This document shows positions 1 to 64,000 of a DNA stretch of 64,000 bases, one piece after another. The stretch is from the IMG/VR virus record IMGVR_UViG_3300028416_000004, positions 124,001 through 188,000 of that record. One strand, 5' to 3'. The position numbers and the translations under genes were made by a program. Position 1 is the stretch's first letter; every line of letters begins with the position of its first letter. The notes under the pieces were generated by a model. That model saw nothing but the letters and a program-made list of their open reading frames with translations, was not told the DNA's origin and searched no databases.

Positions 1-1
1 C

Positions 2-1210
2 CTTTATGTTGACATTTATATTACCACAAGTTAATTGTCTCATATTAAAAACTTGAGCTAACGACAACATATATTCGCCATTTATATCAATATTAGATGA
101 AGTGCAATTGTTTCTAATATAAAAAGAATAAGCGCAATCATAATAGTATCTACGTTTTACGTAAGATGAAAAATCCAAAAACTCGGAATCCATAATAGTA
201 TAGACACTACCATATCCAGCATTACCAGATAAGAAGTATTTGTGTTCCTCATCAGATATTAATGTGAATTTACAGTCATTAACGGTATTTCTGATTTCAA
301 TTAATTGACAACTATTAGACCTTAAACTTTTAGTTTCTGAAAAGAAGTTAAAATTATTACCACCATTACATGTGAAATACATCGATAAACCGTTACTTGT
401 ATCTGGTCCTAAACCAGTAGCTTCAAATTCTAAATAACCCAACACTGTACATGTTTCACCAGTTGTTCCGTTTGGTGAGAATAGACCAACACTTTGACCA
501 GTTGGTGCCTCATTAATCATATTAATTTTAACACCAGCACAAAAATAATACGTTATACCATCTTTCCATAAATTTAATTCAGTCTGCCAAACACCATCAT
601 ATTGATTACCAGTAGAATCACTATTATCAAAAACAATTGTTTGTGGTAACACATATATTAAATCACCATATGTTGAAGCTGTTTTAGCACCATAAAGTGT
701 TTTAAATGGTTTATCTAATCTACCTTTTTCACCAGTTGAGTCATCACCATTCTCATCAACAAAAAGTGTATTTGAAATAGTTACACCTGTAAAGAAACCA
801 TCAATGTTTATACTATTATTAGCATTATCTAATAATGTTAATACACCATTCTCTTTACTATAAGTGCTTCCTGTAATAAAAGTATCTGTTATACCTGTAA
901 CATCTATTGTAACAAAATCATTTCTAGAAATTGTTAATAAATCTAACTCTTGATTATAAGTAGCTCCAGTTACATATTTATCTTGAGATGTTGCTGCACT
1001 AATTATATGTTGAACATCAACATAATCTATATTCCCATTTGATGAATTTCTTGCTAATATTTGAAATAAAGAATTATCATTACTTGGAACATCTACAATA
1101 TTTAATGTATTAGCAGATAAGTTAGCTTGAATATAAGTATTTCCACTTACAGTACCACCACTTAATGGTAAAAATTTATCATCTATTTTAAAAAAATATT
1201 GTCCAGCCAC
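2..1210 (-). CDS. Tail fibre/spike protein with probable beta-helix domain (partial, runs off window start)
   Basis: Not in the ORF track. Hand translation from GTG at 1210 (MAGQYFFKIDDKFLPLSGGTVSGNT...) stays open to the window edge. It has the fibre-type FLPLSGGT motif and LFVDENGDDSTG...KPFKTL..GDLIYVLP, typical of the start of pectin-lyase-like beta-helix domains. Confidence 0.7.
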   Translation of the reverse strand, partial: MAGQYFFKIDDKFLPLSGGTVSGNTYIQANLSANTLNIVDVPSNDNSLFQILARNSSNGNIDYVDVQHIISAATSQDKYVTGATYNQELDLLTISRNDFVTIDVTGITDTFITGSTYSKENGVLTLLDNANNSINIDGFFTGVTISNTLFVDENGDDSTGEKGRLDKPFKTLYGAKTASTYGDLIYVLPQTIVFDNSDSTGNQYDGVWQTELNLWKDGITYYFCAGVKINMINEAPTGQSVGLFSPNGTTGETCTVLGYLEFEATGLGPDTSNGLSMYFTCNGGNNFNFFSETKSLRSNSCQLIEIRNTVNDCKFTLISDEEHKYFLSGNAGYGSVYTIMDSEFLDFSSYVKRRYYYDCAYSFYIRNNCTSSNIDINGEYMLSLAQVFNMRQLTCGNINVNIK

Positions 1211-1211
1211 T

Positions 1212-1571
1212 TTATATATTATTTATATCTTCTTCAATTTTAATACTTATACCTCCTTCTCTAGGTAAAGACATCTTTGTTCCATTTGCAAAAAACAATT
1301 CAAATTCACCAATAAAATTTCCAGAAATAGCAGTATCTCCTTCTACCCATTGATATTGTATTATACCAGAGTCATTAGAAATTACTTGAGCTACTTTAGA
1401 AGATATAACTAAAGCTCCACAATCATCTACCATAGAAAATTCAACTTTAGTTACAGCACTTAAATTCAATCTATTCCAACCTCCTAAACAACCTTTATCA
1501 TAAACGGTAGCTATCAAAGCTGGTGCTGTATCATTTCTTTTTATAATAAATGGTTTTTCTCCTCTTGCCAT
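1212..1571 (-). CDS. BppU-like baseplate upper/Ig-like virion protein
   Basis: IKRNDTAP...GIIQYQWVEGDT...GNFIGEFE pattern typical of BppU N-terminal domains; tail gene context. Confidence 0.6.
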   Translation of the reverse strand: MARGEKPFIIKRNDTAPALIATVYDKGCLGGWNRLNLSAVTKVEFSMVDDCGALVISSKVAQVISNDSGIIQYQWVEGDTAISGNFIGEFELFFANGTKMSLPREGGISIKIEEDINNI

Positions 1572-1575
1572 ACTT

Positions 1576-1938
1576 TTAATTATTAACTATTTCTAATCTT
1601 ACTTCTTGATTTTCAAGTCTTATGTCAATATTTTGACCAACTACAACAGGGCTTAATTTAAATCTTGTTATAAGTCTCTTTTCTGGACTATCTACTGTAT
1701 ATTTTAAAACCCAATTCATTTCATATATATCATCAATATTGTATAAACCTGGGGATAAATTTACATAATACCTTCCTAAAGAATCATTTATAACTTCAGG
1801 ACTCTCTATAACAATAGAATCTCCTTCTATTGTTACATAACCAGATATTTCTTCTACATTTATTAAATCATATGTTTCTCCACTTAAAGTGGTTATATTG
1901 ATACAATAAAAATCTCTATAAAGTCTTAAATAAGCCAT
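1576..1938 (-). CDS. Hypothetical virion protein
   Basis: ORF track gives 1576..1962; ATG at 1938 (MAYLRLYRDF) is the more likely start. GRYYVNL Ig-like strand; structural context. Confidence 0.5.
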   Translation of the reverse strand: MAYLRLYRDFYCINITTLSGETYDLINVEEISGYVTIEGDSIVIESPEVINDSLGRYYVNLSPGLYNIDDIYEMNWVLKYTVDSPEKRLITRFKLSPVVVGQNIDIRLENQEVRLEIVNN

Positions 1939-2033
1939 AATCAAAAAAAGATATTTCCTCACAAATAAATAGTAACAAAAAAGGAGACTGTATTAAAACA
2001 ATCTCCTTTTTAAAAAATTTATTTATATATGTT

Positions 2034-2522
2034 TTAAGCACTAAGAAGACATCTGTCTGGTTGAACATTGATTTTAACTTTTGAAATATCATCTGAACCA
2101 TAATCATAACTATCAAAAGAAGCATTTGTAATAAAACAACCTATTAAAGTCCACTTTTCAACTTCAACACCAACAGGGTCAAGAGCTTTTAAAACTAAAT
2201 TCTTTTTGTATCCTACTGCATAACCCATTCTACCAGTTGCAGATTCAGCATGTAATCTTACCCATTCCATCACTTTTTGAGTTGTTGATGGTCCGATAAC
2301 ATCAATAAATTCAATATCAATTGCTGACCATTTGTATCTACCAGCAACGTATGTACTAGTGTTCATATATTGAATTTCAGTACTATTAATTTCTATCGTA
2401 GGTTTTCCAGAAGTTTGAACATTAAATGATTCAATACCTAATTCAGAAGGAAATTCCAATACGAATCTATTTTTTCTTTTAGGTTCCTGGTCTACAGGAA
2501 CTGGTCTAAACATTGTAGCCAT
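2034..2522 (-). CDS. Tail tube protein (T4 gp19-like)
   Basis: EPKRKNRF, YVAGRYKW, GRMGYAVGYKK, VEKWTLIGCF; 162 aa; directly downstream of the sheath gene. Confidence 0.9.
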   Translation of the reverse strand: MATMFRPVPVDQEPKRKNRFVLEFPSELGIESFNVQTSGKPTIEINSTEIQYMNTSTYVAGRYKWSAIDIEFIDVIGPSTTQKVMEWVRLHAESATGRMGYAVGYKKNLVLKALDPVGVEVEKWTLIGCFITNASFDSYDYGSDDISKVKINVQPDRCLLSA

Positions 2523-2635
2523 CTTAAACTTGTTTTTATTATTTTAATTACTTATAAATATTAAACAAAAAAAATTATTTGATTATATTTAATTTTTTTT
2601 TTAATTTATTTCTATAAAATTTAAAATTCACCAAT

Positions 2636-2662
2636 AAAAAAAGGGAACTAAATAGCTCCCTT
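2636..2662 (-). terminator. Intrinsic terminator after sheath gene
   Basis: Minus strand AAAGGGAGCTA-TT-TAGTTCCC followed by a T-run. Confidence 0.65.
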
Positions 2663-2700
2663 TATTTTTATAAATTTGTAAATTCTTAATATTTAAAAAG

Positions 2701-5034
2701 TTAAAAATCTTCGAATCTAGCTCCAGTAGGTAAAACTTGAAAAGTTAAATCTATAAACTCAGCAGTTCTTGTAGGTTTCAATTGAATTTTACCAACTAAA
2801 GTATTTCTATCTACAACCTCTGGTGGATTATTTGTTTCATCCATTATAACTCTAAATCCAGTTAAACCTCTTTGATTTTGAATTTGTAATAATAAAGGTT
2901 CTACTTTAGATAAGAATTGGTCTCTTAAAGTTTGGTCATTTTGCTCAAACAATAAAGTTTGAGATGTTGCAGCTACTACTCTTCTAATTTGTAACAATAA
3001 TCTTCTTACACTAATTCTATCAAGAGCAGACTGTCTAATTTGAAGTGTTTTTTGTCCATAAATTACCACTCCATTTTGAACAAATGTGGCGATTGGATTA
3101 ATTCTTCCTTCATATAATGAATCTCTATCAGTTTGACTCAATTTAATATCTGCTTTTCTTACAGAATCTCCAACAGTACCTCTATTTATACCAGCAGGTG
3201 CAAACCAAGGGAATGATACATTATCTGTTAAAGCGATTGATTTAACAACTTCAGCTGTAGGAGGTAAATATAAAAATTGTCCAGTTGATTGGTCTTCAAT
3301 TTGTACCCAAGGCCAATAAGTTGCTGCATAATTTGAATCAATACCTGTGTCTTGCATTGCTAAAACGGCTTCTTCTGGAGTACCTTTTGCTGTATCTGTA
3401 GTTAACCTAGGAGCATCAATTATATATAAAGTATCAGCTCTATCTTCTATCTTTCCTAAAGCATACTTAACTAATTCTTGGTTATTTCCGTAATCAATAC
3501 CTGGAGTAGCAAATAAGTTAACATCAACTTCTTCTGGGTTAGTGAAGATATCTATCGCTTCTTTAAAAGCCGTTCTATTAGAAGTGTCTGAAATATTTGT
3601 TGTAAATGTAGGAGTTCTAAATTTATTCCAACCATCAAAACCTCCAGCAGGAGCAAGTGTGAACTTTCTTTCTGCTTTAGTGTAACCACTTAAAGTTAAA
3701 CTTCCAGAAACAAACGTTGAAGGTGCTCCAGATTCTAAGTGAAAACCAGGTACTACAACTTTTCCAGCACTTCCAGTTCCTACATACTTAAACATATCTG
3801 CTTCAACAGTATTAATAACATTAGAAAAAGTAACTTTATCTGCAGTAAATTCAGTGTAAGCTAATTCTGAAATACCTAAGAAAGTTTTATTTACAGAATC
3901 TCCTGATAAATAAGATGTTTTATAATATAAAGGTGTTGCAGTAGTTCCAGTTTCTACCTCTACTTGACTATATCCTTCAAAACCTGCTGGAACAACATTT
4001 GAAGGATGTCCTTCTTGCATATCTAACGTTACAAATACAGATTGTCTAGGATATTCTTCATCAGTAGTACCAATTACTCTAGCAATATAATTTCTTTGAG
4101 TAGGGTCCATAGTAACACCTCTAAATCTCTCTAAAGCTGTTTGAAAAGCTGCTGAATCATTATCGTTAAAATCTCTAATTATTACATCAAAAGTTTTTGT
4201 GATTGTATCTATATTTGATATAGATATCTTAATTTCTCTATTCGCAGAATCTCCATCAGAAATAGATTGAAATTTAAATAATTTTCTAACTTGACCACCA
4301 ACTAAATTAGAAACAATATAAGGTGTCTCTGGATTAGTGTAAGGTCCAGCAAAATCTGTATAAGTTGAATCAGTTGAAAAAGTTATAGAATCTGAAATTC
4401 CTGTTATTGAACCTTCAGCTACTGCTTGTCTTAAAAAATGAGGATAAATAGATTCTACATAAATGCCATAATCTCCTGATAATTTTTTAGGATTTTTACC
4501 TATAACATTAACAATATAATCTTCTCTACTTTCATCTAAAGAAACTGTTAAAGTATTTGCAGAAAAAGGCCCTGTTGAAGCACTTAATACAAAACTTCCT
4601 AAAGGAGATGAAGATACTCCCTTTTCTAAGTCAGTTGCAATATTGTGTAAAAAAGTATTTCCTTCATCATCTGATTTACTTTTTATTACAGCAATAATAG
4701 CTCCATCATCTATTGTTCCTCCAGTAGGAGATGTTGCTGTGATAATCCATGCATTAGAATCGGTAAAACCTTCTTTTCCTAAAACTCTAGTTACAGTTAA
4801 TTCATTAGATTGTGTTAAAAAAGCGTTTGCTACATAAGGTAATTGTAAACTTGAATTTGTTCCTCCAAATCTAAACAAAAACTCATCAGTACTTCTAATA
4901 CTAATTGGTTCAAATGCTGGTCCTTTTTGTGTTAATCCAACAAGGCCTAACTTAGTTAAACCAACTCTTGATGCGAATACCGAAAAATCTTGCTCTTTTG
5001 TGTAAACGCCGGGCGATACGAATATAGTTGCCAT
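2701..5034 (-). CDS. Tail sheath protein (T4 gp18-like)
   Basis: N-terminal VSPGVYTKEQD and KGPAFEP; C-terminal YAATYWPW, WFAPAGINRG, GQKTLQ, LDRISVRRLL, KPTRTAEFI. Confidence 0.95.
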   Translation of the reverse strand: MATIFVSPGVYTKEQDFSVFASRVGLTKLGLVGLTQKGPAFEPISIRSTDEFLFRFGGTNSSLQLPYVANAFLTQSNELTVTRVLGKEGFTDSNAWIITATSPTGGTIDDGAIIAVIKSKSDDEGNTFLHNIATDLEKGVSSSPLGSFVLSASTGPFSANTLTVSLDESREDYIVNVIGKNPKKLSGDYGIYVESIYPHFLRQAVAEGSITGISDSITFSTDSTYTDFAGPYTNPETPYIVSNLVGGQVRKLFKFQSISDGDSANREIKISISNIDTITKTFDVIIRDFNDNDSAAFQTALERFRGVTMDPTQRNYIARVIGTTDEEYPRQSVFVTLDMQEGHPSNVVPAGFEGYSQVEVETGTTATPLYYKTSYLSGDSVNKTFLGISELAYTEFTADKVTFSNVINTVEADMFKYVGTGSAGKVVVPGFHLESGAPSTFVSGSLTLSGYTKAERKFTLAPAGGFDGWNKFRTPTFTTNISDTSNRTAFKEAIDIFTNPEEVDVNLFATPGIDYGNNQELVKYALGKIEDRADTLYIIDAPRLTTDTAKGTPEEAVLAMQDTGIDSNYAATYWPWVQIEDQSTGQFLYLPPTAEVVKSIALTDNVSFPWFAPAGINRGTVGDSVRKADIKLSQTDRDSLYEGRINPIATFVQNGVVIYGQKTLQIRQSALDRISVRRLLLQIRRVVAATSQTLLFEQNDQTLRDQFLSKVEPLLLQIQNQRGLTGFRVIMDETNNPPEVVDRNTLVGKIQLKPTRTAEFIDLTFQVLPTGARFEDF

Positions 5035-5100
5035 CTGATTATTATTTTTTAATTTTAAATTTATACAGTTTTACAATAAATAGGATAAAAAAATTCAAAA

Positions 5101-5817
5101 CTAACATTCGTCCTCACGAATTTGTATAGAAATTTTTGTAATTGTCTGAACTCTCTCGAATTTCTTTGGGTCTACGATTCTAGAATGTACCGTTAAAGGA
5201 TATACTAATTGAAAAAATCTATCTGAATCTATACTATCTACAGTGTTATCTTCACTAGGGTCTCCTAAAATAGCTGGTACATTATAACCATTAATTTTCA
5301 TATAACCTTGTCCGTCAGAAAAACCTTCTTCTAACATTTTTTCATATGAAATATTTACATCTTGCATATAATGAGTTAAAAATCTTAATTCATATTCTAC
5401 ATCCACCCAAGTAGGTTGTGGAATTTTAAAAATTTCATAACCCCCCAGCACTCCATCTGTACTAGGAACTTTAACATAATTAAATTTTAATTTTTTTGGT
5501 ACAGTTCTCCTTAATGGAGCTGTACCTTTTTTTACTGACTTTCTCCTCATAGTCATAAAAGGCATTCTTATCTCCTCTCCACTTTCATCTTTAAGATATT
5601 TCCAGTTCATTTTAAATTCAGCCCACCTTTCTTGTGTTAAAAATATAACTGGAACTCTTATGTCTTTACCTTCTGCATCTTCAACAGTAATATTTAAATC
5701 ATAAATGAAATCTCTCATACCCCTATCAACATCTTCTAATAAAAGTTTTTGAGGTAAATAATTATTATTTTTAAAACTATCATCAAGATTATCATTAATA
5801 TTTTTTTGTATAGACAT
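5101..5817 (-). CDS. Tail terminator/sheath stabiliser (T4 gp15-like)
   Basis: VPVIFLTQERW...IRMPFM..PQPTWVDVEYEL; position between neck and sheath genes. Confidence 0.65.
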   Translation of the reverse strand: MSIQKNINDNLDDSFKNNNYLPQKLLLEDVDRGMRDFIYDLNITVEDAEGKDIRVPVIFLTQERWAEFKMNWKYLKDESGEEIRMPFMTMRRKSVKKGTAPLRRTVPKKLKFNYVKVPSTDGVLGGYEIFKIPQPTWVDVEYELRFLTHYMQDVNISYEKMLEEGFSDGQGYMKINGYNVPAILGDPSEDNTVDSIDSDRFFQLVYPLTVHSRIVDPKKFERVQTITKISIQIREDEC

Positions 5818-5870
5818 TTATTTTTATTTTATCTTTTTTATAATAAATATTATATAATTTTAATTAAACA

Positions 5871-5902
5871 TTTGATTTTAAAATAAATTATGTATATATT
5901 CG
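5871..5902 (+). promoter_or_regulatory. Bacteroidota-type host promoter (TTTG-N20-TATATTCG)
   Basis: TTTG 5871-5874, 20-nt spacer, TATATTCG 5895-5902; near the -33/-7 consensus TTTG/TAnnTTTG. Confidence 0.5.
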
Positions 5903-5917
5903 CAAAAAGTTTTTAAA

Positions 5918-6697
5918 TTGAAGAGAGTAAGAATTACACATAACTTAATAAATAAATTGATAAAATCTGAAGAGATTTTAACTTTTTCTTATTTTGTTAA
6001 ATTAAAATACTTATACTCAAATTCTACTATTTATAATTTTTCATTAAGAAAAGCTGCTAGACTTATAGGCGTTTCTCCTAATTCTATAAAATTCCATTTA
6101 AAAAAAATGGAAGAAATGGAAATTATAAAAATTGTAAAAAATAAAAAAGGGGGTACAAATATCACCTTTTCTTCAATAGAAAAAATTTCAAAAAAATACG
6201 GAGTAAACCATAATAGTAAATGTGGTTCTATAATATTTCGTGATTCTGAAAATGTACAAGATATTAAAACTAGATTTTATTCTAAAGTTTTAATTAACAA
6301 TCTCAATAAACAGAGATATACTATCAAAGGAAAGTCCAACTCGCTTATGCGGAAAAGAGACCAATTAAACAAGTTAAATAAAAGTGGAGTTAATCCAGAT
6401 TTTTTACAAAGGTCAATTGCGAGTGAAAGGATAATGTTTGATACTTTTATATGCTGTGATACAATTGGTGATATGTTAGATAAAACTAAAATGACAGGTT
6501 ATAACCAACTAAAAAAAATGGTTAGGATGGGCTTGTTAAATATAAAAAAGAAACAAATGAAAGTTTTAGAAAATTGTAAAAAAGAAGACTTTGAACATTT
6601 ATGCAAAAATGGCAATTTAATAAAAGGTAAACATTTTTATAGTGTAAAAGAATCTTCTATTTTGAAAAATGTTGGTTTTTCAGTTGAAGTATTATAA
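5918..6697 (+). CDS. Basic tandem winged-helix DNA-binding protein
   Basis: Two HTH-like segments, FSLRKAARLIGVSPNSIKFHLKKMEEMEII and CDTIGDMLDKTKMTGYNQLKKMVRMGLL; Lys-rich; TTG start. Confidence 0.55.
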   Translation: MKRVRITHNLINKLIKSEEILTFSYFVKLKYLYSNSTIYNFSLRKAARLIGVSPNSIKFHLKKMEEMEIIKIVKNKKGGTNITFSSIEKISKKYGVNHNSKCGSIIFRDSENVQDIKTRFYSKVLINNLNKQRYTIKGKSNSLMRKRDQLNKLNKSGVNPDFLQRSIASERIMFDTFICCDTIGDMLDKTKMTGYNQLKKMVRMGLLNIKKKQMKVLENCKKEDFEHLCKNGNLIKGKHFYSVKESSILKNVGFSVEVL

Positions 6698-6795
6698 TTT
6701 TTTTTGTGTGTGCATTTTATTTTACTAACATACGGCGAGTTAATATCTTATACAGTAAACTATATGTTTTATTTTTGTTAATATTTTTTTGAAAA

Positions 6796-7359
6796 TTATC
6801 TTGCATTAAAAACATCACTGTTTACCTCAACAGCTATGATTGTAATTGAGAATAATTTATCACCACCCCAAGAATGTTTATTATCTATATTTGAACTACC
6901 ATCATCTGTTACTTCATAATAGTTACCTTTATGATAAACAAAGTCACCTACTCTTATTTCAGCATCTAATTCATCTAAATGTGTAAGATATATGCTAGCA
7001 GTTAATTTACCATATCCCCTTCTTATTAATCCACCTGGTGCAATATAATTTGGAGACTGAGATTCTACGTTAATTCTTCCGAAAACTTCAACAGGAGTTA
7101 AATGAACTTTCTTTTTAGATTCGCCATACAAATCGTGAGTTCTTGTCTTTTGATAATCTATTCTATATAAAATGAAAGATTCTTGTAATATCTCTTCAGT
7201 TATTTCTCTTCCTGAACTTTCAAAAAATCTTCTTTCTTTTTCGCCAAAAAATTTTTTAATCCCCTTTTGGGAATTATCCATCTCTCTTGCTTCAGCAGGT
7301 TTTTTTTGATTTCTATTTAATAACCTGTCTCTATTATTATTTCCTTTATTTCTAGACAT
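6796..7359 (-). CDS. Neck/head-closure protein (T4 gp14-like)
   Basis: ILYRID..T..HDLYGES..K, RVGDFV..KGNYYEV; follows the gp13-like gene. Confidence 0.7.
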   Translation of the reverse strand: MSRNKGNNNRDRLLNRNQKKPAEAREMDNSQKGIKKFFGEKERRFFESSGREITEEILQESFILYRIDYQKTRTHDLYGESKKKVHLTPVEVFGRINVESQSPNYIAPGGLIRRGYGKLTASIYLTHLDELDAEIRVGDFVYHKGNYYEVTDDGSSNIDNKHSWGGDKLFSITIIAVEVNSDVFNAR

Positions 7360-7373
7360 AAAATATCATTTAA

Positions 7374-8603
7374 TTAACCTAAATAAATAGGAAGTGGACC
7401 ATAACCTAAAGTTTTGTTTACATACTCTTGCATTAATGCATTGTTTTCTAATAAAGATTTATAATTTAATCTATCTAATAAATCTCTTAACTCCTCTTTT
7501 AAAGTTTTCATATCTTCTTTACCATTAGATATTAAATCTGCATGATTCATTGTTAGAGAAGCATCTGGTATTGGTAATTCACCTGAAAATTTACCTCTAA
7601 CACCAATTCCTAACAATTCTTTCGCATTAGCTTGTGCATATTTTTTAACCCATGTTTTTGCTGGGTCATTTAATTCATTAAATCTTAAATTATATAAAAC
7701 AGCATCAGAAGGGCCAGAAACTAAACCATTACCTTGATTTTGTAAACCGTCTACTGAATTTGTACTACCTGTAAATCCTGGATTTGCAGTATTTCCACTA
7801 AAAGCATCATTACCACCAATTCCTATTTTATCATAATAATAATAAAACATAGTTCCTGGAGTACCAGCACCTCCACCAATACCCATATTGGAAGCACCAA
7901 GACCTGTAGTAGTGTTTATTCTAGGTATAGGATATAAAGAAATTACTTTAGTCCCATTTGCACCTCCTCTAACCCTGTATGAATATTCAGAACCTCTAAC
8001 TTTATTTCTTAATTCAGCAGCTTGAGCTGTTAAAATAGTGTCATATACTGGCATCACATGGTATAATGTGTGACCAGCAAAAGAAGCTCCAAATTCAGAA
8101 AAAGCTATATTTGAATTTGCAAAAGGGTCTAAACCAAATAAATTTATAAAGTTAGGAGTAAACCAAAGAACTTCATTTATTTCTTGACCTGCAGGAATTA
8201 TGTAATCTTGTGTACCAGCTGTTAGGGGAATATTTCCTAACTTCAACTCCCTATTACTGTTCATACCCCCAAGACCACTTACTTGTTCAGCATAAGCAGT
8301 TGAGAATGTTTTTTCAAAACCAAAATTTTGTGAAACAAATTTTAAAGTAAAATCTATATCACTAGGCAAACCTAACATTTGTGAAAGTCTATTTTCTAAA
8401 GCCCATTGATGTATATAAGAAGAATATTCTTCAATAGCTTCACATAAACATTCTTCTAATTGTTCATCTTCTAATTCAACACCCATAACAGGCTCACCCA
8501 ACTTTCTTCTAATTCTTCTATAAATTCTAGAAATTTGTTGGTCAGTCATTCCTTCTAAACAACCTTCAGAAATAATTTCACAATACCCAAAACCTTGACT
8601 CAT
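7374..8603 (-). CDS. Neck/head-tail adaptor (T4 gp13-like)
   Basis: RRKLGEPVMGVELEDEQL, WVKKYAQANAKELLG..RGKFSG, C-terminal PLPIYLG. Confidence 0.85.
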   Translation of the reverse strand: MSQGFGYCEIISEGCLEGMTDQQISRIYRRIRRKLGEPVMGVELEDEQLEECLCEAIEEYSSYIHQWALENRLSQMLGLPSDIDFTLKFVSQNFGFEKTFSTAYAEQVSGLGGMNSNRELKLGNIPLTAGTQDYIIPAGQEINEVLWFTPNFINLFGLDPFANSNIAFSEFGASFAGHTLYHVMPVYDTILTAQAAELRNKVRGSEYSYRVRGGANGTKVISLYPIPRINTTTGLGASNMGIGGGAGTPGTMFYYYYDKIGIGGNDAFSGNTANPGFTGSTNSVDGLQNQGNGLVSGPSDAVLYNLRFNELNDPAKTWVKKYAQANAKELLGIGVRGKFSGELPIPDASLTMNHADLISNGKEDMKTLKEELRDLLDRLNYKSLLENNALMQEYVNKTLGYGPLPIYLG

Positions 8604-8633
8604 ATTATCTTTTTTTTAATTCAATAAATAAAA

Positions 8634-8891
8634 TTAATAAATGTTACTTTTTGATTTAAAACCTATAAAAGTTCCACTATTAACATTAATTGATTTAACT
8701 ACAACATCTATAGAACTATTTGTTGTACCACTCCAAGTAAAAGTTCCACCACCTAAAGCTGTTATATCAATTGAACCATCTGAAAGACAATAAACTTGAT
8801 GAACACTAGAACCTGTAATACCATCTCCTAAATCATTTAAATCCATAGTACCCACTAAAGGAATAACTTTATAGTTCGCTTTTATATTCAT
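8634..8891 (-). CDS. Small putative virion protein
   Basis: 85 aa, beta-rich and G/S/T-rich; upstream late-type motif; co-oriented with neck genes. Confidence 0.5.
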   Translation of the reverse strand: MNIKANYKVIPLVGTMDLNDLGDGITGSSVHQVYCLSDGSIDITALGGGTFTWSGTTNSSIDVVVKSINVNSGTFIGFKSKSNIY

Positions 8892-8916
8892 AATTTTATT
8901 TTTTATATATAAATAG

Positions 8917-8947
8917 TTGGAAAAAACAATCTATTTGGTTATATTTG
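8917..8947 (+). promoter_or_regulatory. Bacteroidota-type host promoter (TTG-N20-TATATTTG)
   Basis: TTG 8917-8919, 20-nt spacer, perfect TAnnTTTG at 8940-8947. Confidence 0.6.
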
Positions 8948-8979
8948 TGTTTATTTTTAAGGAGTAATATTTTAGGGGA

Positions 8980-9651
8980 ATGAATAAAGATTATATAATT
9001 AATGTTGATAATAAAAAAGATAAAGAAGCTTTAAAATCTTTTTTTAATTATATTGAAGAAAATTATGGTGAAGAATTTCCAATTCCTGATAATCATTTAG
9101 AAAATATTATTTCTAAAAAAATGTATAATGAATTGTTGTTTGAATATTATTTAGATACATATACGACTCTTTCTATTATGGAAGATAGAAATGTTGATGA
9201 ATTATTAGAGATTGAAAAAGAAGATTTATTAGGTTTTCATCATAATTTAACAAAAAAATTTAAAGTTAACTCAGATTTATATTTAACTAAACAGTATGAG
9301 AAACAATTAGAAGATTTTATTAATCTTTCTATTGATACAGATGATTATATTGTTAGTCCTATAAAAAAATTGAAAGAACTTGACTGGGAGGGGAGATATA
9401 TGAATCATTGTATTTCTACATATAGATATAAAATAACAGATGGTGATTATGTAGCCTTTAAATTTTATAACAAAAAATCTTGGGAAAGACTGACTTTAGG
9501 TTTTAATATAAAAAATAATGAATTAATTTTTAATCAACTAAAAGCTCATTCTAATTTTTCAGCTTCAAAAGAAAGTAGAGAGATGGTAATTGATTATTGC
9601 AATAAATTAAATTTAAAATTTGATAAAAATAATTACGATTTAAGAATTTAA
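8980..9651 (+). CDS. PcfJ-like domain protein
   Basis: ELDWEGRYMNHCISTY...RLTLG...QLKAHSN matches the PcfJ C-terminal signature. Confidence 0.7.
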   Translation: MNKDYIINVDNKKDKEALKSFFNYIEENYGEEFPIPDNHLENIISKKMYNELLFEYYLDTYTTLSIMEDRNVDELLEIEKEDLLGFHHNLTKKFKVNSDLYLTKQYEKQLEDFINLSIDTDDYIVSPIKKLKELDWEGRYMNHCISTYRYKITDGDYVAFKFYNKKSWERLTLGFNIKNNELIFNQLKAHSNFSASKESREMVIDYCNKLNLKFDKNNYDLRI

Positions 9652-9672
9652 TTTATATTTATATAATCTAAA

Positions 9673-9747
9673 GGCCCATTCGTCTAGTGGTTAGGACGCC
9701 AGGTTTTCATCCTGGAAACAGGAGTTCGATTCTCCTATGGGCTACCA
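9673..9747 (+). tRNA. tRNA-Glu(TTC)
   Basis: Cloverleaf GGCCCAT/ATGGGCT, anticodon arm CCAGG-TTTTCAT-CCTGG, GTTCGA T-loop, encoded CCA. Confidence 0.95.
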
Positions 9748-9821
9748 GGTCTGGTAGTTCAGATGGTTAGAATATCTGCCTGTCACGCAGAGGGTCGTGA
9801 GTTCGAATCTCATCCAGACCG
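9748..9821 (+). tRNA. tRNA-Asp(GTC)
   Basis: GGTCTGG/CCAGACC acceptor stem, TCTGC-CTGTCAC-GCAGA anticodon arm, GTTCGAA; no encoded CCA. Confidence 0.95.
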
Positions 9822-9826
9822 CAAAA

Positions 9827-9899
9827 TGACCTATGGTGTAACTGGTAACACATCTGATTTTGGTTCAGAAGAGTCTAGGTTCGAAACCTAGTAGGTCAA
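9827..9899 (+). tRNA. tRNA-Gln(TTG)
   Basis: TGACCTA/TAGGTCA acceptor with U1:A72, TCTGA-TTTTGGT-TCAGA anticodon arm, GGTTCGAA. Confidence 0.95.
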
Positions 9900-9900
9900 C

Positions 9901-9935
9901 AAAAAAACACAATCATTAATGGTTGTGTTTTTTTT
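9901..9935 (+). terminator. Intrinsic terminator after tRNA cluster
   Basis: AAAAAAACACAATCAT..ATGGTTGTGTTTTTTTT hairpin with T-tail. Confidence 0.7.
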
Positions 9936-9951
9936 TATAATTTAAAAATAT

Positions 9952-10338
9952 ATGAAAGCTATAATTGCAGTAAACAAATTGGGGTATATAGGTAAAGAAG
10001 AGAGTTTACCTTGGAAATGTAAAGATGATTTAAATCATTTTAAAAAAATGACTATGGGTTGCAAGTTACTTGTAGGTAGAAAAACTTATGAAACTTTACC
10101 CCCCCTAAAAGGAAGGGAATTAATTGTTGTAGGGAAAGGTTATAATACTTTAGAGGAAGCACTTGAACAAAAACCAGATTGGATTATAGGTGGAAAAAAA
10201 ATTTATGAATCAACAATTCATTTATGTGACGAACTTCATATATCTGAAATAAATGATGAAACTATAGGTGATACTAAAATGCCAGAGATAAAAAACTTTT
10301 TTGGTAAGAAAATTTTTTATAAATTTGACATAGATTAA
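9952..10338 (+). CDS. folA: Dihydrofolate reductase (compact)
   Basis: IIAVN..GYIG...LPW...DLNHFKKMT, VGRKTYE, LKGR, WIIGG..IY, GDT.MP. Confidence 0.9.
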   Translation: MKAIIAVNKLGYIGKEESLPWKCKDDLNHFKKMTMGCKLLVGRKTYETLPPLKGRELIVVGKGYNTLEEALEQKPDWIIGGKKIYESTIHLCDELHISEINDETIGDTKMPEIKNFFGKKIFYKFDID

Positions 10339-10349
10339 AAAAAAAATAA

Positions 10350-11954
10350 ATGGAAAATAAAAATTTTATAGAAAGTATAATTGAAAATGATAATTTAAAA
10401 GAAATAGTAACTAGATTCCCCCCAGAAAATTCTGGTTACCTTCATTTGGGACATGCTAAATCTATATTTTTAAATTTTGGGTTAGCAGAAAAGTATAAGG
10501 GAAAATGTAATTTAAGAATTGATGATACAAATCCTTCTAATGAATCTGACATTTATACAAAATCTATAATTGAAAACATTAAATGGTTAGGTTTAAATCC
10601 AAACAAGATTACTTATGCTTCAGATTATTTTGAAGAAATTTATAATTTTGCTATAGAATTAATAAAAAAAGGTAAAGCTTATGTATGTTCTTTAGATTCA
10701 AAAGAGATAAAAGAATACATGGGTACAACTGACAAGCCAGGAAAACCTAGTCCAAATAGAAATTTAACTGTAGAAGAAAATTTGCTTTTATTTGATTCTA
10801 TGAAAAAAGGTCAAATTAATGATGGAGCAATGACTTTAAGAGCTAAAATAGATATGTCTTCTCCAAATGTACATATGAGAGACCCGATTATATACAGAAT
10901 TAAAATGGAAAACCATCAAAAAACTGGAGATAAATGGTGTATATATCCTATGTATGATTTTGCTCATTGTTTGTCCGATGCTATTGAATGTATTACTCAT
11001 TCTATTTGTACTTTAGAATTTGAACCGCATAGACCTCTTTATAATTGGATTTTAAATGAGTTAATTGAAAGAGAAATTAAACCAAAACAAATAGAATTTT
11101 CTAGACTTAATTTATCTCATACTGTTATGAGTAAAAGGAAAATTAAAAAACTAGTAGAAGAAAATGTTGTAGATGGTTGGGATGACCCTAGACTTCCTAC
11201 TTTATCAAGTTTAAGAAGAAAAGGTGTACCAGCAAAAGCAATTAAAATCTTTTGTGATAAGATAGGAATTTCTAGAAGAGAGAGTTTAGTCGATTATTCT
11301 TTATTTGATTCTTGTATCAAAGAAGTATTAAATAAAGAAGCTAATAGAAGAATGGTTGTTTTTGACCCAATAAAGGTAACAATAACAAATTGGGATAAAG
11401 AAGATGAAATGTTACCAGCTAAATTAAATCCTGAATCTGAAGAAGAAAAATATAGATATGTAAATTTTGGTAAAAACTTATATATTGAAAGAGAAGATTT
11501 TATGGAAAATGCTCCAAAAAAATTCTTTAGATTGACTCAAGGTAGAGAAGTTAGGTTTAAATATGGTTATTATGTTACTTGTAATGATATTATTAAAGAT
11601 AGTGAAGGTAAAATTGTAGAACTTCTTTGCACTTATGACCCAAACACTAAAGGAGGTTGGTCAGATGATGGAAGAAAAGTGAAAGGTACTATACATTGGG
11701 TTAATGCAGATAAAAATATACCAATTAAAGTTAATTTATATGATAGACTTTTTAATGTTGAAGAGCCTGGTGAAAACTTTTTAGATGAATTAAATGAAAA
11801 ATCTAAAGTTGAAACAGATGCTTTTATGGAAATAGATGGAAATGATGAAAATGAAGGGGTTGGTATTCAATTTGAAAGAAATGGATATTATGTTAGAGAA
11901 AATTTAGATATCTGGAATAGGATTACACCACTTAAAGATTCATTTAAAATTTAA
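10350..11954 (+). CDS. glnS: Glutamine--tRNA ligase
   Basis: TRFPPE..GYLHLGHAKSI (HIGH), YPMYDFAH, THSICTLEF, VMSKRK, GWDDPRLPT, KGTIHWV, QFERNGY. Confidence 0.93.
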   Translation: MENKNFIESIIENDNLKEIVTRFPPENSGYLHLGHAKSIFLNFGLAEKYKGKCNLRIDDTNPSNESDIYTKSIIENIKWLGLNPNKITYASDYFEEIYNFAIELIKKGKAYVCSLDSKEIKEYMGTTDKPGKPSPNRNLTVEENLLLFDSMKKGQINDGAMTLRAKIDMSSPNVHMRDPIIYRIKMENHQKTGDKWCIYPMYDFAHCLSDAIECITHSICTLEFEPHRPLYNWILNELIEREIKPKQIEFSRLNLSHTVMSKRKIKKLVEENVVDGWDDPRLPTLSSLRRKGVPAKAIKIFCDKIGISRRESLVDYSLFDSCIKEVLNKEANRRMVVFDPIKVTITNWDKEDEMLPAKLNPESEEEKYRYVNFGKNLYIEREDFMENAPKKFFRLTQGREVRFKYGYYVTCNDIIKDSEGKIVELLCTYDPNTKGGWSDDGRKVKGTIHWVNADKNIPIKVNLYDRLFNVEEPGENFLDELNEKSKVETDAFMEIDGNDENEGVGIQFERNGYYVRENLDIWNRITPLKDSFKI

Positions 11955-11959
11955 AAAAA

Positions 11960-11987
11960 TGTAATATTTTTGTAAAAAAAACGTTAT
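11960..11987 (+). promoter_or_regulatory. ECF-sigma-type promoter (TGTAAT-N16-CGTTAT)
   Basis: Same motif with the same 16-nt spacer recurs at 12472-12499. Confidence 0.55.
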
Positions 11988-12011
11988 TATAAATAAATAA
12001 AAATTAATATT

Positions 12012-12476
12012 ATGAATTGTCAAGAAGAAAGATTTTATATTGCAACAATTTTTGGTTCTGAACCTACTGAAATTATTTTTGATTTAGAAAATTTAATTGA
12101 AAACTTTTTTGATTCTAATGAAATAAATTATGTTCGTGCTGGAAGTACTATTTATTTTGTTTTTTCTGAAGGAATTGAAAAAATAGATGAAATATTTCAT
12201 GACTTACCTCTTCATTCTGCTTATACAATTATTGATATAACTGATAATTTGAATGTTTTTGATTTTAGGGGTTACATAACAAACGAACATTCAGAATCAA
12301 AAAAATTTATGTCAATTATGAATAAATTTTTAGAATCAAATGAAATTGGTTTAAAAGAAGAGGAAGAAGTTGAGTTGACAAATGAAGAAAAATTAGAAAT
12401 GGCTATTTCGACAGAAAATTATGAATTAGCAGCTCAAATAAGAGATGAAATGAATAAAGTTGAATCTTCATTGTAA
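12012..12476 (+). CDS. Protein with C-terminal UvrB/UvrC (UVR) coiled-coil motif
   Basis: C-terminal KLEMAISTENYELAAQIRDEM. Confidence 0.7.
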   Translation: MNCQEERFYIATIFGSEPTEIIFDLENLIENFFDSNEINYVRAGSTIYFVFSEGIEKIDEIFHDLPLHSAYTIIDITDNLNVFDFRGYITNEHSESKKFMSIMNKFLESNEIGLKEEEEVELTNEEKLEMAISTENYELAAQIRDEMNKVESSL

Positions 12477-12499
12477 TATTTTAAAAAAAAATACGTTAT
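12472..12499 (+). promoter_or_regulatory. ECF-sigma-type promoter (TGTAAT-N16-CGTTAT)
   Basis: TGTAATATTTT...ACGTTAT, second copy of the 11960 motif. Confidence 0.55.
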
Positions 12500-12528
12500 A
12501 AAAATATAAACCATTAAAAATAAAAAAA

Positions 12529-13047
12529 ATGAAAAAAATATTTAGTTTAATTATTTTAATTTTATTAACAGTATCTTGTACACATAAAGATGTTAATGAA
12601 TCTGTAGAGATAAAACAAGATAATTTAAAAAATGTGAAATTATTAAAAAAAGAAACAAAAAAAGAATTTAATCCTTCTTTAATTAATGGTTCAGATATAT
12701 TAACTATATTTTTAAGTTATAAAAAATATTCTCAATATGAACAAATGGTTAATATGTGCTTAATTGAAAATGGAAAAGAATTTTATGATATCAAAAATTA
12801 TTGTAAAAGTATTAAAAATTTTCCAAGAATAGGAGAAGGTAGAGATAAAACTTTTAAAATGGTTAAATGGAATAAATTGAATGACAGCACTTATGAATGT
12901 ATTTATAATTTCAAAGAATTTTATAGAGAATTTACAAATAAGAAGGTTTTAGTTAATTACAACCAAAAAACTGAAAAAGCAAAAATTATATTAGATAAAA
13001 ATAAAATATCTTTTAATGATATGAGTTCAATTTTGAGAAATGAATAA
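12529..13047 (+). CDS. Lipoprotein
   Basis: MKKIFSLIILILLTVSC signal peptide with lipobox Cys. Confidence 0.75.
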   Translation: MKKIFSLIILILLTVSCTHKDVNESVEIKQDNLKNVKLLKKETKKEFNPSLINGSDILTIFLSYKKYSQYEQMVNMCLIENGKEFYDIKNYCKSIKNFPRIGEGRDKTFKMVKWNKLNDSTYECIYNFKEFYREFTNKKVLVNYNQKTEKAKIILDKNKISFNDMSSILRNE

Positions 13048-13072
13048 AAAAAGCCCTAATTAGGGCTTTTTT
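13047..13072. terminator. Bidirectional intrinsic terminator
   Basis: AAAAAAGCCCTAATTAGGGCTTTTTT perfect palindrome between convergent genes. Confidence 0.8.
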
Positions 13073-13073
13073 G

Positions 13074-13301
13074 TTAGTAGTTTACATATAAACACTTAAA
13101 AGTGCTATCTATTAATGTTATATCTTTTATTGTTGGATATTCTAAAATTAAATAGTTATCTATTAAACTTTTAAGAGTTGTAACATCTGTAATAACATTT
13201 TCCATTACAATAATATATGATTTTATGTTATTTTCTCTACAAACAATAACGTTTCCATAATTATTTAAATCATTTTCTAAAGCTTGATTATCTATTGCCA
13301 T
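13074..13301 (-). CDS. Hypothetical protein
   Basis: 75-aa ORF starting 2 nt after the stop of the upstream fibre-like gene. Confidence 0.55.
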   Translation of the reverse strand: MAIDNQALENDLNNYGNVIVCRENNIKSYIIVMENVITDVTTLKSLIDNYLILEYPTIKDITLIDSTFKCLYVNY

Positions 13302-13303
13302 AA

Positions 13304-14587
13304 TTAGTATTTTATTTTAAAGTTAGGTCTATATGATTGGTCTCTTGTTCCATATCCAGATGGATATGAATTATCTTGATAACTATACCATGAATCATAA
13401 TAAGTGTTATCAAAATGACATTCAGCCCATCCAAAACCAGACCCCCAATTAGCATCTCTATTTTCCCAAATTATCAATAAACTATCATTTCCGTTATATT
13501 CAAAGTTATTATCGAAATCTATAGATTGATAACCAGAATTGTTTATAGTCCAGTTAAAATTTGATTTAACAGTTGTTAAGTTAGAAACGTCATTAATATT
13601 TGTTAAATCCACTTTAACATTACTTCCAAATTCTAAATCGCTAATATGAGCTAATTTTATAGTTTGATTATTAAAAGTGTAACCTGGTGTATATCCACCA
13701 ACTTCTATTTCTAAACCATGTAATATTTTACTTCCAGAGCCTATTTCTGAAGCTCTAATTATAAACATAGAGTGTGAATAATCATAATATCCATATGCAG
13801 GATATCTTTCTTCATTACTTGTCCCAACTGATGATGTCCAAATTAAATTTTGTATTACTGGTGAATTTGTACCTCCCGATGTACTTCCCGATGTACTTCC
13901 TGATGTACTTCCCGATGTACTTCCTGATGTACTTCCTGATGTATCTCCCGATGTACTTCCAGAAGTTTCTCCAGAATAAGTAATTCCACTATTAGAACTT
14001 AAAATTGAAATTGAAGAAGAACCTATCTCTACAACTTCATAATTGCCATCGACACCTTTTAAAGTAAAAAGTTTCCCATCTGCAATATTTAACATTAACT
14101 CACCAGGTAGTAAGTCGCTTACTGAAGGTGTTAAACCGCTTTGTTCTGAAGATTTAACTAAAAATTTAAAAAATCTATTACTTCCACTATAAGAAGTTTC
14201 ACCACTTATAGTACCACCATTAACAACATCTGTTTCTTTAATTACTCTAACTCCATCCAAAGAAGAGTTTGAACTATTACACAAAACAATATCATTCAAT
14301 TCTGTTGCAAAACCTAAATTTGTATATCCACTACTAGAATTATATTCACTTATGTTTAACTGATTGTTAGTTAATACATTTAATGAAGCTATTCTAAATG
14401 TAACATCATTACCTAAAGCATCACCATCTTGTATAGTTAAACCAGCACCTATACCTTTATTAGATGTATTTCCACTTAGTTGATAATTTAATACTACATT
14501 ATTATCTTCAATATTTAATTCACCTAACCTATTAAGGTAATAAGGCATTTTATCTATGTCTTGAATTTGTGAAAGAAATAATTTCAT
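13304..14587 (-). CDS. Fibre/decoration-like virion protein with (SGST)n linker
   Basis: LLPGELMLNIADGKLF fibre-type motif, S/G/T tandem linker, beta-rich C-terminal domain. Confidence 0.6.
   Translation of the reverse strand: MKLFLSQIQDIDKMPYYLNRLGELNIEDNNVVLNYQLSGNTSNKGIGAGLTIQDGDALGNDVTFRIASLNVLTNNQLNISEYNSSSGYTNLGFATELNDIVLCNSSNSSLDGVRVIKETDVVNGGTISGETSYSGSNRFFKFLVKSSEQSGLTPSVSDLLPGELMLNIADGKLFTLKGVDGNYEVVEIGSSSISILSSNSGITYSGETSGSTSGDTSGSTSGSTSGSTSGSTSGSTSGGTNSPVIQNLIWTSSVGTSNEERYPAYGYYDYSHSMFIIRASEIGSGSKILHGLEIEVGGYTPGYTFNNQTIKLAHISDLEFGSNVKVDLTNINDVSNLTTVKSNFNWTINNSGYQSIDFDNNFEYNGNDSLLIIWENRDANWGSGFGWAECHFDNTYYDSWYSYQDNSYPSGYGTRDQSYRPNFKIKY
13875..13960 (-). repeat. 12-bp tandem repeat encoding (TSGS)n
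   Basis: About 7 copies of GATGTACTTCC[CT] on the + strand; in frame. Confidence 0.9.
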
Positions 14588-14627
14588 AATATCTTTTGTT
14601 ATATAAATATTATAAAAATAAAATAAG

Positions 14628-14984
14628 TTATTTAGTTTTCCATAACATTTGTATTGCTAAGATACAAACACAAAGAAATATACATACACCTGTTTTTAAA
14701 TTTATTGGTTCATTGTTGAAATGTGATGTTAAAAATGCAAAAGATATTATACCCAAACAGAAACCTATAATACGTGATGGCCACATAGTACCACCAGTAC
14801 CTAATACAATATACTCAACACCTTTAATAAACATAAAGGAGATTGGGATAGCTATAATATATGGAAACCATGAACTCTTATTCTTAAACCATTCTACTTT
14901 AACAGGCGCATAGATTTGAAACCAAACTAATAGTTGTGCAACAAATAAAAATGCTGACCCAATACCTATCTTAATGTAATCCAT
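14628..14984 (-). CDS. Small four-TM membrane protein (SMR/DMT-like)
   Basis: Four hydrophobic segments; F.NEPIN.K..V motif resembling DMT-superfamily loops. Confidence 0.55.
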   Translation of the reverse strand: MDYIKIGIGSAFLFVAQLLVWFQIYAPVKVEWFKNKSSWFPYIIAIPISFMFIKGVEYIVLGTGGTMWPSRIIGFCLGIISFAFLTSHFNNEPINLKTGVCIFLCVCILAIQMLWKTK

Positions 14985-15027
14985 AACATCTTTTTTATAA
15001 ATATATTATAAATATTAAAGAATAAAA

Positions 15028-16503
15028 TTAATATTTTTTAAACTCAAATTTAGCTTTTCCACAATCCCATATTCTATCATAACCTAATTCTTGCATCATT
15101 TGCCATTCTGTTTTATTTTTATCATATATTTCTGGGAATTTTTTTGATATTTTATTTTTTCCAAATAAAAATTTATGAAATCTATTATATTTTGAAACTT
15201 TAGAATTATAATATGTGTAATCTGGATTTATTACTTTTTTCAATTTGAAATCATTTTTAGCATAAACATTATTTTCTTTATCAAAATTCCATCTTAAGTC
15301 TAAAAAAGTAAAAAGATTATTAAATTCATAATTATTTGAAATAAAATAAATAAATTTAGAAAATATTCCAACTACATTATAATTAATATCTGAAGCAAAT
15401 CTTTTTATTTCATAATTTTCATCTTTTATTTTTGAAACCATATTTCTTTTGTTAGATAAAGTAATAACAGAAACTAATTTACCTTCATATAAAGCTCCTA
15501 GTTTTATTTCACTTTTATCATTGCCTTGTATATGATTTTTTTCTAAAAAAATCCCTTTTTCTTTTGATGTTATCTCTTTTATAATACATTTTCTAGCAAA
15601 AATCGATGGCTTATTTTTAGTTTTTAAGATATTTTTTATTTTCTCTTTTACAATATTATTTTTCAAAAACCATTCATCTTCAAAAATATGAATTAATTTA
15701 TAGCCTTTTTTAAAACATATTTCAGATTTACTTAAATGAAAATTTCTATTTTTTTTGCCATAATTTTCTGAATGATAAAGATTTCCATTGAATTCTATAC
15801 AAATTTTTTTGTCTGGTATTATTATATCTATTTCCATACCATTAAAAATTTTTCTATTGTTTTTTAATATTTTTAAATTTAAGTCATTTTCTAAAAAATA
15901 TTTTAATTCTAATTCTGGTTTTGAAACAAAAGTTTTTTCTATTTTTTGAGAAGCTTTTTTTAAAATTTCACCTGCTTTATCTTTAAAAGAACTACTTGCA
16001 TATTGTTCTTTTGGAAATCTTAATTTATATGTTTCAAGGTTTAAATTGTGTTTTTTTAAATGTGTATTTGTTAAATATCTTACTTTTTTATTACATATTT
16101 TACAAGTAACAAAATTACCTTCTTTTATAGTTTCTAAATTTTTTTCTTTATTTTTTATAAAAGTTTTAAATTTTATAGATTCTTCTGGGAAATCTTTTAA
16201 ATATTCTTCGATGTTTTTGTTGTGCACTTTCTTTAAATGTAAAGTATATTGTCCACTTGAATTTTCTATATCTAATGTGTTCCAATTACAATATTTACAT
16301 TTGAATTTATTTTTTTCTTCCTTTTCTATTAAATCAAAATATTTAAAATGCCAATATTCTCCTTTTTCTTTTAAATATTTCCTTCTTTTATAAGAAGATT
16401 CAACTTTGATAGATAGAGTTTTTAAATGATTAGTAATACAACCACTTTTATTTTCTATATCATTAAATTCTTTTTGTGTTATTTTGCAAATTAAAACTTT
16501 CAT
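15028..16503 (-). mobile_element. Free-standing Hef-like homing endonuclease gene (zinc fingers + PD-(D/E)XK/Vsr-like nuclease + C-terminal domain)
   Basis: CKYC..HLKKVH and CKIC..HLKKH fingers; EIDIIIPDKKICIEFNGNLYH nuclease motif; IHIFEDEW; FARKC...NHIQG...RIWDCG tail. Very Lys/AT-rich and inserted after the capsid terminator. Confidence 0.7.
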
Positions 16504-16561
16504 ATTTGTAAATATAACTTAAAAAAGTCATAAAACCTAAATTAGGCATAAAATTTATAAC

Positions 16562-16592
16562 AAAAAAAAGAGGCTAACATTGTTAGCCTCTT
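16562..16592 (-). terminator. Intrinsic terminator of major capsid gene
   Basis: AAGAGGCTAACA-A-TGTTAGCCTC plus T8 on the minus strand. Confidence 0.85.
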
Positions 16593-16632
16593 AATTATTT
16601 CAAACTTACTTATAAAGTTTTAACTAATTATC

Positions 16633-18192
16633 TTAGTTATAAACTTGTTGGTAAGTGTTGATGTTATCGATTGAAATAACTCCGTAGAAACGGTTGTTAA
16701 CCATCTTCTTAGCGTAACGAGTCATAATTCCTTTTCTAGGAGTGAAATCGTTAGGGTCATAGATAGTTTGTGTTAATTGCAACGGAATGTACGGTGCATA
16801 AACATAACCAGCTTCTAAGAAAGTATCTCCTTTATGTCCACAAAGAACGATGTTTGCAGGCATATAAGGGTCTTTATAAACAACATATCTGTTTCCTAAG
16901 TTACCGATTTTCTCGATACCTAAGTTATATTTTTCAGCTTCTGGCTGAGCAGAACCATCTACGTGGAAGTATTCTAAATCATCAAAGATAGCACCAGCTT
17001 CAGCAGAACAGATAATCCAGTTAGCACCACCTCTTAAAGTAGCTTTGTGGATTTGAGCTGAAATTTCGTTTACTTTAGTGATTAAAGTTTGGTTCCAGTC
17101 TTTTTGAGTACCAAAGAAGTTTGCATTGTTTCTTAAACCAGCATAATCCCATCTAGCTTCGAACATTGCCCCATTGATAAGGTCTCTAATAATCTCTCTA
17201 TCGATTTCAGCAGCTACCTCTTCTGATAATAAAGCTGTCAATTCAGCTTCAGCATCAATACTGTGGTAAGCTTCTAAATCTTGAGCTAATTCTGGAGTCC
17301 AGTGAGCTCTCATTTTTCTTGTAATAGTATTTACTGTTACAGAAGAGAATCTAATTGTTAACTCACTCATTTCTGATTTAGCTTCTAAGTCATTGAATAC
17401 TTCATAAGCAGGAATAACAGTAAAGTCAGCTAATAATGAAGCATCAAAATCTGCACCATAAACACCAGCAGGTCTTACATCTAAAATAACTTTAGCTTGT
17501 TGACCAGAAAATTGGTCTTGACCCCAAGTTTGTAATTGAGAGTAATATTTAACGCTATCACCAGCAGCGAAAACTTCAGCTCCATCATATTCAACAGCTG
17601 TTACAGCAGAGAATCTTAAAGTTGAGCTTGATTGTTGTTTGTTAACATCAAATTGAGAACCTAAAGCAAAAGTAACTTCAACTAAACCATCAACAGTATT
17701 ACCTGAACCTAAAGTTTGTTGAGTACCATTTGCAGTTGCACCAGTTCCAAAAGAAGCAGCTTGACCTCTGTTGTCATAAAATCTTTCGTAAGCAGAATTT
17801 CCATCAAAAGTTGAACCAGCTTGACCGTTTGCTGTATTAGCAGGAGCAACTTTATCAGTTGATACTCTAGCATCCATATAGAATAACAATCCTGAAGGAA
17901 GTGCTAATGGTTGTACAGATACGATTTCGTTTGCCAATAATCTAGAGAAAATTCTTCTAACCATTGGGAATGCTACAGTGTCAAAACGACCTGCAGATGA
18001 ATCAAGTGTCACCTCATTTAACATGTGAGACGCTTGGTTTTCTAATAATTGAGCAATGTTTGATTTTTTTGCACCGTTAAGACCTTCTAAAAGTCCTGAC
18101 TTGTCCCAGTTTCCAACGATTTCTCTTCTTTGTTCTGAAAGACTTCTTAAGTTTGTTAAACCAACATTACCGCTGTTTAATAATTCACTCAT
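16633..18192 (-). CDS. Major capsid protein (T4 gp23-like)
   Basis: W.KSGLLEGL, LLENQA, VSVQP...PSGLLF, RKMRAHWTPELAQDL, EIDREII, YAPYIPL, PRKGIMTRY. Confidence 0.97.
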   Translation of the reverse strand: MSELLNSGNVGLTNLRSLSEQRREIVGNWDKSGLLEGLNGAKKSNIAQLLENQASHMLNEVTLDSSAGRFDTVAFPMVRRIFSRLLANEIVSVQPLALPSGLLFYMDARVSTDKVAPANTANGQAGSTFDGNSAYERFYDNRGQAASFGTGATANGTQQTLGSGNTVDGLVEVTFALGSQFDVNKQQSSSTLRFSAVTAVEYDGAEVFAAGDSVKYYSQLQTWGQDQFSGQQAKVILDVRPAGVYGADFDASLLADFTVIPAYEVFNDLEAKSEMSELTIRFSSVTVNTITRKMRAHWTPELAQDLEAYHSIDAEAELTALLSEEVAAEIDREIIRDLINGAMFEARWDYAGLRNNANFFGTQKDWNQTLITKVNEISAQIHKATLRGGANWIICSAEAGAIFDDLEYFHVDGSAQPEAEKYNLGIEKIGNLGNRYVVYKDPYMPANIVLCGHKGDTFLEAGYVYAPYIPLQLTQTIYDPNDFTPRKGIMTRYAKKMVNNRFYGVISIDNINTYQQVYN

Positions 18193-18221
18193 TTTTTTTC
18201 TTTTTTTTTTAATTAAGTTTG

Positions 18222-19658
18222 TTAAGAATTCAAGGTTTTATTAATACCAGCAAGAAGTTTCATTCTAGCAACTTCTTTATTCTCGTATAATGCTTCTGTT
18301 TTAGTAACAGGAGTAATAGACGGGCTAGTAGACTTTAATTTGCTTTTTAATTGTTCAGTTTTTTCATTTGATAAATTAGTACTTTCACTAATAATTTTGT
18401 TGTAAAGCGTTTTAGCTTCTTCGACAGTATTTGTCTCATCAAAATTTTCAGCAATTTTAACTTTTTCATCATTTGTCAAACCTCCCTTTGAGAACAATTT
18501 GTTAACATATGCTAACTTTGCATTAAAAGTTTGAACCTCGTTAATTTGTTTTCTAAGTACTTTGAAAGATTCTTTGTACTCTTTTAGGGATTCTTTTAAA
18601 CTTTCGTTTTCCTCTGTGAGCTCAGCTATTTTAGCTTCATTATGAGCGTTATTTTCGTGTAAAGGAGCTATTGGTGAATGGTGTCCTTGTGCTTTTGTTT
18701 TGTTCCCAAAAGCTCTTTGAACTCCATGTCCGACTCCCATAACTTCTTCTAATTCTTCTTCAGTTTCGATATCTAAAATATCTTCATCACCTTCTTCATT
18801 ATCTTTTGGTAAAATACCTGCTAAAATGTCTTCAATTTCTTTTTCAGAAACTTCTTCATCTTCATCTACCACTTCAATTTCTTCTAAGTATTCTTCAGAA
18901 ACTACTTCTTCTTCTGTTTCAGGAGCTTCTGTAGCTTCATCATCAGTTATCTCTATTTCAACTTCACCTTCAGCTGCTGGATTTTCTTCTGATTTTTCAC
19001 TTGCCACTTCTTCTTCTTCTTGAGCTGCTTCTATATTTTCTTGTGGTTGTTCTAATTTAGAAAGAATTGCATCTAATTTTGAACTTAATTGTTCGATAGC
19101 AGATTTAGTAGGAACTTCTACTGTTTGAGAATCTTCTTCAGTATCTAAATCTCCTTCTACTGGAGCTTCTTCTACTGGAGCTTCTTCTACTGGAGCTTCT
19201 TCTACTGGTGCTTCTTCTACTGGTGCTTCTTCTATTTCTTCTTCAAAAAGATTTACTTCAAACAATTCTTCATCCTCATCTTCATCATCTTCTTCAGATT
19301 CAAATTCTTCTTTTTCTGTTTCATCTTCTTCTTTAGATTCGATTTCTTCTTCAGAATCAATTCCTTCCTCTTCTTCGTCAGTAGGTATAATGTTTAAATC
19401 GTCTTCCTCTGCATCTACTTTAATAGAAGTTACTCCATCTTCAACGCTAACTGAAATATCAGCATCTCCAACTTCAATTTCAACACCTTCTTCGATAGTT
19501 TTATTTTCTAACTCCTCAAGAGCTTTTTTTACAGCCTCGTTCATTTTTGCAATAGTAGATTCTTCAACTACTTTTTTTGCACTGTTAATCGCTGCTTGTT
19601 CTATTTCTCTAGTTTCTAATAAAGCTTTTTCTAGAGATGTTTTGCTTTTTTCTGACAT
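18222..19658 (-). CDS. Prohead scaffold/core protein
   Basis: Extremely Glu-rich, coiled-coil C-terminus (NEVQTFNAKLAYVNKLF); lies between protease and capsid genes. Confidence 0.8.
   Translation of the reverse strand: MSEKSKTSLEKALLETREIEQAAINSAKKVVEESTIAKMNEAVKKALEELENKTIEEGVEIEVGDADISVSVEDGVTSIKVDAEEDDLNIIPTDEEEEGIDSEEEIESKEEDETEKEEFESEEDDEDEDEELFEVNLFEEEIEEAPVEEAPVEEAPVEEAPVEEAPVEGDLDTEEDSQTVEVPTKSAIEQLSSKLDAILSKLEQPQENIEAAQEEEEVASEKSEENPAAEGEVEIEITDDEATEAPETEEEVVSEEYLEEIEVVDEDEEVSEKEIEDILAGILPKDNEEGDEDILDIETEEELEEVMGVGHGVQRAFGNKTKAQGHHSPIAPLHENNAHNEAKIAELTEENESLKESLKEYKESFKVLRKQINEVQTFNAKLAYVNKLFSKGGLTNDEKVKIAENFDETNTVEEAKTLYNKIISESTNLSNEKTEQLKSKLKSTSPSITPVTKTEALYENKEVARMKLLAGINKTLNS
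19155..19232 (-). repeat. 15-bp tandem repeat encoding (EEAPV)5
   Basis: TTCTACTGG[AT]GCTTC x5 on the + strand. Confidence 0.9.
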
Positions 19659-19730
19659 TTTATTTTTTTTTACTTAAATGAAAGGTTTACGGATAAATAG
19701 TTTATAAAAAATTAAATTCCATTTAAAATG

Positions 19731-20375
19731 TTATTTTTTCCAAAAATCTTTTTTAGAAACTTTGAATAATTCTTTCATTGAATCATTAAAAGTATTCAAT
19801 TCATTTGGTTTTAATATTTTTGAACTATTACCATCTAATTTAGTCATCCCCCAGCTTTTTGACTCTTTAAATAAGTATGCACCAGGAGTAGAAGGAGAAG
19901 AAACAAAGTCGAAACCTATAAGTTCAAAATCTTCTTGAACAACATCGAGTCCATTTTTATTTTTTACAGAACCAACACCTCTTGAAGATATACCTAGCAT
20001 AACTCCACTTTTCAACAATCCTTTTAAAATGTTTCCAGAAGGAGTATCAAGTAATTTTACTTTACCCATTAAAGTTTCACCTTCCCACCACATTTCAGTA
20101 ACCATATGAGAAACATTAGACAAACTAACTACAGCACTATCTGGATGGTCTAATTCTCCAGTAGCTCTATTTTCTTTTACTGCTTCCTCATATTTTTTAG
20201 CTTCTCTTTTTAAAATATCTAATGGATAAACTCTTCCATTTCTATTTTCAGTATTAGCCTTTTGAAGAATACCAGTCATAAAGATTGGTTGATTTTTTTC
20301 TTCAGCTTCCTTTATTAAGGTAGAGTCTACTTCAAAAGTATAAAACTCTGATATTACATATTTATCTAAACTCAT
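19731..20375 (-). CDS. Prohead protease (T4 gp21-like)
   Basis: NRNGRVYP, GELDHP, VSH, GISSRGVGS, DFVSSPSTPGA. Confidence 0.95.
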   Translation of the reverse strand: MSLDKYVISEFYTFEVDSTLIKEAEEKNQPIFMTGILQKANTENRNGRVYPLDILKREAKKYEEAVKENRATGELDHPDSAVVSLSNVSHMVTEMWWEGETLMGKVKLLDTPSGNILKGLLKSGVMLGISSRGVGSVKNKNGLDVVQEDFELIGFDFVSSPSTPGAYLFKESKSWGMTKLDGNSSKILKPNELNTFNDSMKELFKVSKKDFWKK

Positions 20376-20452
20376 TTTTTTTTATTTATTATATAATAAT
20401 TAACATATATAAATATGATGAAAAAAAGTTTATTAATTTTTAATTAAAAAAC

Positions 20453-20483
20453 TTGTTTTAATTAAAAAAAAAATTTAAAATTG
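20453..20483 (+). promoter_or_regulatory. Bacteroidota-type host promoter (TTG-N20-TAAAATTG)
   Basis: TTG 20453-20455, 20-nt spacer, TAAAATTG 20476-20483. Confidence 0.4.
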
Positions 20484-20522
20484 TAAAGTGTAGCAGAAAT
20501 AAATTATTGTATAACTTAAAAA

Positions 20523-21098
20523 ATGAGAGAATGTAATGAATTAACTTTAGAAGACAAACAAACAAAAAGGACTGGGAAAGAGATTAAAATAGATGGAAGT
20601 CTTTTTGGGAATGATAAAATAAAATTTAAAATAGGAACTTGTTTTCAAAAACAAAGCCCAGAAACTATATATATAGAATTAGGTTTTTGGATAGATATAA
20701 AAGAAAAATATTATCAACATGAATCTGATAAATATTCTTTTTTAGATTATGATTATGAGATTTCTAAAAAATTGAAAAATTATATTAGAAGTATATATAG
20801 AGAAGATTTAAAAAGTTTTTTGTCAAATAATAAAATATTTCCCGCATATTTAGAAAATATATATGTTTATGATTTTCCTGAAAATGTAAATTATAATAAC
20901 AAAAGAAGTTTTGTTTCTATAGAATTAAATTTACATACATTAAATATGGAAAGTTTTAATGATAAAAATTACCCCTTATCTGAAAAAGGAGATAATACTT
21001 TATTAAATGAAGCTTTAAAGGTTTGTGAAATTATATCTAATTCTGATTTATTAAAAGATAAAACTGAATTTAGTGTACATAAATCTAAGAAGGATTAA
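20523..21098 (+). CDS. Hypothetical protein
   Basis: 191-aa ORF, divergent from the protease gene, followed by a terminator. Confidence 0.65.
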   Translation: MRECNELTLEDKQTKRTGKEIKIDGSLFGNDKIKFKIGTCFQKQSPETIYIELGFWIDIKEKYYQHESDKYSFLDYDYEISKKLKNYIRSIYREDLKSFLSNNKIFPAYLENIYVYDFPENVNYNNKRSFVSIELNLHTLNMESFNDKNYPLSEKGDNTLLNEALKVCEIISNSDLLKDKTEFSVHKSKKD

Positions 21099-21104
21099 AC
21101 AAAG

Positions 21105-21130
21105 AAAAGAGAGCATTGCTCTCTTTTTTT
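21105..21130. terminator. Bidirectional intrinsic terminator
   Basis: AAAAGAGAGCA-T-TGCTCTCTTTTTTT between convergent genes. Confidence 0.8.
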
Positions 21131-21133
21131 ATG

Positions 21134-21451
21134 TTATAGTTTAGGTTCAATTTTGGATTTTATTTCTTCTTTACTTTTAATTCCTACTAATTTATCATAG
21201 ACTTCTCCATCTTTAAAAAAAAGCATTGTAGGTATATTTCTAACTCCATAATCTCTAGCTATATCAGAATATAAATCTACATTTACTTTACTGATTATTG
21301 CTTTGTCTGATAATTCATTATGAATCTCATCTATTACTGGCCCTATCATTTTACAAGGATTACACCATTCCGCCCAAAAATCTACTAAAACAGGTTTATT
21401 AGATTTTAAAACTAACTCTTCAAAATTTTCTTTTGTTAATTCTAGTGCCAT
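21134..21451 (-). CDS. trxA: Thioredoxin
   Basis: VLVDFWAEWCNPCKMIGP, KVNVD, YGVRNIPT. Confidence 0.93.
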   Translation of the reverse strand: MALELTKENFEELVLKSNKPVLVDFWAEWCNPCKMIGPVIDEIHNELSDKAIISKVNVDLYSDIARDYGVRNIPTMLFFKDGEVYDKLVGIKSKEEIKSKIEPKL

Positions 21452-21513
21452 ATTTATAATACATTTAATTTATATAAAGATAATAAATAATAATTTATAA
21501 AACAAATTATTAA

Positions 21514-21918
21514 TTATAAACCAGTACTTCCTTCTCCTTTTTTCCAACCTTGTTTAGCTCTGATTGCGAAAAGTAATTGTCCCATTCTTTTTTTGTTTTT
21601 TTCTGGTACTTTTTTATCTTCTTCTTGAAATTTATCATTTTCTTTTTTAAGTTTTGCAACTTCTTTTTTAAGTTCTGAAATTGTCATATCTGAAAATTCA
21701 CCTGTACTTTTTATTTCAACATCACTTTCGAAAGATTCATTTTTATTTTGTTTATCCATCTCTATTGCAGATTCAATATTTTCTATCTCTTCTGGAGTTA
21801 ATTTAATTCCATTCATTTGTTCGATAGTTTTTAAAATATTTTCACTTTCTTTGAGATTTTTGAAAACATTAATTTCCTCTAATATAATTTCTCTTAGTCT
21901 GTTTTTGTTGATTTTCAT
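21514..21918 (-). CDS. Putative internal head protein
   Basis: Charged and helical; N-terminal KINKNRLREIILEE motif shared with neighbouring proteins. Confidence 0.5.
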   Translation of the reverse strand: MKINKNRLREIILEEINVFKNLKESENILKTIEQMNGIKLTPEEIENIESAIEMDKQNKNESFESDVEIKSTGEFSDMTISELKKEVAKLKKENDKFQEEDKKVPEKNKKRMGQLLFAIRAKQGWKKGEGSTGL

Positions 21919-21923
21919 AACTA

Positions 21924-22736
21924 TTAAATTTGGTTTAATATATCATTTATTTCAGCACAATTTATAATAATTTCATCAACATTTTTAGAATTTATTTCTT
22001 CAATAGATTCTAATTTGTTTTTAAAATTCTCTAAAAAACTTTCACCCTCTTCCAGAATAATACCATCAATTAAAGAAAGACTTTCACTTTTTAAATCATT
22101 AGCATATTTTATTTTTATATCATCAGAAGAAATTAATACTTTAAATAATTTTTTGTCAGATTCATTTAAATGTCTATACCTTTTATTAAAATTACTTACA
22201 GCATGTTCATTTACATATCTCCAAGATAAAAATTTAGGCATATCATTCAAATCTTCTTCTAATTTATTTTCATTAGAAACATTTCTTTGTAAATGAGATA
22301 AAATATGCTCATAAGATTCATGAGATTTATTTATGTTTGAAAAAGATAAGTTACTTCTCGATTCAATTAAAGTATGAATTGATTCATATAATTCATCATA
22401 TCCATTAGAAGCAGATACGAAGTGTTCATCTAAGATTTCTTTTCTTAATTTTTTGTTTACTTCTAATAACTTATTCCAATCTAACTTTTCAGATAGAGAA
22501 AGATTTTCATTTATATATCTCTCAGCTAATCTCTCATTTTCAAAGTGTCCTTTTGTAAGATTTTCAAAAATCATATATTGAACTCTTAAAATAGGTTCTT
22601 CTTTTAATTTTTTAATAAATTTATTTAAAGAGTTTTTATTATTAGAATCTTTATTCGATTCATTTACCAACTCTCTACAAGATAATTTGTATACAGTATC
22701 TCTTAAAGCACCAAAATTTAAGCTAATTTTTTCCAT
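21924..22736 (-). CDS. Hypothetical helical protein, possibly head assembly
   Basis: 270 aa helical protein with FNKRY..LNE..K motif; late-type motif upstream; head-gene region. Confidence 0.5.
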   Translation of the reverse strand: MEKISLNFGALRDTVYKLSCRELVNESNKDSNNKNSLNKFIKKLKEEPILRVQYMIFENLTKGHFENERLAERYINENLSLSEKLDWNKLLEVNKKLRKEILDEHFVSASNGYDELYESIHTLIESRSNLSFSNINKSHESYEHILSHLQRNVSNENKLEEDLNDMPKFLSWRYVNEHAVSNFNKRYRHLNESDKKLFKVLISSDDIKIKYANDLKSESLSLIDGIILEEGESFLENFKNKLESIEEINSKNVDEIIINCAEINDILNQI

Positions 22737-22770
22737 TTTATATATTTTTTAAATAAATATGAAAGAAATT

Positions 22771-24003
22771 TTAATTTACAGCTACTTCACTTTTTTCTTT
22801 GTGTAATTTCAAATAGCTTTCAACTCTACTTTTCGTTACATTTTTCAAGTCATATTTTTCTTTTACGAAATTATGTAGATTTTCTGAAATTCTTTTTACT
22901 TCTTCTGGGTTGTTAATAAGTTTTTTGATATTTTTATACCAATCTTTATGATTTCTATTATCTTTAACTAAGAAACCATTTTCACCATCTTCAATTAATT
23001 CTTTGTAAACCCCAAAATCTTGAGCAATTAAAACTTTTTTTGTCATTCCAGCCTCAATTATTTTAAGTTCAGATTTGACTTCATTAAATTTATTATGAAC
23101 TAAAGGAGCTAAACAAACATCACAAAAACTATAATGTTTACCATATTGAGTTAATGGCAAAGTCCATCTTCTAACATAATTCAATTTAGAATAATCTTCT
23201 GGATATTTTTCATTTTTAAATTCACTTAAAAACTTTCTATAATCTTCATCAACTATTTTGTAATCACTTGTAAAAATTTTTTCAAAACGATTCCAAACAC
23301 TTTCTTCTGGTTTTATTTTTCTTGTCTTTTTTTGACCAGTTTGTTGATTAATTTCTGTAATGTGACCTCTAGTATCAAAACCACATAAAATAATTTGATA
23401 TTTATCTTTTAAAGAATCGTCTGAATTTAATTTTGCCATAGAAGTTTCCATTAACTTCAAATCTTCTAAATGAGATGAACCACCAATCCAAGAAACTCTA
23501 AGTTTATCAAATTTTTCGGCTGTCTCATCTTGTTTCCACATTTTATGTTCTGAATCAATAGCATTAGGCATAACAATCACATTTTTGTTATATTTAGCTA
23601 TTTCTTTAGCAAAAATATCTGTTGTAGTTGTTACATAATCAGATTTTTTGATAGTTTTAATAATTTTTTCCTCTATATTTTCACTTTTTGCAGCATGATA
23701 CATAGGATGTGTAGTTGGAGGAGACCAATAATCATCAATATCCATAATCATAGTTACACCAGCAGATTTTAAGGTATCAAAAATTTCATCAATTCTTTCT
23801 ATTGGTCCAAAGTGTCTATGAAAGTGTATGATATCATATTTTTTTAAAGATTCTAAATCATTAAAATTAGGACTTAAATCAATTTTAACTTCAAAAGAGT
23901 CTTTATATTTTCTTTGAATTTCTTGTGCAGGCCAAATAGACCTAAAGTGCCCAACTCCAGCCAAATCTGAAGGTTGAAATAATATTTTTATTTTATCAGA
24001 CAT
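22771..24003 (-). CDS. Glycosyltransferase (GT-B, GT4-like)
   Basis: GVGHFRSIWP, DIDDYW, WIGGSSHLEDL, DVCLAPL..NKFNEVKSELKIIEAG, DGENGFLV. Confidence 0.85.
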   Translation of the reverse strand: MSDKIKILFQPSDLAGVGHFRSIWPAQEIQRKYKDSFEVKIDLSPNFNDLESLKKYDIIHFHRHFGPIERIDEIFDTLKSAGVTMIMDIDDYWSPPTTHPMYHAAKSENIEEKIIKTIKKSDYVTTTTDIFAKEIAKYNKNVIVMPNAIDSEHKMWKQDETAEKFDKLRVSWIGGSSHLEDLKLMETSMAKLNSDDSLKDKYQIILCGFDTRGHITEINQQTGQKKTRKIKPEESVWNRFEKIFTSDYKIVDEDYRKFLSEFKNEKYPEDYSKLNYVRRWTLPLTQYGKHYSFCDVCLAPLVHNKFNEVKSELKIIEAGMTKKVLIAQDFGVYKELIEDGENGFLVKDNRNHKDWYKNIKKLINNPEEVKRISENLHNFVKEKYDLKNVTKSRVESYLKLHKEKSEVAVN

Positions 24004-24006
24004 ATA

Positions 24007-24351
24007 TTATGAATTTTCGTTATTTATATATTTATCTGCTGCTTCAGCAGCTTTTTCAAAATCAGATTTTTCTTTATTTTCTTCTTCAGAGTTTATTTTT
24101 TTTAATAAAGTTTCTAGGTGTTTTTCTGAATAATTTTTAACAAATTCTAATTCTAATTTAGAATTATCGAATTCTCTATCTACAGAAATAAAACCTCTTC
24201 TTTCTTGTGCATCTAAAGAGGCAGTTAATTGTGCTTCAGAAATGCAAAATTCACCTGGATTTAAAATAATTCCTTTTGAGTGCATTGATGCAGTTTTACA
24301 TGCAACTTTTACATGTTCTTTTGAGTTGTTAGTAATTTTCCAAACTTTCAT
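24007..24351 (-). CDS. Hypothetical protein
   Basis: 114-aa ORF immediately upstream of the glycosyltransferase. Confidence 0.6.
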   Translation of the reverse strand: MKVWKITNNSKEHVKVACKTASMHSKGIILNPGEFCISEAQLTASLDAQERRGFISVDREFDNSKLELEFVKNYSEKHLETLLKKINSEEENKEKSDFEKAAEAADKYINNENS

Positions 24352-24409
24352 AGTTAATTATATTTTTAGTTCAAAATAGTAATTAATTATTAAAAGTAAA
24401 TGATAAATA

Positions 24410-24916
24410 TTATTGATTTTTATTTGAAATTTTTAAAGAATTAAAAATGTTATCTATGATTTCATTTTTAAATAACTCCAAATCTTTAGAAGAATGTTTA
24501 GAATTTAAATTAAACCTACTTATAATTCCTTTAAAGTTTATTGAAGCAACTGTATTTGAGTCATTTGAAAATTGTACAGTTAAAACTAAATCAAAGTTTT
24601 CATCTATTGGTTTTTCTTCAAAAATACCATTTATATTAATGTTTATAAATAAAGAATTTGAATTTATTTTTGTTGAGCTTTTTAAAAGTTTTAGATTTAG
24701 TGATTTATCTTTTTCAATTTCATCATCAATACTAGTTAATATGTCAGAACCTAAATTTAACAGGTAGTCTTCTGAGAACCAACCTAAAGTATCCTTATCG
24801 CTTCTACCTGTATCAGACTTAAGTTCAATATTATCTTCTTTTAATATTCCAGATAAAAATTTGATTCTATTTTTGTAAGATTCACTAATCATTTTATTGA
24901 ATATATTTTTTGACAA
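24410..24916 (-). CDS. Putative internal head protein
   Basis: N-terminal ISESYKNRIKFLSGILKE resembles the scaffold C-terminal RMKLLAGI motif. Confidence 0.5.
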   Translation of the reverse strand: MSKNIFNKMISESYKNRIKFLSGILKEDNIELKSDTGRSDKDTLGWFSEDYLLNLGSDILTSIDDEIEKDKSLNLKLLKSSTKINSNSLFINININGIFEEKPIDENFDLVLTVQFSNDSNTVASINFKGIISRFNLNSKHSSKDLELFKNEIIDNIFNSLKISNKNQ

Positions 24917-25772
24917 TTTCCTCTATTCTTTTGCTTAAAATCATATCATAATGATTTTCTTCTTCTACATCATTATGTAAACTATTTTCTTCTGAATTTA
25001 AATTTTCATTTGAATTATCTATCATAGGTTGAGTTACATCTTTTACAGGTTCAATAGAATCTTTCATATTACTTTGACTATCTAACTCAATATCACTTAA
25101 CTCTAAATCGTCTTCTTTATTTTCTAATATATCTTCTATGAATTCAGTATTACCTTCGAATGGGTCAAATTCTAATTTTCCTATTTTTTCAAATTTAACA
25201 ATATATAATTCTGCTTCTTTAACTCCTTTGTTTAACCAAATATCTTTCATATTTGTTTTTTCTTCAGGATTTTCAAGTGTTTTAAGGTCTATACTAGAAA
25301 GTTTTTCAGAACCTACAGAAATTTCATTTTCATCAAAAATAAATAATTTTTCACTTTCTAATTTTTTTAATTGTTTTGGAATTTCTGGATGATGTTTTAA
25401 TTCTTCTTCTTTAGATAATAAAATAGTTTCTTTATCATTAAGTTCTAATTCTTTTTTTGATAATTCTTCTTCTTTTCTTTTTAGTTCTTCTTCTCTTTTT
25501 AAAATATCTTCCATCTCCTTAGAGGTTTCTAAGGTAGAAGTTATAGATTCTGGAACTTTTCCTTCTTCATCTTTAGGTTTAGAAATATCAATATTTAAAA
25601 CTTTTTCTTCATTGTTTTCATTATCTATTTTTTTACCTTCTTTAGATTTATTTTTAATTTTTTCTGTTATGTTTTTTATTACCTCTTCTTTTATTTCATC
25701 TGTAGAAGCTCCTTTTTCTAAAAATTTACTTCTAATCATCTCTTCTAATTCTGAAACAGTTATTTTTTCCAT
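24894..25772 (-). CDS. Acidic coiled-coil protein, putative head protein
   Basis: ORF track start is 25790; ATG 25772 (MEKITVSELEEMIR) is the more likely start. E/K-rich. Confidence 0.55.
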   Translation of the reverse strand: MEKITVSELEEMIRSKFLEKGASTDEIKEEVIKNITEKIKNKSKEGKKIDNENNEEKVLNIDISKPKDEEGKVPESITSTLETSKEMEDILKREEELKRKEEELSKKELELNDKETILLSKEEELKHHPEIPKQLKKLESEKLFIFDENEISVGSEKLSSIDLKTLENPEEKTNMKDIWLNKGVKEAELYIVKFEKIGKLEFDPFEGNTEFIEDILENKEDDLELSDIELDSQSNMKDSIEPVKDVTQPMIDNSNENLNSEENSLHNDVEEENHYDMILSKRIEEIVKKYIQ

Positions 25773-25881
25773 AATACTTTTATAAAACATTTAATAATAA
25801 ATATTAAATAAAATTAAGTTATTAGTTACAAAGAATAAAATAATACTTATATTTATAATATAATAAACTAATATAAATTAT

Positions 25882-26598
25882 ATGTCAACTAAAAAAAATT
25901 CAAAATCAACAAAAGGTAGAGGAAATGATACTAAACAATTTTTAAAAAATATAATAGGAGAAATACATTTTAAATCTAAAAATCAGAAACAGCAAGAATT
26001 TTATGATTTAATGCATAATAAAGAAATTGTAATATGTACAGGTCCTGCAGGAGTTGGAAAGTCTTATTTGACTGCTTTAAAGGCTTTAGAATTATTAGCT
26101 TCTTCAGAGAATGAATATTACAAAATAGTTATAACTACACCTGCAGTTGAAGCAGATGAAAAGTTAGGTTTTTTACCAGGTGATATATTAGAAAAAATGT
26201 CTCCATATACTTATTCAACAATTTATCTATTAGAAAAAATTATTGGCAAACAAAATGTTAAAGCCTTAATGGATTCTGAACATATTCAGATTATGCCTTT
26301 AGCATATATGAGAGGTATAAATATAGATAATTCAATATTAATAGCAGAAGAATTTCAAAACTCCACAAAAAGACAGACTAAAACTTTATTAACAAGGATA
26401 GGTTGGAAAAGTAAGTTTATAATCTCTGGAGATTTAGAACAATCAGATAGGTATAAAAACACATTAGATACTGGTTTATATGATGCTTTGAATAGATTTA
26501 AAAATATATCTGAAATAGGTACTATTTCATTTGAAGAAACTGATGTTGTAAGAAATCCAGTAATTCAAAAAATATTAGATACATATAAAAATGAATAA
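25882..26598 (+). CDS. phoH: PhoH-family ATPase
   Basis: GPAGVGKSY, EKLGFLPG, PLAYMRG, EEFQN, LLTRIG, GDLEQSD, DVVRNP. Confidence 0.93.
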   Translation: MSTKKNSKSTKGRGNDTKQFLKNIIGEIHFKSKNQKQQEFYDLMHNKEIVICTGPAGVGKSYLTALKALELLASSENEYYKIVITTPAVEADEKLGFLPGDILEKMSPYTYSTIYLLEKIIGKQNVKALMDSEHIQIMPLAYMRGINIDNSILIAEEFQNSTKRQTKTLLTRIGWKSKFIISGDLEQSDRYKNTLDTGLYDALNRFKNISEIGTISFEETDVVRNPVIQKILDTYKNE

Positions 26599-26629
26599 TT
26601 TTTTATATTTATAAATAAAAACAGAAATT

Positions 26630-26845
26630 ATGATTGTACAAAAGATGAAATGCCCTCATGGTTGCGAAAACACAACTTTTTTAGAAAGTGTAAAATCTGT
26701 TAATTCGTCTAATAATAATCTTCTATTAGATTCACAAAAGGGAAATGTAAATAATGTTCAAAAAGTAAAAGTATATACTTGCAATTGTTGTCACAATTCT
26801 TTTGAGATAAAAGAAGGTATTAATTCTGGTAGGATGATTTTATAA
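26630..26845 (+). CDS. Small zinc-ribbon protein
   Basis: CPHGC ... YTCNCC. Confidence 0.6.
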   Translation: MIVQKMKCPHGCENTTFLESVKSVNSSNNNLLLDSQKGNVNNVQKVKVYTCNCCHNSFEIKEGINSGRMIL

Positions 26846-26862
26846 AAAAGTTCTAAAAAAAT

Positions 26863-26895
26863 AAAAAACCCTCAAGTTATCTTGAGGGTTTTTTT
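26863..26895. terminator. Bidirectional intrinsic terminator
   Basis: AAAAAACCCTCAAG-TTAT-CTTGAGGGTTTTTTT. Confidence 0.85.
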
Positions 26896-26914
26896 GTATT
26901 ATTGATATTAAATA

Positions 26915-27484
26915 TTATTCCTTAATTAAACCAGCTAATTTTTTCATTCTAGACTGTTCTTCAGTAAGAATATTTTCTGTATTGTTTTTTGATTCAGAAA
27001 CTACTTCTTCATCTTCACACATTTCTTCTTCTTCAGAAACTTCTTCTTTTTCAGAAACTTCTTCTTCTTCTTCGCAAACTTCTTCCTTTTCAGAAACTAC
27101 TTCTTCTTCTTCCATAGTTCCACATTCTTCTAAATCTTCATCTTCTTCAGACATGATTTCAGCTAACATTTCTTCTAAAGTTTTCTCTTCTTCATCTTCC
27201 ATTTTTTCTGACATCATTTCCATCATATCTTCTTCTTCAGAAATTTCTTCTCCAAATTCTTCTTCTTCTTCTTTTAAAGCTGGGAAACCTCCATCTTTGC
27301 TTAATTCTTCAAATTCTGGCTTATACTTTTTTGTCCCATCAGGTAATTCATGCATATCACCAGCTTCAACTTCAGCAAGTTGAGCTTCAATTTCAGCAAG
27401 TTTAGATTCTAATTGTAGCTTTTTTTTGAATTTTAAAGCTTCCTCTTTAATAATTTGTGTTAATTCTGATTTTGTAATTTTCAT
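26915..27484 (-). CDS. Highly acidic putative prohead core/internal protein
   Basis: MKITKSELTQIIKEE N-terminus, poly-Glu repeats, C-terminal RMKKLAGLIKE. Confidence 0.6.
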   Translation of the reverse strand: MKITKSELTQIIKEEALKFKKKLQLESKLAEIEAQLAEVEAGDMHELPDGTKKYKPEFEELSKDGGFPALKEEEEEFGEEISEEEDMMEMMSEKMEDEEEKTLEEMLAEIMSEEDEDLEECGTMEEEEVVSEKEEVCEEEEEVSEKEEVSEEEEMCEDEEVVSESKNNTENILTEEQSRMKKLAGLIKE

Positions 27485-27503
27485 TTTTTTGTTATTTTAA
27501 TTA

Positions 27504-27899
27504 TTATTTGTCAGCTTTTTTCATTTCTGATATAAATGCTGTAATTTCTTCTATTTGCTTTTTTAAATTTTTATTTTCTTTTTTTAACTCATCTATTTCA
27601 TTTAACTCATCTTCATTGATTGTAGAAGCTTCTTCAATTTCATCTTGTTTAGCAAATTCTTTTTCTAATTGAGCTATATAAGAAATGTTTGGAGTATCAA
27701 CAAATCCAGACACACTTTTATCTTTATTGTCTCCTTGAAATCCAAAAGTTCCAACAAAATCTCTATTTTCATAAAGATTTTTAATTTCTTCATTGATTTG
27801 AGTTACTTTTTTATAGTACTCTTCTTTTTTAAGAATAAATTCTGCTTCCTCTTTTATAAGGTTAAGAATATTTGATTTGTTTAATTTTTTACTGTTCAT
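27504..27899 (-). CDS. Putative internal head protein
   Basis: KLNKSNILNLIKEE N-terminus; coiled coil; late-type motif upstream. Confidence 0.5.
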   Translation of the reverse strand: MNSKKLNKSNILNLIKEEAEFILKKEEYYKKVTQINEEIKNLYENRDFVGTFGFQGDNKDKSVSGFVDTPNISYIAQLEKEFAKQDEIEEASTINEDELNEIDELKKENKNLKKQIEEITAFISEMKKADK

Positions 27900-28031
27900 T
27901 TTAAATTATATTTAATAATTTTATAATTTTTAAAAATAAATAGCTGAAAAAAAAGTTTTTTACACTTTTCATTTATTTTTAATAAAAAAAATGTATATTG
28001 CTTAATATAAGAAATAATACAATTCATAAAT

Positions 28032-28901
28032 ATGAAAAATAAAATTAAAGTCATAGTCCCATTTTATAATCCAGGAAAGTTTCTAGATAGGTGTATAAAT
28101 TCTTTGCTAACTCAAGATTATGATAACTATGAAATTCTTTTTATAGATGATTGTTCTACAGATGATTCTTTTTCTAAAATACCTGCTGTAAAATATAAAG
28201 GTGATAGTGAAGGAAATCTTTTGATGGATGATAATGGAGAACCTATAGTTGAAAGTAAACATCACTTATTAGACAAAACTAATTGTAGCAATATTTTAGC
28301 TTGGAGGTCTGGGGAAAGAATTACTGCTCTTCCTAATTTGCATAACGGAATAATGAGGTTTGCTACAGACTCAGAAGATATTGTTGTAATTGTAAATGGA
28401 GATGATTGGCTTGTTAATAAGAGAGTTTTATCTCAAATTAATGATTTTTATAACAAAAATGAAGAGTGTTGGTTAATGTATGGGAATTCAAAAAGTTCTA
28501 ACAATAGTCAAACATATAATCATAAAGAGTATACAAAAGAAGAATTTGAGGATTTAAGAAAAATACCTTTTATAATACCTCACATAAGAACTTTTAAAGC
28601 TGGTCTTTATAGTAAAATTGCAGAACAAGATGAAAATTTTGAATGTATGAAAGATAAATCAGGCAATTGGTATAAAGTTAAATATGATGTTTGTATGTTT
28701 TTACCCATGTTTGAAATGGCTGGTAAGGAGCATGTGTTCTTTAATAAAGAAGAAATGTATATACACAATGTAGATAATCCAATATCCGATAATAGACTAC
28801 AAAGAGAATTGCAGTTAACTACCTATATTGATGTTAATAGAAAGAAAAGTTTCGAAAAATTAGAAAGTTATAAAACAGAAAAATTAGAAGAAAATGATTA
28901 A
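28032..28901 (+). CDS. Glycosyltransferase family 2
   Basis: VIVPFYN, LLTQDYDNYEILFIDDCSTD, VNGDDWL. Confidence 0.88.
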   Translation: MKNKIKVIVPFYNPGKFLDRCINSLLTQDYDNYEILFIDDCSTDDSFSKIPAVKYKGDSEGNLLMDDNGEPIVESKHHLLDKTNCSNILAWRSGERITALPNLHNGIMRFATDSEDIVVIVNGDDWLVNKRVLSQINDFYNKNEECWLMYGNSKSSNNSQTYNHKEYTKEEFEDLRKIPFIIPHIRTFKAGLYSKIAEQDENFECMKDKSGNWYKVKYDVCMFLPMFEMAGKEHVFFNKEEMYIHNVDNPISDNRLQRELQLTTYIDVNRKKSFEKLESYKTEKLEEND

Positions 28902-29676
28902 TGGTATAATAATTTCACAAAACAATCCAGTACAATTAAACCTTTTATTATCATCTATTGATGTAAATTCAAATGATATTTTTGATTTGAGTGTTGTATA
29001 TACTTCTACAAACTATAGTTATAATTTAGGTTATGAAAAGTTAATCAAGAAATATCCTAAAATTAATTGGGTAGAAGGGGTAGAAGATTTTAAAGAAAAA
29101 ATTTTAGACTTATTAGAAAAGTCAAAAAGTGATTATACTTGTTTCTTTACAGATGACAATATTCTTTTTAGTAAAGTTAAGGAAGAAGATTTGGTTACTC
29201 AATTGAGAGATGATAAAGATACATTTTGTTTCTCTATGAGGTTAGGTAAAAATACTATAAAGTGTCATACGATGGATGCTGATAATATTATAAGACCTAA
29301 CTATGAAGATGATAAGTACATTATGTGGGATTGGCAAGTTCATTATTTGGATTTTGGTTATCCTTTATCTTTAAATGGACATATCTTTAGAACAAAAGAA
29401 ATAAAGAAGTTGACAAAAAAAGTTTCTTTTAGTTCTTTGGAAGATTATGAGAGCGGATTACAAATATTTGATAATTTCCCCAGAAAAAATATGTCTTCTT
29501 TCAAAGAGAGTGTTTTAGTTAGTGGTTTAGCAAAAGAAACTGAAAGTATTGAAAAATTAAACACTTCTTTTATATTGGATGACTTAGAAGTTGACTATAA
29601 AAATATGGATTTTAATCAAATTGAAGGATGTTATCAAGAGTTAGATTTTCCTTTAAACAAATTTGAATTAATTTAA
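28894..29676 (+). CDS. GT-A-fold glycosyltransferase-like protein
   Basis: IIISQNNPVQLNLLLSSI, FFTDDNI (DxD-like), FGYPLSLNGHIFR. Confidence 0.6.
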   Translation: MINGIIISQNNPVQLNLLLSSIDVNSNDIFDLSVVYTSTNYSYNLGYEKLIKKYPKINWVEGVEDFKEKILDLLEKSKSDYTCFFTDDNILFSKVKEEDLVTQLRDDKDTFCFSMRLGKNTIKCHTMDADNIIRPNYEDDKYIMWDWQVHYLDFGYPLSLNGHIFRTKEIKKLTKKVSFSSLEDYESGLQIFDNFPRKNMSSFKESVLVSGLAKETESIEKLNTSFILDDLEVDYKNMDFNQIEGCYQELDFPLNKFELI

Positions 29677-29680
29677 TGAT

Positions 29681-29974
29681 ATGAAACCAATAATAGTTCA
29701 CTATATAAATATAGGAAATTTAGATAATGTAGAAGTTTCAGAATATATTAATAATATAAAACAAACTTTTACATATAATGAAGAATATCATAGTATTTTT
29801 ATTCCTATTAGAAACAAAGAAACATATATTGACTGTTTAAATCCTATTGTATTACCAGAAGAAGAAAGAGAAAAATATATTAAAAAAATAGAAAATCTTA
29901 AAAAAAATGTAGAGGAAATGTTGAAAGAATTTCCTTTTTTAAACAAAAATGAACTTTTAATCGAAAAGAAATGA
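29681..29974 (+). CDS. Hypothetical protein
   Basis: 97-aa ORF coupled within the GT operon. Confidence 0.6.
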   Translation: MKPIIVHYINIGNLDNVEVSEYINNIKQTFTYNEEYHSIFIPIRNKETYIDCLNPIVLPEEEREKYIKKIENLKKNVEEMLKEFPFLNKNELLIEKK

Positions 29975-30684
29975 AAAAATTTTCAGAAAGAAATATTCAA
30001 GAAGGTTGGAGTGTAATAGTACCAGCTTATCAGGCACAAAAATATATTGAAAGTTGTTTAGATTCAATTCAAAATCAAACATTATTTCAAAAAAAAGATA
30101 ATTATGAAATTTTATTAGGTATAGATGGTTGTTTAGATACATTAAATGAAGTAAAGAAAATAAAAAATAAATACAAAAACTTAAAAGTTATAAATTTCAA
30201 AGAGAATAAAGGTACTTTTGTAACTTTAAACTCTTTACTTAATAATGTAAATTTTGACAAAACTATAACTGTTGGTGCTGATGATATTCAAATAAATAAT
30301 TTGTTAGAAACTGTAGAGCCTCACTTAAAAGAAAATGACTTAGTTTTGTATCATTGTCAAAATTTTACTGAAGATGGTAAGAATAGTTTAAGTCCAAAAG
30401 AAATGGAAGGTATAGCTGCTGTCAAATGGAGCGTATGGAAAGAAATAGGTGGTTATAAAGCTTGGAAAGTGGGTGCTGATAGTGATTTTGAAATGAGAAC
30501 TAAAAAATTTAAGAGATATATAATCAGAAAACCTCTTTATTTAAGAAGAATTCATTCTGAATCCTTAACTCAAAAAAGAGAAACTGGTTATGGTAGTGAA
30601 TATAGAAAAAGTATCACTAAAAAATTAGCTAAAGATTTTGAATATATTGAACCAGAAATGAATGAAAATTTTGAAATAATATGA
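29971..30684 (+). CDS. Glycosyltransferase family 2
   Basis: SVIVPAY, CLDSIQNQ, GIDG, GADD, IGGY...GADSDF, RRIH..SLT. Confidence 0.88.
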   Translation: MKKFSERNIQEGWSVIVPAYQAQKYIESCLDSIQNQTLFQKKDNYEILLGIDGCLDTLNEVKKIKNKYKNLKVINFKENKGTFVTLNSLLNNVNFDKTITVGADDIQINNLLETVEPHLKENDLVLYHCQNFTEDGKNSLSPKEMEGIAAVKWSVWKEIGGYKAWKVGADSDFEMRTKKFKRYIIRKPLYLRRIHSESLTQKRETGYGSEYRKSITKKLAKDFEYIEPEMNENFEII

Positions 30685-31349
30685 AATTAAAAGTAGTAGG
30701 AATTGCAAGTTTGCCTGAAAGAGAAGAATGCCTTAGAGATACTGTAAATTCTCTATATAATCAAGTAGATAAAATTATAGTAGGATTAAACAATTATAAA
30801 GAAGTGCCTAGTTTCTTAAAAAAAGAAAAAATAGAAAGTTATTTATTGGATAACTCCTTAGGAGATGCTGCTAAATTTTACAAAGTAGATGAATATAAAG
30901 GTCATTTTTATTTTGCGTGTGATGATGATTTGATATATAAAAAAAATTATATTGAGCATTTATTAAAAAACAACAACCCAGTAATTGGTATTCATGCTTC
31001 AATAATAAAATATCCTTGTAAAAATTATTATAAAGACAGAATAGTTTTGCATTCAAATTCTGCATTAGACAAAGATACTGAAGTAGATGTTATAGGTACT
31101 GGTTGTTGTAGAATAGATTTAGAAGTTTTAGATTTAAAATTAAAAGATTTTAAAACACCAAATAAAGCAGATATATATTTATCGGATATTTGCAAAAAAC
31201 AAAATGTAAAAATGATAAGTATTGCAAGAAAAGCTAAAGAGTTTTTTATATACAATCCAAAAATGAAAAATAAATATACAATATATGATGATTTACACTC
31301 TAAAGAAACACCTATACATTGTGAAATAATTAAAAAATGGGAAAAATAA
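30681..31349 (+). CDS. GT-A-fold glycosyltransferase
   Basis: IASLPER...TVNSLYNQVD, GDAAKF, CDDDLIY, GTG. Confidence 0.75.
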   Translation: MKLKVVGIASLPEREECLRDTVNSLYNQVDKIIVGLNNYKEVPSFLKKEKIESYLLDNSLGDAAKFYKVDEYKGHFYFACDDDLIYKKNYIEHLLKNNNPVIGIHASIIKYPCKNYYKDRIVLHSNSALDKDTEVDVIGTGCCRIDLEVLDLKLKDFKTPNKADIYLSDICKKQNVKMISIARKAKEFFIYNPKMKNKYTIYDDLHSKETPIHCEIIKKWEK

Positions 31350-31350
31350 A

Positions 31351-31941
31351 ATGATAAATTTAGAAAAAACAAAAACTTTTGTTATAAACTTAGATAGAAG
31401 AGTAGATAGAATATCTGAAATAAAATTACCTTTAAAATGGGAAAGGTTTTCAGCAACTGATGGCAAAGAAAGTTTCTCAAATAAACCAATGTTTGAAAGA
31501 GGTTGGAGAGGATGTAGAGATTCGCATATAAGATTGTTGGAAAAAGTAAAAGAGTTAGATGAAGATTTTTTTATAATTTTTGAAGATGATGTTGAAGTTG
31601 GTGAAAATTTTATTAATGATTTAGAAAAAATAACTAAAACTTTACCAGAAAATTGGGATTTATTATTTTTAGGTGGTTGGAATGTTGGAGATAAAATTAA
31701 ATATAATGATTTTTTATATTTAGCTAAAAAAGTATATTGTACACACGCTTTTATTATTAGAAAAGAGATTGTTGAAAAAATGTTAAACAAATTTAAAGAA
31801 AGAGAATTTAAAGTTGATGTGTTATTATCTGAATTATTACCTAACATTAATTCTTTTATATGCAATCCAACAATAGCATGGCAAAAGCCAGGATTTTCAG
31901 ATATAGAAAATATTATAACTAATAATAAACATTTAAGATAA
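31351..31941 (+). CDS. Glycosyltransferase family 25
   Basis: FVINLDRRVDR, RFSATDG, GC..SH, IFEDD, WDLLFLG, THAF. Confidence 0.88.
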   Translation: MINLEKTKTFVINLDRRVDRISEIKLPLKWERFSATDGKESFSNKPMFERGWRGCRDSHIRLLEKVKELDEDFFIIFEDDVEVGENFINDLEKITKTLPENWDLLFLGGWNVGDKIKYNDFLYLAKKVYCTHAFIIRKEIVEKMLNKFKEREFKVDVLLSELLPNINSFICNPTIAWQKPGFSDIENIITNNKHLR

Positions 31942-31943
31942 TT

Positions 31944-32543
31944 ATGCCAATATCACATAAAAATAAATTAATTTTTATACATATCCCAAAGAATGCTGGG
32001 ACATCAATAACTGACTCAGAAGGGATGAATTTTTCTTTTAAAGGTCATCATTTGCCTTCTTTTTATAAAAGTAACTTTCCAAATCAATGGGAAAATTATA
32101 TAAAGTTTTGTGTTATTAGAAATCCTTGGGATAGAGTAGTGTCTAATTATGAATACGCTAGAATGCCTGAAAGTCATTGGCATTCAGTTAGTGGTAATTC
32201 TATATATGGAGCTCACCCAGATTATAAAAATTTAATAAAACTTAACTTTAAAGAAACTTTACAAGCTTTTAAAGAAGATAATAACTTTTTAAAACATCAA
32301 GGTTGGGAATCTCAAAATAAGTATATTTATAATAATGAAGGTTTGATGTTATTGGATTACGTTTTTAAATTAGAAGATATTGAGTTAGATTTAAAATTTA
32401 AAAAAATAATTCCTAACTTAAGTGTTAAAAATGTAAGTAAAAAAAGTTATAAAAAATATAAAGATTATTATGATAATGAAACTAAAGATATTGTTTCTGA
32501 GATATATGCTAAAGATATAGAATTATTTAAATTTAAATTTTAA
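31944..32543 (+). CDS. Carbohydrate sulfotransferase (Sulfotransfer_2 family)
   Basis: 5'-PSB motif FIHIPKNAGTSI; 3'-PB motif RNPWDRVVSNY; Y..D.ELF.F C-terminus. Confidence 0.9.
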   Translation: MPISHKNKLIFIHIPKNAGTSITDSEGMNFSFKGHHLPSFYKSNFPNQWENYIKFCVIRNPWDRVVSNYEYARMPESHWHSVSGNSIYGAHPDYKNLIKLNFKETLQAFKEDNNFLKHQGWESQNKYIYNNEGLMLLDYVFKLEDIELDLKFKKIIPNLSVKNVSKKSYKKYKDYYDNETKDIVSEIYAKDIELFKFKF

Positions 32544-33391
32544 TGAAAAAAATATTTTTTATAAACAATTGGAATGAAGACAATCGAAAACTTTTAGAAA
32601 GATATTCCAAACAAACTCCAAATAGTGATGGTGTTTGGAAAGATTTGGTTGGAACAATAAATATGAATGAAGCTGATTATTTTATTGTCTTAGAAGTTTT
32701 TGCAACAAATACTCCAATTGAAAAAACAATTTTTATAAAAAGAGAACCAAATTATATAAGACCTTATAGAAATTTAAAATATAAACATATAGTAGATTAT
32801 AATTTAAAAAATACTGGTGTCACTTATTGGTTGAATAAATCTTATAAACAATTAACAGAATTAAAATATCCAAATAAAAGTAAAAAGATTAGTTGTGTTG
32901 CCTCTTCAAAACATACTCACAGAAATGAATATATTAAAAATTTATTTAAAACAAAAAATAATATTGAATTATATGGAAAGGGTCACAATGAAAAATATTA
33001 TGGCGATAATTATAAGGGCATTTTAAATTATGATGGAAATTGTAAATTTGAAGGTTTAATTGATTATGAATATACTATTGTTATGGAAAATTCACAACAA
33101 AAAAATTATTGGACTGAAAAGTTAGCTGATGCTTATTTGTCTTGGTGTATGCCAATTTATTGGGGGTGTCCAAATATAGAAAATTACTTTCCAAAAGATA
33201 GTTATAGATTAATTGATATTAATAGTAGTAATCCTTTAGATGATATAAATGAAATTATTAAAAAACCTTTAACAAAAACTGAAAAAAATTCACTAAAAGA
33301 AGCAAGGATGTTAATACTCAATGAATATAATATATGGGAAGTAATATATAAAAAAATAAAAGAAATTGAAAATAAAAAAATAATAATTTAA
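32543..33391 (+). CDS. Glycosyltransferase family 10 (fucosyltransferase-like)
   Basis: YEYTIVMENSQQKNYWTEKLADAY...PIYWGCPNI, the GT10 signature. Confidence 0.85.
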   Translation: MKKIFFINNWNEDNRKLLERYSKQTPNSDGVWKDLVGTINMNEADYFIVLEVFATNTPIEKTIFIKREPNYIRPYRNLKYKHIVDYNLKNTGVTYWLNKSYKQLTELKYPNKSKKISCVASSKHTHRNEYIKNLFKTKNNIELYGKGHNEKYYGDNYKGILNYDGNCKFEGLIDYEYTIVMENSQQKNYWTEKLADAYLSWCMPIYWGCPNIENYFPKDSYRLIDINSSNPLDDINEIIKKPLTKTEKNSLKEARMLILNEYNIWEVIYKKIKEIENKKIII

Positions 33392-33405
33392 ATAATAATA
33401 ATAAT

Positions 33406-34029
33406 ATGAAGTTTTATAGTCAATATGGTCAAGATAAATGGTTATATGAAAAATATTTTAAAAATAAAAAAAATGGTGTATTCTTAGAGATAGGTGCAGA
33501 TGATGGAATAGATAAAAGTAATACAAAATTTTTTGAAGATATTGGATGGTATGGGATGTGTATAGAACCCAGCCCTAAACGCTTTAAATTACTTGAGAAT
33601 AATAGAACATGTATATGTGAAAATTACGCACTATCTAATAAGGTTGATGAAGTTGATTTTATGGATATATCAGGGTGGGGCAAAGGTTTAAGTGGAATAG
33701 TTGACTCTTATGATGAAAAACATAAAAAAAGAATTGAGCAAGAAATAAAAAATCCTAAAAATAAAGGAATTGAAATTATAAAAGTTAAAACAGAATTGTT
33801 AAATAATTTATTAAATAAGCATAATATTAATGAGATTGATTTTTGCACTATAGATACTGAAGGTGGTGAAATTGATATAATAAAAAGTATAGATTTCGAC
33901 AAAGTGAAAATAAAATTAATTATTGTTGAAAATAATTATAACAATACTTTAATTCAAAAAATATTATCAAATAATGGATATCAGTTGATAAAAAAAATAA
34001 ATGTTGATGATATATATGAAAAAAAATAA
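33406..34029 (+). CDS. FkbM-family SAM methyltransferase
   Basis: YSQYGQD, FLEIGADDG..SNT, GW.G.CIEP, IDTEGGE. Confidence 0.9.
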   Translation: MKFYSQYGQDKWLYEKYFKNKKNGVFLEIGADDGIDKSNTKFFEDIGWYGMCIEPSPKRFKLLENNRTCICENYALSNKVDEVDFMDISGWGKGLSGIVDSYDEKHKKRIEQEIKNPKNKGIEIIKVKTELLNNLLNKHNINEIDFCTIDTEGGEIDIIKSIDFDKVKIKLIIVENNYNNTLIQKILSNNGYQLIKKINVDDIYEKK

Positions 34030-34038
34030 TATAAAACA

Positions 34039-34614
34039 ATGAATAAAAATATAATTTCTCAAAATTTTTTAATAACTCAAAAAGAAAGAATAGAAATATT
34101 AAAACAAAAACCTCAAGTTATTTGGTTAACTGGATTATCTGGTTCTGGTAAATCAACTATAGCAAATGAGTTAGCATCTAAATTGCATAATGAAGGTAAA
34201 TTAGCTTATATTTTAGATGGTGACAATGTTAGAATGGGTCTTAATAAAGATTTGAGTTTTTCTGATGATGATAGAAAGGAAAATATTAGAAGAATAGCTG
34301 AAGTTGCAAATTTAATGATTGATTTAGGTGCTATAGTTATCACAGCTTTCATTTCGCCATTTGAAAATGAAAGACAAATGGCTAAAGAGATAATAGGCAA
34401 AGATAATTTTGTTGAAATTTATATTAAAACACCATTAGAAACTTGTGAAGAGCGTGACCCAAAAGGGTTGTATAAAAAGGCTAGAGCTGGAGAAATACCT
34501 ATGTTTACAGGTATAGATTCACCTTATGAAGAACCTAAAAACCCTAATATGTTTATTAGAACAGACAAGATGAGTATAGAAGATAGTGTAGAATTTATTT
34601 ATAAAAATTTATGA
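34039..34614 (+). CDS. cysC: Adenylyl-sulfate (APS) kinase
   Basis: WLTGLSGSGKSTIA, LDGDNVR, DRKENIRR, FISPF, RDPKGLYKKARAGEI, FTGIDSPYEEP. Confidence 0.95.
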   Translation: MNKNIISQNFLITQKERIEILKQKPQVIWLTGLSGSGKSTIANELASKLHNEGKLAYILDGDNVRMGLNKDLSFSDDDRKENIRRIAEVANLMIDLGAIVITAFISPFENERQMAKEIIGKDNFVEIYIKTPLETCEERDPKGLYKKARAGEIPMFTGIDSPYEEPKNPNMFIRTDKMSIEDSVEFIYKNL

Positions 34615-35078
34615 GTTGGGAAAAGAAAAATCATGGAGGTGAACCCACCAAAAACAAAGATAAGAAATATGCGATATTCGTTGGTAGATATCAACCATAC
34701 CATTATGGGCATATCAATTTAATTCAACAAAAGTTGGATGAGGGTGTTCCAGTACTTATTATGGTTAGAGATATTGAACCAGATGAAAAGAATCCTTTTA
34801 CAACAGAACAAACTGTAAGTATGATTGAAAAGTATCATAATTCTAAAGGTGATGATGTAAAGGTAATGATTATACCTGATATTGAATCGGTTAATTATGG
34901 TAGAGGTGTAGGATACGAGATTAATGAATACAGACCAACAGAAGAGATTGGGTTTATTTCAGCCACTAAGATTAGGGAATCAATTAAAGAAGGTAATAAC
35001 TCTTGGAGAGAGATGGTTGATGAATCAATCCAGGGAGATGTTGAAAATTATTTATATGAAACTAGAAATAAGTCATAA
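34611..35078 (+). CDS. HxGH nucleotidyltransferase (cytidylyltransferase-like)
   Basis: GRYQPYHYGH, KNPF, ISATKIRE; 4-nt overlap with cysC. Confidence 0.8.
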   Translation: MSWEKKNHGGEPTKNKDKKYAIFVGRYQPYHYGHINLIQQKLDEGVPVLIMVRDIEPDEKNPFTTEQTVSMIEKYHNSKGDDVKVMIIPDIESVNYGRGVGYEINEYRPTEEIGFISATKIRESIKEGNNSWREMVDESIQGDVENYLYETRNKS

Positions 35079-35274
35079 AAGACATATTGCCAAAACTATA
35101 ACTTGGAGATTATTAGGAACAATAGATACTATAATAATTAGTTGGTTTTTGACAAATAATTGGATGATTGGTTTTTCAATTGGAGGTGTTGAAGTTATAA
35201 GTAAAATGATTCTTTATTATATTCATGAGAGATTATGGTATAAATCTAACTTTGGAATTAAAAGAAATAAATAA
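35056..35274 (+). CDS. DUF2061 small membrane protein
   Basis: In-frame ATG at 35056: SHKRHIAKTITWRLLGTIDT...K..LYYIHERLW. Confidence 0.85.
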   Translation: MKLEISHKRHIAKTITWRLLGTIDTIIISWFLTNNWMIGFSIGGVEVISKMILYYIHERLWYKSNFGIKRNK

Positions 35275-35277
35275 AAA

Positions 35278-35309
35278 TTTGTTTTTTATAAAAAAAAGTC
35301 TTTAATTTG
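35278..35309 (+). promoter_or_regulatory. Bacteroidota-type host promoter (TTTG-N20-TTAATTTG)
   Basis: TTTG 35278-35281, 20-nt spacer, TTAATTTG 35302-35309. Confidence 0.45.
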
Positions 35310-35338
35310 CTACTCAAATAATTAATAACAGTAGTTCA

Positions 35339-36952
35339 ATGAATTTTAAAGATATGACAAAAAGCGACATAAAACGCTTCACTAAAATTTATAAAGACAA
35401 AGAGTTAAGTTGGGACAAAAGAATGGAAAAGCTTATGAAACTAACTGGTAAAAGTGAAAGAACAGTTAGAAAGTGGGCTTCAGAAAAGTTGAACTTAAGC
35501 GAAAAAAAAGAAAGTATCCCAGAAGAGTATGTTAAAGCTCAAAAAAGAATTTTCAATAAAAAGAAAAAGAAATTTATTGTAACTTGGGCACAAAATAATA
35601 CTCCAGTAAATGAAAGGTTTTTCAAAAATTTAATTAAATATTCTAAACACATAGACGCAGATATACACGTTATTGCTGGACGTTATAAAAATCCAACATC
35701 TGTATGGTCTGATGAACAAGAAGAAGATGAAAGATGGGATGAAATGGTTCAACCATATCTTGATGCCAATAGACACGATATACATAAGTATGTTTCAATT
35801 ATGTCTGACATTAAGATTCATCCTACTGCAGTTAATCCAATGACTGGTATGCAATCTATTTCTGGTGTTAACTCTTGTATATTTGGCTCTCCTAAATTAC
35901 AAATGGAAATGATACCAGTAATAGAAGGTGAAAAGTCAAAAATGATGGTTACCACTGGAGCTTGTACTGAAAAAAATTATACTGATTCTAAAGCTGGAAA
36001 GAAAGGTGAGTTTCATCACGTAATAGGTTTTGTAGTAGTTGAAATTGAAGATGATGAAACATTTTATATAAGACAAGTTTCCGCTGAAGATAATGGTGAT
36101 TTTTTAGATTTGTACAAAGAGGTTACTTATGATGTTAAGAATTCAAAAACAATCATTAAAGATATTAAAGATATAGAAGCTTGTATTTTAGGTGATTTAC
36201 ACTGGGGACATCATGAACAAGAAGTGTTAGATGTTACTCATAAGATGTTAAATAAAATCAAACCTAAACATGTAGTTTTGCATGATGTTTTTGATGGATA
36301 TTCAATTTCACATCATGATATGAAAGACCCATTTATTCAATACTCAAAAGAGATAAATGATAAGAATAATCTTAAAAAAGAAGTTGATGAACTTTTAGAA
36401 GGTTTAGAAACTTTTGAAAAGTATGAAAATGTAGTTATTGTAAGAAGTAATCACGATGACTTTTTAGATAGATGGGTTAAAAATGAAGATTGGAAACGTC
36501 AACCAACCCCCAAAAATTCCCCTTTATATATGGAATACTCTTCTATTTTGTTGAAACAATATGCAGAACACCCTGAAAATGTAAAAGGTATTATACCTTC
36601 CATTATAAATAATAAATTTCCAAATTTCAAAACTTTAGGAAGAAGAGATTCATATAAAGTTTTAGATTGGGAATTAGGTCAACATGGAGATGTTGGTTCG
36701 AATGGTTCAAGAGGTAGTTTATTACAATATAGAAAATTAAATACAAAAATTGTTGTGGGTCATTACCATAGTCCACAAAGAAAGGATGGTGCTCTTGCAG
36801 TTGGTACTTCAACAAAATTAAGAGTAGGTTATAATAATGGTCCAAGTTCTTGGTTACAATCTCATGTTATAATTCATAAAAACGGAAAAGCACAACATAT
36901 TAATTTTTTTAAGAATAAAAAAGGAGATATAAATTATACAACATTTAAATAA
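35339..36952 (+). CDS. T5 A1-like metallophosphoesterase/nuclease with N-terminal HTH
   Basis: FIVTWAQNNTP, TTGACT.KNY..SKAGKK, GDLH, LHDVFD, SNHD, HGD.G.NGSRG, GHYHS, GYN.GPSSW: the motif series recalled for phage T5 A1 and calcineurin-like phosphoesterases. Confidence 0.8.
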   Translation: MNFKDMTKSDIKRFTKIYKDKELSWDKRMEKLMKLTGKSERTVRKWASEKLNLSEKKESIPEEYVKAQKRIFNKKKKKFIVTWAQNNTPVNERFFKNLIKYSKHIDADIHVIAGRYKNPTSVWSDEQEEDERWDEMVQPYLDANRHDIHKYVSIMSDIKIHPTAVNPMTGMQSISGVNSCIFGSPKLQMEMIPVIEGEKSKMMVTTGACTEKNYTDSKAGKKGEFHHVIGFVVVEIEDDETFYIRQVSAEDNGDFLDLYKEVTYDVKNSKTIIKDIKDIEACILGDLHWGHHEQEVLDVTHKMLNKIKPKHVVLHDVFDGYSISHHDMKDPFIQYSKEINDKNNLKKEVDELLEGLETFEKYENVVIVRSNHDDFLDRWVKNEDWKRQPTPKNSPLYMEYSSILLKQYAEHPENVKGIIPSIINNKFPNFKTLGRRDSYKVLDWELGQHGDVGSNGSRGSLLQYRKLNTKIVVGHYHSPQRKDGALAVGTSTKLRVGYNNGPSSWLQSHVIIHKNGKAQHINFFKNKKGDINYTTFK

Positions 36953-36961
36953 TATATAAAA

Positions 36962-38110
36962 ATGAAATTAACAAGTAGAGAAAAGTTTTTATTATCAAAT
37001 GGTAGAAATATAGAAACTATAAAATTTTGTAAGAGTTTAAAAGTTCCTCAAAACCACATAGTTTGGTTTGTAGATAAAATAGAAAAAGAAAATTTTTCTA
37101 TTAATTCTGAAGAAGTTAAGAAAAATATACGTTTAGTTGTTAAGCTTTTTAATAAAAATATAAAACTTAAAGAGGATTTAAAAAGTTTAAAACAAGCTTT
37201 TTTTCACGCTTCTCAATTTATAGAGAGTGATGAAAGTGAAAAGAAGAGAATTTTATACACCTTCCCAGATAAAAGTTACATTATTAACTTAACTCCTAAA
37301 GAATTATATTTTGAGGCAAAGTTTATGAGAAACTGCTTAAATGATTTAAGTTCTGAAGTTAGAAGAAAAGATATAGCAATATTATCTTTAAAAGATAAAA
37401 ACTCAAAAACAATATGTCATTTACAAATAGGTAAAAATGGAAATTTAGAACAACATTATGAGTTTGCAAATTCAAATATTACTTTAAAAACTTTAGAGTA
37501 TATAAATGAGTTTTTTGAAAAAAGTGAAGTTTTTGAAGAAAAGTTAAAACAAAATAAAATAAATAAATTATATGATATAAATCAATATGATTTTGATTTT
37601 TCAATTACAAGTAAAATACCTTTTGAAAAAAAAGTTTCACTTTTTGGAGAAGAATTGGATGATAAAGAATTTAATACTATACCTTTAAAGACTTACAATC
37701 AAAATAACTTTTTCGAAAATGACTATAAAAACTTAAATTATGATGAGGTAATTTCTACTCTTAAAGAGATGAAAGAAAATATGATAAAAAGTTTTGAAAA
37801 TATAATTATGCAATTAGAAGTATCTAAAGAAAACTTTTTTATTTTAAATGATGAAATGTATTATAGAATATTTGACAAAAAACAAACAATATTAGAAAGG
37901 TTTAAATGTATAGTAGATTTTCATAAAGAACCTAGAAAAATGCAAGCAGCTTTGAGACCAATCAGACCTTTTGGTGAAGATATTAATGAAGAGTGGGGTG
38001 ATGTAGAATTTGGTGAAGAGGAAGATGTTTTTCTAGTAAATTTTGAAGGAAAAGAAGAAATTATTGAAGAAGAATTTGTAAATTTAAGTAACAATAGAGA
38101 ATTGTTTTAA
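36962..38110 (+). CDS. Hypothetical protein with PcfJ-like motif
   Basis: ELYFEAKFMRNCL...ILSLKD resembles the PcfJ signature. Confidence 0.5.
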   Translation: MKLTSREKFLLSNGRNIETIKFCKSLKVPQNHIVWFVDKIEKENFSINSEEVKKNIRLVVKLFNKNIKLKEDLKSLKQAFFHASQFIESDESEKKRILYTFPDKSYIINLTPKELYFEAKFMRNCLNDLSSEVRRKDIAILSLKDKNSKTICHLQIGKNGNLEQHYEFANSNITLKTLEYINEFFEKSEVFEEKLKQNKINKLYDINQYDFDFSITSKIPFEKKVSLFGEELDDKEFNTIPLKTYNQNNFFENDYKNLNYDEVISTLKEMKENMIKSFENIIMQLEVSKENFFILNDEMYYRIFDKKQTILERFKCIVDFHKEPRKMQAALRPIRPFGEDINEEWGDVEFGEEEDVFLVNFEGKEEIIEEEFVNLSNNRELF

Positions 38111-38167
38111 TTTATTAGCATTTATATAAAAAAAAATATATATTTGTTTAAATAAAAAAAATATAAT

Positions 38168-38668
38168 ATGTCAAAAGTAATAGAAAAAGAATATAAGATA
38201 TTAAAAGTAGATAATAAAAATAAAAACTTTAGAGCTTACACAAAAGAGGTTGTTGAAGATTGGATTCAAAATCAAAAACAAAGTGAAGAGAATGGAGTTA
38301 TAGATGGTTATGAATTGGAATATGCTATAGACAATGAAGAAGAGGGAGTTTTTAGAGATATTTACAATGATTTTATTTTAGATTCTTTAAGTTGTGGTAT
38401 TGTTAGGAATTTAAGAATAGATGATAAAGGATATTTGGTTGGACTTGTTTCTTTTAAGCAACCTGGATTTTGTAATGGTTTGACTGGAGAGATTTATAGT
38501 GAAGAAATTGATTTAGAAAAGTATGCTATAGTTCCAAAAGGAAAAGGTTCAGTTAAAAATCAAGAGGTTCAAAGTGATTATGAACTATATGGTTTTAATT
38601 TAATAATGAAAGAAGAATCTTCTTTTTATTATGAAGATGAAGTAGAAAATATTAATATAACAAAATAA
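38168..38668 (+). CDS. Hypothetical protein
   Basis: 166-aa ORF; TATATTTG at 38139-38146 upstream. NKNFRAY and VPKGKGSV faintly echo prohead-protease motifs. Confidence 0.55.
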   Translation: MSKVIEKEYKILKVDNKNKNFRAYTKEVVEDWIQNQKQSEENGVIDGYELEYAIDNEEEGVFRDIYNDFILDSLSCGIVRNLRIDDKGYLVGLVSFKQPGFCNGLTGEIYSEEIDLEKYAIVPKGKGSVKNQEVQSDYELYGFNLIMKEESSFYYEDEVENINITK

Positions 38669-38673
38669 AAAAT

Positions 38674-39348
38674 ATGAAAAATAAAAAAGTATTAGCAATA
38701 GGAATAGATGGGACAATAAGAGATGTTTTCACTCAATTTGACAATTGGTACAGAAGAACTTTTATAAAAAATGATTCTCTTGTACAGATGGATGACAATT
38801 TTAATTATGTAGAATCTCCAGAAGAAACTGAAGAAGATATTTTAGAGATACAAAGACAGATTGATGAAAAAATAAATTTACCATTAGATACTTTTGATTT
38901 ATTAAATCATTATTTTTTTGAAAATAGAGAGGATTTAGAGAAATTTATGTATAATGATTTTTCATTTCAAATTTTTGGCTCTTCTCAGTGCTTTCCAAAA
39001 TCTATGGATTCAGTAAATTTTTTACAAATTTTTGGAGAAGTATCAAAAATGTTTGATGTAGTATTGTTTGCAAAGTGTAAAGATGCTTCTATTATTTCGA
39101 CTTATCATTTCTTAGCTAAAAATGCTTGTAAGGTAAAAAATGTAAAATTTATTGAAGATTATAAAGATGTTTGGGAATTTGCTGATGTTGCTATTAGTGA
39201 TTCTCCTGAAGTTTTTGAGTCTAAACCTAATGATAAGATTTCAATAAAAATCAATCATATGTATAATTCTTATTCTCAATCAGATTATTCATTTGATTCT
39301 ATAAATGATATAAAAAATGAAAAATTTATAAAAAATTTATTTGAATAA
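38674..39348 (+). CDS. HAD-fold 5'-nucleotidase-like protein (degenerate)
   Basis: VLAIGIDGTIRD (first catalytic Asp replaced by Gly), DV.ISDSP, I...YN. Confidence 0.6.
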   Translation: MKNKKVLAIGIDGTIRDVFTQFDNWYRRTFIKNDSLVQMDDNFNYVESPEETEEDILEIQRQIDEKINLPLDTFDLLNHYFFENREDLEKFMYNDFSFQIFGSSQCFPKSMDSVNFLQIFGEVSKMFDVVLFAKCKDASIISTYHFLAKNACKVKNVKFIEDYKDVWEFADVAISDSPEVFESKPNDKISIKINHMYNSYSQSDYSFDSINDIKNEKFIKNLFE

Positions 39349-39368
39349 GTATTTAAATTGAATTTAAG

Positions 39369-39399
39369 AAAAGTCTCAATTATTTGAGGCTTTTTTTTT
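39369..39399 (+). terminator. Intrinsic terminator
   Basis: AAAAGTCTCAA-TTAT-TTGAGGC followed by T9. Confidence 0.75.
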
Positions 39400-39465
39400 G
39401 TTTAAAGTTTACTTTTATGATTTAAGTACTATATTACATTTATAAATAAAAAATTAATTAATAAT

Positions 39466-40674
39466 ATGGAAACAGTTTCTCAACAAATTTCAGAAGAAGA
39501 AATGTTAAAACAAAGAGAAAAAGCAATTTCAAGTCTTATTTCTAAAATAGAAAAAGAAGAAAATACAGTATATATATACTGTCCTGCTATGAACACTCCT
39601 AGTGGAGGTATCTCTGTTTTATTCGAACACGCAAAAATATTAAAAGATGCTGGAAAAAGTGTGGCAATCATTTATGAACCACAACAAAATAATAAAGCAT
39701 CATTAGAAGCTACTCAAAAAGCTAGATTAAAAGGTGCTAAAGACCCAGTAATTATTTTTGATAAATTTAACCCAACTTGGTTAGGTGATTTAAAAGAAGA
39801 AATTGATGTTAGATGTTTAGCTGAAGGAGTTCTTACTTATACTGATGGAACGACTGAAACAGTAGAATCATTAAAAATGAATCCAGAAGACATCTTAATT
39901 ATACCTGAAGGATTTCCTAATATTATGGAAAACACTTCTCAATTACCTTGTAGAAGAGTTGTTATGGCTCAAAGTTGGTATTATGTTTTATCTGGTATGA
40001 AGGTTGGTCAAAAATGGCAACACTTTGGAATTAAAGATGTAATTTCTGTTTCAGATGGTATTACAGAATATTTAAATACTATTATGCCAGGTTTAAATAT
40101 TAAAAATTATAAACAAGGTATTGATAGAAAATTGTTTAATGTCCCAGAAAAAATTTCTGATAAAGCTCCAATGATTTCCTATATGCCTGGTAGAGGGCCA
40201 GAGTCTCAAATGAAAACTAATACTGTTATTAGAACATTTTATGAATTTTATCCACATTATAGATGGATTCGTTTCGCTCCTCTTCAAGGTTTAACTAAAG
40301 AACAATTTGCACAACAGTTAAAAAATTCTGCTATCGCATTATATACTGATGAAGTTGCTGGATTTGGTACATTACCTTTAGAAGCTATGGCTAGCGGTAC
40401 TCACGTTGTTGGTTGGACTCCTTTTGGAAGTAAAGAATATGTGAATGAAAAAAATGGATTTTGGGCTGTTAACGGAGATGTTTTCCAATTGGCTGAATTG
40501 ATTGGTATGGCTTTGGATAGATATTTTTCTGGAGTTTTAGATTCAGAAGAAATTCAAAAAGAATACGAAAGAACAATTTCAGAGTATACAAGAGAAAAAG
40601 AAGTAGAATCTGTATTAAATATTTATAACACTATTAAAAATGAAAGAATTGAAGAATTTAGAAACCTTAAATAA
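39466..40674 (+). CDS. Glycosyltransferase (GT-B, GT4-like)
   Basis: PSGG...LFEHA..L, DILIIPE, GID..LF, GFGTLPLEAMASG..VVG. Confidence 0.85.
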   Translation: METVSQQISEEEMLKQREKAISSLISKIEKEENTVYIYCPAMNTPSGGISVLFEHAKILKDAGKSVAIIYEPQQNNKASLEATQKARLKGAKDPVIIFDKFNPTWLGDLKEEIDVRCLAEGVLTYTDGTTETVESLKMNPEDILIIPEGFPNIMENTSQLPCRRVVMAQSWYYVLSGMKVGQKWQHFGIKDVISVSDGITEYLNTIMPGLNIKNYKQGIDRKLFNVPEKISDKAPMISYMPGRGPESQMKTNTVIRTFYEFYPHYRWIRFAPLQGLTKEQFAQQLKNSAIALYTDEVAGFGTLPLEAMASGTHVVGWTPFGSKEYVNEKNGFWAVNGDVFQLAELIGMALDRYFSGVLDSEEIQKEYERTISEYTREKEVESVLNIYNTIKNERIEEFRNLK

Positions 40675-41590
40675 TAAAAATTTATTAGTTGTATTACCAA
40701 TTAATAAAATTGAAGAAGAAACTTTAAGTGAATCTTTATATAATTTAGCAGAACAAACAAATCCTACGGATGTTTTGATTTTAGTTTCTGAAAATTTAGA
40801 AAAAGATACTTTAGAAAAAATTTCTGAAATAGCTAACAAACCTTATAAAAGAGCTTTTGAAACAGATGATAAAGGAAATCCTTTAACAAAAACTTTAACT
40901 TCAGAAAAAACATTGAACTTTGCTATTCAGACAACTACATCAACTAGTTTTAACTCTGTTTTTAACGATGCTTTTAATATTGCTAACGAAAATGGATATA
41001 AGTGGTTTTCTGTAATTGATAAAGATGATGTTGTTGAAGAAAGTTGGGTCTATAATTTTGATAGATTCTCTACTGAAAAAGAAGACGTATCTGTATTTTT
41101 CCCAATTGTAAGACAAGTTTCAGCTGGAAATATGACTGGACATTTAAATGAAGCTACTTGGCTTGAAGGTAAAGTTGAAGTTTCTGGGCAAGCTGACTTA
41201 CAATTATTAATGTCTTGGAATTGCTTATCACCAACAGGTTGTATGTTGAAAGTTGAAGATATTAAAGAATACAGTGAAGAAAGAGAAGGTAAATATTATC
41301 CTTTTAAGGAAAATATGAGTATCGCTTCTTCATATGAATTTTTCTTAAGAATGATTTATGAAGATTTAAAAACTTATACTATTCCAAGATATGGTTATCA
41401 AATGAGAATGGATGTTAATAGCTCAACTTTTGATAGATTCTCTTCAAAAATCCCTTCAAATATAACTACAATATCTAAGGAAAATGGAGGTTTGACTGCT
41501 AAAGAGATTGGCTTTTGGATGGAACAAGCTAAAAGTGAATACTTTATGTCTGAAGATAGAGAAATAGAATACGAAGAAACAACCGCCTAA
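40640..41590 (+). CDS. GT-A-fold glycosyltransferase-like protein
   Basis: VVLPI, SL..Q, WFSVIDKDD, YEFFLR...TIPRYGY. Confidence 0.6.
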   Translation: MKELKNLETLNNKNLLVVLPINKIEEETLSESLYNLAEQTNPTDVLILVSENLEKDTLEKISEIANKPYKRAFETDDKGNPLTKTLTSEKTLNFAIQTTTSTSFNSVFNDAFNIANENGYKWFSVIDKDDVVEESWVYNFDRFSTEKEDVSVFFPIVRQVSAGNMTGHLNEATWLEGKVEVSGQADLQLLMSWNCLSPTGCMLKVEDIKEYSEEREGKYYPFKENMSIASSYEFFLRMIYEDLKTYTIPRYGYQMRMDVNSSTFDRFSSKIPSNITTISKENGGLTAKEIGFWMEQAKSEYFMSEDREIEYEETTA

Positions 41591-41597
41591 TAAAAAT

Positions 41598-41627
41598 AAA
41601 AGGCAACCTCTTAAAAAGGTTGCCTTT
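41598..41627 (+). terminator. Hairpin/terminator
   Basis: AAAGGCAACCT...AGGTTGCCTTT. Confidence 0.65.
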
Positions 41628-41717
41628 AAATTTTCAAACAAAACATGAGACGTAAAAATTGTACAAATCATTTACGTATAAAAAAGTAAATGTCCTAAAA
41701 AATAAAAAAAATGAAAA

Positions 41718-42602
41718 ATGCCAGGGCAAAATTTAAAATCTTTAAGTGAATTAAAGTTTGAATCAATAGGAGAAGAATTTTTGTATTTACATAAAAATAT
41801 TACAAAATACAATCCAGAATTTGAACAAGAAAATGACGATAAAAAAGAATTAACAATTGAATTCCTTAGAGAAGAATATTCTAGAATTGTCAATGAAGAA
41901 GAAGTCGAAGAAAAGTATGAAAAAAACTCTGTATATTGGAGTGTAGAACAAGAAAGAGCTATAGCTAATTTTATAAAAGAGAAAGATAATATCAAAAAAG
42001 AAAAAATTTTTAGAGAAGATATTTATAAATCTTTAAAAAAATTAGTTGAAAACATTATATTTACCTATAAACTTTTTCGTTCTGATATAGAAATAAGAGA
42101 GTTACAAGAGGATTGTATGTCTTTTTTAATAACAAAAATGGATAGGTATGACCCCTCAAAAGGTGCGAGAGCCTTTGCTTTTTTCGGTACTATTGCTAAG
42201 CATTATTTAATGGGTGAAAAGAAAATCTCTTATAAAAATACACAAAGTAACATAAGTATAGAAAATTCATCAGCTGAAGTAAATTTAGGAGAAGATAGTG
42301 AAGAAAAGAAAATGGATTTAGAGTCTGAAAAGATTAATAATGTAGTTTTTAGAGAGACAATAAAAAAATTAGAAGAAGAATTAATAAATCCTAAAATTTT
42401 ACCAAATGACAAAAAGGTAATGGAGGCTATAATTTTTATATTTAATAGACATGAAGTAATTAATATTTACAATAAAAATTTATTGTATCATTTAATTAAG
42501 GAAAGAACAGATTTACAAACAAAAGAAATAACTTATTCTTTAACTAGAATAAGAAATATGTATAAAAACTTTAAAGAAGATTTTTTAAGAGGATTAAATT
42601 AG
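41718..42602 (+). CDS. Late-transcription sigma factor (T4 gp55-like)
   Basis: YW...QERAI, KLVENII, ELQEDCMSFL..KMDRYDPSKG.RAFAFFGTIAKHYL (sigma region 2). Confidence 0.75.
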   Translation: MPGQNLKSLSELKFESIGEEFLYLHKNITKYNPEFEQENDDKKELTIEFLREEYSRIVNEEEVEEKYEKNSVYWSVEQERAIANFIKEKDNIKKEKIFREDIYKSLKKLVENIIFTYKLFRSDIEIRELQEDCMSFLITKMDRYDPSKGARAFAFFGTIAKHYLMGEKKISYKNTQSNISIENSSAEVNLGEDSEEKKMDLESEKINNVVFRETIKKLEEELINPKILPNDKKVMEAIIFIFNRHEVINIYNKNLLYHLIKERTDLQTKEITYSLTRIRNMYKNFKEDFLRGLN

Positions 42603-42643
42603 TTATTTTTTTTGTTAAATATATTTATTAATAAATTAAAAGT

Positions 42644-43003
42644 ATGGAAAATCAAGGTGATACAAATAATTTAGAAGATATGTTTCGAAAATTATTAGAT
42701 AAATCTCTTAAAAATATGGAAGAAGAAAGAGATTTATCTTTAGAGAGATATAGAAGACAAGATGAAACTATAGTTAGTCCAGAAGATTTTGTTTTGCAAG
42801 GTAAATTTGCAGTTGATTATTTAAAAGTTGCTGCTGAACGTTCTAATTCGATGCTTTCTGTAGCAAAAATGATAAAGGATATAATTTATAAAGATGGTTC
42901 AAATCCAGATTCTTCATTATCTTCTAACGGAATGCCTAATGATGATATGAAAAAAGAAATTTTTAAATATATAAACGGTAATAAAAATAAAAGTGCTGAA
43001 TAA
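42644..43003 (+). CDS. Hypothetical helical protein
   Basis: 119 aa; late-type motif upstream. Size and helicity fit a small terminase, but no diagnostic motif. Confidence 0.5.
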   Translation: MENQGDTNNLEDMFRKLLDKSLKNMEEERDLSLERYRRQDETIVSPEDFVLQGKFAVDYLKVAAERSNSMLSVAKMIKDIIYKDGSNPDSSLSSNGMPNDDMKKEIFKYINGNKNKSAE

Positions 43004-43011
43004 ATTAAATT

Positions 43012-45603
43012 ATGCCATTTAAAAAACCTTTAAATTCACTATTAACAGAAAGTCAAAATAAAGCACTTTCTAAATTAAATTCGCTTAACACTTATGTTAC
43101 AGCACCTAAAATTCAATTTCCAAATTTAAAGAAAAGTCAACAAATAAGCACTTTTGATTTATCAACTAAATTTTTAGATGCAATATCTGGGCCAGGTACT
43201 ACTGATGCTGTTATGAATCAGTTTTTAAGGAAAGTTTTTGCTACTTATGGTGAAAATGAATTTTTATTAGAAGACATAATTATAAAAGGTTTAGCTAAAT
43301 CTTTAGATGTAAGACAAATTAATTTAGCTCCACAAGTAAAAGATACTACAGTTTCAGATTCATCTGATTCAAATTCTTCTACACAAGAATTGACTAATGT
43401 TGTAGAGTATGAATTTTCTGAATTTCAAGTAAATGGAGCTAGGTATGCAAATGTTTATAGTAATATACCAGATAGACTTCCTACTGTAAAAGTAACAAAA
43501 TTTTCAGCAGATACTCAGATTACAGTTGATGAATTTATAAAAAAAGTAAAAACAGAATTTAATAATGTTGGTTACTATTCAGAAGAGTTTGACATTAACT
43601 ATCCACCTACTGGAACTTTAAAAGCAGAAGTTCCTTATCTGTATGGAGATGTGTCTGGGAATATTAAATCTTTAAGTGAAGACAAATCCTTAAATGGTGC
43701 AAAAATAGAAATTGTTGGAGCTAATCCGCCTTTGGAATTACTTTCTGATGAAAGTGGTAATTATTTAATAAAGAAATTGAAATCAGGAACCTATGTTCTT
43801 AAAGCGTCTTTAGATGGATATAAAGAAGCTTTAAATAACATAGAAATTGATAAAAATAAAAATATAGAAAATATATTAAATTTTGAATTAGAAATTGATA
43901 GTAGTTTTTCTGGAAATAGTCAATCTTATAGTACTGGTGTTACTAATTCTAATTCAAGTGGAAATACTGAAAATTTAGTATATAGTTACAGTTTAGTTGC
44001 AGAACCTTTAACTTATGAATTTAAAAAACAAAAAATACCTGCAAATGCAACAAGAGTTGAAGATATTACTAGTTTAATTTTAACTGTTACTAATAATAAA
44101 GGTCTCCCAACTGCATCTATAACAATTGGACCAATAGATGGTGATGAATTTGTTGATTATCAATCTTTAGATGATAAATATTATGATTGGGTAAGTGACT
44201 TTTCTGACTCTAATGAATTAGTTGTAGATGGAGTTACATATCCTGGAAATACTGATTCGAATTATGTATTTTTAGTTACAAATAATGCTAGTTTACCAAG
44301 TTATAAATATGTTGATAATGCAGATTTATCAGAAAGCTACATTGAAGTCTTCCTAAGATTTGATGATAGCTTAAATGAAGAAAGAGTTATAAGTGGAACA
44401 ACTTATCCACCTCAAGGTGCTGAATTTGTCCCTACCCAATCAAATGTTGGTTCTTCTACGTTTATACCAAATCAAGACTCAACTGATTCAAATAACACAT
44501 CAAATCAAACTGTTGGAGTTATAGAATCAGATATTCAAATTGATGAAAATTTATTATTAACAAGCTTAAGTTCTGTAACTGAGGATTTTAGGAATCAAAT
44601 AATAAACACATTTTCATTTAGAGTAAATCCAGATGATATAGGATTAACAAATGAACAATATCTAACAAAATACTTAAGACCTTCATTATCAATGGGTAAA
44701 AGAGCTTTAGTTGCTCAAATTATAAAAATGATTTTTGGACCTAAAGAAAAAATAAACCCAGACTCAGAAGTTCAAGAAAAACTATTAAATGCTGCTGCTT
44801 GTGGAGAAAAGATGTATTCTATTTCTAATAATCCAGGAGTAACTGAACAAGAATTAGAATATAATAGAGTTGAACTAAAAAGACAGTTAGAGGCTGGAAA
44901 AATTGAATTAATAGTTTCTTGTCAAAAAGTTGAAATAAGCTTACCAGAAAATTTTGAAGATGAATTTGATTTAGTTTCTTCTGAAGACTTAGGAATATCT
45001 GAAAGCCAAAGACCTAATCCAGCAGAATCTTTTACATTATTAAATAATTATGTAAAATCAGAAATGCAAAGACAAAGAAATGAAGAAGATTCTACACAAG
45101 TAAAACAAAGTTTTTTTCAAATAGTTATTGAAAAAATAATGCAATATATAAGTGTTTCTTTATCTGTTAGTCCTGAAATGAATCAAGTATTTGGTGTTAT
45201 AAATGCTGAGTTAATAAAAACTGGACAAGAACCTTTGAGCTCTAAAGAAATTTTATCAAGTCCTTGTGAAATTTGTGAATCTTGTAAAAGTGGAAATGAA
45301 AAAGATTTTGAGCAAAAATCAGCATTTTCTAAGAGTATAATAAATTCTTTATATTCTATCGTTTTATCTATGCTTATAAGAAGGTTAGTTTCTGAAGCTA
45401 AATCAAAAATAGCAAAATTAATACAAGAAAAAGCAAAAGAGAAAATCTTAAAATTAATAAAGAGACAAAAAGAACAATTTGACTTTTTAAAGAAAATTCA
45501 AAACGCTTCTGAAAAAGTTAGTAAAGCAACAGAATATAAAGAAAGGTTAAATTCTAGTGGATTAAAAGATGTTTTTAATTTTAGAAAAGAAGATAATCAA
45601 TAA
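43012..45603 (+). CDS. Large virion protein with carboxypeptidase-regulatory-like (Ig) domain
   Basis: VSGNIKS...LNGAKIEIVG...SDESGNYLIKKLKSGTYVLKASLDGY; baseplate region. Confidence 0.6.
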   Translation: MPFKKPLNSLLTESQNKALSKLNSLNTYVTAPKIQFPNLKKSQQISTFDLSTKFLDAISGPGTTDAVMNQFLRKVFATYGENEFLLEDIIIKGLAKSLDVRQINLAPQVKDTTVSDSSDSNSSTQELTNVVEYEFSEFQVNGARYANVYSNIPDRLPTVKVTKFSADTQITVDEFIKKVKTEFNNVGYYSEEFDINYPPTGTLKAEVPYLYGDVSGNIKSLSEDKSLNGAKIEIVGANPPLELLSDESGNYLIKKLKSGTYVLKASLDGYKEALNNIEIDKNKNIENILNFELEIDSSFSGNSQSYSTGVTNSNSSGNTENLVYSYSLVAEPLTYEFKKQKIPANATRVEDITSLILTVTNNKGLPTASITIGPIDGDEFVDYQSLDDKYYDWVSDFSDSNELVVDGVTYPGNTDSNYVFLVTNNASLPSYKYVDNADLSESYIEVFLRFDDSLNEERVISGTTYPPQGAEFVPTQSNVGSSTFIPNQDSTDSNNTSNQTVGVIESDIQIDENLLLTSLSSVTEDFRNQIINTFSFRVNPDDIGLTNEQYLTKYLRPSLSMGKRALVAQIIKMIFGPKEKINPDSEVQEKLLNAAACGEKMYSISNNPGVTEQELEYNRVELKRQLEAGKIELIVSCQKVEISLPENFEDEFDLVSSEDLGISESQRPNPAESFTLLNNYVKSEMQRQRNEEDSTQVKQSFFQIVIEKIMQYISVSLSVSPEMNQVFGVINAELIKTGQEPLSSKEILSSPCEICESCKSGNEKDFEQKSAFSKSIINSLYSIVLSMLIRRLVSEAKSKIAKLIQEKAKEKILKLIKRQKEQFDFLKKIQNASEKVSKATEYKERLNSSGLKDVFNFRKEDNQ

Positions 45604-45629
45604 TTTATTTAAATTTAATATTTATAAAT

Positions 45630-46046
45630 ATGGGTTGTATAAAAGTTGATGATAAATTACAAAAATCTGAAGAGCTTTCTAAGTTTTTACTTTTTTTGTT
45701 TAAAGAGAATAGAGTAAAAATACCTAAGTTTAGTTTGTTTCAAATATTACTATCTAAATTTAGACCAGGCTTAGATAGTGATTCTATAAGTTCTGAAATT
45801 ATATCAAAATTTGAAAAAATAGGAATTCCAACTGGACCTTTAGAGAATGGAACTCCAAATGTAATGGAAGAATATACTAAGCTTGTAACTAATGAAATAG
45901 TTGATGCTATTCAAAATGATATGAGAGTTGATATTGCGGTAGATTCAGGTATGAATGTTATATCTAGTGGAGCGAATGGAGGGGGTCCTCTTGTTGCAAC
46001 TGGTGCTAATGTTGCACCTCATAGTGGAAGTGGATTAGCTACATAA
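45630..46046 (+). CDS. Putative baseplate/tail protein
   Basis: RPGL, GIPTGP..NGTPN, Gly-rich C-terminus (GANGGGP); precedes the gp5-like gene. Confidence 0.5.
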   Translation: MGCIKVDDKLQKSEELSKFLLFLFKENRVKIPKFSLFQILLSKFRPGLDSDSISSEIISKFEKIGIPTGPLENGTPNVMEEYTKLVTNEIVDAIQNDMRVDIAVDSGMNVISSGANGGGPLVATGANVAPHSGSGLAT

Positions 46047-46051
46047 ATATT

Positions 46052-46213
46052 ATGGAAGAGGTAACAAAAAGAAGTAAAACTCAAATTTTAAGAGAAATTC
46101 AAGAAACTGTAGATGAATTTTTACAAAAAAAACAATTAGTTGAAAGTTTACTTGAAGAAATTGATAATTTAGAGTTAAAATATTATGAACTTCAAAAAGA
46201 AATAAAAAAATAA
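46052..46213 (+). CDS. Small coiled-coil protein (53 aa)
   Basis: Not in the ORF track: MEEVTKRSKTQILREIQETVDEFLQKKQLVESLLEEIDNLELKYYELQKEIKK exactly fills the gap. Confidence 0.65.
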   Translation: MEEVTKRSKTQILREIQETVDEFLQKKQLVESLLEEIDNLELKYYELQKEIKK

Positions 46214-46217
46214 TAAA

Positions 46218-47243
46218 ATGAGTTTAGATGGATTATCTGAAAATTTGAATATTATGGGAGGTCAATCTTCTGTGTTTGGAGATGCAACTCAAGGCAATAG
46301 GATAATATATTTGGGTAAAGTAATAAGTAATGAAGATGCTTCTAATATGGGAAGGCTTTTAGTTACTATAATAGATTTTGCTTCTGAAACTGGTATAGAA
46401 CAACCAGGTAAAGATAAAAATGATAATACTCCAAAAATGGCTTATCCATTAATACCTCAATTTGTAAATGTAATACCTAGAGTTGATGAATTAGTTTATG
46501 TATTTTTGGAAAACCCTAAAGACCAAAGTTCTAGAAGGTTTTATGCAGGACCAATTAGAAGTGTAAAAAAAGCTCAAACAGAATTTGAAAGTACTTCTTC
46601 TTCTAATGAATTATTTACTGTAAATACATTTTCTAGAGAAAATAAAAGTGTAGATGTACAAAATTTTATAATAAAAGATAATATTAGATTAGATGGTAAA
46701 AATAATGCTAATATTGCTCTAAAGCCTAGAGAAGTTTTAATTACTGCTGGAGGTTTAAAAGATAATAGTTTTGAAAAAAATGAAAAAACAGAATGTTATA
46801 TTCAAATAAAAGATAATTTAGAACAAACTCGTGAAAAAATAGCTCGTTCTTCTTTGGATATAAATCAAAATATAATTACTAGAGACTCTTTTTCTCAAGC
46901 TAACATTGTAGCATCCAATATAAATTTAATATCCTCAAATAAGTCTTCTAGAAAAAATAGAGCACTAGATGAAAATGGAAATCTAAAAGATTTATCTAAT
47001 GTTGAGATAAATACGAATCCAGATTTAGAAACTTATGGAGATTTAGCAAAAGAATTACATCCTTTAGTTTTAGGTGATGAATTGGTGAAACTTTTAAAGA
47101 TTATAATTAGATTTTGTTTAAATCATAAACATACACCACAAGAAAAACCTTATGCTACAGTAGAAGAAATAAATCTTTTAAATGAATATTTATCTGATGA
47201 AAAAATACAAGAAATTCTTTCAAAATCTGTAAGAACAAATTAA
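46218..47243 (+). CDS. Baseplate central spike (gp5/VgrG OB-fold-like)
   Basis: GKVISNED...GRLLV, AYPLIPQF..VIPRVDELVYV, C-terminal LVLGDEL...HKH. Confidence 0.7.
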   Translation: MSLDGLSENLNIMGGQSSVFGDATQGNRIIYLGKVISNEDASNMGRLLVTIIDFASETGIEQPGKDKNDNTPKMAYPLIPQFVNVIPRVDELVYVFLENPKDQSSRRFYAGPIRSVKKAQTEFESTSSSNELFTVNTFSRENKSVDVQNFIIKDNIRLDGKNNANIALKPREVLITAGGLKDNSFEKNEKTECYIQIKDNLEQTREKIARSSLDINQNIITRDSFSQANIVASNINLISSNKSSRKNRALDENGNLKDLSNVEINTNPDLETYGDLAKELHPLVLGDELVKLLKIIIRFCLNHKHTPQEKPYATVEEINLLNEYLSDEKIQEILSKSVRTN

Positions 47244-49099
47244 GTTGTTCTTATTTTTAAATCTGCATCAGGATATCTAACTTCAAACATTGATAAAGGC
47301 GTTGAATATATAGTGTTATCAATTAAATTTATTAAAGTCTTTCTTATGTTATTAGAAGCACTAGAAGGTAATAGAGTTGTAGGTCCACTAGCTTGAGAAA
47401 TTAAATTAGAAGAATATAATCCTCCATCTAAATTGTAAACTCTTATTCCAGAAACATTTATTACACCTGGAACTTCTCTTAGGATATCTGTTAATTGAGA
47501 AATATAAACATGTTGTCCCATATCCCAATTGTCAATATTAAAATAATCTTTTAATTGTTGCAAACAAGTTACTTTAACTTCATTACTATTAAAACTTTTA
47601 TCTGTAAGTAAATCTATTTCAAAAGATAAATTAACAACTTTTGCATCATTTATTTCTATAAAGTCATTGATAGCTCTATATTTAGAAAGATAGTTTACAA
47701 GATTATTTTTTAGTAAACTTAAAGAAGTTTCTGAAAGTTTTCCATTAGAATCTTTAGATAAAACATAAAGTTGAATTTTATTATCATTAACTCTTCCATT
47801 AATTCTAAAAGGAGCACCAAATTTGCCAGGTATCTGTTTTGCTCTTGCAATATAATCTTCAAGCGTTATACATCTTTCTTGAGCTGCAAAATTACTAGAT
47901 GCAGCATATCTAATTTCTTGAACATTAGGCAAACCTCGACCTCCTAATGCTGGAATAATATTAGTCCCTTTTGTTGAAGATAAGACAGAATCGTTAACTG
48001 TAGCATTAACTCCTTGTATTACAGCATTTATGTTTCCTATTTTATTTAAAACGTTTGTACCAACATTAGATTCTTCCCCGCCTCCTATTCTATATTTTAT
48101 AAATAGAGTAGAGTCAGCAGGTAATTTTTCACCTAAAGAAGTATTATTTAATATTCTTTCATAACTAACTTGATTAGCACTATTTAATGCTAGACTATTT
48201 AAGTATTCAGCATATGCATTAACATTTGGTGTACCACCTCCAAAAGTTAATTTACAAGAACCATCTGATAAAAATTCTTTTGTAAATCTTCTATTTACTT
48301 CAACCCATCTCCCATAAGAAAAAGAACCAGTAGAAACCCCAGTATCTTCTAAGAAGATTTCATCTTCAGCTAAGTGGTCTACTTCGTAATATTTGTAATC
48401 AAAATTTTTATAATCAGTATATGTTGGAGGAATGTTTATGTTAGTTCCTGGAAGAACTATAACATCTAAAATTTCTAAAATATTAGTTTGTGATAAAAAC
48501 ACCTCTAAAAATTCTGTTTCAGAATCTTCATCTGTGATAATTTTTTGTAAAGTTGTAGTTATACCAGCAACTGCAAATTCTCTTTTTGTGATATTATATC
48601 CTAATATATTTTGTGAAGCATCAAAAATTGGATTTATAATTCTATTAGTAACACCAGTTTCAGAAAAATCACTTGAAAAATCAACTTGATTAACAGTTTC
48701 AAAAGATTGGCCATTCCCATCAAATCTAACTCCAGGTCTATAAATAGGCAAATATTGTTCGTCTGGTCCTGTAGAAATAGCTGGAACTCTAATAGTTATA
48801 TCGACAAGAGTGGAGCTACCTCTAACTCCAGGTACTTTGTATCCTAAAGTTTTAGCTAATCTATAAGCTGAAGAAATTTCACTAACTCCATCTAAAAATA
48901 ATTCATTAAATCTTTTATCTGTATAATAAGATAATAAATCAGAAACATAAGCAAGTAAGTCTACTAAAGCCATACCAGCACTTGTCACATTGAAATCTTG
49001 CCATTGTTTTGGAAAATAAACTTTTAAAACTTTTTCTATATCTTCTCTTATAGTGTTAAAATCTCTTTTAAGATAATCCTGCTTTTTTAATACTGGCAT
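47240..49099 (-). CDS. Baseplate wedge protein (T4 gp6-like)
   Basis: RDFNTIR, DLLAYVSDLLSYY.D, LA.TLGY, YRIGGG..SN, AQERCIT.EDY. Confidence 0.9.
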   Translation of the reverse strand: MPVLKKQDYLKRDFNTIREDIEKVLKVYFPKQWQDFNVTSAGMALVDLLAYVSDLLSYYTDKRFNELFLDGVSEISSAYRLAKTLGYKVPGVRGSSTLVDITIRVPAISTGPDEQYLPIYRPGVRFDGNGQSFETVNQVDFSSDFSETGVTNRIINPIFDASQNILGYNITKREFAVAGITTTLQKIITDEDSETEFLEVFLSQTNILEILDVIVLPGTNINIPPTYTDYKNFDYKYYEVDHLAEDEIFLEDTGVSTGSFSYGRWVEVNRRFTKEFLSDGSCKLTFGGGTPNVNAYAEYLNSLALNSANQVSYERILNNTSLGEKLPADSTLFIKYRIGGGEESNVGTNVLNKIGNINAVIQGVNATVNDSVLSSTKGTNIIPALGGRGLPNVQEIRYAASSNFAAQERCITLEDYIARAKQIPGKFGAPFRINGRVNDNKIQLYVLSKDSNGKLSETSLSLLKNNLVNYLSKYRAINDFIEINDAKVVNLSFEIDLLTDKSFNSNEVKVTCLQQLKDYFNIDNWDMGQHVYISQLTDILREVPGVINVSGIRVYNLDGGLYSSNLISQASGPTTLLPSSASNNIRKTLINLIDNTIYSTPLSMFEVRYPDADLKIRTT

Positions 49100-49117
49100 A
49101 TTGTGTTTGTTTAATTA

Positions 49118-49504
49118 TTAAAATTCTCTTGGTATATTTAGTGTTACAGAATCTGTAACTCCAAAGAAAGTGTTTATTTTAAATACTATTTCTATTGTTA
49201 ATAAATTAGTTTCTTCTTGTTCTGTGAAAAAAATTTTTACTATTGTTATTTGAGGAATAAATTCAGCAACCTTTTCTTCAATATCTTTTTGTAGTTCAGA
49301 TTTTGTAAAATCATCCAATGGCTCCATAATATAGTCGTATATTGGTGAAAAAAGAGTACTTCTCATAGGTCTTTGCCCTCTTCTTGTTGTCAATAAAGAA
49401 ATTAAATCAGCCTTTAAAGCTTGTTCAGTTGTTTGGTTAGTATCAAATATACCACCTGTTGTTGTTTCTTTAAAAGGAAATTTAATATTTATACTATTAG
49501 CCAT
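49118..49504 (-). CDS. Baseplate wedge protein (T4 gp25-like)
   Basis: INIKFPF, LKADLISLLTTRRGQRPM, YIMEP, FIPQI. Confidence 0.9.
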   Translation of the reverse strand: MANSINIKFPFKETTTGGIFDTNQTTEQALKADLISLLTTRRGQRPMRSTLFSPIYDYIMEPLDDFTKSELQKDIEEKVAEFIPQITIVKIFFTEQEETNLLTIEIVFKINTFFGVTDSVTLNIPREF

Positions 49505-49628
49505 TATGTTTTTTTATTATAAATAGTAAAGTCAAAAAAATTAAAGACTTTTTTAATGCACTATTTATGTTATATATAATAAATACTAATTAATATATAT
49601 AATTTAAAATAAAAATAAACTATAAAAT

Positions 49629-51035
49629 ATGGGAAGACTTAGAATTTATCCTGACAAAAATAACACAATAGCTTCTGGTTATTTCGAAAACTTTAACTCT
49701 GCCTATAATCCAGGTACTATATTGTGGTATGGGGGGTCTGGATTAAGAAATAGTATATCTAAATTTTTGATTCACTTTGATTTAGAAGAATTAAAAAATA
49801 AATTAAATTCTAAGGAGATAAATTCTGATTACATCTCTTCTTATAGACTTAAGATGACAAATGTAGTTCCAGACGGAAAATTGTTAGAAAGTGATTTTGA
49901 ATTTGCTAGATTGGACAAAAAAATAGCTTCTTCTTTTGATTTAATCGCTTTTCCTGTCAATAAAGAATGGGATGCTGGTAGAGGTTATGATTTAATGGGT
50001 CAAGAATATATAAAAACTACAAAAGGCGATACAAATTTAACTGGCTATTCAAATTGGAATCAAGCAACATCTATTACTTCTTGGGATGAGCCAGGAATTT
50101 TTATAAATCCTACAGCTTCAACAACTAATTATTCTATTCAACATTTTGATGTTGGAGACGAAGATTTAGATTTAGATATAACTAATATCGTAAAAGATTG
50201 GCTTAGTGGAGGTTCTGAAAATTATGGTTTAGCAATTTCTTATACAAGAGATTATGAATTAATTTCAGGATACACTAGGTATATGTCTAGATTTTATACT
50301 AAGCACACTAATACAGCTTTTAAACCTTATATGGAAATTGTGTATGACAATCAAATAATAAGAGATGATAGATTAAGAGTAGCAAATAATAGAACTTCTA
50401 GGTTATTCTTAAATTTATTTAGTGGAAATACATCGGCTAATTATTTTTCTGCTGGAACTGTTTCTATAAAAAACTCTGCTAATCAAGATGTTATAACTGG
50501 ATTAACGCCAAACCAATTAACAAAAGGTGTGTATTATGTAGATGTTTTAATGACAGGTGCAACAAAAAATCAAATTTATAAAGATGTGTGGAATGATATA
50601 ACATTTTCCCCAGGCATTGACAAACAATCTTTTGAACAAAAATTTCATATTTTAGGTAATTATTATACTAATTTTCCAAAAGAAATTAATCAATATGTAG
50701 TTGAGTTATATGGAATATCTAATAATCAAATTCTTAAAAAAGGAGAATTGATAAGAATATATGCAGAAACTAGAGTTGAATATAGTACAAAAACTCCTAA
50801 TGAATATTATGGTTTAGAATATAGATTAATCCATAATGAAATTACAGAAGTTATACCTTGGTCTTCTTTCAATTCAATAGTAATAGATGGTTGCACTAAA
50901 GAATTTATTGATTTAGACACTTCTTGGCTTTTATCTAATCAAAATTATAAGATTGAATTAAGAGTAAATGAACTAGGAACTAAAAGAGTATTGGATGAAA
51001 CGGTTTATTTTAAGATTTTCAATGAAAGAAATTAA
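49629..51035 (+). CDS. Virion structural protein
   Basis: KNNTI, SKFLIHFDL, W..G.GYD, DL.LDIT..V..W, FYTKHTNT.FKPY.E; baseplate-adjacent. Confidence 0.6.
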   Translation: MGRLRIYPDKNNTIASGYFENFNSAYNPGTILWYGGSGLRNSISKFLIHFDLEELKNKLNSKEINSDYISSYRLKMTNVVPDGKLLESDFEFARLDKKIASSFDLIAFPVNKEWDAGRGYDLMGQEYIKTTKGDTNLTGYSNWNQATSITSWDEPGIFINPTASTTNYSIQHFDVGDEDLDLDITNIVKDWLSGGSENYGLAISYTRDYELISGYTRYMSRFYTKHTNTAFKPYMEIVYDNQIIRDDRLRVANNRTSRLFLNLFSGNTSANYFSAGTVSIKNSANQDVITGLTPNQLTKGVYYVDVLMTGATKNQIYKDVWNDITFSPGIDKQSFEQKFHILGNYYTNFPKEINQYVVELYGISNNQILKKGELIRIYAETRVEYSTKTPNEYYGLEYRLIHNEITEVIPWSSFNSIVIDGCTKEFIDLDTSWLLSNQNYKIELRVNELGTKRVLDETVYFKIFNERN

Positions 51036-51089
51036 AATTCATTGACTTTTTTATTAAATTCCTTAAAATAACAATTATAAATATTCCAA

Positions 51090-54053
51090 ATGGCAGATAT
51101 TATAAAAAAAATAAAAACCAATAAAGATGTAAATGTAATAACTTACTTTACGACAGTTGATGCGAGTTCAAAAGAAATTTTTGAAAAACTCAAAAATATT
51201 TCCAGTTTACCAACTATAAATAGACAACTTAGAATTTGGGATACTATACAACAACAAGGAAAAGAAGCTTATGCAATAAAAGGAGCAAATAATAAAGTTG
51301 TTGAATTGTTAGAAATGGTAGATGGTTCTTATTGTAAAAGAATACCTTTAACTAATGAATTTAAATTTTTATCTGAAGATGAAGAAAAGAATGTAGTTAA
51401 AGGTAAAGTTTTTTATGCAAAACAAGATTATGTAAGACCATTAAAGAATGAAACTGTTGAAGAATTTATAGAACAAGCAATAGCTTACTCTGGAAATTCA
51501 GCATATTCAAATGTTTTTAATACAATTCAAAAAAAAACAGATTACTATGCTGACATAACTTTAAAAAGGAGTATAGATACACTCGATACTTTAAATGTCA
51601 AAAATAATCTTTTATCTGAAGTACCAACTCAAGAGTCAGACACTGGTGTTGTATGTGGAACTTTAGTAGCTAGACAAAAAGTTTTAGATGAAAATGGAGA
51701 AAGAGCTTTAATTCCTTTGGCAAATGTTCCAATAGTTATTTTTAATCCTTCAGAAGAATTTCCTACATATACTTCTCAGGATGAAAATGGCAATAGAATA
51801 ACTTTGAATGTCATACAAAATTCAGAACCAGAAGATTATTCAGATTTAAACTCTTATGTTTTAGATGTAGGTGTAGATAAGGCAAGAGAAGCTTTAGGGA
51901 GTAATGATGTTGGAGAGGAGTTTGATGGATTGAAACCTTTGTTAAAATCTGTTGAAAGTTTAAATTTACCTGAACATTATAAATATTCAACTATTACAAA
52001 TGAAAAAGGAGAATTTGTAATTCATGATGTACCTACTGGAAATCAAGTTTTATTATTTGAAGTAGATTTATTAAAACAAGGGATGAATAAAAGTGAAGTC
52101 GCCTTAAATTTCTTCCCATACACTAATGAAGAATTACCTAACATAGATAATGTACCTCATTTTTATTATAGGCAAATTCCAATCTCTGTAGTTTCTTCTT
52201 GGGGCGAATTTCAAACTGGATTTACTGAAGTGAATATAACTTCTAATTTAGATATGAGAAAATGGTCTACTTTTTATGTATCTCCCATTTCTGTTGAAGA
52301 TAATAATTTAGAAGAACTTTTTGCTTTAGGTAATTTTAGTAGATTAAATATTTTAGCTAAAGATATGACTAAAGAAGGATATCCTTTAACTACAGAAATA
52401 GTAGAAGTGGATGATATTTTTTCTAGAGTTGAAAATCAAAGATTAGAGTGGTTTAATGAAAATAAATTTACTAAGTCACAGATTAATTTTAGTAAAAATA
52501 ATTTTCAAACTTTTAAACTACCTGCTAATCTTTATGACCCAAATGGAATATCATCTAAAGATGGTGGAAGAACTAAATTAAATTCTAAAAAAGGTGTTTG
52601 GTTATGTTCTTATCAAATGAAAATGTATTACGAAGGAAATCCAGATGTTTATCGAACAACTGGATTTTTAAGAGATAAATTAGAAGAAAATGCTGTTCAT
52701 TCAAGTCATTTTGATGCTAATAGAGGTGTAGACTCTAATCCTTCTTCTGCTACTGGCAACGGATACAATACTTCTATCAACACTTTTCCATATGAAAGAA
52801 CTTGGACAATAAATTACCCAGAACCTTATAAAATACCTTCACTACCTATAGAATATAATGAAAAAGACTTCAATAATCAAGTTGAGCCTAGATATTTAGA
52901 TGGTGATTTAGCTGGGTTTTATTATGGTCAAGAAGAATCAACAGGGTATGGACTTATGACTCCCTTAGAAGGAGGTGATGCTATATATAATAAATTTTCA
53001 CAGACGATTACTAAAAGTAGAATATATAAATATGAAACAGATGTTTCTTGGCATGAAGAATATTCAAATGGATTTAGAAAATCACAACACTCTAATCTTT
53101 TTCAAGGTAAACATTTTACTGTAAAAAGTGGAGAAAAGTATCAAAGAATAGAATGTGGATTTGCTTATTGGTTAAAACCAGAAGGTTGGGGTAGAATTAA
53201 TAATCAAGGTTGGGGTGATATTATGTTAAATTCAGATATTAATTCAAATTATTCATCTTCAGACAATAAACTTATACCTCAATCTTATATAGGTGCAAAT
53301 TATAGACAGAGTGAAAATTTATTATTAAAAATGGATAGCTCAATTTCTCCTTCATGGTTAAGACAAGGTGCTATTGATTTTTATAGAATTGTAGATGATT
53401 CTCCTCAATTTTTAGAAGAAAAAATACCATCACCAATTAAAAAGTATGGCAAAGTTGTAATTGAAAATATCTACACCAATAGAGAAAAGGCTATCTCTAG
53501 GCTTGAATTACGAATAAGTAATAAAAAAAACTATAGAATGAGAATTTCACAAAATTCTGTTATTGAAATAACAAATAATGGTGCCATAAAATCTGAAATA
53601 ACAGTTAATGGTGATAAGAGACAAGTTGAACCAAAAAAATCTATCTCTTTTAATGTTGCATCTTATACTGAAATTACATTTACTTCAAATTTAGATTATG
53701 ATATTCAAAAAAATTCTTATGATACTTGTAATTATACATTTAAGTTTAAAAATAGTGAAATTAAGAAAGTAGACACTATAATTTATGATTATTATAACTT
53801 TACCTTAACAGCTGGTGAACAAACTCAAATACCAACTAGATATTTAGTTACGACAGTATATAGTGCTGAAGGTAATGTAAAAATCAAGAAAAAAGGAGTT
53901 AAGAAGTGTAAAAAAACATTCAATCAAGCAGGCACATATCAGATTAATGGTTTGATTTTTGAAAAAACTAAATCTTCATCAGCATTAAGCTTCACTTCAT
54001 CACGAGTAGGTCATGATTGTGCTGATGGTGGTATTAAAATTTTGAGAGTTTAA
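51090..54053 (+). CDS. Large virion/baseplate protein
   Basis: 987 aa; GVVCG, YKYSTITNEKGEFVIHDVPTG (Ig/carboxypeptidase-regulatory-like). Confidence 0.55.
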   Translation: MADIIKKIKTNKDVNVITYFTTVDASSKEIFEKLKNISSLPTINRQLRIWDTIQQQGKEAYAIKGANNKVVELLEMVDGSYCKRIPLTNEFKFLSEDEEKNVVKGKVFYAKQDYVRPLKNETVEEFIEQAIAYSGNSAYSNVFNTIQKKTDYYADITLKRSIDTLDTLNVKNNLLSEVPTQESDTGVVCGTLVARQKVLDENGERALIPLANVPIVIFNPSEEFPTYTSQDENGNRITLNVIQNSEPEDYSDLNSYVLDVGVDKAREALGSNDVGEEFDGLKPLLKSVESLNLPEHYKYSTITNEKGEFVIHDVPTGNQVLLFEVDLLKQGMNKSEVALNFFPYTNEELPNIDNVPHFYYRQIPISVVSSWGEFQTGFTEVNITSNLDMRKWSTFYVSPISVEDNNLEELFALGNFSRLNILAKDMTKEGYPLTTEIVEVDDIFSRVENQRLEWFNENKFTKSQINFSKNNFQTFKLPANLYDPNGISSKDGGRTKLNSKKGVWLCSYQMKMYYEGNPDVYRTTGFLRDKLEENAVHSSHFDANRGVDSNPSSATGNGYNTSINTFPYERTWTINYPEPYKIPSLPIEYNEKDFNNQVEPRYLDGDLAGFYYGQEESTGYGLMTPLEGGDAIYNKFSQTITKSRIYKYETDVSWHEEYSNGFRKSQHSNLFQGKHFTVKSGEKYQRIECGFAYWLKPEGWGRINNQGWGDIMLNSDINSNYSSSDNKLIPQSYIGANYRQSENLLLKMDSSISPSWLRQGAIDFYRIVDDSPQFLEEKIPSPIKKYGKVVIENIYTNREKAISRLELRISNKKNYRMRISQNSVIEITNNGAIKSEITVNGDKRQVEPKKSISFNVASYTEITFTSNLDYDIQKNSYDTCNYTFKFKNSEIKKVDTIIYDYYNFTLTAGEQTQIPTRYLVTTVYSAEGNVKIKKKGVKKCKKTFNQAGTYQINGLIFEKTKSSSALSFTSSRVGHDCADGGIKILRV

Positions 54054-54068
54054 TTTTAAAAAAAACTA

Positions 54069-56396
54069 ATGAAAGATAAAATAAAAATATTATTAGGTGA
54101 AAAAGATGTTTTTCCTCAAGTAAATAAAGATGTTTATATAAATTTAGAAATTTATAATTCACCTAATGAAATTAAAAAAGAGTTAGTTAATAATGACTTT
54201 AATGTAAGAGAACAATTTAACAAAGAAAGAAGAGAATCTTTGAGATTTTGTATATATGGAACCTTAAATTCAATCTTTTCTGATACCAACAATTTATCGA
54301 TAGAAATAAAAACTAATCATGAAGATTTGTTGTTTAGCCCAAGAATAGAACCTAATGCTAAATCTTCTGTTACACATAAAGTGTTATCAGCACCTTTATC
54401 AAAAAATAATAATTTATCTAAAAATATATTTAAAAAAAATAAAAGTTGTTTTAATTTTTTGTTTGAAATTAGCCCTGATATAAATAATTATGGAGAAACT
54501 AAAGTTTTAGAAGTTAAAATTATTGATGAGGAAAAAAATATTTTTGCCAATTTTGAGATACCATTTTTATTTTTCGATTCTGAAGGTAATTTTATTGATT
54601 TTGGTACAGAAACAGTTGATATAGATATAGACGGTAATGAACAAGTTGTAGAAAATGATTTTCCTTTTTTTTATGGAACTCATTGGATAAAACAAGAATT
54701 TAGTCTATCTAAACCCCTCAAAATATCCCTAGTTAAATCTGAATTTGATAATTTAAATAATTTAACTGTAAACGAAAGAACGGGTGAAGTAAAGTTTTAT
54801 GCTAAATTAGAAACGCCTAGTTTATATGGGGTTGAAGAGGCTGAAATTTATATAGAAAGAGATGAGACTTTAAAAGACCCAAATGAAGATTTTGTTTTTG
54901 AAAATCAAATTTTAAAATGGGAAAAAGGAGAACAATTTAAAGAAGTTAATCTACAAGTTTTAGATGATTTATTTACGGAGGAAGATGAAAGAATTATTTT
55001 TGGTATTAAAAATCTAAAATATTCAGAAAAAGATATTAATTCTAATTTTGAATTAATCATAAAAAATGATGATTTACCATCTCCTATAGGGTTTGAAAGT
55101 AAGCAATTTGAAATTACTTCTGGAGATAAATTGAATATATCATTAGAAGCAGACACTCCAATAAAAGGTATTAATCAAACTATAGATTTAATTTTAGATG
55201 ATGTTAATAGTACAATAATAATAGGAGAGGACATAGAGAATACTGGTACTATTGAAGACCCAGAATTTAGAAAGACCATACTTTTAAAAGAAGGTTTAGA
55301 TTTATTTGAAATAGAAATAGATATAAAAGAATATTTTAATTATGGATTAGATAAAAAAGCTATTTTTAAATTAGAAAATCCTACTCAAAATATTAAAGTA
55401 AAAGATAATTTAAAACAACTTAATTTAACTGTAAAAGATAAATCAGTAAAAAGATATACTACATACAAAATAGATAATGACCCTTTAAGAGGTCAAGGTA
55501 TATTTAGATTGTCATACCCTAGTCCTAAATTAGTGGGGGCTCCAATATCTTTTGCTAATACGAATCTGTATTCTCAATATAATGTAACTAACAACTTTAC
55601 TTATAAAATTAATATTATAAACGAAGGAGAAATTGTTTTATATGATAATAAATTAATTAATCCTGGGGAGGTTGTTACAAGTATAAGTTCAAGTGATGGA
55701 TTTCAAAACTTTGAGTTTACATTACCTTCTAATTATTCTTTTGATAAACAAAATGTTTTTTATGAAAAATCAAAATATAAGTTTGTAATAACAGATATAG
55801 AAGATTCTTCTAAAATACAAGTTATAAAAAATGATTACATAACTTTCGCAGATGTTAATATAGATTCTCAAGCATTAGATTCTTCACTTGATTTTTCTGG
55901 TAAAACTTATTATTTAACTTCAGAAATTTTAAAAATAAAAACTAGATTAGATTTAAATGGTGATTTAAAAAGTGAAAAGGCAATTTATGATATAATCAAT
56001 AACGCTAAGATTAACACAAGTGATAATTTAACTGTAATTAAGCAAAAATTAAGAGATGCAGGTTATTATAAAAAAAATACGTTTACATTTTTGAATAATA
56101 AATTTGATGAAAATAAAATAACTTCCACAGCAAATAGTATATTGAATTTTATTAGTAAATATCCAACCTTTGAAATACCTAACTTTTTTACTCCTTCAGA
56201 TGAAATTAGTAGTTTCTCTATAGATTGCAAAATAAATGGTTTATTAATATTAAGTAAATTATTTAGCAAAACATCAGCAGTTACTAAAGTTAATAATATT
56301 AAATTTGAAGAAAATCCTATAAAATATACTTATTTTAAAGAAGTAGATGGTAGTAATTATACATTAATGCCAGTAGAACCATTAAATAATTATTAG
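54069..56396 (+). CDS. Virion protein with Calx-beta-like repeats
   Basis: FNKER.ES..F.IYG; LKWEKGEQFKEVNLQVLDD...EEDE and LKEG...FEIEI Calx-beta-like segments. Confidence 0.55.
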   Translation: MKDKIKILLGEKDVFPQVNKDVYINLEIYNSPNEIKKELVNNDFNVREQFNKERRESLRFCIYGTLNSIFSDTNNLSIEIKTNHEDLLFSPRIEPNAKSSVTHKVLSAPLSKNNNLSKNIFKKNKSCFNFLFEISPDINNYGETKVLEVKIIDEEKNIFANFEIPFLFFDSEGNFIDFGTETVDIDIDGNEQVVENDFPFFYGTHWIKQEFSLSKPLKISLVKSEFDNLNNLTVNERTGEVKFYAKLETPSLYGVEEAEIYIERDETLKDPNEDFVFENQILKWEKGEQFKEVNLQVLDDLFTEEDERIIFGIKNLKYSEKDINSNFELIIKNDDLPSPIGFESKQFEITSGDKLNISLEADTPIKGINQTIDLILDDVNSTIIIGEDIENTGTIEDPEFRKTILLKEGLDLFEIEIDIKEYFNYGLDKKAIFKLENPTQNIKVKDNLKQLNLTVKDKSVKRYTTYKIDNDPLRGQGIFRLSYPSPKLVGAPISFANTNLYSQYNVTNNFTYKINIINEGEIVLYDNKLINPGEVVTSISSSDGFQNFEFTLPSNYSFDKQNVFYEKSKYKFVITDIEDSSKIQVIKNDYITFADVNIDSQALDSSLDFSGKTYYLTSEILKIKTRLDLNGDLKSEKAIYDIINNAKINTSDNLTVIKQKLRDAGYYKKNTFTFLNNKFDENKITSTANSILNFISKYPTFEIPNFFTPSDEISSFSIDCKINGLLILSKLFSKTSAVTKVNNIKFEENPIKYTYFKEVDGSNYTLMPVEPLNNY

Positions 56397-56414
56397 TGAG
56401 ATATATTTATATAT

Positions 56415-56735
56415 ATGAAAGAGACTTATCAATATAAAATAAGATTAAATGTCACTCCTTTTGGGGGAATAAAAACTAGTACTGGTTTAATTTCAGATGC
56501 TTATGATAAAGACTTTTATATAAATATCCCAGTATACAAGACACATAATTTAGAGGGATATGTAAATGTTGACATTGACCCGTCAAGAGCTACTATGGAA
56601 AGACAATTTATAAATCCTTTTTTTATAGAATTAGGTTTTTTTGAAAATGTAGAATCAGTATTGAGTTCAAATACAAGTTCCGACAATTCCATACAAATTA
56701 AAGCTCAAAATTACGGAATAGATATTAATAAATAA
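56415..56735 (+). CDS. Hypothetical (likely virion) protein
   Basis: 106 aa; late-type motif just before the ATG. Confidence 0.55.
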   Translation: MKETYQYKIRLNVTPFGGIKTSTGLISDAYDKDFYINIPVYKTHNLEGYVNVDIDPSRATMERQFINPFFIELGFFENVESVLSSNTSSDNSIQIKAQNYGIDINK

Positions 56736-56737
56736 AA

Positions 56738-57568
56738 ATGTTAAAGTATAAAATAGTAATAAAACCAGTAAATCTATCAGATGCTACAATAGAAAATAAC
56801 TTTAGCGTTACAAATGGTTATTTAGTTTATGATAATTCTAAAGTTGAACAAGGAGTTTTGGTTGATGAGTTTAATGTTCAACAATTTTTAGAAGACCCCA
56901 ACAATTCTGTTGTTGTCGAAAAATTCAAAAAATACCTTAGAGAATATACTAATGAATTAGAATTTAATGAAATATTTTATAAACCAAAAAAAGTAGCTCC
57001 AATACTTAATGATTTTTATAATGAAGAAATTAGATTTAACTCTGAAGCAAATCCAGCATTAATAACTGATGCAATAAAAGATACAGAGGTTATATATTAT
57101 CAAAATAATAATTACGACTTTTTAAGTAATCAAAGAATGTCTTTTGAAAATAAATCTTTATTATTTGAGTCTTTAAGTGCTAATACAGAATATAAAGATT
57201 ACTATATTGATTTTAAAGTTGATTTAAATAAAAGCCTTATAGGCAATAATGATTATTCAAATTATATCAAAGATTATAAGGAAGATGATATTGTCTATAA
57301 AAATTCTTTTGTAAATTTAAATGATAAAGTTAATCCATTTGAGTTTTGGACAAATGAAAAAAATACAAAAAAATGGATTACAAGTCCAGAAAATACTGAA
57401 GAAATAAGAGTTCAAGATTTTGAAAATATAGCTTTAAAATTCGAACAACAAGCAGAAGCTGTAAAAGACAAGAATAGCATCGAATTTGCAACTCTAAATA
57501 ACAAAGCAATACAAGCTAGAAAAGTTGCTGATTTAGAAAGAGCTAAATTGAATAGAAAAACAAATTAA
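56738..57568 (+). CDS. Hypothetical (likely virion) protein
   Basis: 276 aa in the structural operon; MLKYKI start resembles YQYKI of the previous gene. Confidence 0.55.
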   Translation: MLKYKIVIKPVNLSDATIENNFSVTNGYLVYDNSKVEQGVLVDEFNVQQFLEDPNNSVVVEKFKKYLREYTNELEFNEIFYKPKKVAPILNDFYNEEIRFNSEANPALITDAIKDTEVIYYQNNNYDFLSNQRMSFENKSLLFESLSANTEYKDYYIDFKVDLNKSLIGNNDYSNYIKDYKEDDIVYKNSFVNLNDKVNPFEFWTNEKNTKKWITSPENTEEIRVQDFENIALKFEQQAEAVKDKNSIEFATLNNKAIQARKVADLERAKLNRKTN

Positions 57569-57628
57569 CAATTTAATAAAACTTTAAAAATATTTTTAAT
57601 TTATTATATTTATATTAAACGATAATTT

Positions 57629-58507
57629 ATGAGTGTAGGTATATACGGTACGAAAAAGTTGGCAGACATAACATCAGATGATGTAGATGTTTTATATGCA
57701 TATAGTCCTAGTAGAGAAGATTTAGGAGAAGTTACTTTTAAACCTTTATATAATGCTATTAATGAAAGTGATTTACTTAAAATGATTGGAGTTGATGGTA
57801 TGTATAAGTTAAGATTGCCTGCCGATATTTTTAATAAAATAGGTTTTTACTCCTTAATGATAAAACCTAAAACTTTTCAAGTTACAATAAGAGATTGTTC
57901 ATATGTAGTTACAGAAGATGAGACTGGTGTGCAATTATCCAAAAAAGGTGTAGTTATACCTGCGGCACAATTTAGAAAAACTAATGGACTAGTTGGTTGG
58001 TCTGTTGAATATATAGGTGCTGATGGGAGAAAGATAAAAAATTTAAATAGAATAATAACAAGTAGCGATTTAGTAAGTCCTTCTGTAAATACAACAACTG
58101 TTAATAGGGGTGCTACAACTTATAATTTAGATAGCACTGGAAGTAATTTATTTTTAACCTTAACGCCTGATGAAGGAAGTATAGTTTCTGGGGGTGGTGC
58201 AGCTAATTTAGGAGATGCTGGACAGGTTATTTTATTGTCTAACACTTATTTTGACCCTATTTCAATAGAAGTTGAAATGGTAGAACATGATGTTCAAACT
58301 TTATCTTATGCTCTTTATGGTAATACCACTAGAGATAATGAAACTGGTACATTAACATATTATGATGAAAATAATAATATTTATAGACAATATAATTTAT
58401 TTACACAGAAAAAACAGTTCTCTCAAGGTAGTATAGATATTCGTCAAATAAGAGACAATATAAATTTCAATCAAGATTTTCAAACAATAACTCAAGGTTT
58501 AAAATAA
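57629..58507 (+). CDS. Putative virion structural protein
   Basis: G.YGT, GMYKLRLPA..FN.IG.Y, NTYFDPI.IEVEMVEHD, YRQYNL; late-type motif upstream. Confidence 0.55.
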   Translation: MSVGIYGTKKLADITSDDVDVLYAYSPSREDLGEVTFKPLYNAINESDLLKMIGVDGMYKLRLPADIFNKIGFYSLMIKPKTFQVTIRDCSYVVTEDETGVQLSKKGVVIPAAQFRKTNGLVGWSVEYIGADGRKIKNLNRIITSSDLVSPSVNTTTVNRGATTYNLDSTGSNLFLTLTPDEGSIVSGGGAANLGDAGQVILLSNTYFDPISIEVEMVEHDVQTLSYALYGNTTRDNETGTLTYYDENNNIYRQYNLFTQKKQFSQGSIDIRQIRDNINFNQDFQTITQGLK

Positions 58508-58551
58508 AATATTTTTTTTCTTTTTAAGAATATATTTTAATATTTATATAT

Positions 58552-59187
58552 ATGAAAAAGAAAGTTAAAAAGTTAGAATTAAAAAAATTGATTCAAGAGT
58601 ATAATTATTTGTTGACAGATGAAACTTATAAACAAGAAGTTGTTTCTGAAACTAAATCTGATTTCCTTAAAGAAGTTCATAATAAAAGAGTTGATTTAGG
58701 TTTAATAAAAGATGAACCGTACACTCCAGAAAATGATAACAATAACAATAAAAAGGAAGAAGGAAGTAAAGGTGAAGAAGGGAATGAAGCAGAAGATAAT
58801 AAACAAAACTCTAATAGTGAAGACGAAATAACAAATGATTCAAACAAAAAAGAAAAATCACCTAAAGTTAAAAAAATATACAGAGAAATTGTAAAAAAAA
58901 CCCACCCAGACAAAGACAAAACAGAAAAGTATATAGATTTATATAAAGAAGCAACTTCTGCATATGAAAAAAACGATATAGTAGCCCTAATATTTATTTG
59001 TTCTAAATTAGATATTGAAATTGATTTAGAAGAAGATGATATAGGAAGTATAACTTTAGCAATTAAAGAAAAGAAAAAAGAACTACAAAATATAGAAATG
59101 TCTTATTTGTGGTTATGGTATAATTCTAAAACACAAGAACAAAGAGATAAAGTGGTAGAATTGTTTATAAGTAAAAATGTCAAATAA
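58552..59187 (+). CDS. J-domain (DnaJ-type) co-chaperone
   Basis: VKKIYREIVKKTHPDK...LYKEATSAYE with an intact HPD. Confidence 0.75.
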   Translation: MKKKVKKLELKKLIQEYNYLLTDETYKQEVVSETKSDFLKEVHNKRVDLGLIKDEPYTPENDNNNNKKEEGSKGEEGNEAEDNKQNSNSEDEITNDSNKKEKSPKVKKIYREIVKKTHPDKDKTEKYIDLYKEATSAYEKNDIVALIFICSKLDIEIDLEEDDIGSITLAIKEKKKELQNIEMSYLWLWYNSKTQEQRDKVVELFISKNVK

Positions 59188-59244
59188 AAAATTGCATCAT
59201 ACTTTATTATAAATAAATCATAATATTTATAATAAAAAATTATT

Positions 59245-59982
59245 ATGGCTTTATTAAATTTTATTATGGTGGTATTACCACCTGTTGTTTATAGTGGAAT
59301 AATCTATTTAACATCACCATACAAATCTATCAGCTTGACTAAATCATTACAATATCTAATTGGAGGTATTTTATCTATACCTTTAGTGATGTTATTTAAT
59401 TTACTATTACCTTATAAATCAGACTTATTAACCAGTCCATTTGTTTTCTGCTTTTTCGAAGTTGCACCACATGAAGAAATATCTAAATTATTAGTTTATT
59501 TTATTATATATAAAATAATGGATAAACAAAAATCAAAACACCCAATAGGTACAATGTTTTATATGGGAATGGTTGGTCTAGGCTTTGCTATGATTGAAAA
59601 TGTACAATACTTATGTAGGTTTGGCGAAAAAATATTATTTATAAGAAACTTTACATCAACATTTGCTCATATGATATTCGGTATGTTTACAGGTTATTGG
59701 ATATCTTTAAGTAAAATTAAAATAAATAAATATAGCACTAGGTCTGTATTTGATATTGTTATGTCTAGTAAACAAAAAATTAGGTTTTTTGTGTATGTGA
59801 TGATTGGTTTAATGTGTGGTATTGGTTATCATGGGTTATGGAATTATAATTTAACTGTTTCAGGCAAATCAGCACCATCAATAATGATTTTAATGTTGTT
59901 TATAGGTTTAATTAGTTCAAAGTTTGCTTCAAACAATCTTAGAAACAAAAAAAATATAAATCAAGAAAATGAATATAATTAA
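59245..59982 (+). CDS. PrsW-family intramembrane metalloprotease
   Basis: APHEEISK, GLGFAMIEN, FAHMIF, HGLWN motifs; multiple TM helices. Confidence 0.88.
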   Translation: MALLNFIMVVLPPVVYSGIIYLTSPYKSISLTKSLQYLIGGILSIPLVMLFNLLLPYKSDLLTSPFVFCFFEVAPHEEISKLLVYFIIYKIMDKQKSKHPIGTMFYMGMVGLGFAMIENVQYLCRFGEKILFIRNFTSTFAHMIFGMFTGYWISLSKIKINKYSTRSVFDIVMSSKQKIRFFVYVMIGLMCGIGYHGLWNYNLTVSGKSAPSIMILMLFIGLISSKFASNNLRNKKNINQENEYN

Positions 59983-60008
59983 ATAACTATAAAGCCAAAA
60001 AATAAATT

Positions 60009-60569
60009 ATGGAAAATTTAGAACAAATTTTAAATGAAATATATAACCAAACACCATATTTAGAGTATCAAAATAAAACAGAATTTAAAAAAGAATACCC
60101 AGCAACATATGGTGAAGTAACAAAACAATCCACAAATGCTATTGTAAACCAATTCAAAAAACACTTCAATCAAGATACAATATTTTATGACTTAGGTTGT
60201 GGGTTAGGAAAAATGGTAATACATGTTGCTTTACAATATAACCCTAAAAAATCTTGTGGTATTGAGTTATCAAAAGAAAGAATAAAGGGAGCAAATGATT
60301 TAAAAGAAAAACATTGTAAAGACAATAAAATTATTTCTTTTATTGAGGGTGATTTCTTTGATAATAATTTTAGTGATGCTACCGTTATTTATGTAGATAA
60401 CACCGCTATGTCACATGATATTACAAAAAAGATTATTGATAACTTATCGAAAGGTTGTTTATTTATTTGTAGAAAAAAACCACATTTTATTGAAACTGAG
60501 GAACTTAGTGCAGATAGATTTAAAACTGGGTATAAAAAACCAGATATACATTTTTTAATAAAAGAATAA
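60009..60569 (+). CDS. DOT1-like class I SAM methyltransferase
   Basis: TYGEV, FYDLGCGLGKMV, GIELS..R, GDFF, ATVIY.DN. Confidence 0.78.
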   Translation: MENLEQILNEIYNQTPYLEYQNKTEFKKEYPATYGEVTKQSTNAIVNQFKKHFNQDTIFYDLGCGLGKMVIHVALQYNPKKSCGIELSKERIKGANDLKEKHCKDNKIISFIEGDFFDNNFSDATVIYVDNTAMSHDITKKIIDNLSKGCLFICRKKPHFIETEELSADRFKTGYKKPDIHFLIKE

Positions 60570-60575
60570 AAAAAT

Positions 60576-61421
60576 ATGAAAGATTTAATAAAACTTTATG
60601 AAAACTTTTGTTTTTTAAAGGAAATCCCTTTTAAATTAGATGATAGTGTTAATAGTTATGATGACACAACTCTTTTTTGTCCAGCTGGTATGCAACAATT
60701 TAAAGACAAATTTAAAAATCCTGATAACACCACAATAGCAAATATACAATCTTGTATTAGGTTAAATGATTTAGAAGAAATCGGTGATGGTACCCATATG
60801 TTACACTTTAGAATGATTGGTTTGTTTTCTTTCGGTAAAATGACACTTAATGAGGCTGTTGATTTTTGGGTGGATTTTATTAAAGACTTCTTAGGTATAA
60901 AGATTGATTATGTTACTATTCACCCAGATAAATTTGATACTTGGAAATGGTTATATGAACGTCATAAAATACCAATTAAATTAGATAGTGAATGTATTTG
61001 GTCAGATGGTGAAATGGGTGGTTATTGCACCGAGTTTTATCATGATGATGTTGAAATTGGTAATATCGTAAATACAATGGATAAGTTTATTGATGTTGGT
61101 TTTGGATTCTCTAGAATTAATGATATTATTAATGGTAAGAACGAATTAACAAAAAATGATATATTGAGTGATGCTATCAATAAGATTATTGAAGCTGGTT
61201 TTAAACCTGGTCCACAAAAACAAGGATACGTGCTTAGGAGACTTTTAAGGCAACTTTATAAGGGTGGTGGTAGTATTGAACATCCATTCTTCACAAAAGA
61301 GGTTGAGAGACAAGAAAAGGCTAAAGTAAGATATGAAAGGCTTAAAATTAAACATCGTGACAAACCAAAAGAATGGTGGTTTGATACACATGGAATTGAT
61401 TTAGATGAAATGGAGGATTAA
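60576..61421 (+). CDS. Miniature alanyl-tRNA synthetase-like protein (catalytic core only)
   Basis: TTLFCPAGMQQFK, QSCIRLNDLEEIGDGTH..F.M.G.FSF, EIGNIV, IDVGFGFSRI, GYVLRRLLR, FDTHG; only 281 aa. Confidence 0.85.
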   Translation: MKDLIKLYENFCFLKEIPFKLDDSVNSYDDTTLFCPAGMQQFKDKFKNPDNTTIANIQSCIRLNDLEEIGDGTHMLHFRMIGLFSFGKMTLNEAVDFWVDFIKDFLGIKIDYVTIHPDKFDTWKWLYERHKIPIKLDSECIWSDGEMGGYCTEFYHDDVEIGNIVNTMDKFIDVGFGFSRINDIINGKNELTKNDILSDAINKIIEAGFKPGPQKQGYVLRRLLRQLYKGGGSIEHPFFTKEVERQEKAKVRYERLKIKHRDKPKEWWFDTHGIDLDEMED

Positions 61422-61439
61422 AAACCCTCCATTTTTTTT
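61408..61439 (+). terminator. Intrinsic terminator
   Basis: AAATGGAGG...CCTCCA followed by T8. Confidence 0.7.
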
Positions 61440-61440
61440 A

Positions 61441-62661
61441 TTATAACAAATTAAAATAGTTGTTTGTAGTAGGGTCGTATTTTAATTCAGAACTATTTCC
61501 ACCATTAAATAAATTATGGATTAATTTATCGTATGTTTTTGATATTAATGGGTTTGATACATGATATCTCCATAAAGATTGTTTATTACGTTCCTTATAG
61601 TATTCCAGATTTTTATCGTGGTTTTCCAATATCCAGTTTAACATTTCACCACCTTTTCTTGAATCTGAGTTTTCATAATAATAACCTATATCTTTACACA
61701 TTGGTGCGTTATGTAATACAGGATAACCCATATACGCAACATCCAAATAAAGATAGTTTAATGGGTTCATAATTTGATGAGAAACAACAATATCCAAAAA
61801 CTGAGATACAACATAAGAAGTTTGATATCTATGTTCCATTGTTACTTTTTTGTCCTTATATAAGTCCAAACTTTTAATAATTGATATGAATGGTGGATTT
61901 TTATCCAAACCACCTTTTTCGTGTTTTCCGTTTGTTATCATCAACTTATCAATCTTATTTTTACCAATTTCTGTACGATAAGATTCTTCTGCAATTAAAG
62001 TTGGTATAACAGCGGTTTTAACCATATTTAAGTTTGGTTCCATAATACCAATAACCTTCTTTTCTTTTGTTGGGTCGTATCTATGGTCTTTTTTATATTT
62101 TCCTTCTTTGCTTAATTTATTGATTGAGTTTAGGGATGAATCCAAGAAACTATTATCCCATAAGAAAGGTACACTTATTGCGTTTGTTCTATAAAGTGTT
62201 TTAAAGTAACCACTATTATTATAATCTTGTTGTGGCACATACCAAACTTCATCAACACCTTCATCAACAATATGTGGCTTTCCTTCTTTAAATAACATCT
62301 CTTCAATGAATAAAACATAATTGTTACCACACTTATAATTAATAACTTTATTGGTTGGTTTTTGTTTCTTAAAATCTTTAATTGTTTCGTTTGATATTTG
62401 TGCTCCCATGGATATAATTAAATCCATTTCTCTGTATTTATCTTTTAATAACGAAACATTAATTCCATCGAAGTGTTTTGGTGGGTTATTTAAATCAATA
62501 TCCAACGTATTCAATAAATAAATTTGATAATTCTTTTTTGATTTTTTTAATAGGTTAATCATCATAAGGATGTTTAGTTTCATCCCATTTGTCCACATTG
62601 ATTCTTTTATATCGTTTAATGCTATGGTAATACCTATTTTTATATTTTCTGTATCCATCAT
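61441..62661 (-). CDS. DUF2827-family (glycosyltransferase-like) protein
   Basis: IGIT...SMWTNG, YKCGN.Y, VW..PQ, VPFLW, IMEPN...VK, DIVVSHQ..NPLNYLY.D....GYPVLHNA. Confidence 0.75.
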   Translation of the reverse strand: MMDTENIKIGITIALNDIKESMWTNGMKLNILMMINLLKKSKKNYQIYLLNTLDIDLNNPPKHFDGINVSLLKDKYREMDLIISMGAQISNETIKDFKKQKPTNKVINYKCGNNYVLFIEEMLFKEGKPHIVDEGVDEVWYVPQQDYNNSGYFKTLYRTNAISVPFLWDNSFLDSSLNSINKLSKEGKYKKDHRYDPTKEKKVIGIMEPNLNMVKTAVIPTLIAEESYRTEIGKNKIDKLMITNGKHEKGGLDKNPPFISIIKSLDLYKDKKVTMEHRYQTSYVVSQFLDIVVSHQIMNPLNYLYLDVAYMGYPVLHNAPMCKDIGYYYENSDSRKGGEMLNWILENHDKNLEYYKERNKQSLWRYHVSNPLISKTYDKLIHNLFNGGNSSELKYDPTTNNYFNLL

Positions 62662-62894
62662 ACTATTCTTGGTTTTTTTGTGTTTTTATAGATATCAGAG
62701 TTAAATTTCTTCAAGTCATCTAATGAAATATTTAGTTTTTTTCTCCACTTTGTTATAACGTGTTCGTAACCATTATTATATAACTCACATTCTTCTAAAA
62801 CTGGGTTATCAACACCTACTTCATCTATATCATAAGATGGGTCCGAAATTAAATATAAATCTCTTGTTATCTTATAATAAATATCTTTTTCCAT
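62658..62894 (-). CDS. Hypothetical protein
   Basis: 78 aa; 4-nt overlap with the DUF2827 gene. Confidence 0.55.
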   Translation of the reverse strand: MEKDIYYKITRDLYLISDPSYDIDEVGVDNPVLEECELYNNGYEHVITKWRKKLNISLDDLKKFNSDIYKNTKKPRIV

Positions 62895-62929
62895 AACTTT
62901 TAAACCTTTAAAAATAAATATAAGGGAAT

Positions 62930-62960
62930 AAAAAAAGGTCTAAATAATTTTAGACCTTTT
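62930..62960 (-). terminator. Intrinsic terminator
   Basis: AAAAGGTCTAAA-TAAT-TTTAGACCTTTT inverted repeat with a T-run on the minus strand. Confidence 0.75.
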
Positions 62961-62979
62961 ATATTGTTTTTTTTATTTA

Positions 62980-63666
62980 TTATAATCCAAATCTTCCTTT
63001 GGTTGTGTTATAATTTTGTAATACTTCACTATCTGTTAACGCTCTATTGTAAATTAAAGTATTACCAATTTTTTTATCACTAGCAACATAACTACCACCT
63101 GGATAACTATTAATAGATATACCTTGTGTTGTTTGTGCTTGACTACTAGAATTAGAAGACCCAAACAAAACTCCATTATGATATAGTGATACTGTAGATG
63201 TACCATTATAAGTACCAACTATATTGTGCCAATTACCATCTTCTAAATCTGTTTTTAATATTTTAGGGGTTGCAGTACCATAAAAAAACTGTATACCACT
63301 ATTCTCATAAAACCAGTATGTTCTAGAGTTAATACCTAAACCCTTACTTAATAAAACTTTATTATTAGATAATAAATTGAATTTAACCCACATAGAAACT
63401 GAAACAGAGATGGTATTTAAAGAATCTGAATTTGATATTGAAACATAATCATTCACACCATCAAATGACACAATTCCTCCATTATCAGTTAAGTATGTTA
63501 CACCATTGGTTAATGTACCATCATTATTATTTGATGTTAAATCATTCCAAATAGTACCTGTACCTGGATATGATAATGTATTTCCTGCATCTAAATGTAA
63601 CACTAACCCATCTGTTATTATATTTGATGTTTGTCTTGGTCTCACCCCTACTCTTGTTTGTGCCAT
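62980..63666 (-). CDS. LamG/concanavalin A-like lectin-domain virion protein
   Basis: GLVLHLDAG..SYPGTGT.W.DL, FDGVNDY, WHNIVGTY, IYNRALT..EV.QNY. Confidence 0.88.
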   Translation of the reverse strand: MAQTRVGVRPRQTSNIITDGLVLHLDAGNTLSYPGTGTIWNDLTSNNNDGTLTNGVTYLTDNGGIVSFDGVNDYVSISNSDSLNTISVSVSMWVKFNLLSNNKVLLSKGLGINSRTYWFYENSGIQFFYGTATPKILKTDLEDGNWHNIVGTYNGTSTVSLYHNGVLFGSSNSSSQAQTTQGISINSYPGGSYVASDKKIGNTLIYNRALTDSEVLQNYNTTKGRFGL

Positions 63667-63689
63667 AATATTTTGTTTTTTAATTTATA

Positions 63690-63998
63690 TTATTTTTGTT
63701 TTCCGTTTCCTGAATTGTATAGTTGTGATACTTCTGTTGGTGTTAGTTCTCTGTTCCAAATACCTATTTCATCCATATTACCATTTAAGAATTGACTAGA
63801 TGTTCTCCTACTTAATATAAAACCATTTACAAAACCCAAAGATGTACAATCAGTGAATGTTGTTGTACCAGCAGAAATTAAATTACCATCCATATACATA
63901 TTTAATAATTTAGTTGACTCATTCCAAGCGAAAGCAACATGTCTCCAAACATTATTACCTATAGTTAAACTTTGTGATAAATAACCCCCATTTGTTTT
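63690..63998 (-). CDS. LamG-domain protein (partial, begins beyond window end)
   Basis: The frame is open to the edge: ..NNVWRHVAFAWN...MYMDG...NGNMDEIGIWNRELTPTEVSQLYNSG. Confidence 0.85.
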   Translation of the reverse strand, partial: KTNGGYLSQSLTIGNNVWRHVAFAWNESTKLLNMYMDGNLISAGTTTFTDCTSLGFVNGFILSRRTSSQFLNGNMDEIGIWNRELTPTEVSQLYNSGNGKQK

Positions 63999-64000
63999 GA

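What the first reader, a model, noticed from the sequence alone, without database searches (positions are those of the whole stretch)
28032..34029. Tightly coupled glycan-building operon (GT-A/GT2 x4, GT25, sulfotransferase, GT10, FkbM)
Nine abutting or overlapping genes encode sugar transfer, sulfation and O-methylation. No flippase, polymerase or sugar-nucleotide synthesis gene is in the operon, and no obvious TM anchors are present, which implies a cytoplasmic acceptor such as assembling virions (or DNA). Established: GT25 members are often beta-galactosyltransferases and GT10 members alpha-1,3/4-fucosyltransferases. Inference: a sulfated, methylated, fucose-containing glycan. It could shield the virion or mimic the sulfated polysaccharides that Bacteroidota bind.
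Basis: partly seen in the sequence, partly recalled or inferred. Interest (0 to 1): 0.7.

Follow-up and report, generated by a model that had tools for sequence, protein, structure and literature searches.

The report
Phage operon for a sulfated glycan
A roughly 241-kb marine phage that probably infects Bacteroidota carries a transcribed 12-gene operon encoding six sugar transferases, a sulfotransferase, a methyltransferase and its own supply of activated sulfate, so it can probably build a sulfated, methylated glycan, but what that glycan is attached to is still unknown.

Summary
The nine genes are real, tightly coupled, and mostly assigned correctly. Pfam finds GT2 twice, plus GT25, Sulfotransfer_2, GT10 and FkbM, all above cut-off. 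The two unassigned ORFs have GT-A folds in Atlas models.

It runs on through an APS kinase, an NMNAT-fold adenylyltransferase and a DUF2061 membrane protein, to 35274. RNA contigs from four seawater metatranscriptomes start at about 28025 and cover it.

The three-gene PAPS cassette recurs in 77 of 79 related phage loci. It is sometimes fused, and in 36 of 79 loci a sulfotransferase lies in the locus.

The operon is one version of a hypervariable glycan island in a family of large T4-like phages. Other versions carry GDP-mannose dehydratase and further methyl- and sulfotransferases.

The roughly 241-kb genome has no initiating transferase, flippase or polymerase, and no TET or C5-methylase.

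The acceptor is unresolved. I favour virion proteins (0.4) over host envelope glycans (0.3) and DNA (0.05). The absence of TM helices does not discriminate between them.

Side finding: the adenylyltransferase may be an undescribed type of ATP sulfurylase. Of 13 cellular genomes that carry it, 12 lack Sat and none has CysD.

The parts
28025..28031 (+). Approximate 5' end of the operon transcript (7-nt leader)
   Evidence: RNA contigs start at 28025, 28032 and 28064 in three runs. Contigs of the divergent gene end at 27913-27916, and none of the listed RNA contigs covers 27917-28024. Contig ends are imprecise.
28032..28901 (+). g1, GT2-family glycosyltransferase (289 aa)
   Evidence: Pfam PF00535 at 58.3 bits (cut-off 23.3), N-terminal part only. 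DDCSTDD and NGDDW motifs are present.
28894..29676 (+). g2, GT-A-fold glycosyltransferase-like protein (260 aa)
   Evidence: No Pfam, NCBIfam or PHROG hit. The Atlas model (pTM 0.90) matches viral 'glycosyltransferase' clusters at TM 0.9 and GT2 clusters at TM about 0.6. A TDD motif is present.
29681..29974 (+). g3, 97-aa protein resembling a segment of the phage's own T4-type portal
   Evidence: BLASTP against the phage's portal, residues 250-351: 29% identity, E 2.6e-6. Weak Portal_T4 hits in Pfam, PHROGs and Atlas. Function unknown, and not found in related islands.
29971..30684 (+). g4, GT2-family glycosyltransferase (237 aa)
   Evidence: PF00535 at 52.3 bits and PF13641 at 32.6 bits. GADD motif.
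30681..31349 (+). g5, GT-A-fold glycosyltransferase-like protein (222 aa)
   Evidence: No Pfam hit. The Atlas model (pTM 0.91) matches viral GT2-annotated clusters at TM 0.9. The same domain is fused to FkbM methyltransferases in bacteria. DDD motif.
31351..31941 (+). g6, GT25-family glycosyltransferase (196 aa)
   Evidence: PF01755 at 53.2 bits. phrog_2835 'glucosyltransferase' at 1.9e-15. The nearest solved relative is mimivirus R655 (9CRZ, 2.5e-5).
31944..32543 (+). g7, compact carbohydrate-type sulfotransferase (199 aa)
   Evidence: PF03567 at 38.4 bits and phrog_3347. Invariant P15-K16-N17-x-G19-T20 and R59-x-P61-x-x-R64-x-x-S67 across 33 homologues. 312 homologues found, 364 viral stretches.
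32543..33391 (+). g8, GT10-family (alpha-1,3/4-fucosyltransferase-like) glycosyltransferase (282 aa)
   Evidence: PF00852 at 48.9 bits. H. pylori FucT 5ZOI at 2.1e-9 and 2NZW at 8.7e-9, with an aligned ENS...Y.TEK...IYWG block.
33406..34029 (+). g9, FkbM-family SAM methyltransferase (207 aa)
   Evidence: PF05050 at 73.3 bits and TIGR01444 at 48 bits.
34039..34614 (+). g10, APS kinase (CysC, makes PAPS), 191 aa
   Evidence: PF01583 at 231.5 bits, E 5.3e-69. P-loop GLSGSGKST.
34611..35078 (+). g11, NMNAT/PPAT-fold HxGH adenylyltransferase (155 aa); candidate non-canonical ATP sulfurylase
   Evidence: PF01467 at 34 bits. NadM NMNAT matches the N-terminal half only. AF2 model matches archaeal NMNAT at TM 0.72 and 20% identity. 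APSK lies immediately upstream in 77 of 79 viral loci, and fusions occur. Its distribution in cellular genomes is complementary to Sat/CysD.
35056..35274 (+). g12, DUF2061 small membrane protein (72 aa), last gene of the unit
   Evidence: PF09834 at 76.5 bits. Adjacent to the cassette in 60 of 79 viral loci. A DUF2061 gene also sits in a Mesorhizobium nodH/nodPQ locus.
22771..24003 (-). GT4 glycosyltransferase (410 aa), a conserved backbone gene flanking the island in relatives; possibly part of the same pathway
   Evidence: PF00534 at 39.9 bits and phrog_7162 at 1.9e-43. Present in 16 related loci.
39466..41590 (+). GT4 (39466-40674) and a weak GT2-like gene (40640-41590), conserved backbone genes downstream of the island
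   Evidence: PF00534 at 32.5 bits. PF00535 at 20.3 bits, below cut-off. Both are syntenic with PhoH, g16 and a sigma-like gene in relatives.

Best explanation
The finding is the first nine genes of a 12-gene operon (about 28025-35274). The operon belongs to a ~241-kb T4-like jumbo phage from seawater that very probably infects Bacteroidota.

Shown: it encodes six soluble glycosyltransferases (four GT-A/GT2-like, one GT25, one GT10), a PAPS-dependent sulfotransferase, an FkbM methyltransferase, and a three-gene cassette (APS kinase, an adenylyltransferase, DUF2061) that supplies the sulfate donor PAPS. It is transcribed in the sea. It is one version of a hypervariable glycan island that sits in a conserved backbone in a family of large phages.

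Inferred: during infection these enzymes use host sugar nucleotides and phage-made PAPS, in the cytoplasm. They assemble a short, branched glycan that is sulfated, O-methylated and carries a fucose-type sugar.

Most likely, but not shown: the acceptor is one or more of the phage's own structural proteins. That would resemble mycobacteriophage virion glycosylation and chlorovirus and mimivirus capsid or fibril glycans. The island's variability would then reflect selection on the particle surface.
For: Enzyme content and motifs.

Operon structure: overlaps; RNA contigs from four metatranscriptomes with an uncovered promoter gap at 27917-28024 and new starts at 35329 and 38165; terminators at 26863-26894 and 39366-39397.

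PAPS supply tied to sulfotransfer: APSK-NT(-DUF2061) in 77 of 79 viral loci, with a sulfotransferase in the locus (usually abutting the cassette) in 36 of 79. The order ST-APSK-NT-DUF2061 is seen in L031-L034.

Island nature: relatives carry GT25-ST-GT10 together with GDP-mannose 4,6-dehydratase/SDRs (33 of 80 loci), Methyltransf_24 (26), Methyltransf_11 (19) and DegT (15). These lie between conserved GT4, dUTPase, PhoH, g16, GT4 and sigma-like genes.

For a non-lipid, phage-side acceptor: no Bac_transf, WecA-type, Wzx or Wzy/ligase gene in the ~241 kb. The island lies between the head module (protease, MCP) and the baseplate. Its divergent neighbour carries the ACTATTTAT-type motif shared with structural genes. 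Precedent: phage virion glycosylation by GT operons, as summarised in PMC12619734. The nearest solved GT25 relative is from mimivirus.

Host: Bacteroidota-type TTG/TAnnTTTG promoters are enriched 14-fold. The closest MCP among isolates is from Flavobacterium phages. The closest cellular APSK-NT genes are in marine Bacteroidetes single-cell genomes.
Against: Nothing ties the glycan to a virion protein directly. I found no acceptor motif, no collagen-like or repeat acceptor, no C-terminal extension of the MCP and no proteomic data.

The g1 promoter matches neither the putative late motif nor the host-type motif. RNA depth is lower than for the neighbouring putative late genes, so timing is unknown.

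GT2, GT4, GT25 and GT10 are typical LPS/capsule families, and their bacterial members act on lipid-linked acceptors. The operon ends with a small membrane protein. The genome is not closed (CheckV estimates 88% for the 232-kb contig), so missing genes are not proven absent.
Confidence: 0.4

Rival explanations
1. Host-envelope remodelling. The soluble transferases act at the cytoplasmic face on the host's own undecaprenyl-linked intermediates (O-antigen, capsule, or the Bacteroidota O-glycosylation glycan). Host flippases and ligases export the altered, sulfated and methylated glycan. This changes the infected cell's surface, for example to block superinfection or alter grazing or adhesion.
For: The family types are those of LPS and capsule loci. 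NCBIfam's nearest names are WcaA, TuaG, EpsE and PgaC, all far below cut-off. PHROGs labels are GtrB-like. GT10's nearest solved relative acts on H. pylori LPS. Lack of TM helices is normal for such enzymes (general knowledge). A membrane protein, DUF2061, closes the operon. Hypervariability would match host serotype diversity. General knowledge: cyanomyoviruses carry large 'LPS gene' clusters that have been interpreted this way.
Against: No initiating transferase, flippase, polymerase or ligase in ~241 kb. Export of a foreign repeat unit would therefore depend on host enzymes that are usually substrate-selective. Related islands bring whole GDP-sugar pathways, as capsid-glycosylating giant viruses do. 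The phage looks lytic and T4-like, so it has little time to benefit from serotype conversion.
Confidence: 0.3
2. DNA hypermodification. The transferases build a glycan on hydroxymethylated bases of the phage genome to evade restriction.
For: Phage GT-A and GT-B enzymes can place multi-sugar glycans on 5hmC (10.1101/2023.12.21.572611). The genome has a thymidylate-synthase homologue. In relatives, a dUTPase/dCTP-deaminase-like gene flanks the island.
Against: The TS homologue lies 136 kb away, is most similar to B. subtilis ThyA (5e-40) and keeps the dUMP-type Asn. No C5-methylase was found. No Tet/JBP hit was found, although that search had no positive control. The published DNA GTs sit next to TS or 5mYOX genes. 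Sulfated or O-methylated DNA glycans, and GT10 or GT25 enzymes acting on DNA, are unknown to me.
Confidence: 0.05
3. The APS kinase cassette is an ordinary auxiliary metabolic gene set that boosts host assimilatory sulfate reduction and is unrelated to the glycan genes. The rest of the operon modifies a soluble or unknown acceptor such as a metabolite or a host protein.
For: Phage cysC has been read as an assimilatory AMG (10.1101/2023.05.30.542503). 43 of 79 cassette loci show no sulfotransferase within the fetched flanks. In marine Bacteroidetes genomes the cassette lies beside metH, metK and ahcY.
Against: The phage has no PAPS/APS reductase or CysD. The cassette is translationally coupled to the glycan genes. 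A sulfotransferase abuts it in 36 of 79 phage loci and in a haloarchaeon.
Confidence: 0.1

Closest known systems
Mycobacteriophage virion glycosylation operons (Freeman et al. 2023, as cited in PMC12619734)
   Same: Clusters of soluble phage-encoded glycosyltransferases act in the cytoplasm, with no flippase or polymerase. The location is near structural genes.
   Different: Different phage lineage and host phylum. No sulfotransferase or PAPS genes are reported there. Attachment to capsid and tail-tube C-termini was shown experimentally there and is untested here.
Chlorovirus PBCV-1 and Mimivirus glycan machineries (general knowledge; R655 in PMC9546862)
   Same: The virus encodes its own soluble multi-GT machinery, methyltransferases and, in this phage's relatives, GDP-mannose dehydratase-type sugar-nucleotide genes. 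Gene sets are clade-specific and variable. g6's nearest solved relative is mimivirus R655.
   Different: Those are eukaryotic viruses. No sulfation is known to me. Sequence similarity is remote (2.5e-5).
'LPS gene' islands of T4-like cyanomyoviruses (general knowledge)
   Same: Hyperplastic islands of GT2, GT25 and methyltransferase genes in T4-like marine phages. The acceptor is unknown there too.
   Different: Here a sulfotransferase and a PAPS cassette are built into the operon. The host is probably Bacteroidota.
Bacterial O-antigen/capsule loci with GT10 fucosyltransferase (H. pylori FutA; 2NZW, 5ZOI)
   Same: The same GT families occur. The GT10 donor-binding motif is conserved.
   Different: No initiating phosphoglycosyl transferase, Wzx, Wzy or ligase.
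Rhizobial NodH with NodPQ, and bifunctional PAPS synthases
   Same: A sulfotransferase is co-encoded with dedicated sulfate activation. DUF2061 is present in a Mesorhizobium nod locus. APSK is fused to an adenylyltransferase, as in PAPS synthase.
   Different: The adenylyltransferase partner is a 150-aa NMNAT-fold protein. It is not Sat (PF01747) and not CysDN.

Membership tests
GT2 (Pfam PF00535), g1 and g4 | Profile match above the gathering score, and a DxD metal/nucleotide-sugar motif | tested here: met
   58.3 and 52.3 bits against a cut-off of 23.3. NGDDW and GADD motifs. g1 matches only the N-terminal 40 profile positions.
GT-A fold glycosyltransferase, g2 and g5 | Rossmann-like GT-A fold with a DxD motif | tested here: inconclusive
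   No sequence-profile hit. Atlas predicted models match GT2-annotated clusters at TM 0.6-0.9. TDD and DDD motifs are present. This rests on fold-level evidence from predicted models only.
GT25 (PF01755), g6 | Profile match above cut-off and a DxD motif | tested here: met
   53.2 bits against a cut-off of 24. EDDVE motif. Sugar and acceptor specificity are not testable here.
GT10 alpha-1,3/4-fucosyltransferase, g8 | C-terminal GDP-fucose binding domain with the ENS/T...Y.TEK motif | tested here: met
   PF00852 at 48.9 bits against a cut-off of 23.9. The aligned block MENSQQKNYWTEK matches H. pylori FENTQGYGYVTEK.
GT10 alpha-1,3/4-fucosyltransferase, g8 | Transfers fucose from GDP-fucose | not testable with these tools
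   No GDP-fucose genes in this phage. Related islands carry GDP-mannose 4,6-dehydratase plus SDRs, which fits a GDP-6-deoxyhexose donor.
PAPS-dependent sulfotransferase (PF03567), g7 | Profile match, plus the 5'-phosphosulfate loop (PKxxGT) and the 3'-phosphate motif (RxPxxRxxS) | tested here: met
   38.4 bits against a cut-off of 22. Both motifs are invariant in 33 homologues. No solved relative was found by profile search.
FkbM methyltransferase (PF05050), g9 | Profile match above cut-off | tested here: met
   73.3 bits against 22.7, and TIGR01444 at 48 bits against 37.7. O-methylation of a sugar is inferred from context only.
APS kinase (PF01583), g10 | Full-length profile match and a P-loop | tested here: met
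   231.5 bits over profile positions 2-151 of 152.
NMN adenylyltransferase (NadM type), g11 | Score above the family cut-off over the full length; role in NAD synthesis | tested here: not met
   NCBIfam NF002243 at 51 bits against a cut-off of 127, and TIGR01527 at 44.6 against 181. Only the N-terminal ~70 residues align. Identity to solved NMNATs is 20%. Dadabacteria that carry a 72%-identical copy also have a canonical NadD.
ATP sulfurylase, known types (Sat PF01747; CysD TIGR02039), g11 | Homology to Sat or CysD | tested here: not met
   No PF01747 or PF01507 match anywhere in the phage. g11 would be an analogue, not a member. Its activity is not testable here.
Wzx/Wzy- or ABC-type surface polysaccharide pathway | Initiating phosphoglycosyl transferase, flippase, polymerase/ligase | tested here: not met
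   PF02397, PF00953, PF01943 and PF04932 are absent from G000 and G001. The genome is not closed.
Phage DNA glycan hypermodification cluster | GT adjacent to a hydroxymethylase (TS homologue), or to a C5-methylase plus a 5mYOX | tested here: not met
   A ThyA-like gene lies 136 kb away. No C5-methylase. No Tet/JBP hit, but that search had no positive control.
Phage virion glycosylation system | Glycan covalently bound to capsid or tail proteins | not testable with these tools
   Only context is available: the position between head and baseplate modules, and the absence of lipid-carrier genes.

The most novel reading that the evidence does not exclude
The 155-aa NMNAT-fold protein g11 is the founding member of a third, undescribed type of ATP sulfurylase. 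With the APS kinase (often fused to it) and DUF2061 it would form a compact PAPS synthase found across bacteria, archaea and many phages. The viral 'cysC' genes now counted as sulfur-assimilation AMGs would then mainly feed viral sulfotransferases. This phage would carry a complete route from sulfate to a sulfated glycan, possibly displayed on its virion.
Probability: 0.4. Interest if true: 0.8.

Novelty: new variant of a known kind. Interest (0 to 1): 0.62.

Why it matters
Virus-encoded glycan machineries are known from mycobacteriophages, cyanophages and giant viruses. A phage operon that joins glycosyl transfer, O-methylation, sulfation and its own PAPS supply has not, as far as I could find, been described.

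If the glycan is on the virion, sulfated phage particles would be new. It could affect adsorption, stickiness to marine polysaccharide gels and recognition by Bacteroidota.

Whatever the acceptor, the linkage data change the reading of viral cysC, from 'assimilatory sulfate reduction AMG' to donor supply for sulfotransferases.

The data also point to a testable candidate for a missing enzyme. Many bacteria and archaea have an APS kinase but no known ATP sulfurylase, and they carry this small adenylyltransferase.

Tried and rejected
- **Sigma-70 promoter scan:** 126 sites against 123 expected, so uninformative in this AT-rich DNA.
- **Timing class of the g1 promoter:** neither the TAnnTTTG motif nor the ACTATTTAT motif fits upstream of 28025. 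Timing is left open.
- **Frameshift between 34611-35078 and 34924-35274:** rejected. The DUF2061 gene has its own ATG at 35056.
- **Collagen-like acceptor for the GT25:** no G-x-y repeats in either contig in any frame.
- **Sulfotransferase profile against PDB sequences:** no hit.
- **Complex prediction of g10 with g11:** no answer, score 0.00. This is not evidence either way.
- **Fold search of the g11 model:** only generic NMNAT/PPAT matches. It cannot decide substrate.
- **MCP search in three Bacteroidetes single-cell genomes that carry the cassette:** nothing found, so those copies look chromosomal (ftsA/ftsZ neighbours) rather than from an infecting phage.
- **Membership in the 'moraphage' lineage:** could not be checked from the paper's text.
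- **Literature on DUF2061 and on a small ATP sulfurylase:** nothing on function.
- **Freeman et al. 2023:** not held in the library, so it is cited second-hand.
- **blastn of the operon against isolated phages:** only two uncultured huge phages matched.

Full report
**Observation**

The window is part of a 138-kb IMG/VR viral contig. The same phage is found at 99.96% identity on a 232.5-kb contig (CheckV 88%), which the window's contig overhangs by 8.6 kb. Identical proteins are recorded on a 240,856-bp contig. GC content is 27%.

At 28032-34029 there are nine + strand ORFs exactly as described. Their junctions range from an 8-nt overlap to a 14-nt gap. Pfam assigns GT2 to g1 and g4, GT25 to g6, Sulfotransfer_2 to g7, GT10 to g8 and FkbM to g9, all above the gathering scores.

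g2 and g5 have no profile hit. Their Atlas models (pTM about 0.9) superpose on GT-A/GT2-annotated clusters, mostly viral, and both carry DxD-like motifs. g3 (97 aa) is not an enzyme of any known family.

No Kyte-Doolittle window in g1-g9 reaches TM-like hydrophobicity.

The operon does not end at 34029. Nine bases downstream begins an APS kinase (231 bits). Its stop overlaps the start of an HxGH adenylyltransferase (g11), and g11 overlaps a 72-aa DUF2061 protein that has its own ATG at 35056. The sulfuryl donor PAPS is therefore provided for within the operon.

Seawater metatranscriptomes hold the region. In four RNA runs:
- The divergent gene's contigs end at 27913-27916.
- Contigs for the operon begin at 28025-28064.
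- None of the listed RNA contigs covers the 108-nt promoter gap between them.
- Depth declines along g1-g12.
- New, deeper contigs begin at 35329/35330 (g13, a T5 A1-like phosphoesterase, phrog_1745) and at 38165 (g15).

Terminator-like hairpins bracket the region at 26863-26894 and 39366-39397. I therefore take the unit to be g1-g12, about 28025-35274.

**What it is part of**

The MCP, prohead protease, portal and baseplate wedge are T4-like. The closest isolates by MCP are Flavobacterium phages, at 34% identity.

Upstream regions are 14-fold enriched for TATATTTG. About 50 genes are preceded by TTG...TAnnTTTG, the Bacteroidota sigma-A promoter form. Structural genes instead share an ACTATTTAT motif. 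No Shine-Dalgarno sequences are visible. A Bacteroidota host is therefore well supported.

The sulfotransferase belongs to a compact, roughly 197-aa family with 312 homologues and 364 viral stretches. Its PAPS-binding motifs are invariant.

In 80 viral loci around these genes the commonest neighbours are:
- GDP-mannose 4,6-dehydratase and related SDRs (33 loci)
- PhoH (28)
- GT10 (27)
- Methyltransf_24 (26)
- Methyltransf_11 (19)
- DegT aminotransferase (15)
- GT2_5 (13)
- GT25 and FkbM (11 each)

These lie between conserved GT4, dUTPase-like, PolB-exo-like, PhoH, g16, GT4, GT2-like and sigma-like genes. Two uncultured huge phages (462 and 484 kb) carry related clusters. The operon is thus one allele of a hypervariable glycan island in a conserved backbone. 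This allele has no sugar-nucleotide genes but does carry the PAPS cassette.

**Chemistry**

GT10 keeps the donor-binding block of H. pylori alpha-1,3-fucosyltransferase. GT25's nearest solved relative is mimivirus R655, a putative collagen galactosyltransferase.

A sulfated, O-methylated glycan containing a fucose-type sugar is a reasonable inference. The actual sugars and linkages cannot be derived from sequence.

**Acceptor**

The ~241 kb contain no Bac_transf or WecA-type initiating enzyme, no Wzx and no Wzy/ligase. There is no C5-methylase, and no Tet/JBP hit, although that last search had no positive control. The only thymidylate-synthase homologue is ThyA-like, keeps the dUMP-type Asn and lies 136 kb away. 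DNA is therefore unlikely as the acceptor.

Absence of TM helices does not separate a virion acceptor from lipid-linked host intermediates, because ordinary O-antigen GTs are also soluble.

I favour virion proteins for these reasons:
- the precedent of mycobacteriophages and of giant viruses
- the self-sufficiency of related islands
- the position between the head and baseplate modules

The g1 promoter class is unknown. No acceptor feature was found: no collagen-like repeats and no MCP extension. I therefore give this explanation only 0.4, against 0.3 for host-envelope remodelling.

**The PAPS cassette**

Linkage in phages:
- g11 has more than 5000 homologues; the 120 best listed are at least 79% identical.
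- In 79 further viral loci, an APS kinase lies immediately upstream in 77. The other two are cut by contig ends.
- DUF2061 is adjacent in 60 of the 79.
- APSK-NT fusions occur (349 and 366 aa).
- A sulfotransferase lies in the locus in 36 of the 79. In 29 it is a Sulfotransfer_3/1-type gene, abutting the cassette in nearly all; in 7 it is the g7 type.

Cellular genomes:
- The same domain is fused or adjacent to APS kinase, in both orders, across many bacterial and archaeal phyla.
- In the cultured haloarchaeon Halocatena pleomorpha, a sulfotransferase sits two genes from the fusion.
- In marine Bacteroidetes single-cell genomes the pair (75% identical to the phage's) is chromosomal, near ftsAZ and beside metH or metK/ahcY.
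- A DUF2061 gene also lies in a Mesorhizobium nodH/nodPQ locus.

Neither the phage nor 12 of 13 tested cellular carriers have Sat, and none has CysD. Three complete Dadabacteria chromosomes have an APS kinase, a CysH-like reductase and a canonical NadD, but no known ATP sulfurylase.

g11 fails the NMNAT cut-offs and is only 20% identical to solved NMNATs.

Taken together, these results support two conclusions:
- Phage cysC, so far read as an assimilatory AMG, serves sulfotransfer.
- g11 is a candidate non-orthologous ATP sulfurylase.

MAG incompleteness and the lack of any assay keep this at about 0.4-0.5. I found no description of it in the library.

**Verdict**

The chemical interpretation is supported. 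The acceptor argument is not established. The system is a new variant (sulfating, with a built-in donor supply) of the known kind 'virus-encoded glycan islands'. Its most interesting by-product is the candidate enzyme.

Noticed in passing
window 34039-35274; loci L105-L263: The APS kinase, NMNAT-fold adenylyltransferase and DUF2061 form a cassette that recurs, sometimes fused, in many phages, bacteria and archaea. The cellular carriers I tested mostly lack Sat and CysD. The adenylyltransferase is a candidate new ATP sulfurylase.
   Followed up: yes
window 29681-29974: g3 (97 aa, GC 19.7%) is 29% identical (E 2.6e-6) to residues 250-351 of the phage's own T4-type portal protein (G001 102980-104809). 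So a fragment-like portal paralogue sits inside the glycosyltransferase operon. It is absent from related islands.
   Followed up: partly
window 35339-36952: g13 is a strong match to phrog_1745 ('DNA transfer protein', T5 A1-like metallophosphoesterase; 6.9e-155). RNA contigs give it its own start at about 35329, so it is not part of the glycan unit.
   Followed up: partly
G001 whole contig; e.g. window 38140-38147 and 27936-27944: There are two upstream motif classes. TTG-N19-TAnnTTTG (the Bacteroidota sigma-A type) occurs before about 50 genes, mostly in G001 1-100 kb. ACTATTTAT occurs before structural genes and is a putative late promoter.
   Followed up: partly
window 15028-16503 (- strand): A 491-aa HNH/homing-endonuclease-like gene (phrog_3339, 6.6e-77) lies directly beside the major capsid protein gene.
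   Followed up: no
loci such as L168:13141-14559: A DHH-family phosphoesterase (weak hit, 8.7e-5) lies near the PAPS cassette in 18 of 79 phage loci. DHH enzymes include pAp phosphatases, so it might remove the sulfotransferase by-product.
   Followed up: no
G000 42656-50800 (outside the window; G001 190360-198504): Several segments of 180-740 bp are repeated within a few kb at 80-94% identity, which suggests a family of tandem paralogous genes.
   Followed up: no
L188:5597-6450: One marine Bacteroidetes single-cell genome carries two tandem copies of the adenylyltransferase (132 and 150 aa) after the APS kinase.
   Followed up: no
window 26863-26894: A perfect 14-bp-stem bidirectional terminator-like hairpin separates the PhoH unit from the convergent - strand genes.
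   Followed up: no

Follow-up and report, generated by a model that had tools for sequence, protein, structure and literature searches.

A marine, T4-like jumbo phage carries a sugar-sulfation gene set in which a 155-residue HxGH nucleotidyltransferase (NTase), encoded in overlap with the APS kinase gene cysC, probably performs the first step of sulfate activation. The family to which this NTase belongs is fused or adjacent to APS kinase in about 77 of 80 viral loci and 41 of 65 cellular loci, the latter including both bacteria and archaea. Its membership of the PAPS pathway is near-certain, and we consider a minimal ATP sulfurylase feeding CysC, inferred from sequence and gene context alone, somewhat more likely than not.

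A predicted glycan-sulfation cluster in a jumbo phage

The window analyzed is a stretch of 64,000 nucleotides (positions 124,001 to 188,000 of IMG/VR record IMGVR_UViG_3300028416_000004). A sequence-only reading had described a self-contained sulfation module at positions 31944–35274, consisting of a sulfotransferase, then cysC overlapping the NTase, which in turn overlaps a DUF2061 gene, with no cysD, cysN or sat in the window. This observation is confirmed, as all the genes are present on the + strand, although some details required correction. The sulfotransferase is not directly followed by cysC, and the block is the 3' end of a co-directional 12-gene cluster spanning 28032–35274.

The cluster opens with a GT2 glycosyltransferase (28032–28901; PF00535, E 1e-15), followed by a gene of unknown function (28894–29676) that overlaps the stop of the upstream gene and has no Pfam or PHROG match, a second GT2 glycosyltransferase (29971–30684; PF00535, E 8e-14), another gene without a family match (30681–31349), and a GT25 glycosyltransferase (31351–31941; PF01755, E 5e-14). 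The sulfotransferase (31944–32543) matches PF03567 (E 2e-9; 38.4 bits against a cutoff of 22) and phrog_3347 'galactose-3-O-sulfotransferase' (E 2e-14), and contains both PAPS-binding motifs, a 5'-PSB-like IPKNAGTS at residues 14–21 and a 3'-PB-like RNPWDRVVS at residues 59–67. Between it and cysC lie two genes missed by the sequence-only reading, a GT10-like glycosyltransferase with a fucosyltransferase C-terminal domain (32543–33391; PF00852, E 8e-13) and an FkbM-family methyltransferase (33406–34029; PF05050, E 3e-20; TIGR01444 above its cutoff).

The cysC gene (34039–34614) encodes a canonical APS kinase, scoring 231 bits with PF01583, 270 bits with NF003013 (cutoff 163) and 261.5 bits with TIGR00455 (cutoff 138.7); the P-loop, DGDNVR, ENIRR, ISP and KGLYKKAR motifs are intact in the alignment. 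Its stop overlaps the start of the NTase gene (34611–35078) as ATGA. The NTase matches PF01467 at 34 bits (cutoff 21) and carries the motifs GRYQPYHYGH and ISATKIRE. The DUF2061 gene, encoding a small predicted membrane protein, matches PF09834 at 76 bits. Its longest ORF is 34924–35274, but the domain starts only at residue 55; by homology with the 73-residue homologues at two related loci (L004 and L005), which overlap their NTase by 23 nt, the likely start is the ATG at 35056, giving a protein of 72 residues (35056–35274).

The genes are real rather than chance ORFs; the NTase has more than 5000 database homologues, the best 120 listed sharing 79–100% identity. A phmmer search with E. coli CysD and CysN found no hit in the window, and neither the QxRNPxHxxH nor the GRDHAG active-site motif of Sat-type enzymes was found by a pattern search over all ORFs of the window and of the related loci. 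No NAD-salvage gene such as NAMPT or Nudix is present in the window either. PADLOC gave no defense-system match for the NTase, DUF2061 or the sulfotransferase, and a promoter and terminator scan of the cluster was uninformative in this AT-rich DNA.

The NTase family is coupled to APS kinase

To investigate whether the NTase is tied to cysC beyond this phage, as the sequence-only reading had proposed to test, fusions and gene neighborhoods were surveyed. Of 150 representative clusters of the family at 50% identity, 47 are fusions with APS kinase, in both domain orders (35 CysC-NTase and 12 NTase-CysC), and 2 are NTase-DUF2061 fusions; DUF2061-CysC fusions also occur. One fusion is an annotated single CDS in an isolated phage, Xylella phage Sano gp35. 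Of the three viral loci in which cysC is neither adjacent nor fused, two sit at contig edges. The 41 linked cellular loci, found in a genome scan with a narrow family alignment, span Acidobacteriota, Bacteroidota, Marinimicrobia, Omnitrophota, Planctomycetota, Alpha- and Gammaproteobacteria, several CPR phyla and Methanosarcinales. N-terminal extensions of 180–240 residues on some homologues (P0129, P0158, P0160, P0198, P0209) look on inspection like Cys-rich HNH-type homing-endonuclease sequences rather than functional partners, although Pfam searches of P0129 and P0158 returned no such domain.

Sulfotransferases, CysQ-like phosphatases and DUF2061 recur beside the pair. Sulfotransferases lie within 10 kb in 42 of 80 viral and 20 of 43 cellular loci, against 1 of 15 loci of the NMN adenylyltransferase (NMNAT)-like outgroup. 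Compact sulfotransferase-cysC-NTase-DUF2061 cassettes are recurrent in viruses (for example, at locus L091). A Marinimicrobia capsule locus has two sulfotransferases followed by cysC and the NTase, Omnitrophota and Planctomycetota have an NTase-CysC fusion beside Sulfotransfer_1, and Methanosarcinales have an NTase-CysC fusion followed by a CysQ-type Inositol_P phosphatase inside an AglB/GT locus. The remark in the sequence-only reading that DUF2061 commonly sits in cysC/cysD/cysN loci has an outside example in the Mesorhizobium nodH-nodP-nodQ-DUF2061 locus (bioRxiv 10.1101/2022.04.26.489235); the phage cassette has the NTase where NodP/CysDN would be. An ESM-Atlas search for DUF2061 added nothing.

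The coupling is asymmetric and has exceptions. Whereas the NTase almost always has cysC in viruses, only 36 of 80 viral cysC loci have the NTase, and the 5 loci with CysDN are all among the 44 without it, as expected for an optional upstream supplier. Close relatives of this cysC (84–86% identity, at loci L183 and L184) carry DUF2061 but no NTase, so cysC can work without it. The unlinked cellular loci are essentially one lineage, nested inside the viral clade: a Dadabacteria/Thermodesulfobacteriota lineage (22 loci) keeps an NTase 70–74% identical to that of the phage among housekeeping genes, with no cysC or sulfotransferase within 10 kb. Exact look-ups of the Dadabacteria NTase and of the ORF called at locus L007 returned no record. 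Finally, one Acidobacteriota sulfation locus carries canonical cysD-cysN divergently adjacent to an NTase-CysC fusion, where a sulfurylase role would be redundant.

The NTase is a trimmed derivative of archaeal-type NMNAT

An AlphaFold2 model of the NTase (pLDDT 90.7) has a predicted Rossmann-like fold, the nearest folds being archaeal NMNAT (TM 0.70) and PPAT (TM about 0.66). The best sequence match is likewise archaeal NMNAT (E 1e-15 with the family profile). No Sat appears among the best 60 of 77 PDB profile matches at E≤10 or the top 50 Foldseek matches, and no Pfam or NCBIfam Sat hit was obtained. Thus, no kinship with Sat beyond the shared superfamily was found by sequence or by fold. 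The sequence-only reading had also pointed to a C-terminal ISGT..R motif of Sat-type enzymes, here ISATKIRE, but the ISxT..R motif is not Sat-specific and is equally conserved in the NMNAT-like outgroup.

These matches raise the possibility that the protein is an NMN or NaMN adenylyltransferase for phage NAD salvage (NadM/NARP2-like) that merely hitch-hikes next to cysC. Some databases name relatives 'NMN adenylyltransferase', an isochorismatase-like gene and a NAPRTase-family gene lie within 8 kb in one phage lineage, and a NADAR gene precedes the fusion in phage Sano. This reading appears very unlikely, however. The scores are far below the cutoffs of the curated archaeal-type NMNAT families TIGR01527 / NF002243 (44.6 bits against 181.2, and 51.3 against 127), and the family forms a clade separated from NMNAT-like proteins with an SH-aLRT of 99. 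The family profile aligns to residues 5–76 and 109–155 of MJ0541, with 8 residues in place of about 33, so that about 25 residues are missing from the central segment between the 'DIE' and 'GYEV' motifs (MJ0541 residues 77–108), which forms the NMN site. The conserved Gly-Ser after strand 2 is replaced by Arg-Asp. True phage NMNAT-Nudix proteins match only weakly, at 29–38% identity over half the length, and linkage in the family is to cysC and sulfotransferases, not to NAMPT or Nudix.

A TagD/PPAT-like enzyme, making either a CDP- or ADP-activated alcohol for the glycan cluster or dephospho-CoA that the kinase then phosphorylates, is even less likely. The Pfam family is named 'cytidylyltransferase-like', the core of about 130 residues equals TagD in size, the gene sits in a glycan cluster and PPAT is the second-best fold match. 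However, the profile match to glycerol-3-phosphate cytidylyltransferase is only E 0.018, against 1e-15 for NMNAT, the score with the PPAT family (CoaD, TIGR01510) is 26.2 bits against a cutoff of 103.3, linkage is to cysC whether or not glycosyltransferases are nearby, and the partner kinase here is an above-cutoff APS kinase equivalog, not a dephospho-CoA kinase.

The full catalytic set of an active HIGH-type NTase is near-invariant in the family (G25, R26, H31, G33, H34, S117, T119 and R122). Two further near-invariant arginines are family-specific: R53 is 96% conserved where the outgroup has Gly in 100%, and R98 is 96% conserved where the outgroup mostly has Ser. Both lie at the ends of the acceptor-side strands. 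Even the short kinase partners keep the P-loop, DGDxxR, R79 and N82.

A candidate minimal ATP sulfurylase

In our favored model, the window holds a phage-borne, largely self-sufficient glycan-sulfation module. The NTase would use its HxGH and ISxT..R core to transfer AMP from ATP onto sulfate, giving APS and PPi, which is sulfate adenylyltransferase chemistry on a trimmed NMNAT-type scaffold without a GTPase partner. The translationally coupled CysC would immediately phosphorylate APS to PAPS and thereby pull the unfavorable first step, and the PF03567 sulfotransferase would transfer the sulfate to a glycan built and methylated by the neighboring glycosyltransferases and the FkbM methyltransferase. 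DUF2061 would be a small membrane component of the module, possibly an anchor or involved in sulfate supply. The gene identities, the canonical nature of cysC, the tight evolutionary coupling of NTase, CysC, DUF2061 and sulfotransferases, and the derivation of the NTase clade from NMNAT-like enzymes with a shortened acceptor region and two new invariant arginines are established by the analysis. In contrast, the sulfate adenylylation activity of the NTase and the nature of the sulfated target, a glycan on the host surface or the virion, are inferred. The interpretation in the sequence-only reading, that the small NTase fills the missing step as a new minimal ATP sulfurylase so that cysC serves glycan sulfation, is therefore partly supported: the functional tie to cysC held, whereas the arguments from Sat resemblance did not.

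An alternative is that the NTase belongs to the PAPS pathway without being a sulfurylase, either as a regulatory or stabilizing partner of APS kinase or by catalyzing another nucleotidyl transfer on APS, PAPS or PAP, with APS supplied by the host's own Sat or CysDN. The Acidobacteriota locus with cysDN and the 44 viral cysC loci without the NTase are consistent with this view, and hosts of the cultured carriers (Xanthomonas, Stenotrophomonas) are able to make APS. We consider this possible but unlikely. The near-invariant catalytic set argues for catalysis rather than scaffolding, the two new arginines suit an anionic acceptor, and no known step of PAPS metabolism other than sulfate adenylylation needs this chemistry. 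CPR and DPANN-type genomes, which generally lack assimilation pathways, also carry the pair.

Sulfate activation is currently assigned to two enzyme types only, Sat and CysDN, and metabolic reconstructions and viral 'auxiliary metabolic gene' surveys score genomes on that basis. It is about as likely as not that the cysC-linked NTase is a third, previously unrecognized class, GTP-independent, about 130 residues in size and derived from NMNAT, which together with CysC, a sulfotransferase and DUF2061 forms a four-gene portable cassette spread by phages and used in at least ten bacterial and archaeal phyla. Many genomes now scored as unable to activate sulfate (CPR, Omnitrophota, Marinimicrobia, some Methanosarcinales) would then be able to make PAPS. 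This would change sulfur-cycle annotation for abundant uncultured marine and groundwater lineages and their phages, in which members are at present named 'cytidyltransferase-like', 'NMNAT' or just 'adenylyl-sulfate kinase'. It would also explain how phages sulfate glycans independently of host sulfur metabolism, offer a minimal two-domain PAPS synthase for biotechnology and give the first functional context for DUF2061. Literature searches on DUF2061, phage cysC with sulfotransferases, novel ATP sulfurylases, cytidylyltransferase-APS kinase fusions and Dadabacteria sulfur metabolism found no description of this NTase, and a paper on ANME sulfate assimilation does not mention the fusion. One automatic ESM-Atlas cluster name, 'putative sulfate adenylyltransferase/adenylylsulfate kinase (Met3)', exists for archaeal fusions, but was most likely carried over from the similarity of the CysC domain to bifunctional Sat-CysC models, not derived from evidence. 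Even if it proves not to be a sulfurylase, the NTase is an unrecognized and nearly obligate partner of a large subset of APS kinases.

Comparison with known systems

Bifunctional PAPS synthases (Sat-CysC fusions such as human PAPSS1/2 and bacterial PRK05537-type enzymes) likewise couple sulfate activation and APS phosphorylation physically, by fusion or operon and in either domain order, and use an HxGH nucleotidyltransferase domain, HxGH being the catalytic motif of the ATP sulfurylase domain of PAPS synthase (PMC11697783). The NTase core is about 130 residues against about 400 for Sat, lacks a PUA-like domain, and has GRYQPYHYGH and YGRGVGY in place of the QxRNPxHxxH and GRDHAG motifs. The CysDN/NodPQ complex with the NodH sulfotransferase is similarly a dedicated PAPS-supply module placed beside a sulfotransferase, for glycan or Nod-factor sulfation, and is accompanied by DUF2061 in Mesorhizobium. 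CysD, however, has a PAPS-reductase-fold ATP pyrophosphatase and needs the CysN GTPase, neither of which is present in the window, and the candidate enzyme would be GTP-independent. Archaeal-type NMNATs (MJ0541, the M. thermautotrophicus enzyme and the NadM N-terminal domain) share the GRxQPxHxGH, NP(F/Y)T and (I)SxTxIR motifs and the C-terminal Trp with the NTase, which differs from them in the central deletion, the Arg-Asp replacement, a new invariant G-R-x-V-G-Y loop and its genomic partner. The PHROG family phrog_10255, annotated only as 'kinase', belongs to the same family: the window's CysC matches the N-terminal half of that profile and the NTase the C-terminal half. Sano gp35 is a single-chain fusion of a short kinase with the NTase, whereas the window has the two domains as separate, overlapping genes with a full-length canonical cysC.

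The glycan cluster and its phage

The 64-kb window has a G+C content of 26% and encodes a gp23-type major capsid protein, a tail sheath, gp25, a prohead protease, PhoH, DHFR, thioredoxin and a glutaminyl-tRNA synthetase. The last of these is full-length (10350–11954, + strand; PF00749, E 8e-103), and another ORF of the window contains an alanyl-tRNA-synthetase-type domain (PF01411, E 7e-21). The identical nucleotidyltransferase (NTase) protein is recorded on a contig of 240,856 bp. The window belongs to a T4-like jumbo phage, whose nearest cultured relatives by capsid are Flavobacterium myophages at 34% identity. Directly after the sulfation module lies a gene (35339–36952, + strand) for a 537-aa protein that resembles the A1-like/DNA-transfer protein of Cellulophaga phage phiST and the Flavobacterium 'elemo' phages, which, together with the capsid relatives, hints at a marine Bacteroidota host. 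Two loci from single-cell genomes labelled 'uncultured Bacteroidetes' (L008 and L010, about 30% G+C) carry cysC plus an NTase 74–75% identical to that of the window, and L008 groups with a viral contig in the tree. These may be phage DNA captured in infected cells, which would be a further clue to the host.

From 28032 to 35274, twelve + strand genes abut or overlap. They encode, in order, a GT2 glycosyltransferase, an unknown protein, a 97-aa ORF, a second GT2, a second unknown protein, a GT25, a PF03567 sulfotransferase (31944–32543), a GT10-like transferase (32543–33391), an FkbM methyltransferase (33406–34029), CysC (34039–34614), the 155-aa NTase (34611–35078) and DUF2061. The observation made in the sequence-only reading is thus confirmed, except that it placed cysC after the sulfotransferase and skipped the GT10-like and FkbM genes. 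The cysC gene is canonical, scoring 270 bits with NF003013 against a cutoff of 163 and retaining all motifs, and it overlaps the NTase gene as ATGA. The DUF2061 gene most likely starts at the ATG at 35056, by analogy with 73-aa homologues that overlap their NTase by 23 nt. The sulfotransferase carries both PAPS-binding motifs, so it needs PAPS. No CysD, CysN or Sat-type motif and no NAD-salvage gene were found within the window. The glycan machinery of the phage is larger than the flagged region, as GT1 glycosyltransferases are encoded outside the main cluster at 22771–24003 (− strand) and 39466–40674 (+ strand). One ORF of the window is a very strong match to DUF2827 (E 4e-94).

Sequence and predicted structure of the NTase

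The NTase passes only the generic PF01467 threshold. The best curated families are archaeal NMNATs, but the scores are far below their cutoffs (51 against 127 and 45 against 181), and PPAT scores 26 against 103. To compare folds, an AlphaFold model was built from a 40-sequence alignment and was confident, with a pLDDT of 90.7. The best PDB neighbours of the model are M. thermautotrophicus NMNAT at a TM score of 0.70 and PPATs at about 0.66. No ATP sulfurylase appears among the top 50 fold matches, nor among the best 60 of the 77 profile matches to PDB sequences, so the protein is not a member of the Sat family. The argument in the sequence-only reading that the ISGT..R motif points to Sat-type sulfurylases is not diagnostic, because that motif is equally conserved in NMNAT-like proteins.

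The NTase is not an ordinary NMNAT either. The family profile aligns to MJ0541 residues 5–76 and 109–155, and about 25 residues of the central segment are missing. A comparison of 170 family members with 12 NMNAT-like outgroup proteins showed that the catalytic core is shared (G25, R26, H31, G33, H34, N61, P62, D90, S117, T119, R122 and W132), but the family has near-invariant residues of its own. R53 is 96% conserved where the outgroup has Gly in 100%, and R98 is 96% conserved where the outgroup has Ser in 83%; D54, G97, V100, G101 and Y102 are also family-specific. In the model, R53 ends strand 2 and G97-R98 lie in the loop after the strand ending at P89, which in NMNAT and PPAT structures is the acceptor side of the active site. 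A tree separates the family (93 rows) from the longer NMNAT-like proteins with an SH-aLRT of 99. An NMNAT function is considered very unlikely, and a TagD- or PPAT-like function less likely still.

Fusion and linkage of the NTase to APS kinase

The decisive comparative evidence came from the wider family. A search of 1.8 billion cluster representatives returned 1327 relatives. Of the best 150 clusters, 35 are CysC-NTase fusions, 12 are NTase-CysC fusions and two are NTase-DUF2061 fusions. In IMG/VR, about 77 of 80 loci have cysC adjacent to or fused with the NTase, two of the three exceptions being at contig ends, and DUF2061 is present in roughly 35 of the 80. In one genome per species, the family is fused or adjacent to cysC in 41 of 65 cellular loci, which come from Acidobacteriota, Bacteroidota, Marinimicrobia, Omnitrophota, Planctomycetota, Alpha- and Gammaproteobacteria, several CPR phyla and Methanosarcinales. 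Complete or near-complete genomes that carry the family include OZ244851.1, OX638332.1, the SAG AQSI01, and CPR and Omnitrophota MAGs. DUF2061-CysC fusions also occur (loci L056, L057, L096 and L132), and all three proteins are therefore linked pairwise by fusion. Other architectures exist in the family. One protein (P0144) is an NTase fused to PF20475 (DUF6717), and several (P0129, P0158, P0160, P0198 and P0209) carry a Cys-rich N-terminal extension that by eye looks like an HNH-type homing endonuclease, suggesting mobile-element invasion next to the gene, although Pfam returned no such domain on the two that were scanned.

A large viral subfamily of 'mini' APS-kinase-like proteins of 146–150 aa (for example at L162:9526–9972 and L140:1780–2226, and P0121 residues 1–150) is always paired with the NTase. 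These partners, found in many phages, lack the KGLYKKAR...FTGI lid segment but keep the P-loop, DGDxxR, R79 and N82. Those Arg and Asn residues bind the phosphosulfate in APS kinases. Cultured phages also carry the kinase-NTase fusion, namely Xylella phages Sano and Salvo, Stenotrophomonas DLP6 (as AAY80_227), Xanthomonas AhaSv and Seregon, and Clavibacter phage 33, so the hypothesis of a sulfurylase is directly testable. In the siphophage Sano (L179:4555–6324, gp33–gp35), the fusion (gp35) is preceded by a NADAR-domain protein (gp34), and before that lies a 195-aa protein with a sub-threshold Sulfotransfer_4 hit and PSB/PB-like motifs (LPRSRS and HRPAREVAHS).

The neighbourhoods name the pathway. 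In Marinimicrobia, a capsule locus contains Sulfotransfer_1 and, further along, Sulfotransfer_5, APS kinase and the NTase. In Omnitrophota, APS kinase, a sulfotransferase and a sulfatase accompany an NTase-CysC fusion, and in Planctomycetota such a fusion is directly followed by Sulfotransfer_1, near flagellin and a glycosyltransferase. In Methanosarcinales, an NTase-CysC fusion is followed by an Inositol_P (CysQ-type) phosphatase in an AglB/GT locus. An iterative search found sulfotransferase homologues within 10 kb in 42 of 80 viral loci and in 20 of 43 cellular family loci (excluding the Dadabacteria lineage described below), against 1 of 15 NMNAT-like outgroup loci. Many viral loci carry the compact cassette sulfotransferase-cysC-NTase-DUF2061 (for example L091).

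The dependence between the two genes is asymmetric. The NTase nearly always has cysC, but only 36 of 80 viral cysC loci have the NTase, and the five loci with CysD/CysN-CysC are all among those without it. This is the pattern expected of an optional upstream supplier of APS whose product is useless to a sulfotransferase without CysC.

Exceptions to the linkage

Three observations count against a sulfurylase role. First, in an Acidobacteriota MAG (L178:5117–16010), canonical cysN-cysD lie divergently next to an NTase-CysC fusion, in a sulfated-polysaccharide locus with Wzm/Wzt and two large sulfotransferase-glycosyltransferase fusion proteins. A sulfurylase would be redundant there, and this is the only case seen in which both candidate sulfurylase types co-occur. 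Second, 22 Dadabacteria/Thermodesulfobacteriota-type genomes of 47–57% G+C (loci L011–L029 and L031–L033, for example L019:9944–10408) carry a stand-alone NTase 70–74% identical to that of the 26% G+C phage. It sits in a conserved housekeeping neighbourhood of UbiD, MsrA, Aat, a GATase, methyltransferases and HemB, with no cysC or sulfotransferase within 10 kb, and its function there is unexplained. In the tree this clade nests inside the viral clade that holds the window (96*, 99*). It therefore counts as one transfer or one loss of linkage, and looks like a phage-to-bacterium transfer that became fixed. Third, two viral contigs whose cysC is 84–86% identical to that of the window (L183:2699–3488 and L184:5114–5903) have DUF2061 overlapping cysC directly and no NTase, which has been lost, or was never gained, in these close relatives. 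An accessory, non-sulfurylase role of the NTase in the same pathway thus remains possible, though it is considered unlikely.

A proposed route to PAPS

In the proposed mechanism, the NTase would adenylylate sulfate to give APS and PPi, and CysC, translationally coupled here and fused elsewhere, would convert APS to PAPS, pulling the unfavourable first step. The sulfotransferase would then decorate a glycan assembled and methylated by the neighbouring enzymes, with DUF2061 as a small predicted membrane component of the module. HxGH is the catalytic motif of the sulfurylase domain of PAPS synthases (PMC11697783), so the chemistry has a precedent in the superfamily. The gene identities, the coupling of the NTase to cysC, DUF2061 and sulfotransferases, and the separation of the family from NMNAT-like proteins are results of the analysis, whereas sulfate adenylylation by the NTase and sulfation of a glycan are inferred from sequence and genomic context alone. 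That the NTase belongs to the PAPS-sulfation pathway is very likely; that it is the sulfate adenylyltransferase is only somewhat more likely than not. The interpretation in the sequence-only reading, that the small NTase fills the missing step as a new minimal ATP sulfurylase, is accordingly supported in part.

Relation to known systems

Members of the family bear the public names 'cytidyltransferase-like protein', 'NMN adenylyltransferase', 'kinase' (phrog_10255, Sano gp35) or, for fusions, 'adenylyl-sulfate kinase', and one automatic Atlas label reads 'putative sulfate adenylyltransferase/adenylylsulfate kinase (Met3)'. Full-text literature searches found no paper describing the family. The step and the type of module are known; what would be new is a non-orthologous enzyme for that step. 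Outside this family, DUF2061 lies in the Mesorhizobium nod locus with nodH, nodP and nodQ (bioRxiv 10.1101/2022.04.26.489235), and in the phage cassette the NTase occupies the slot that NodP/CysDN has there.
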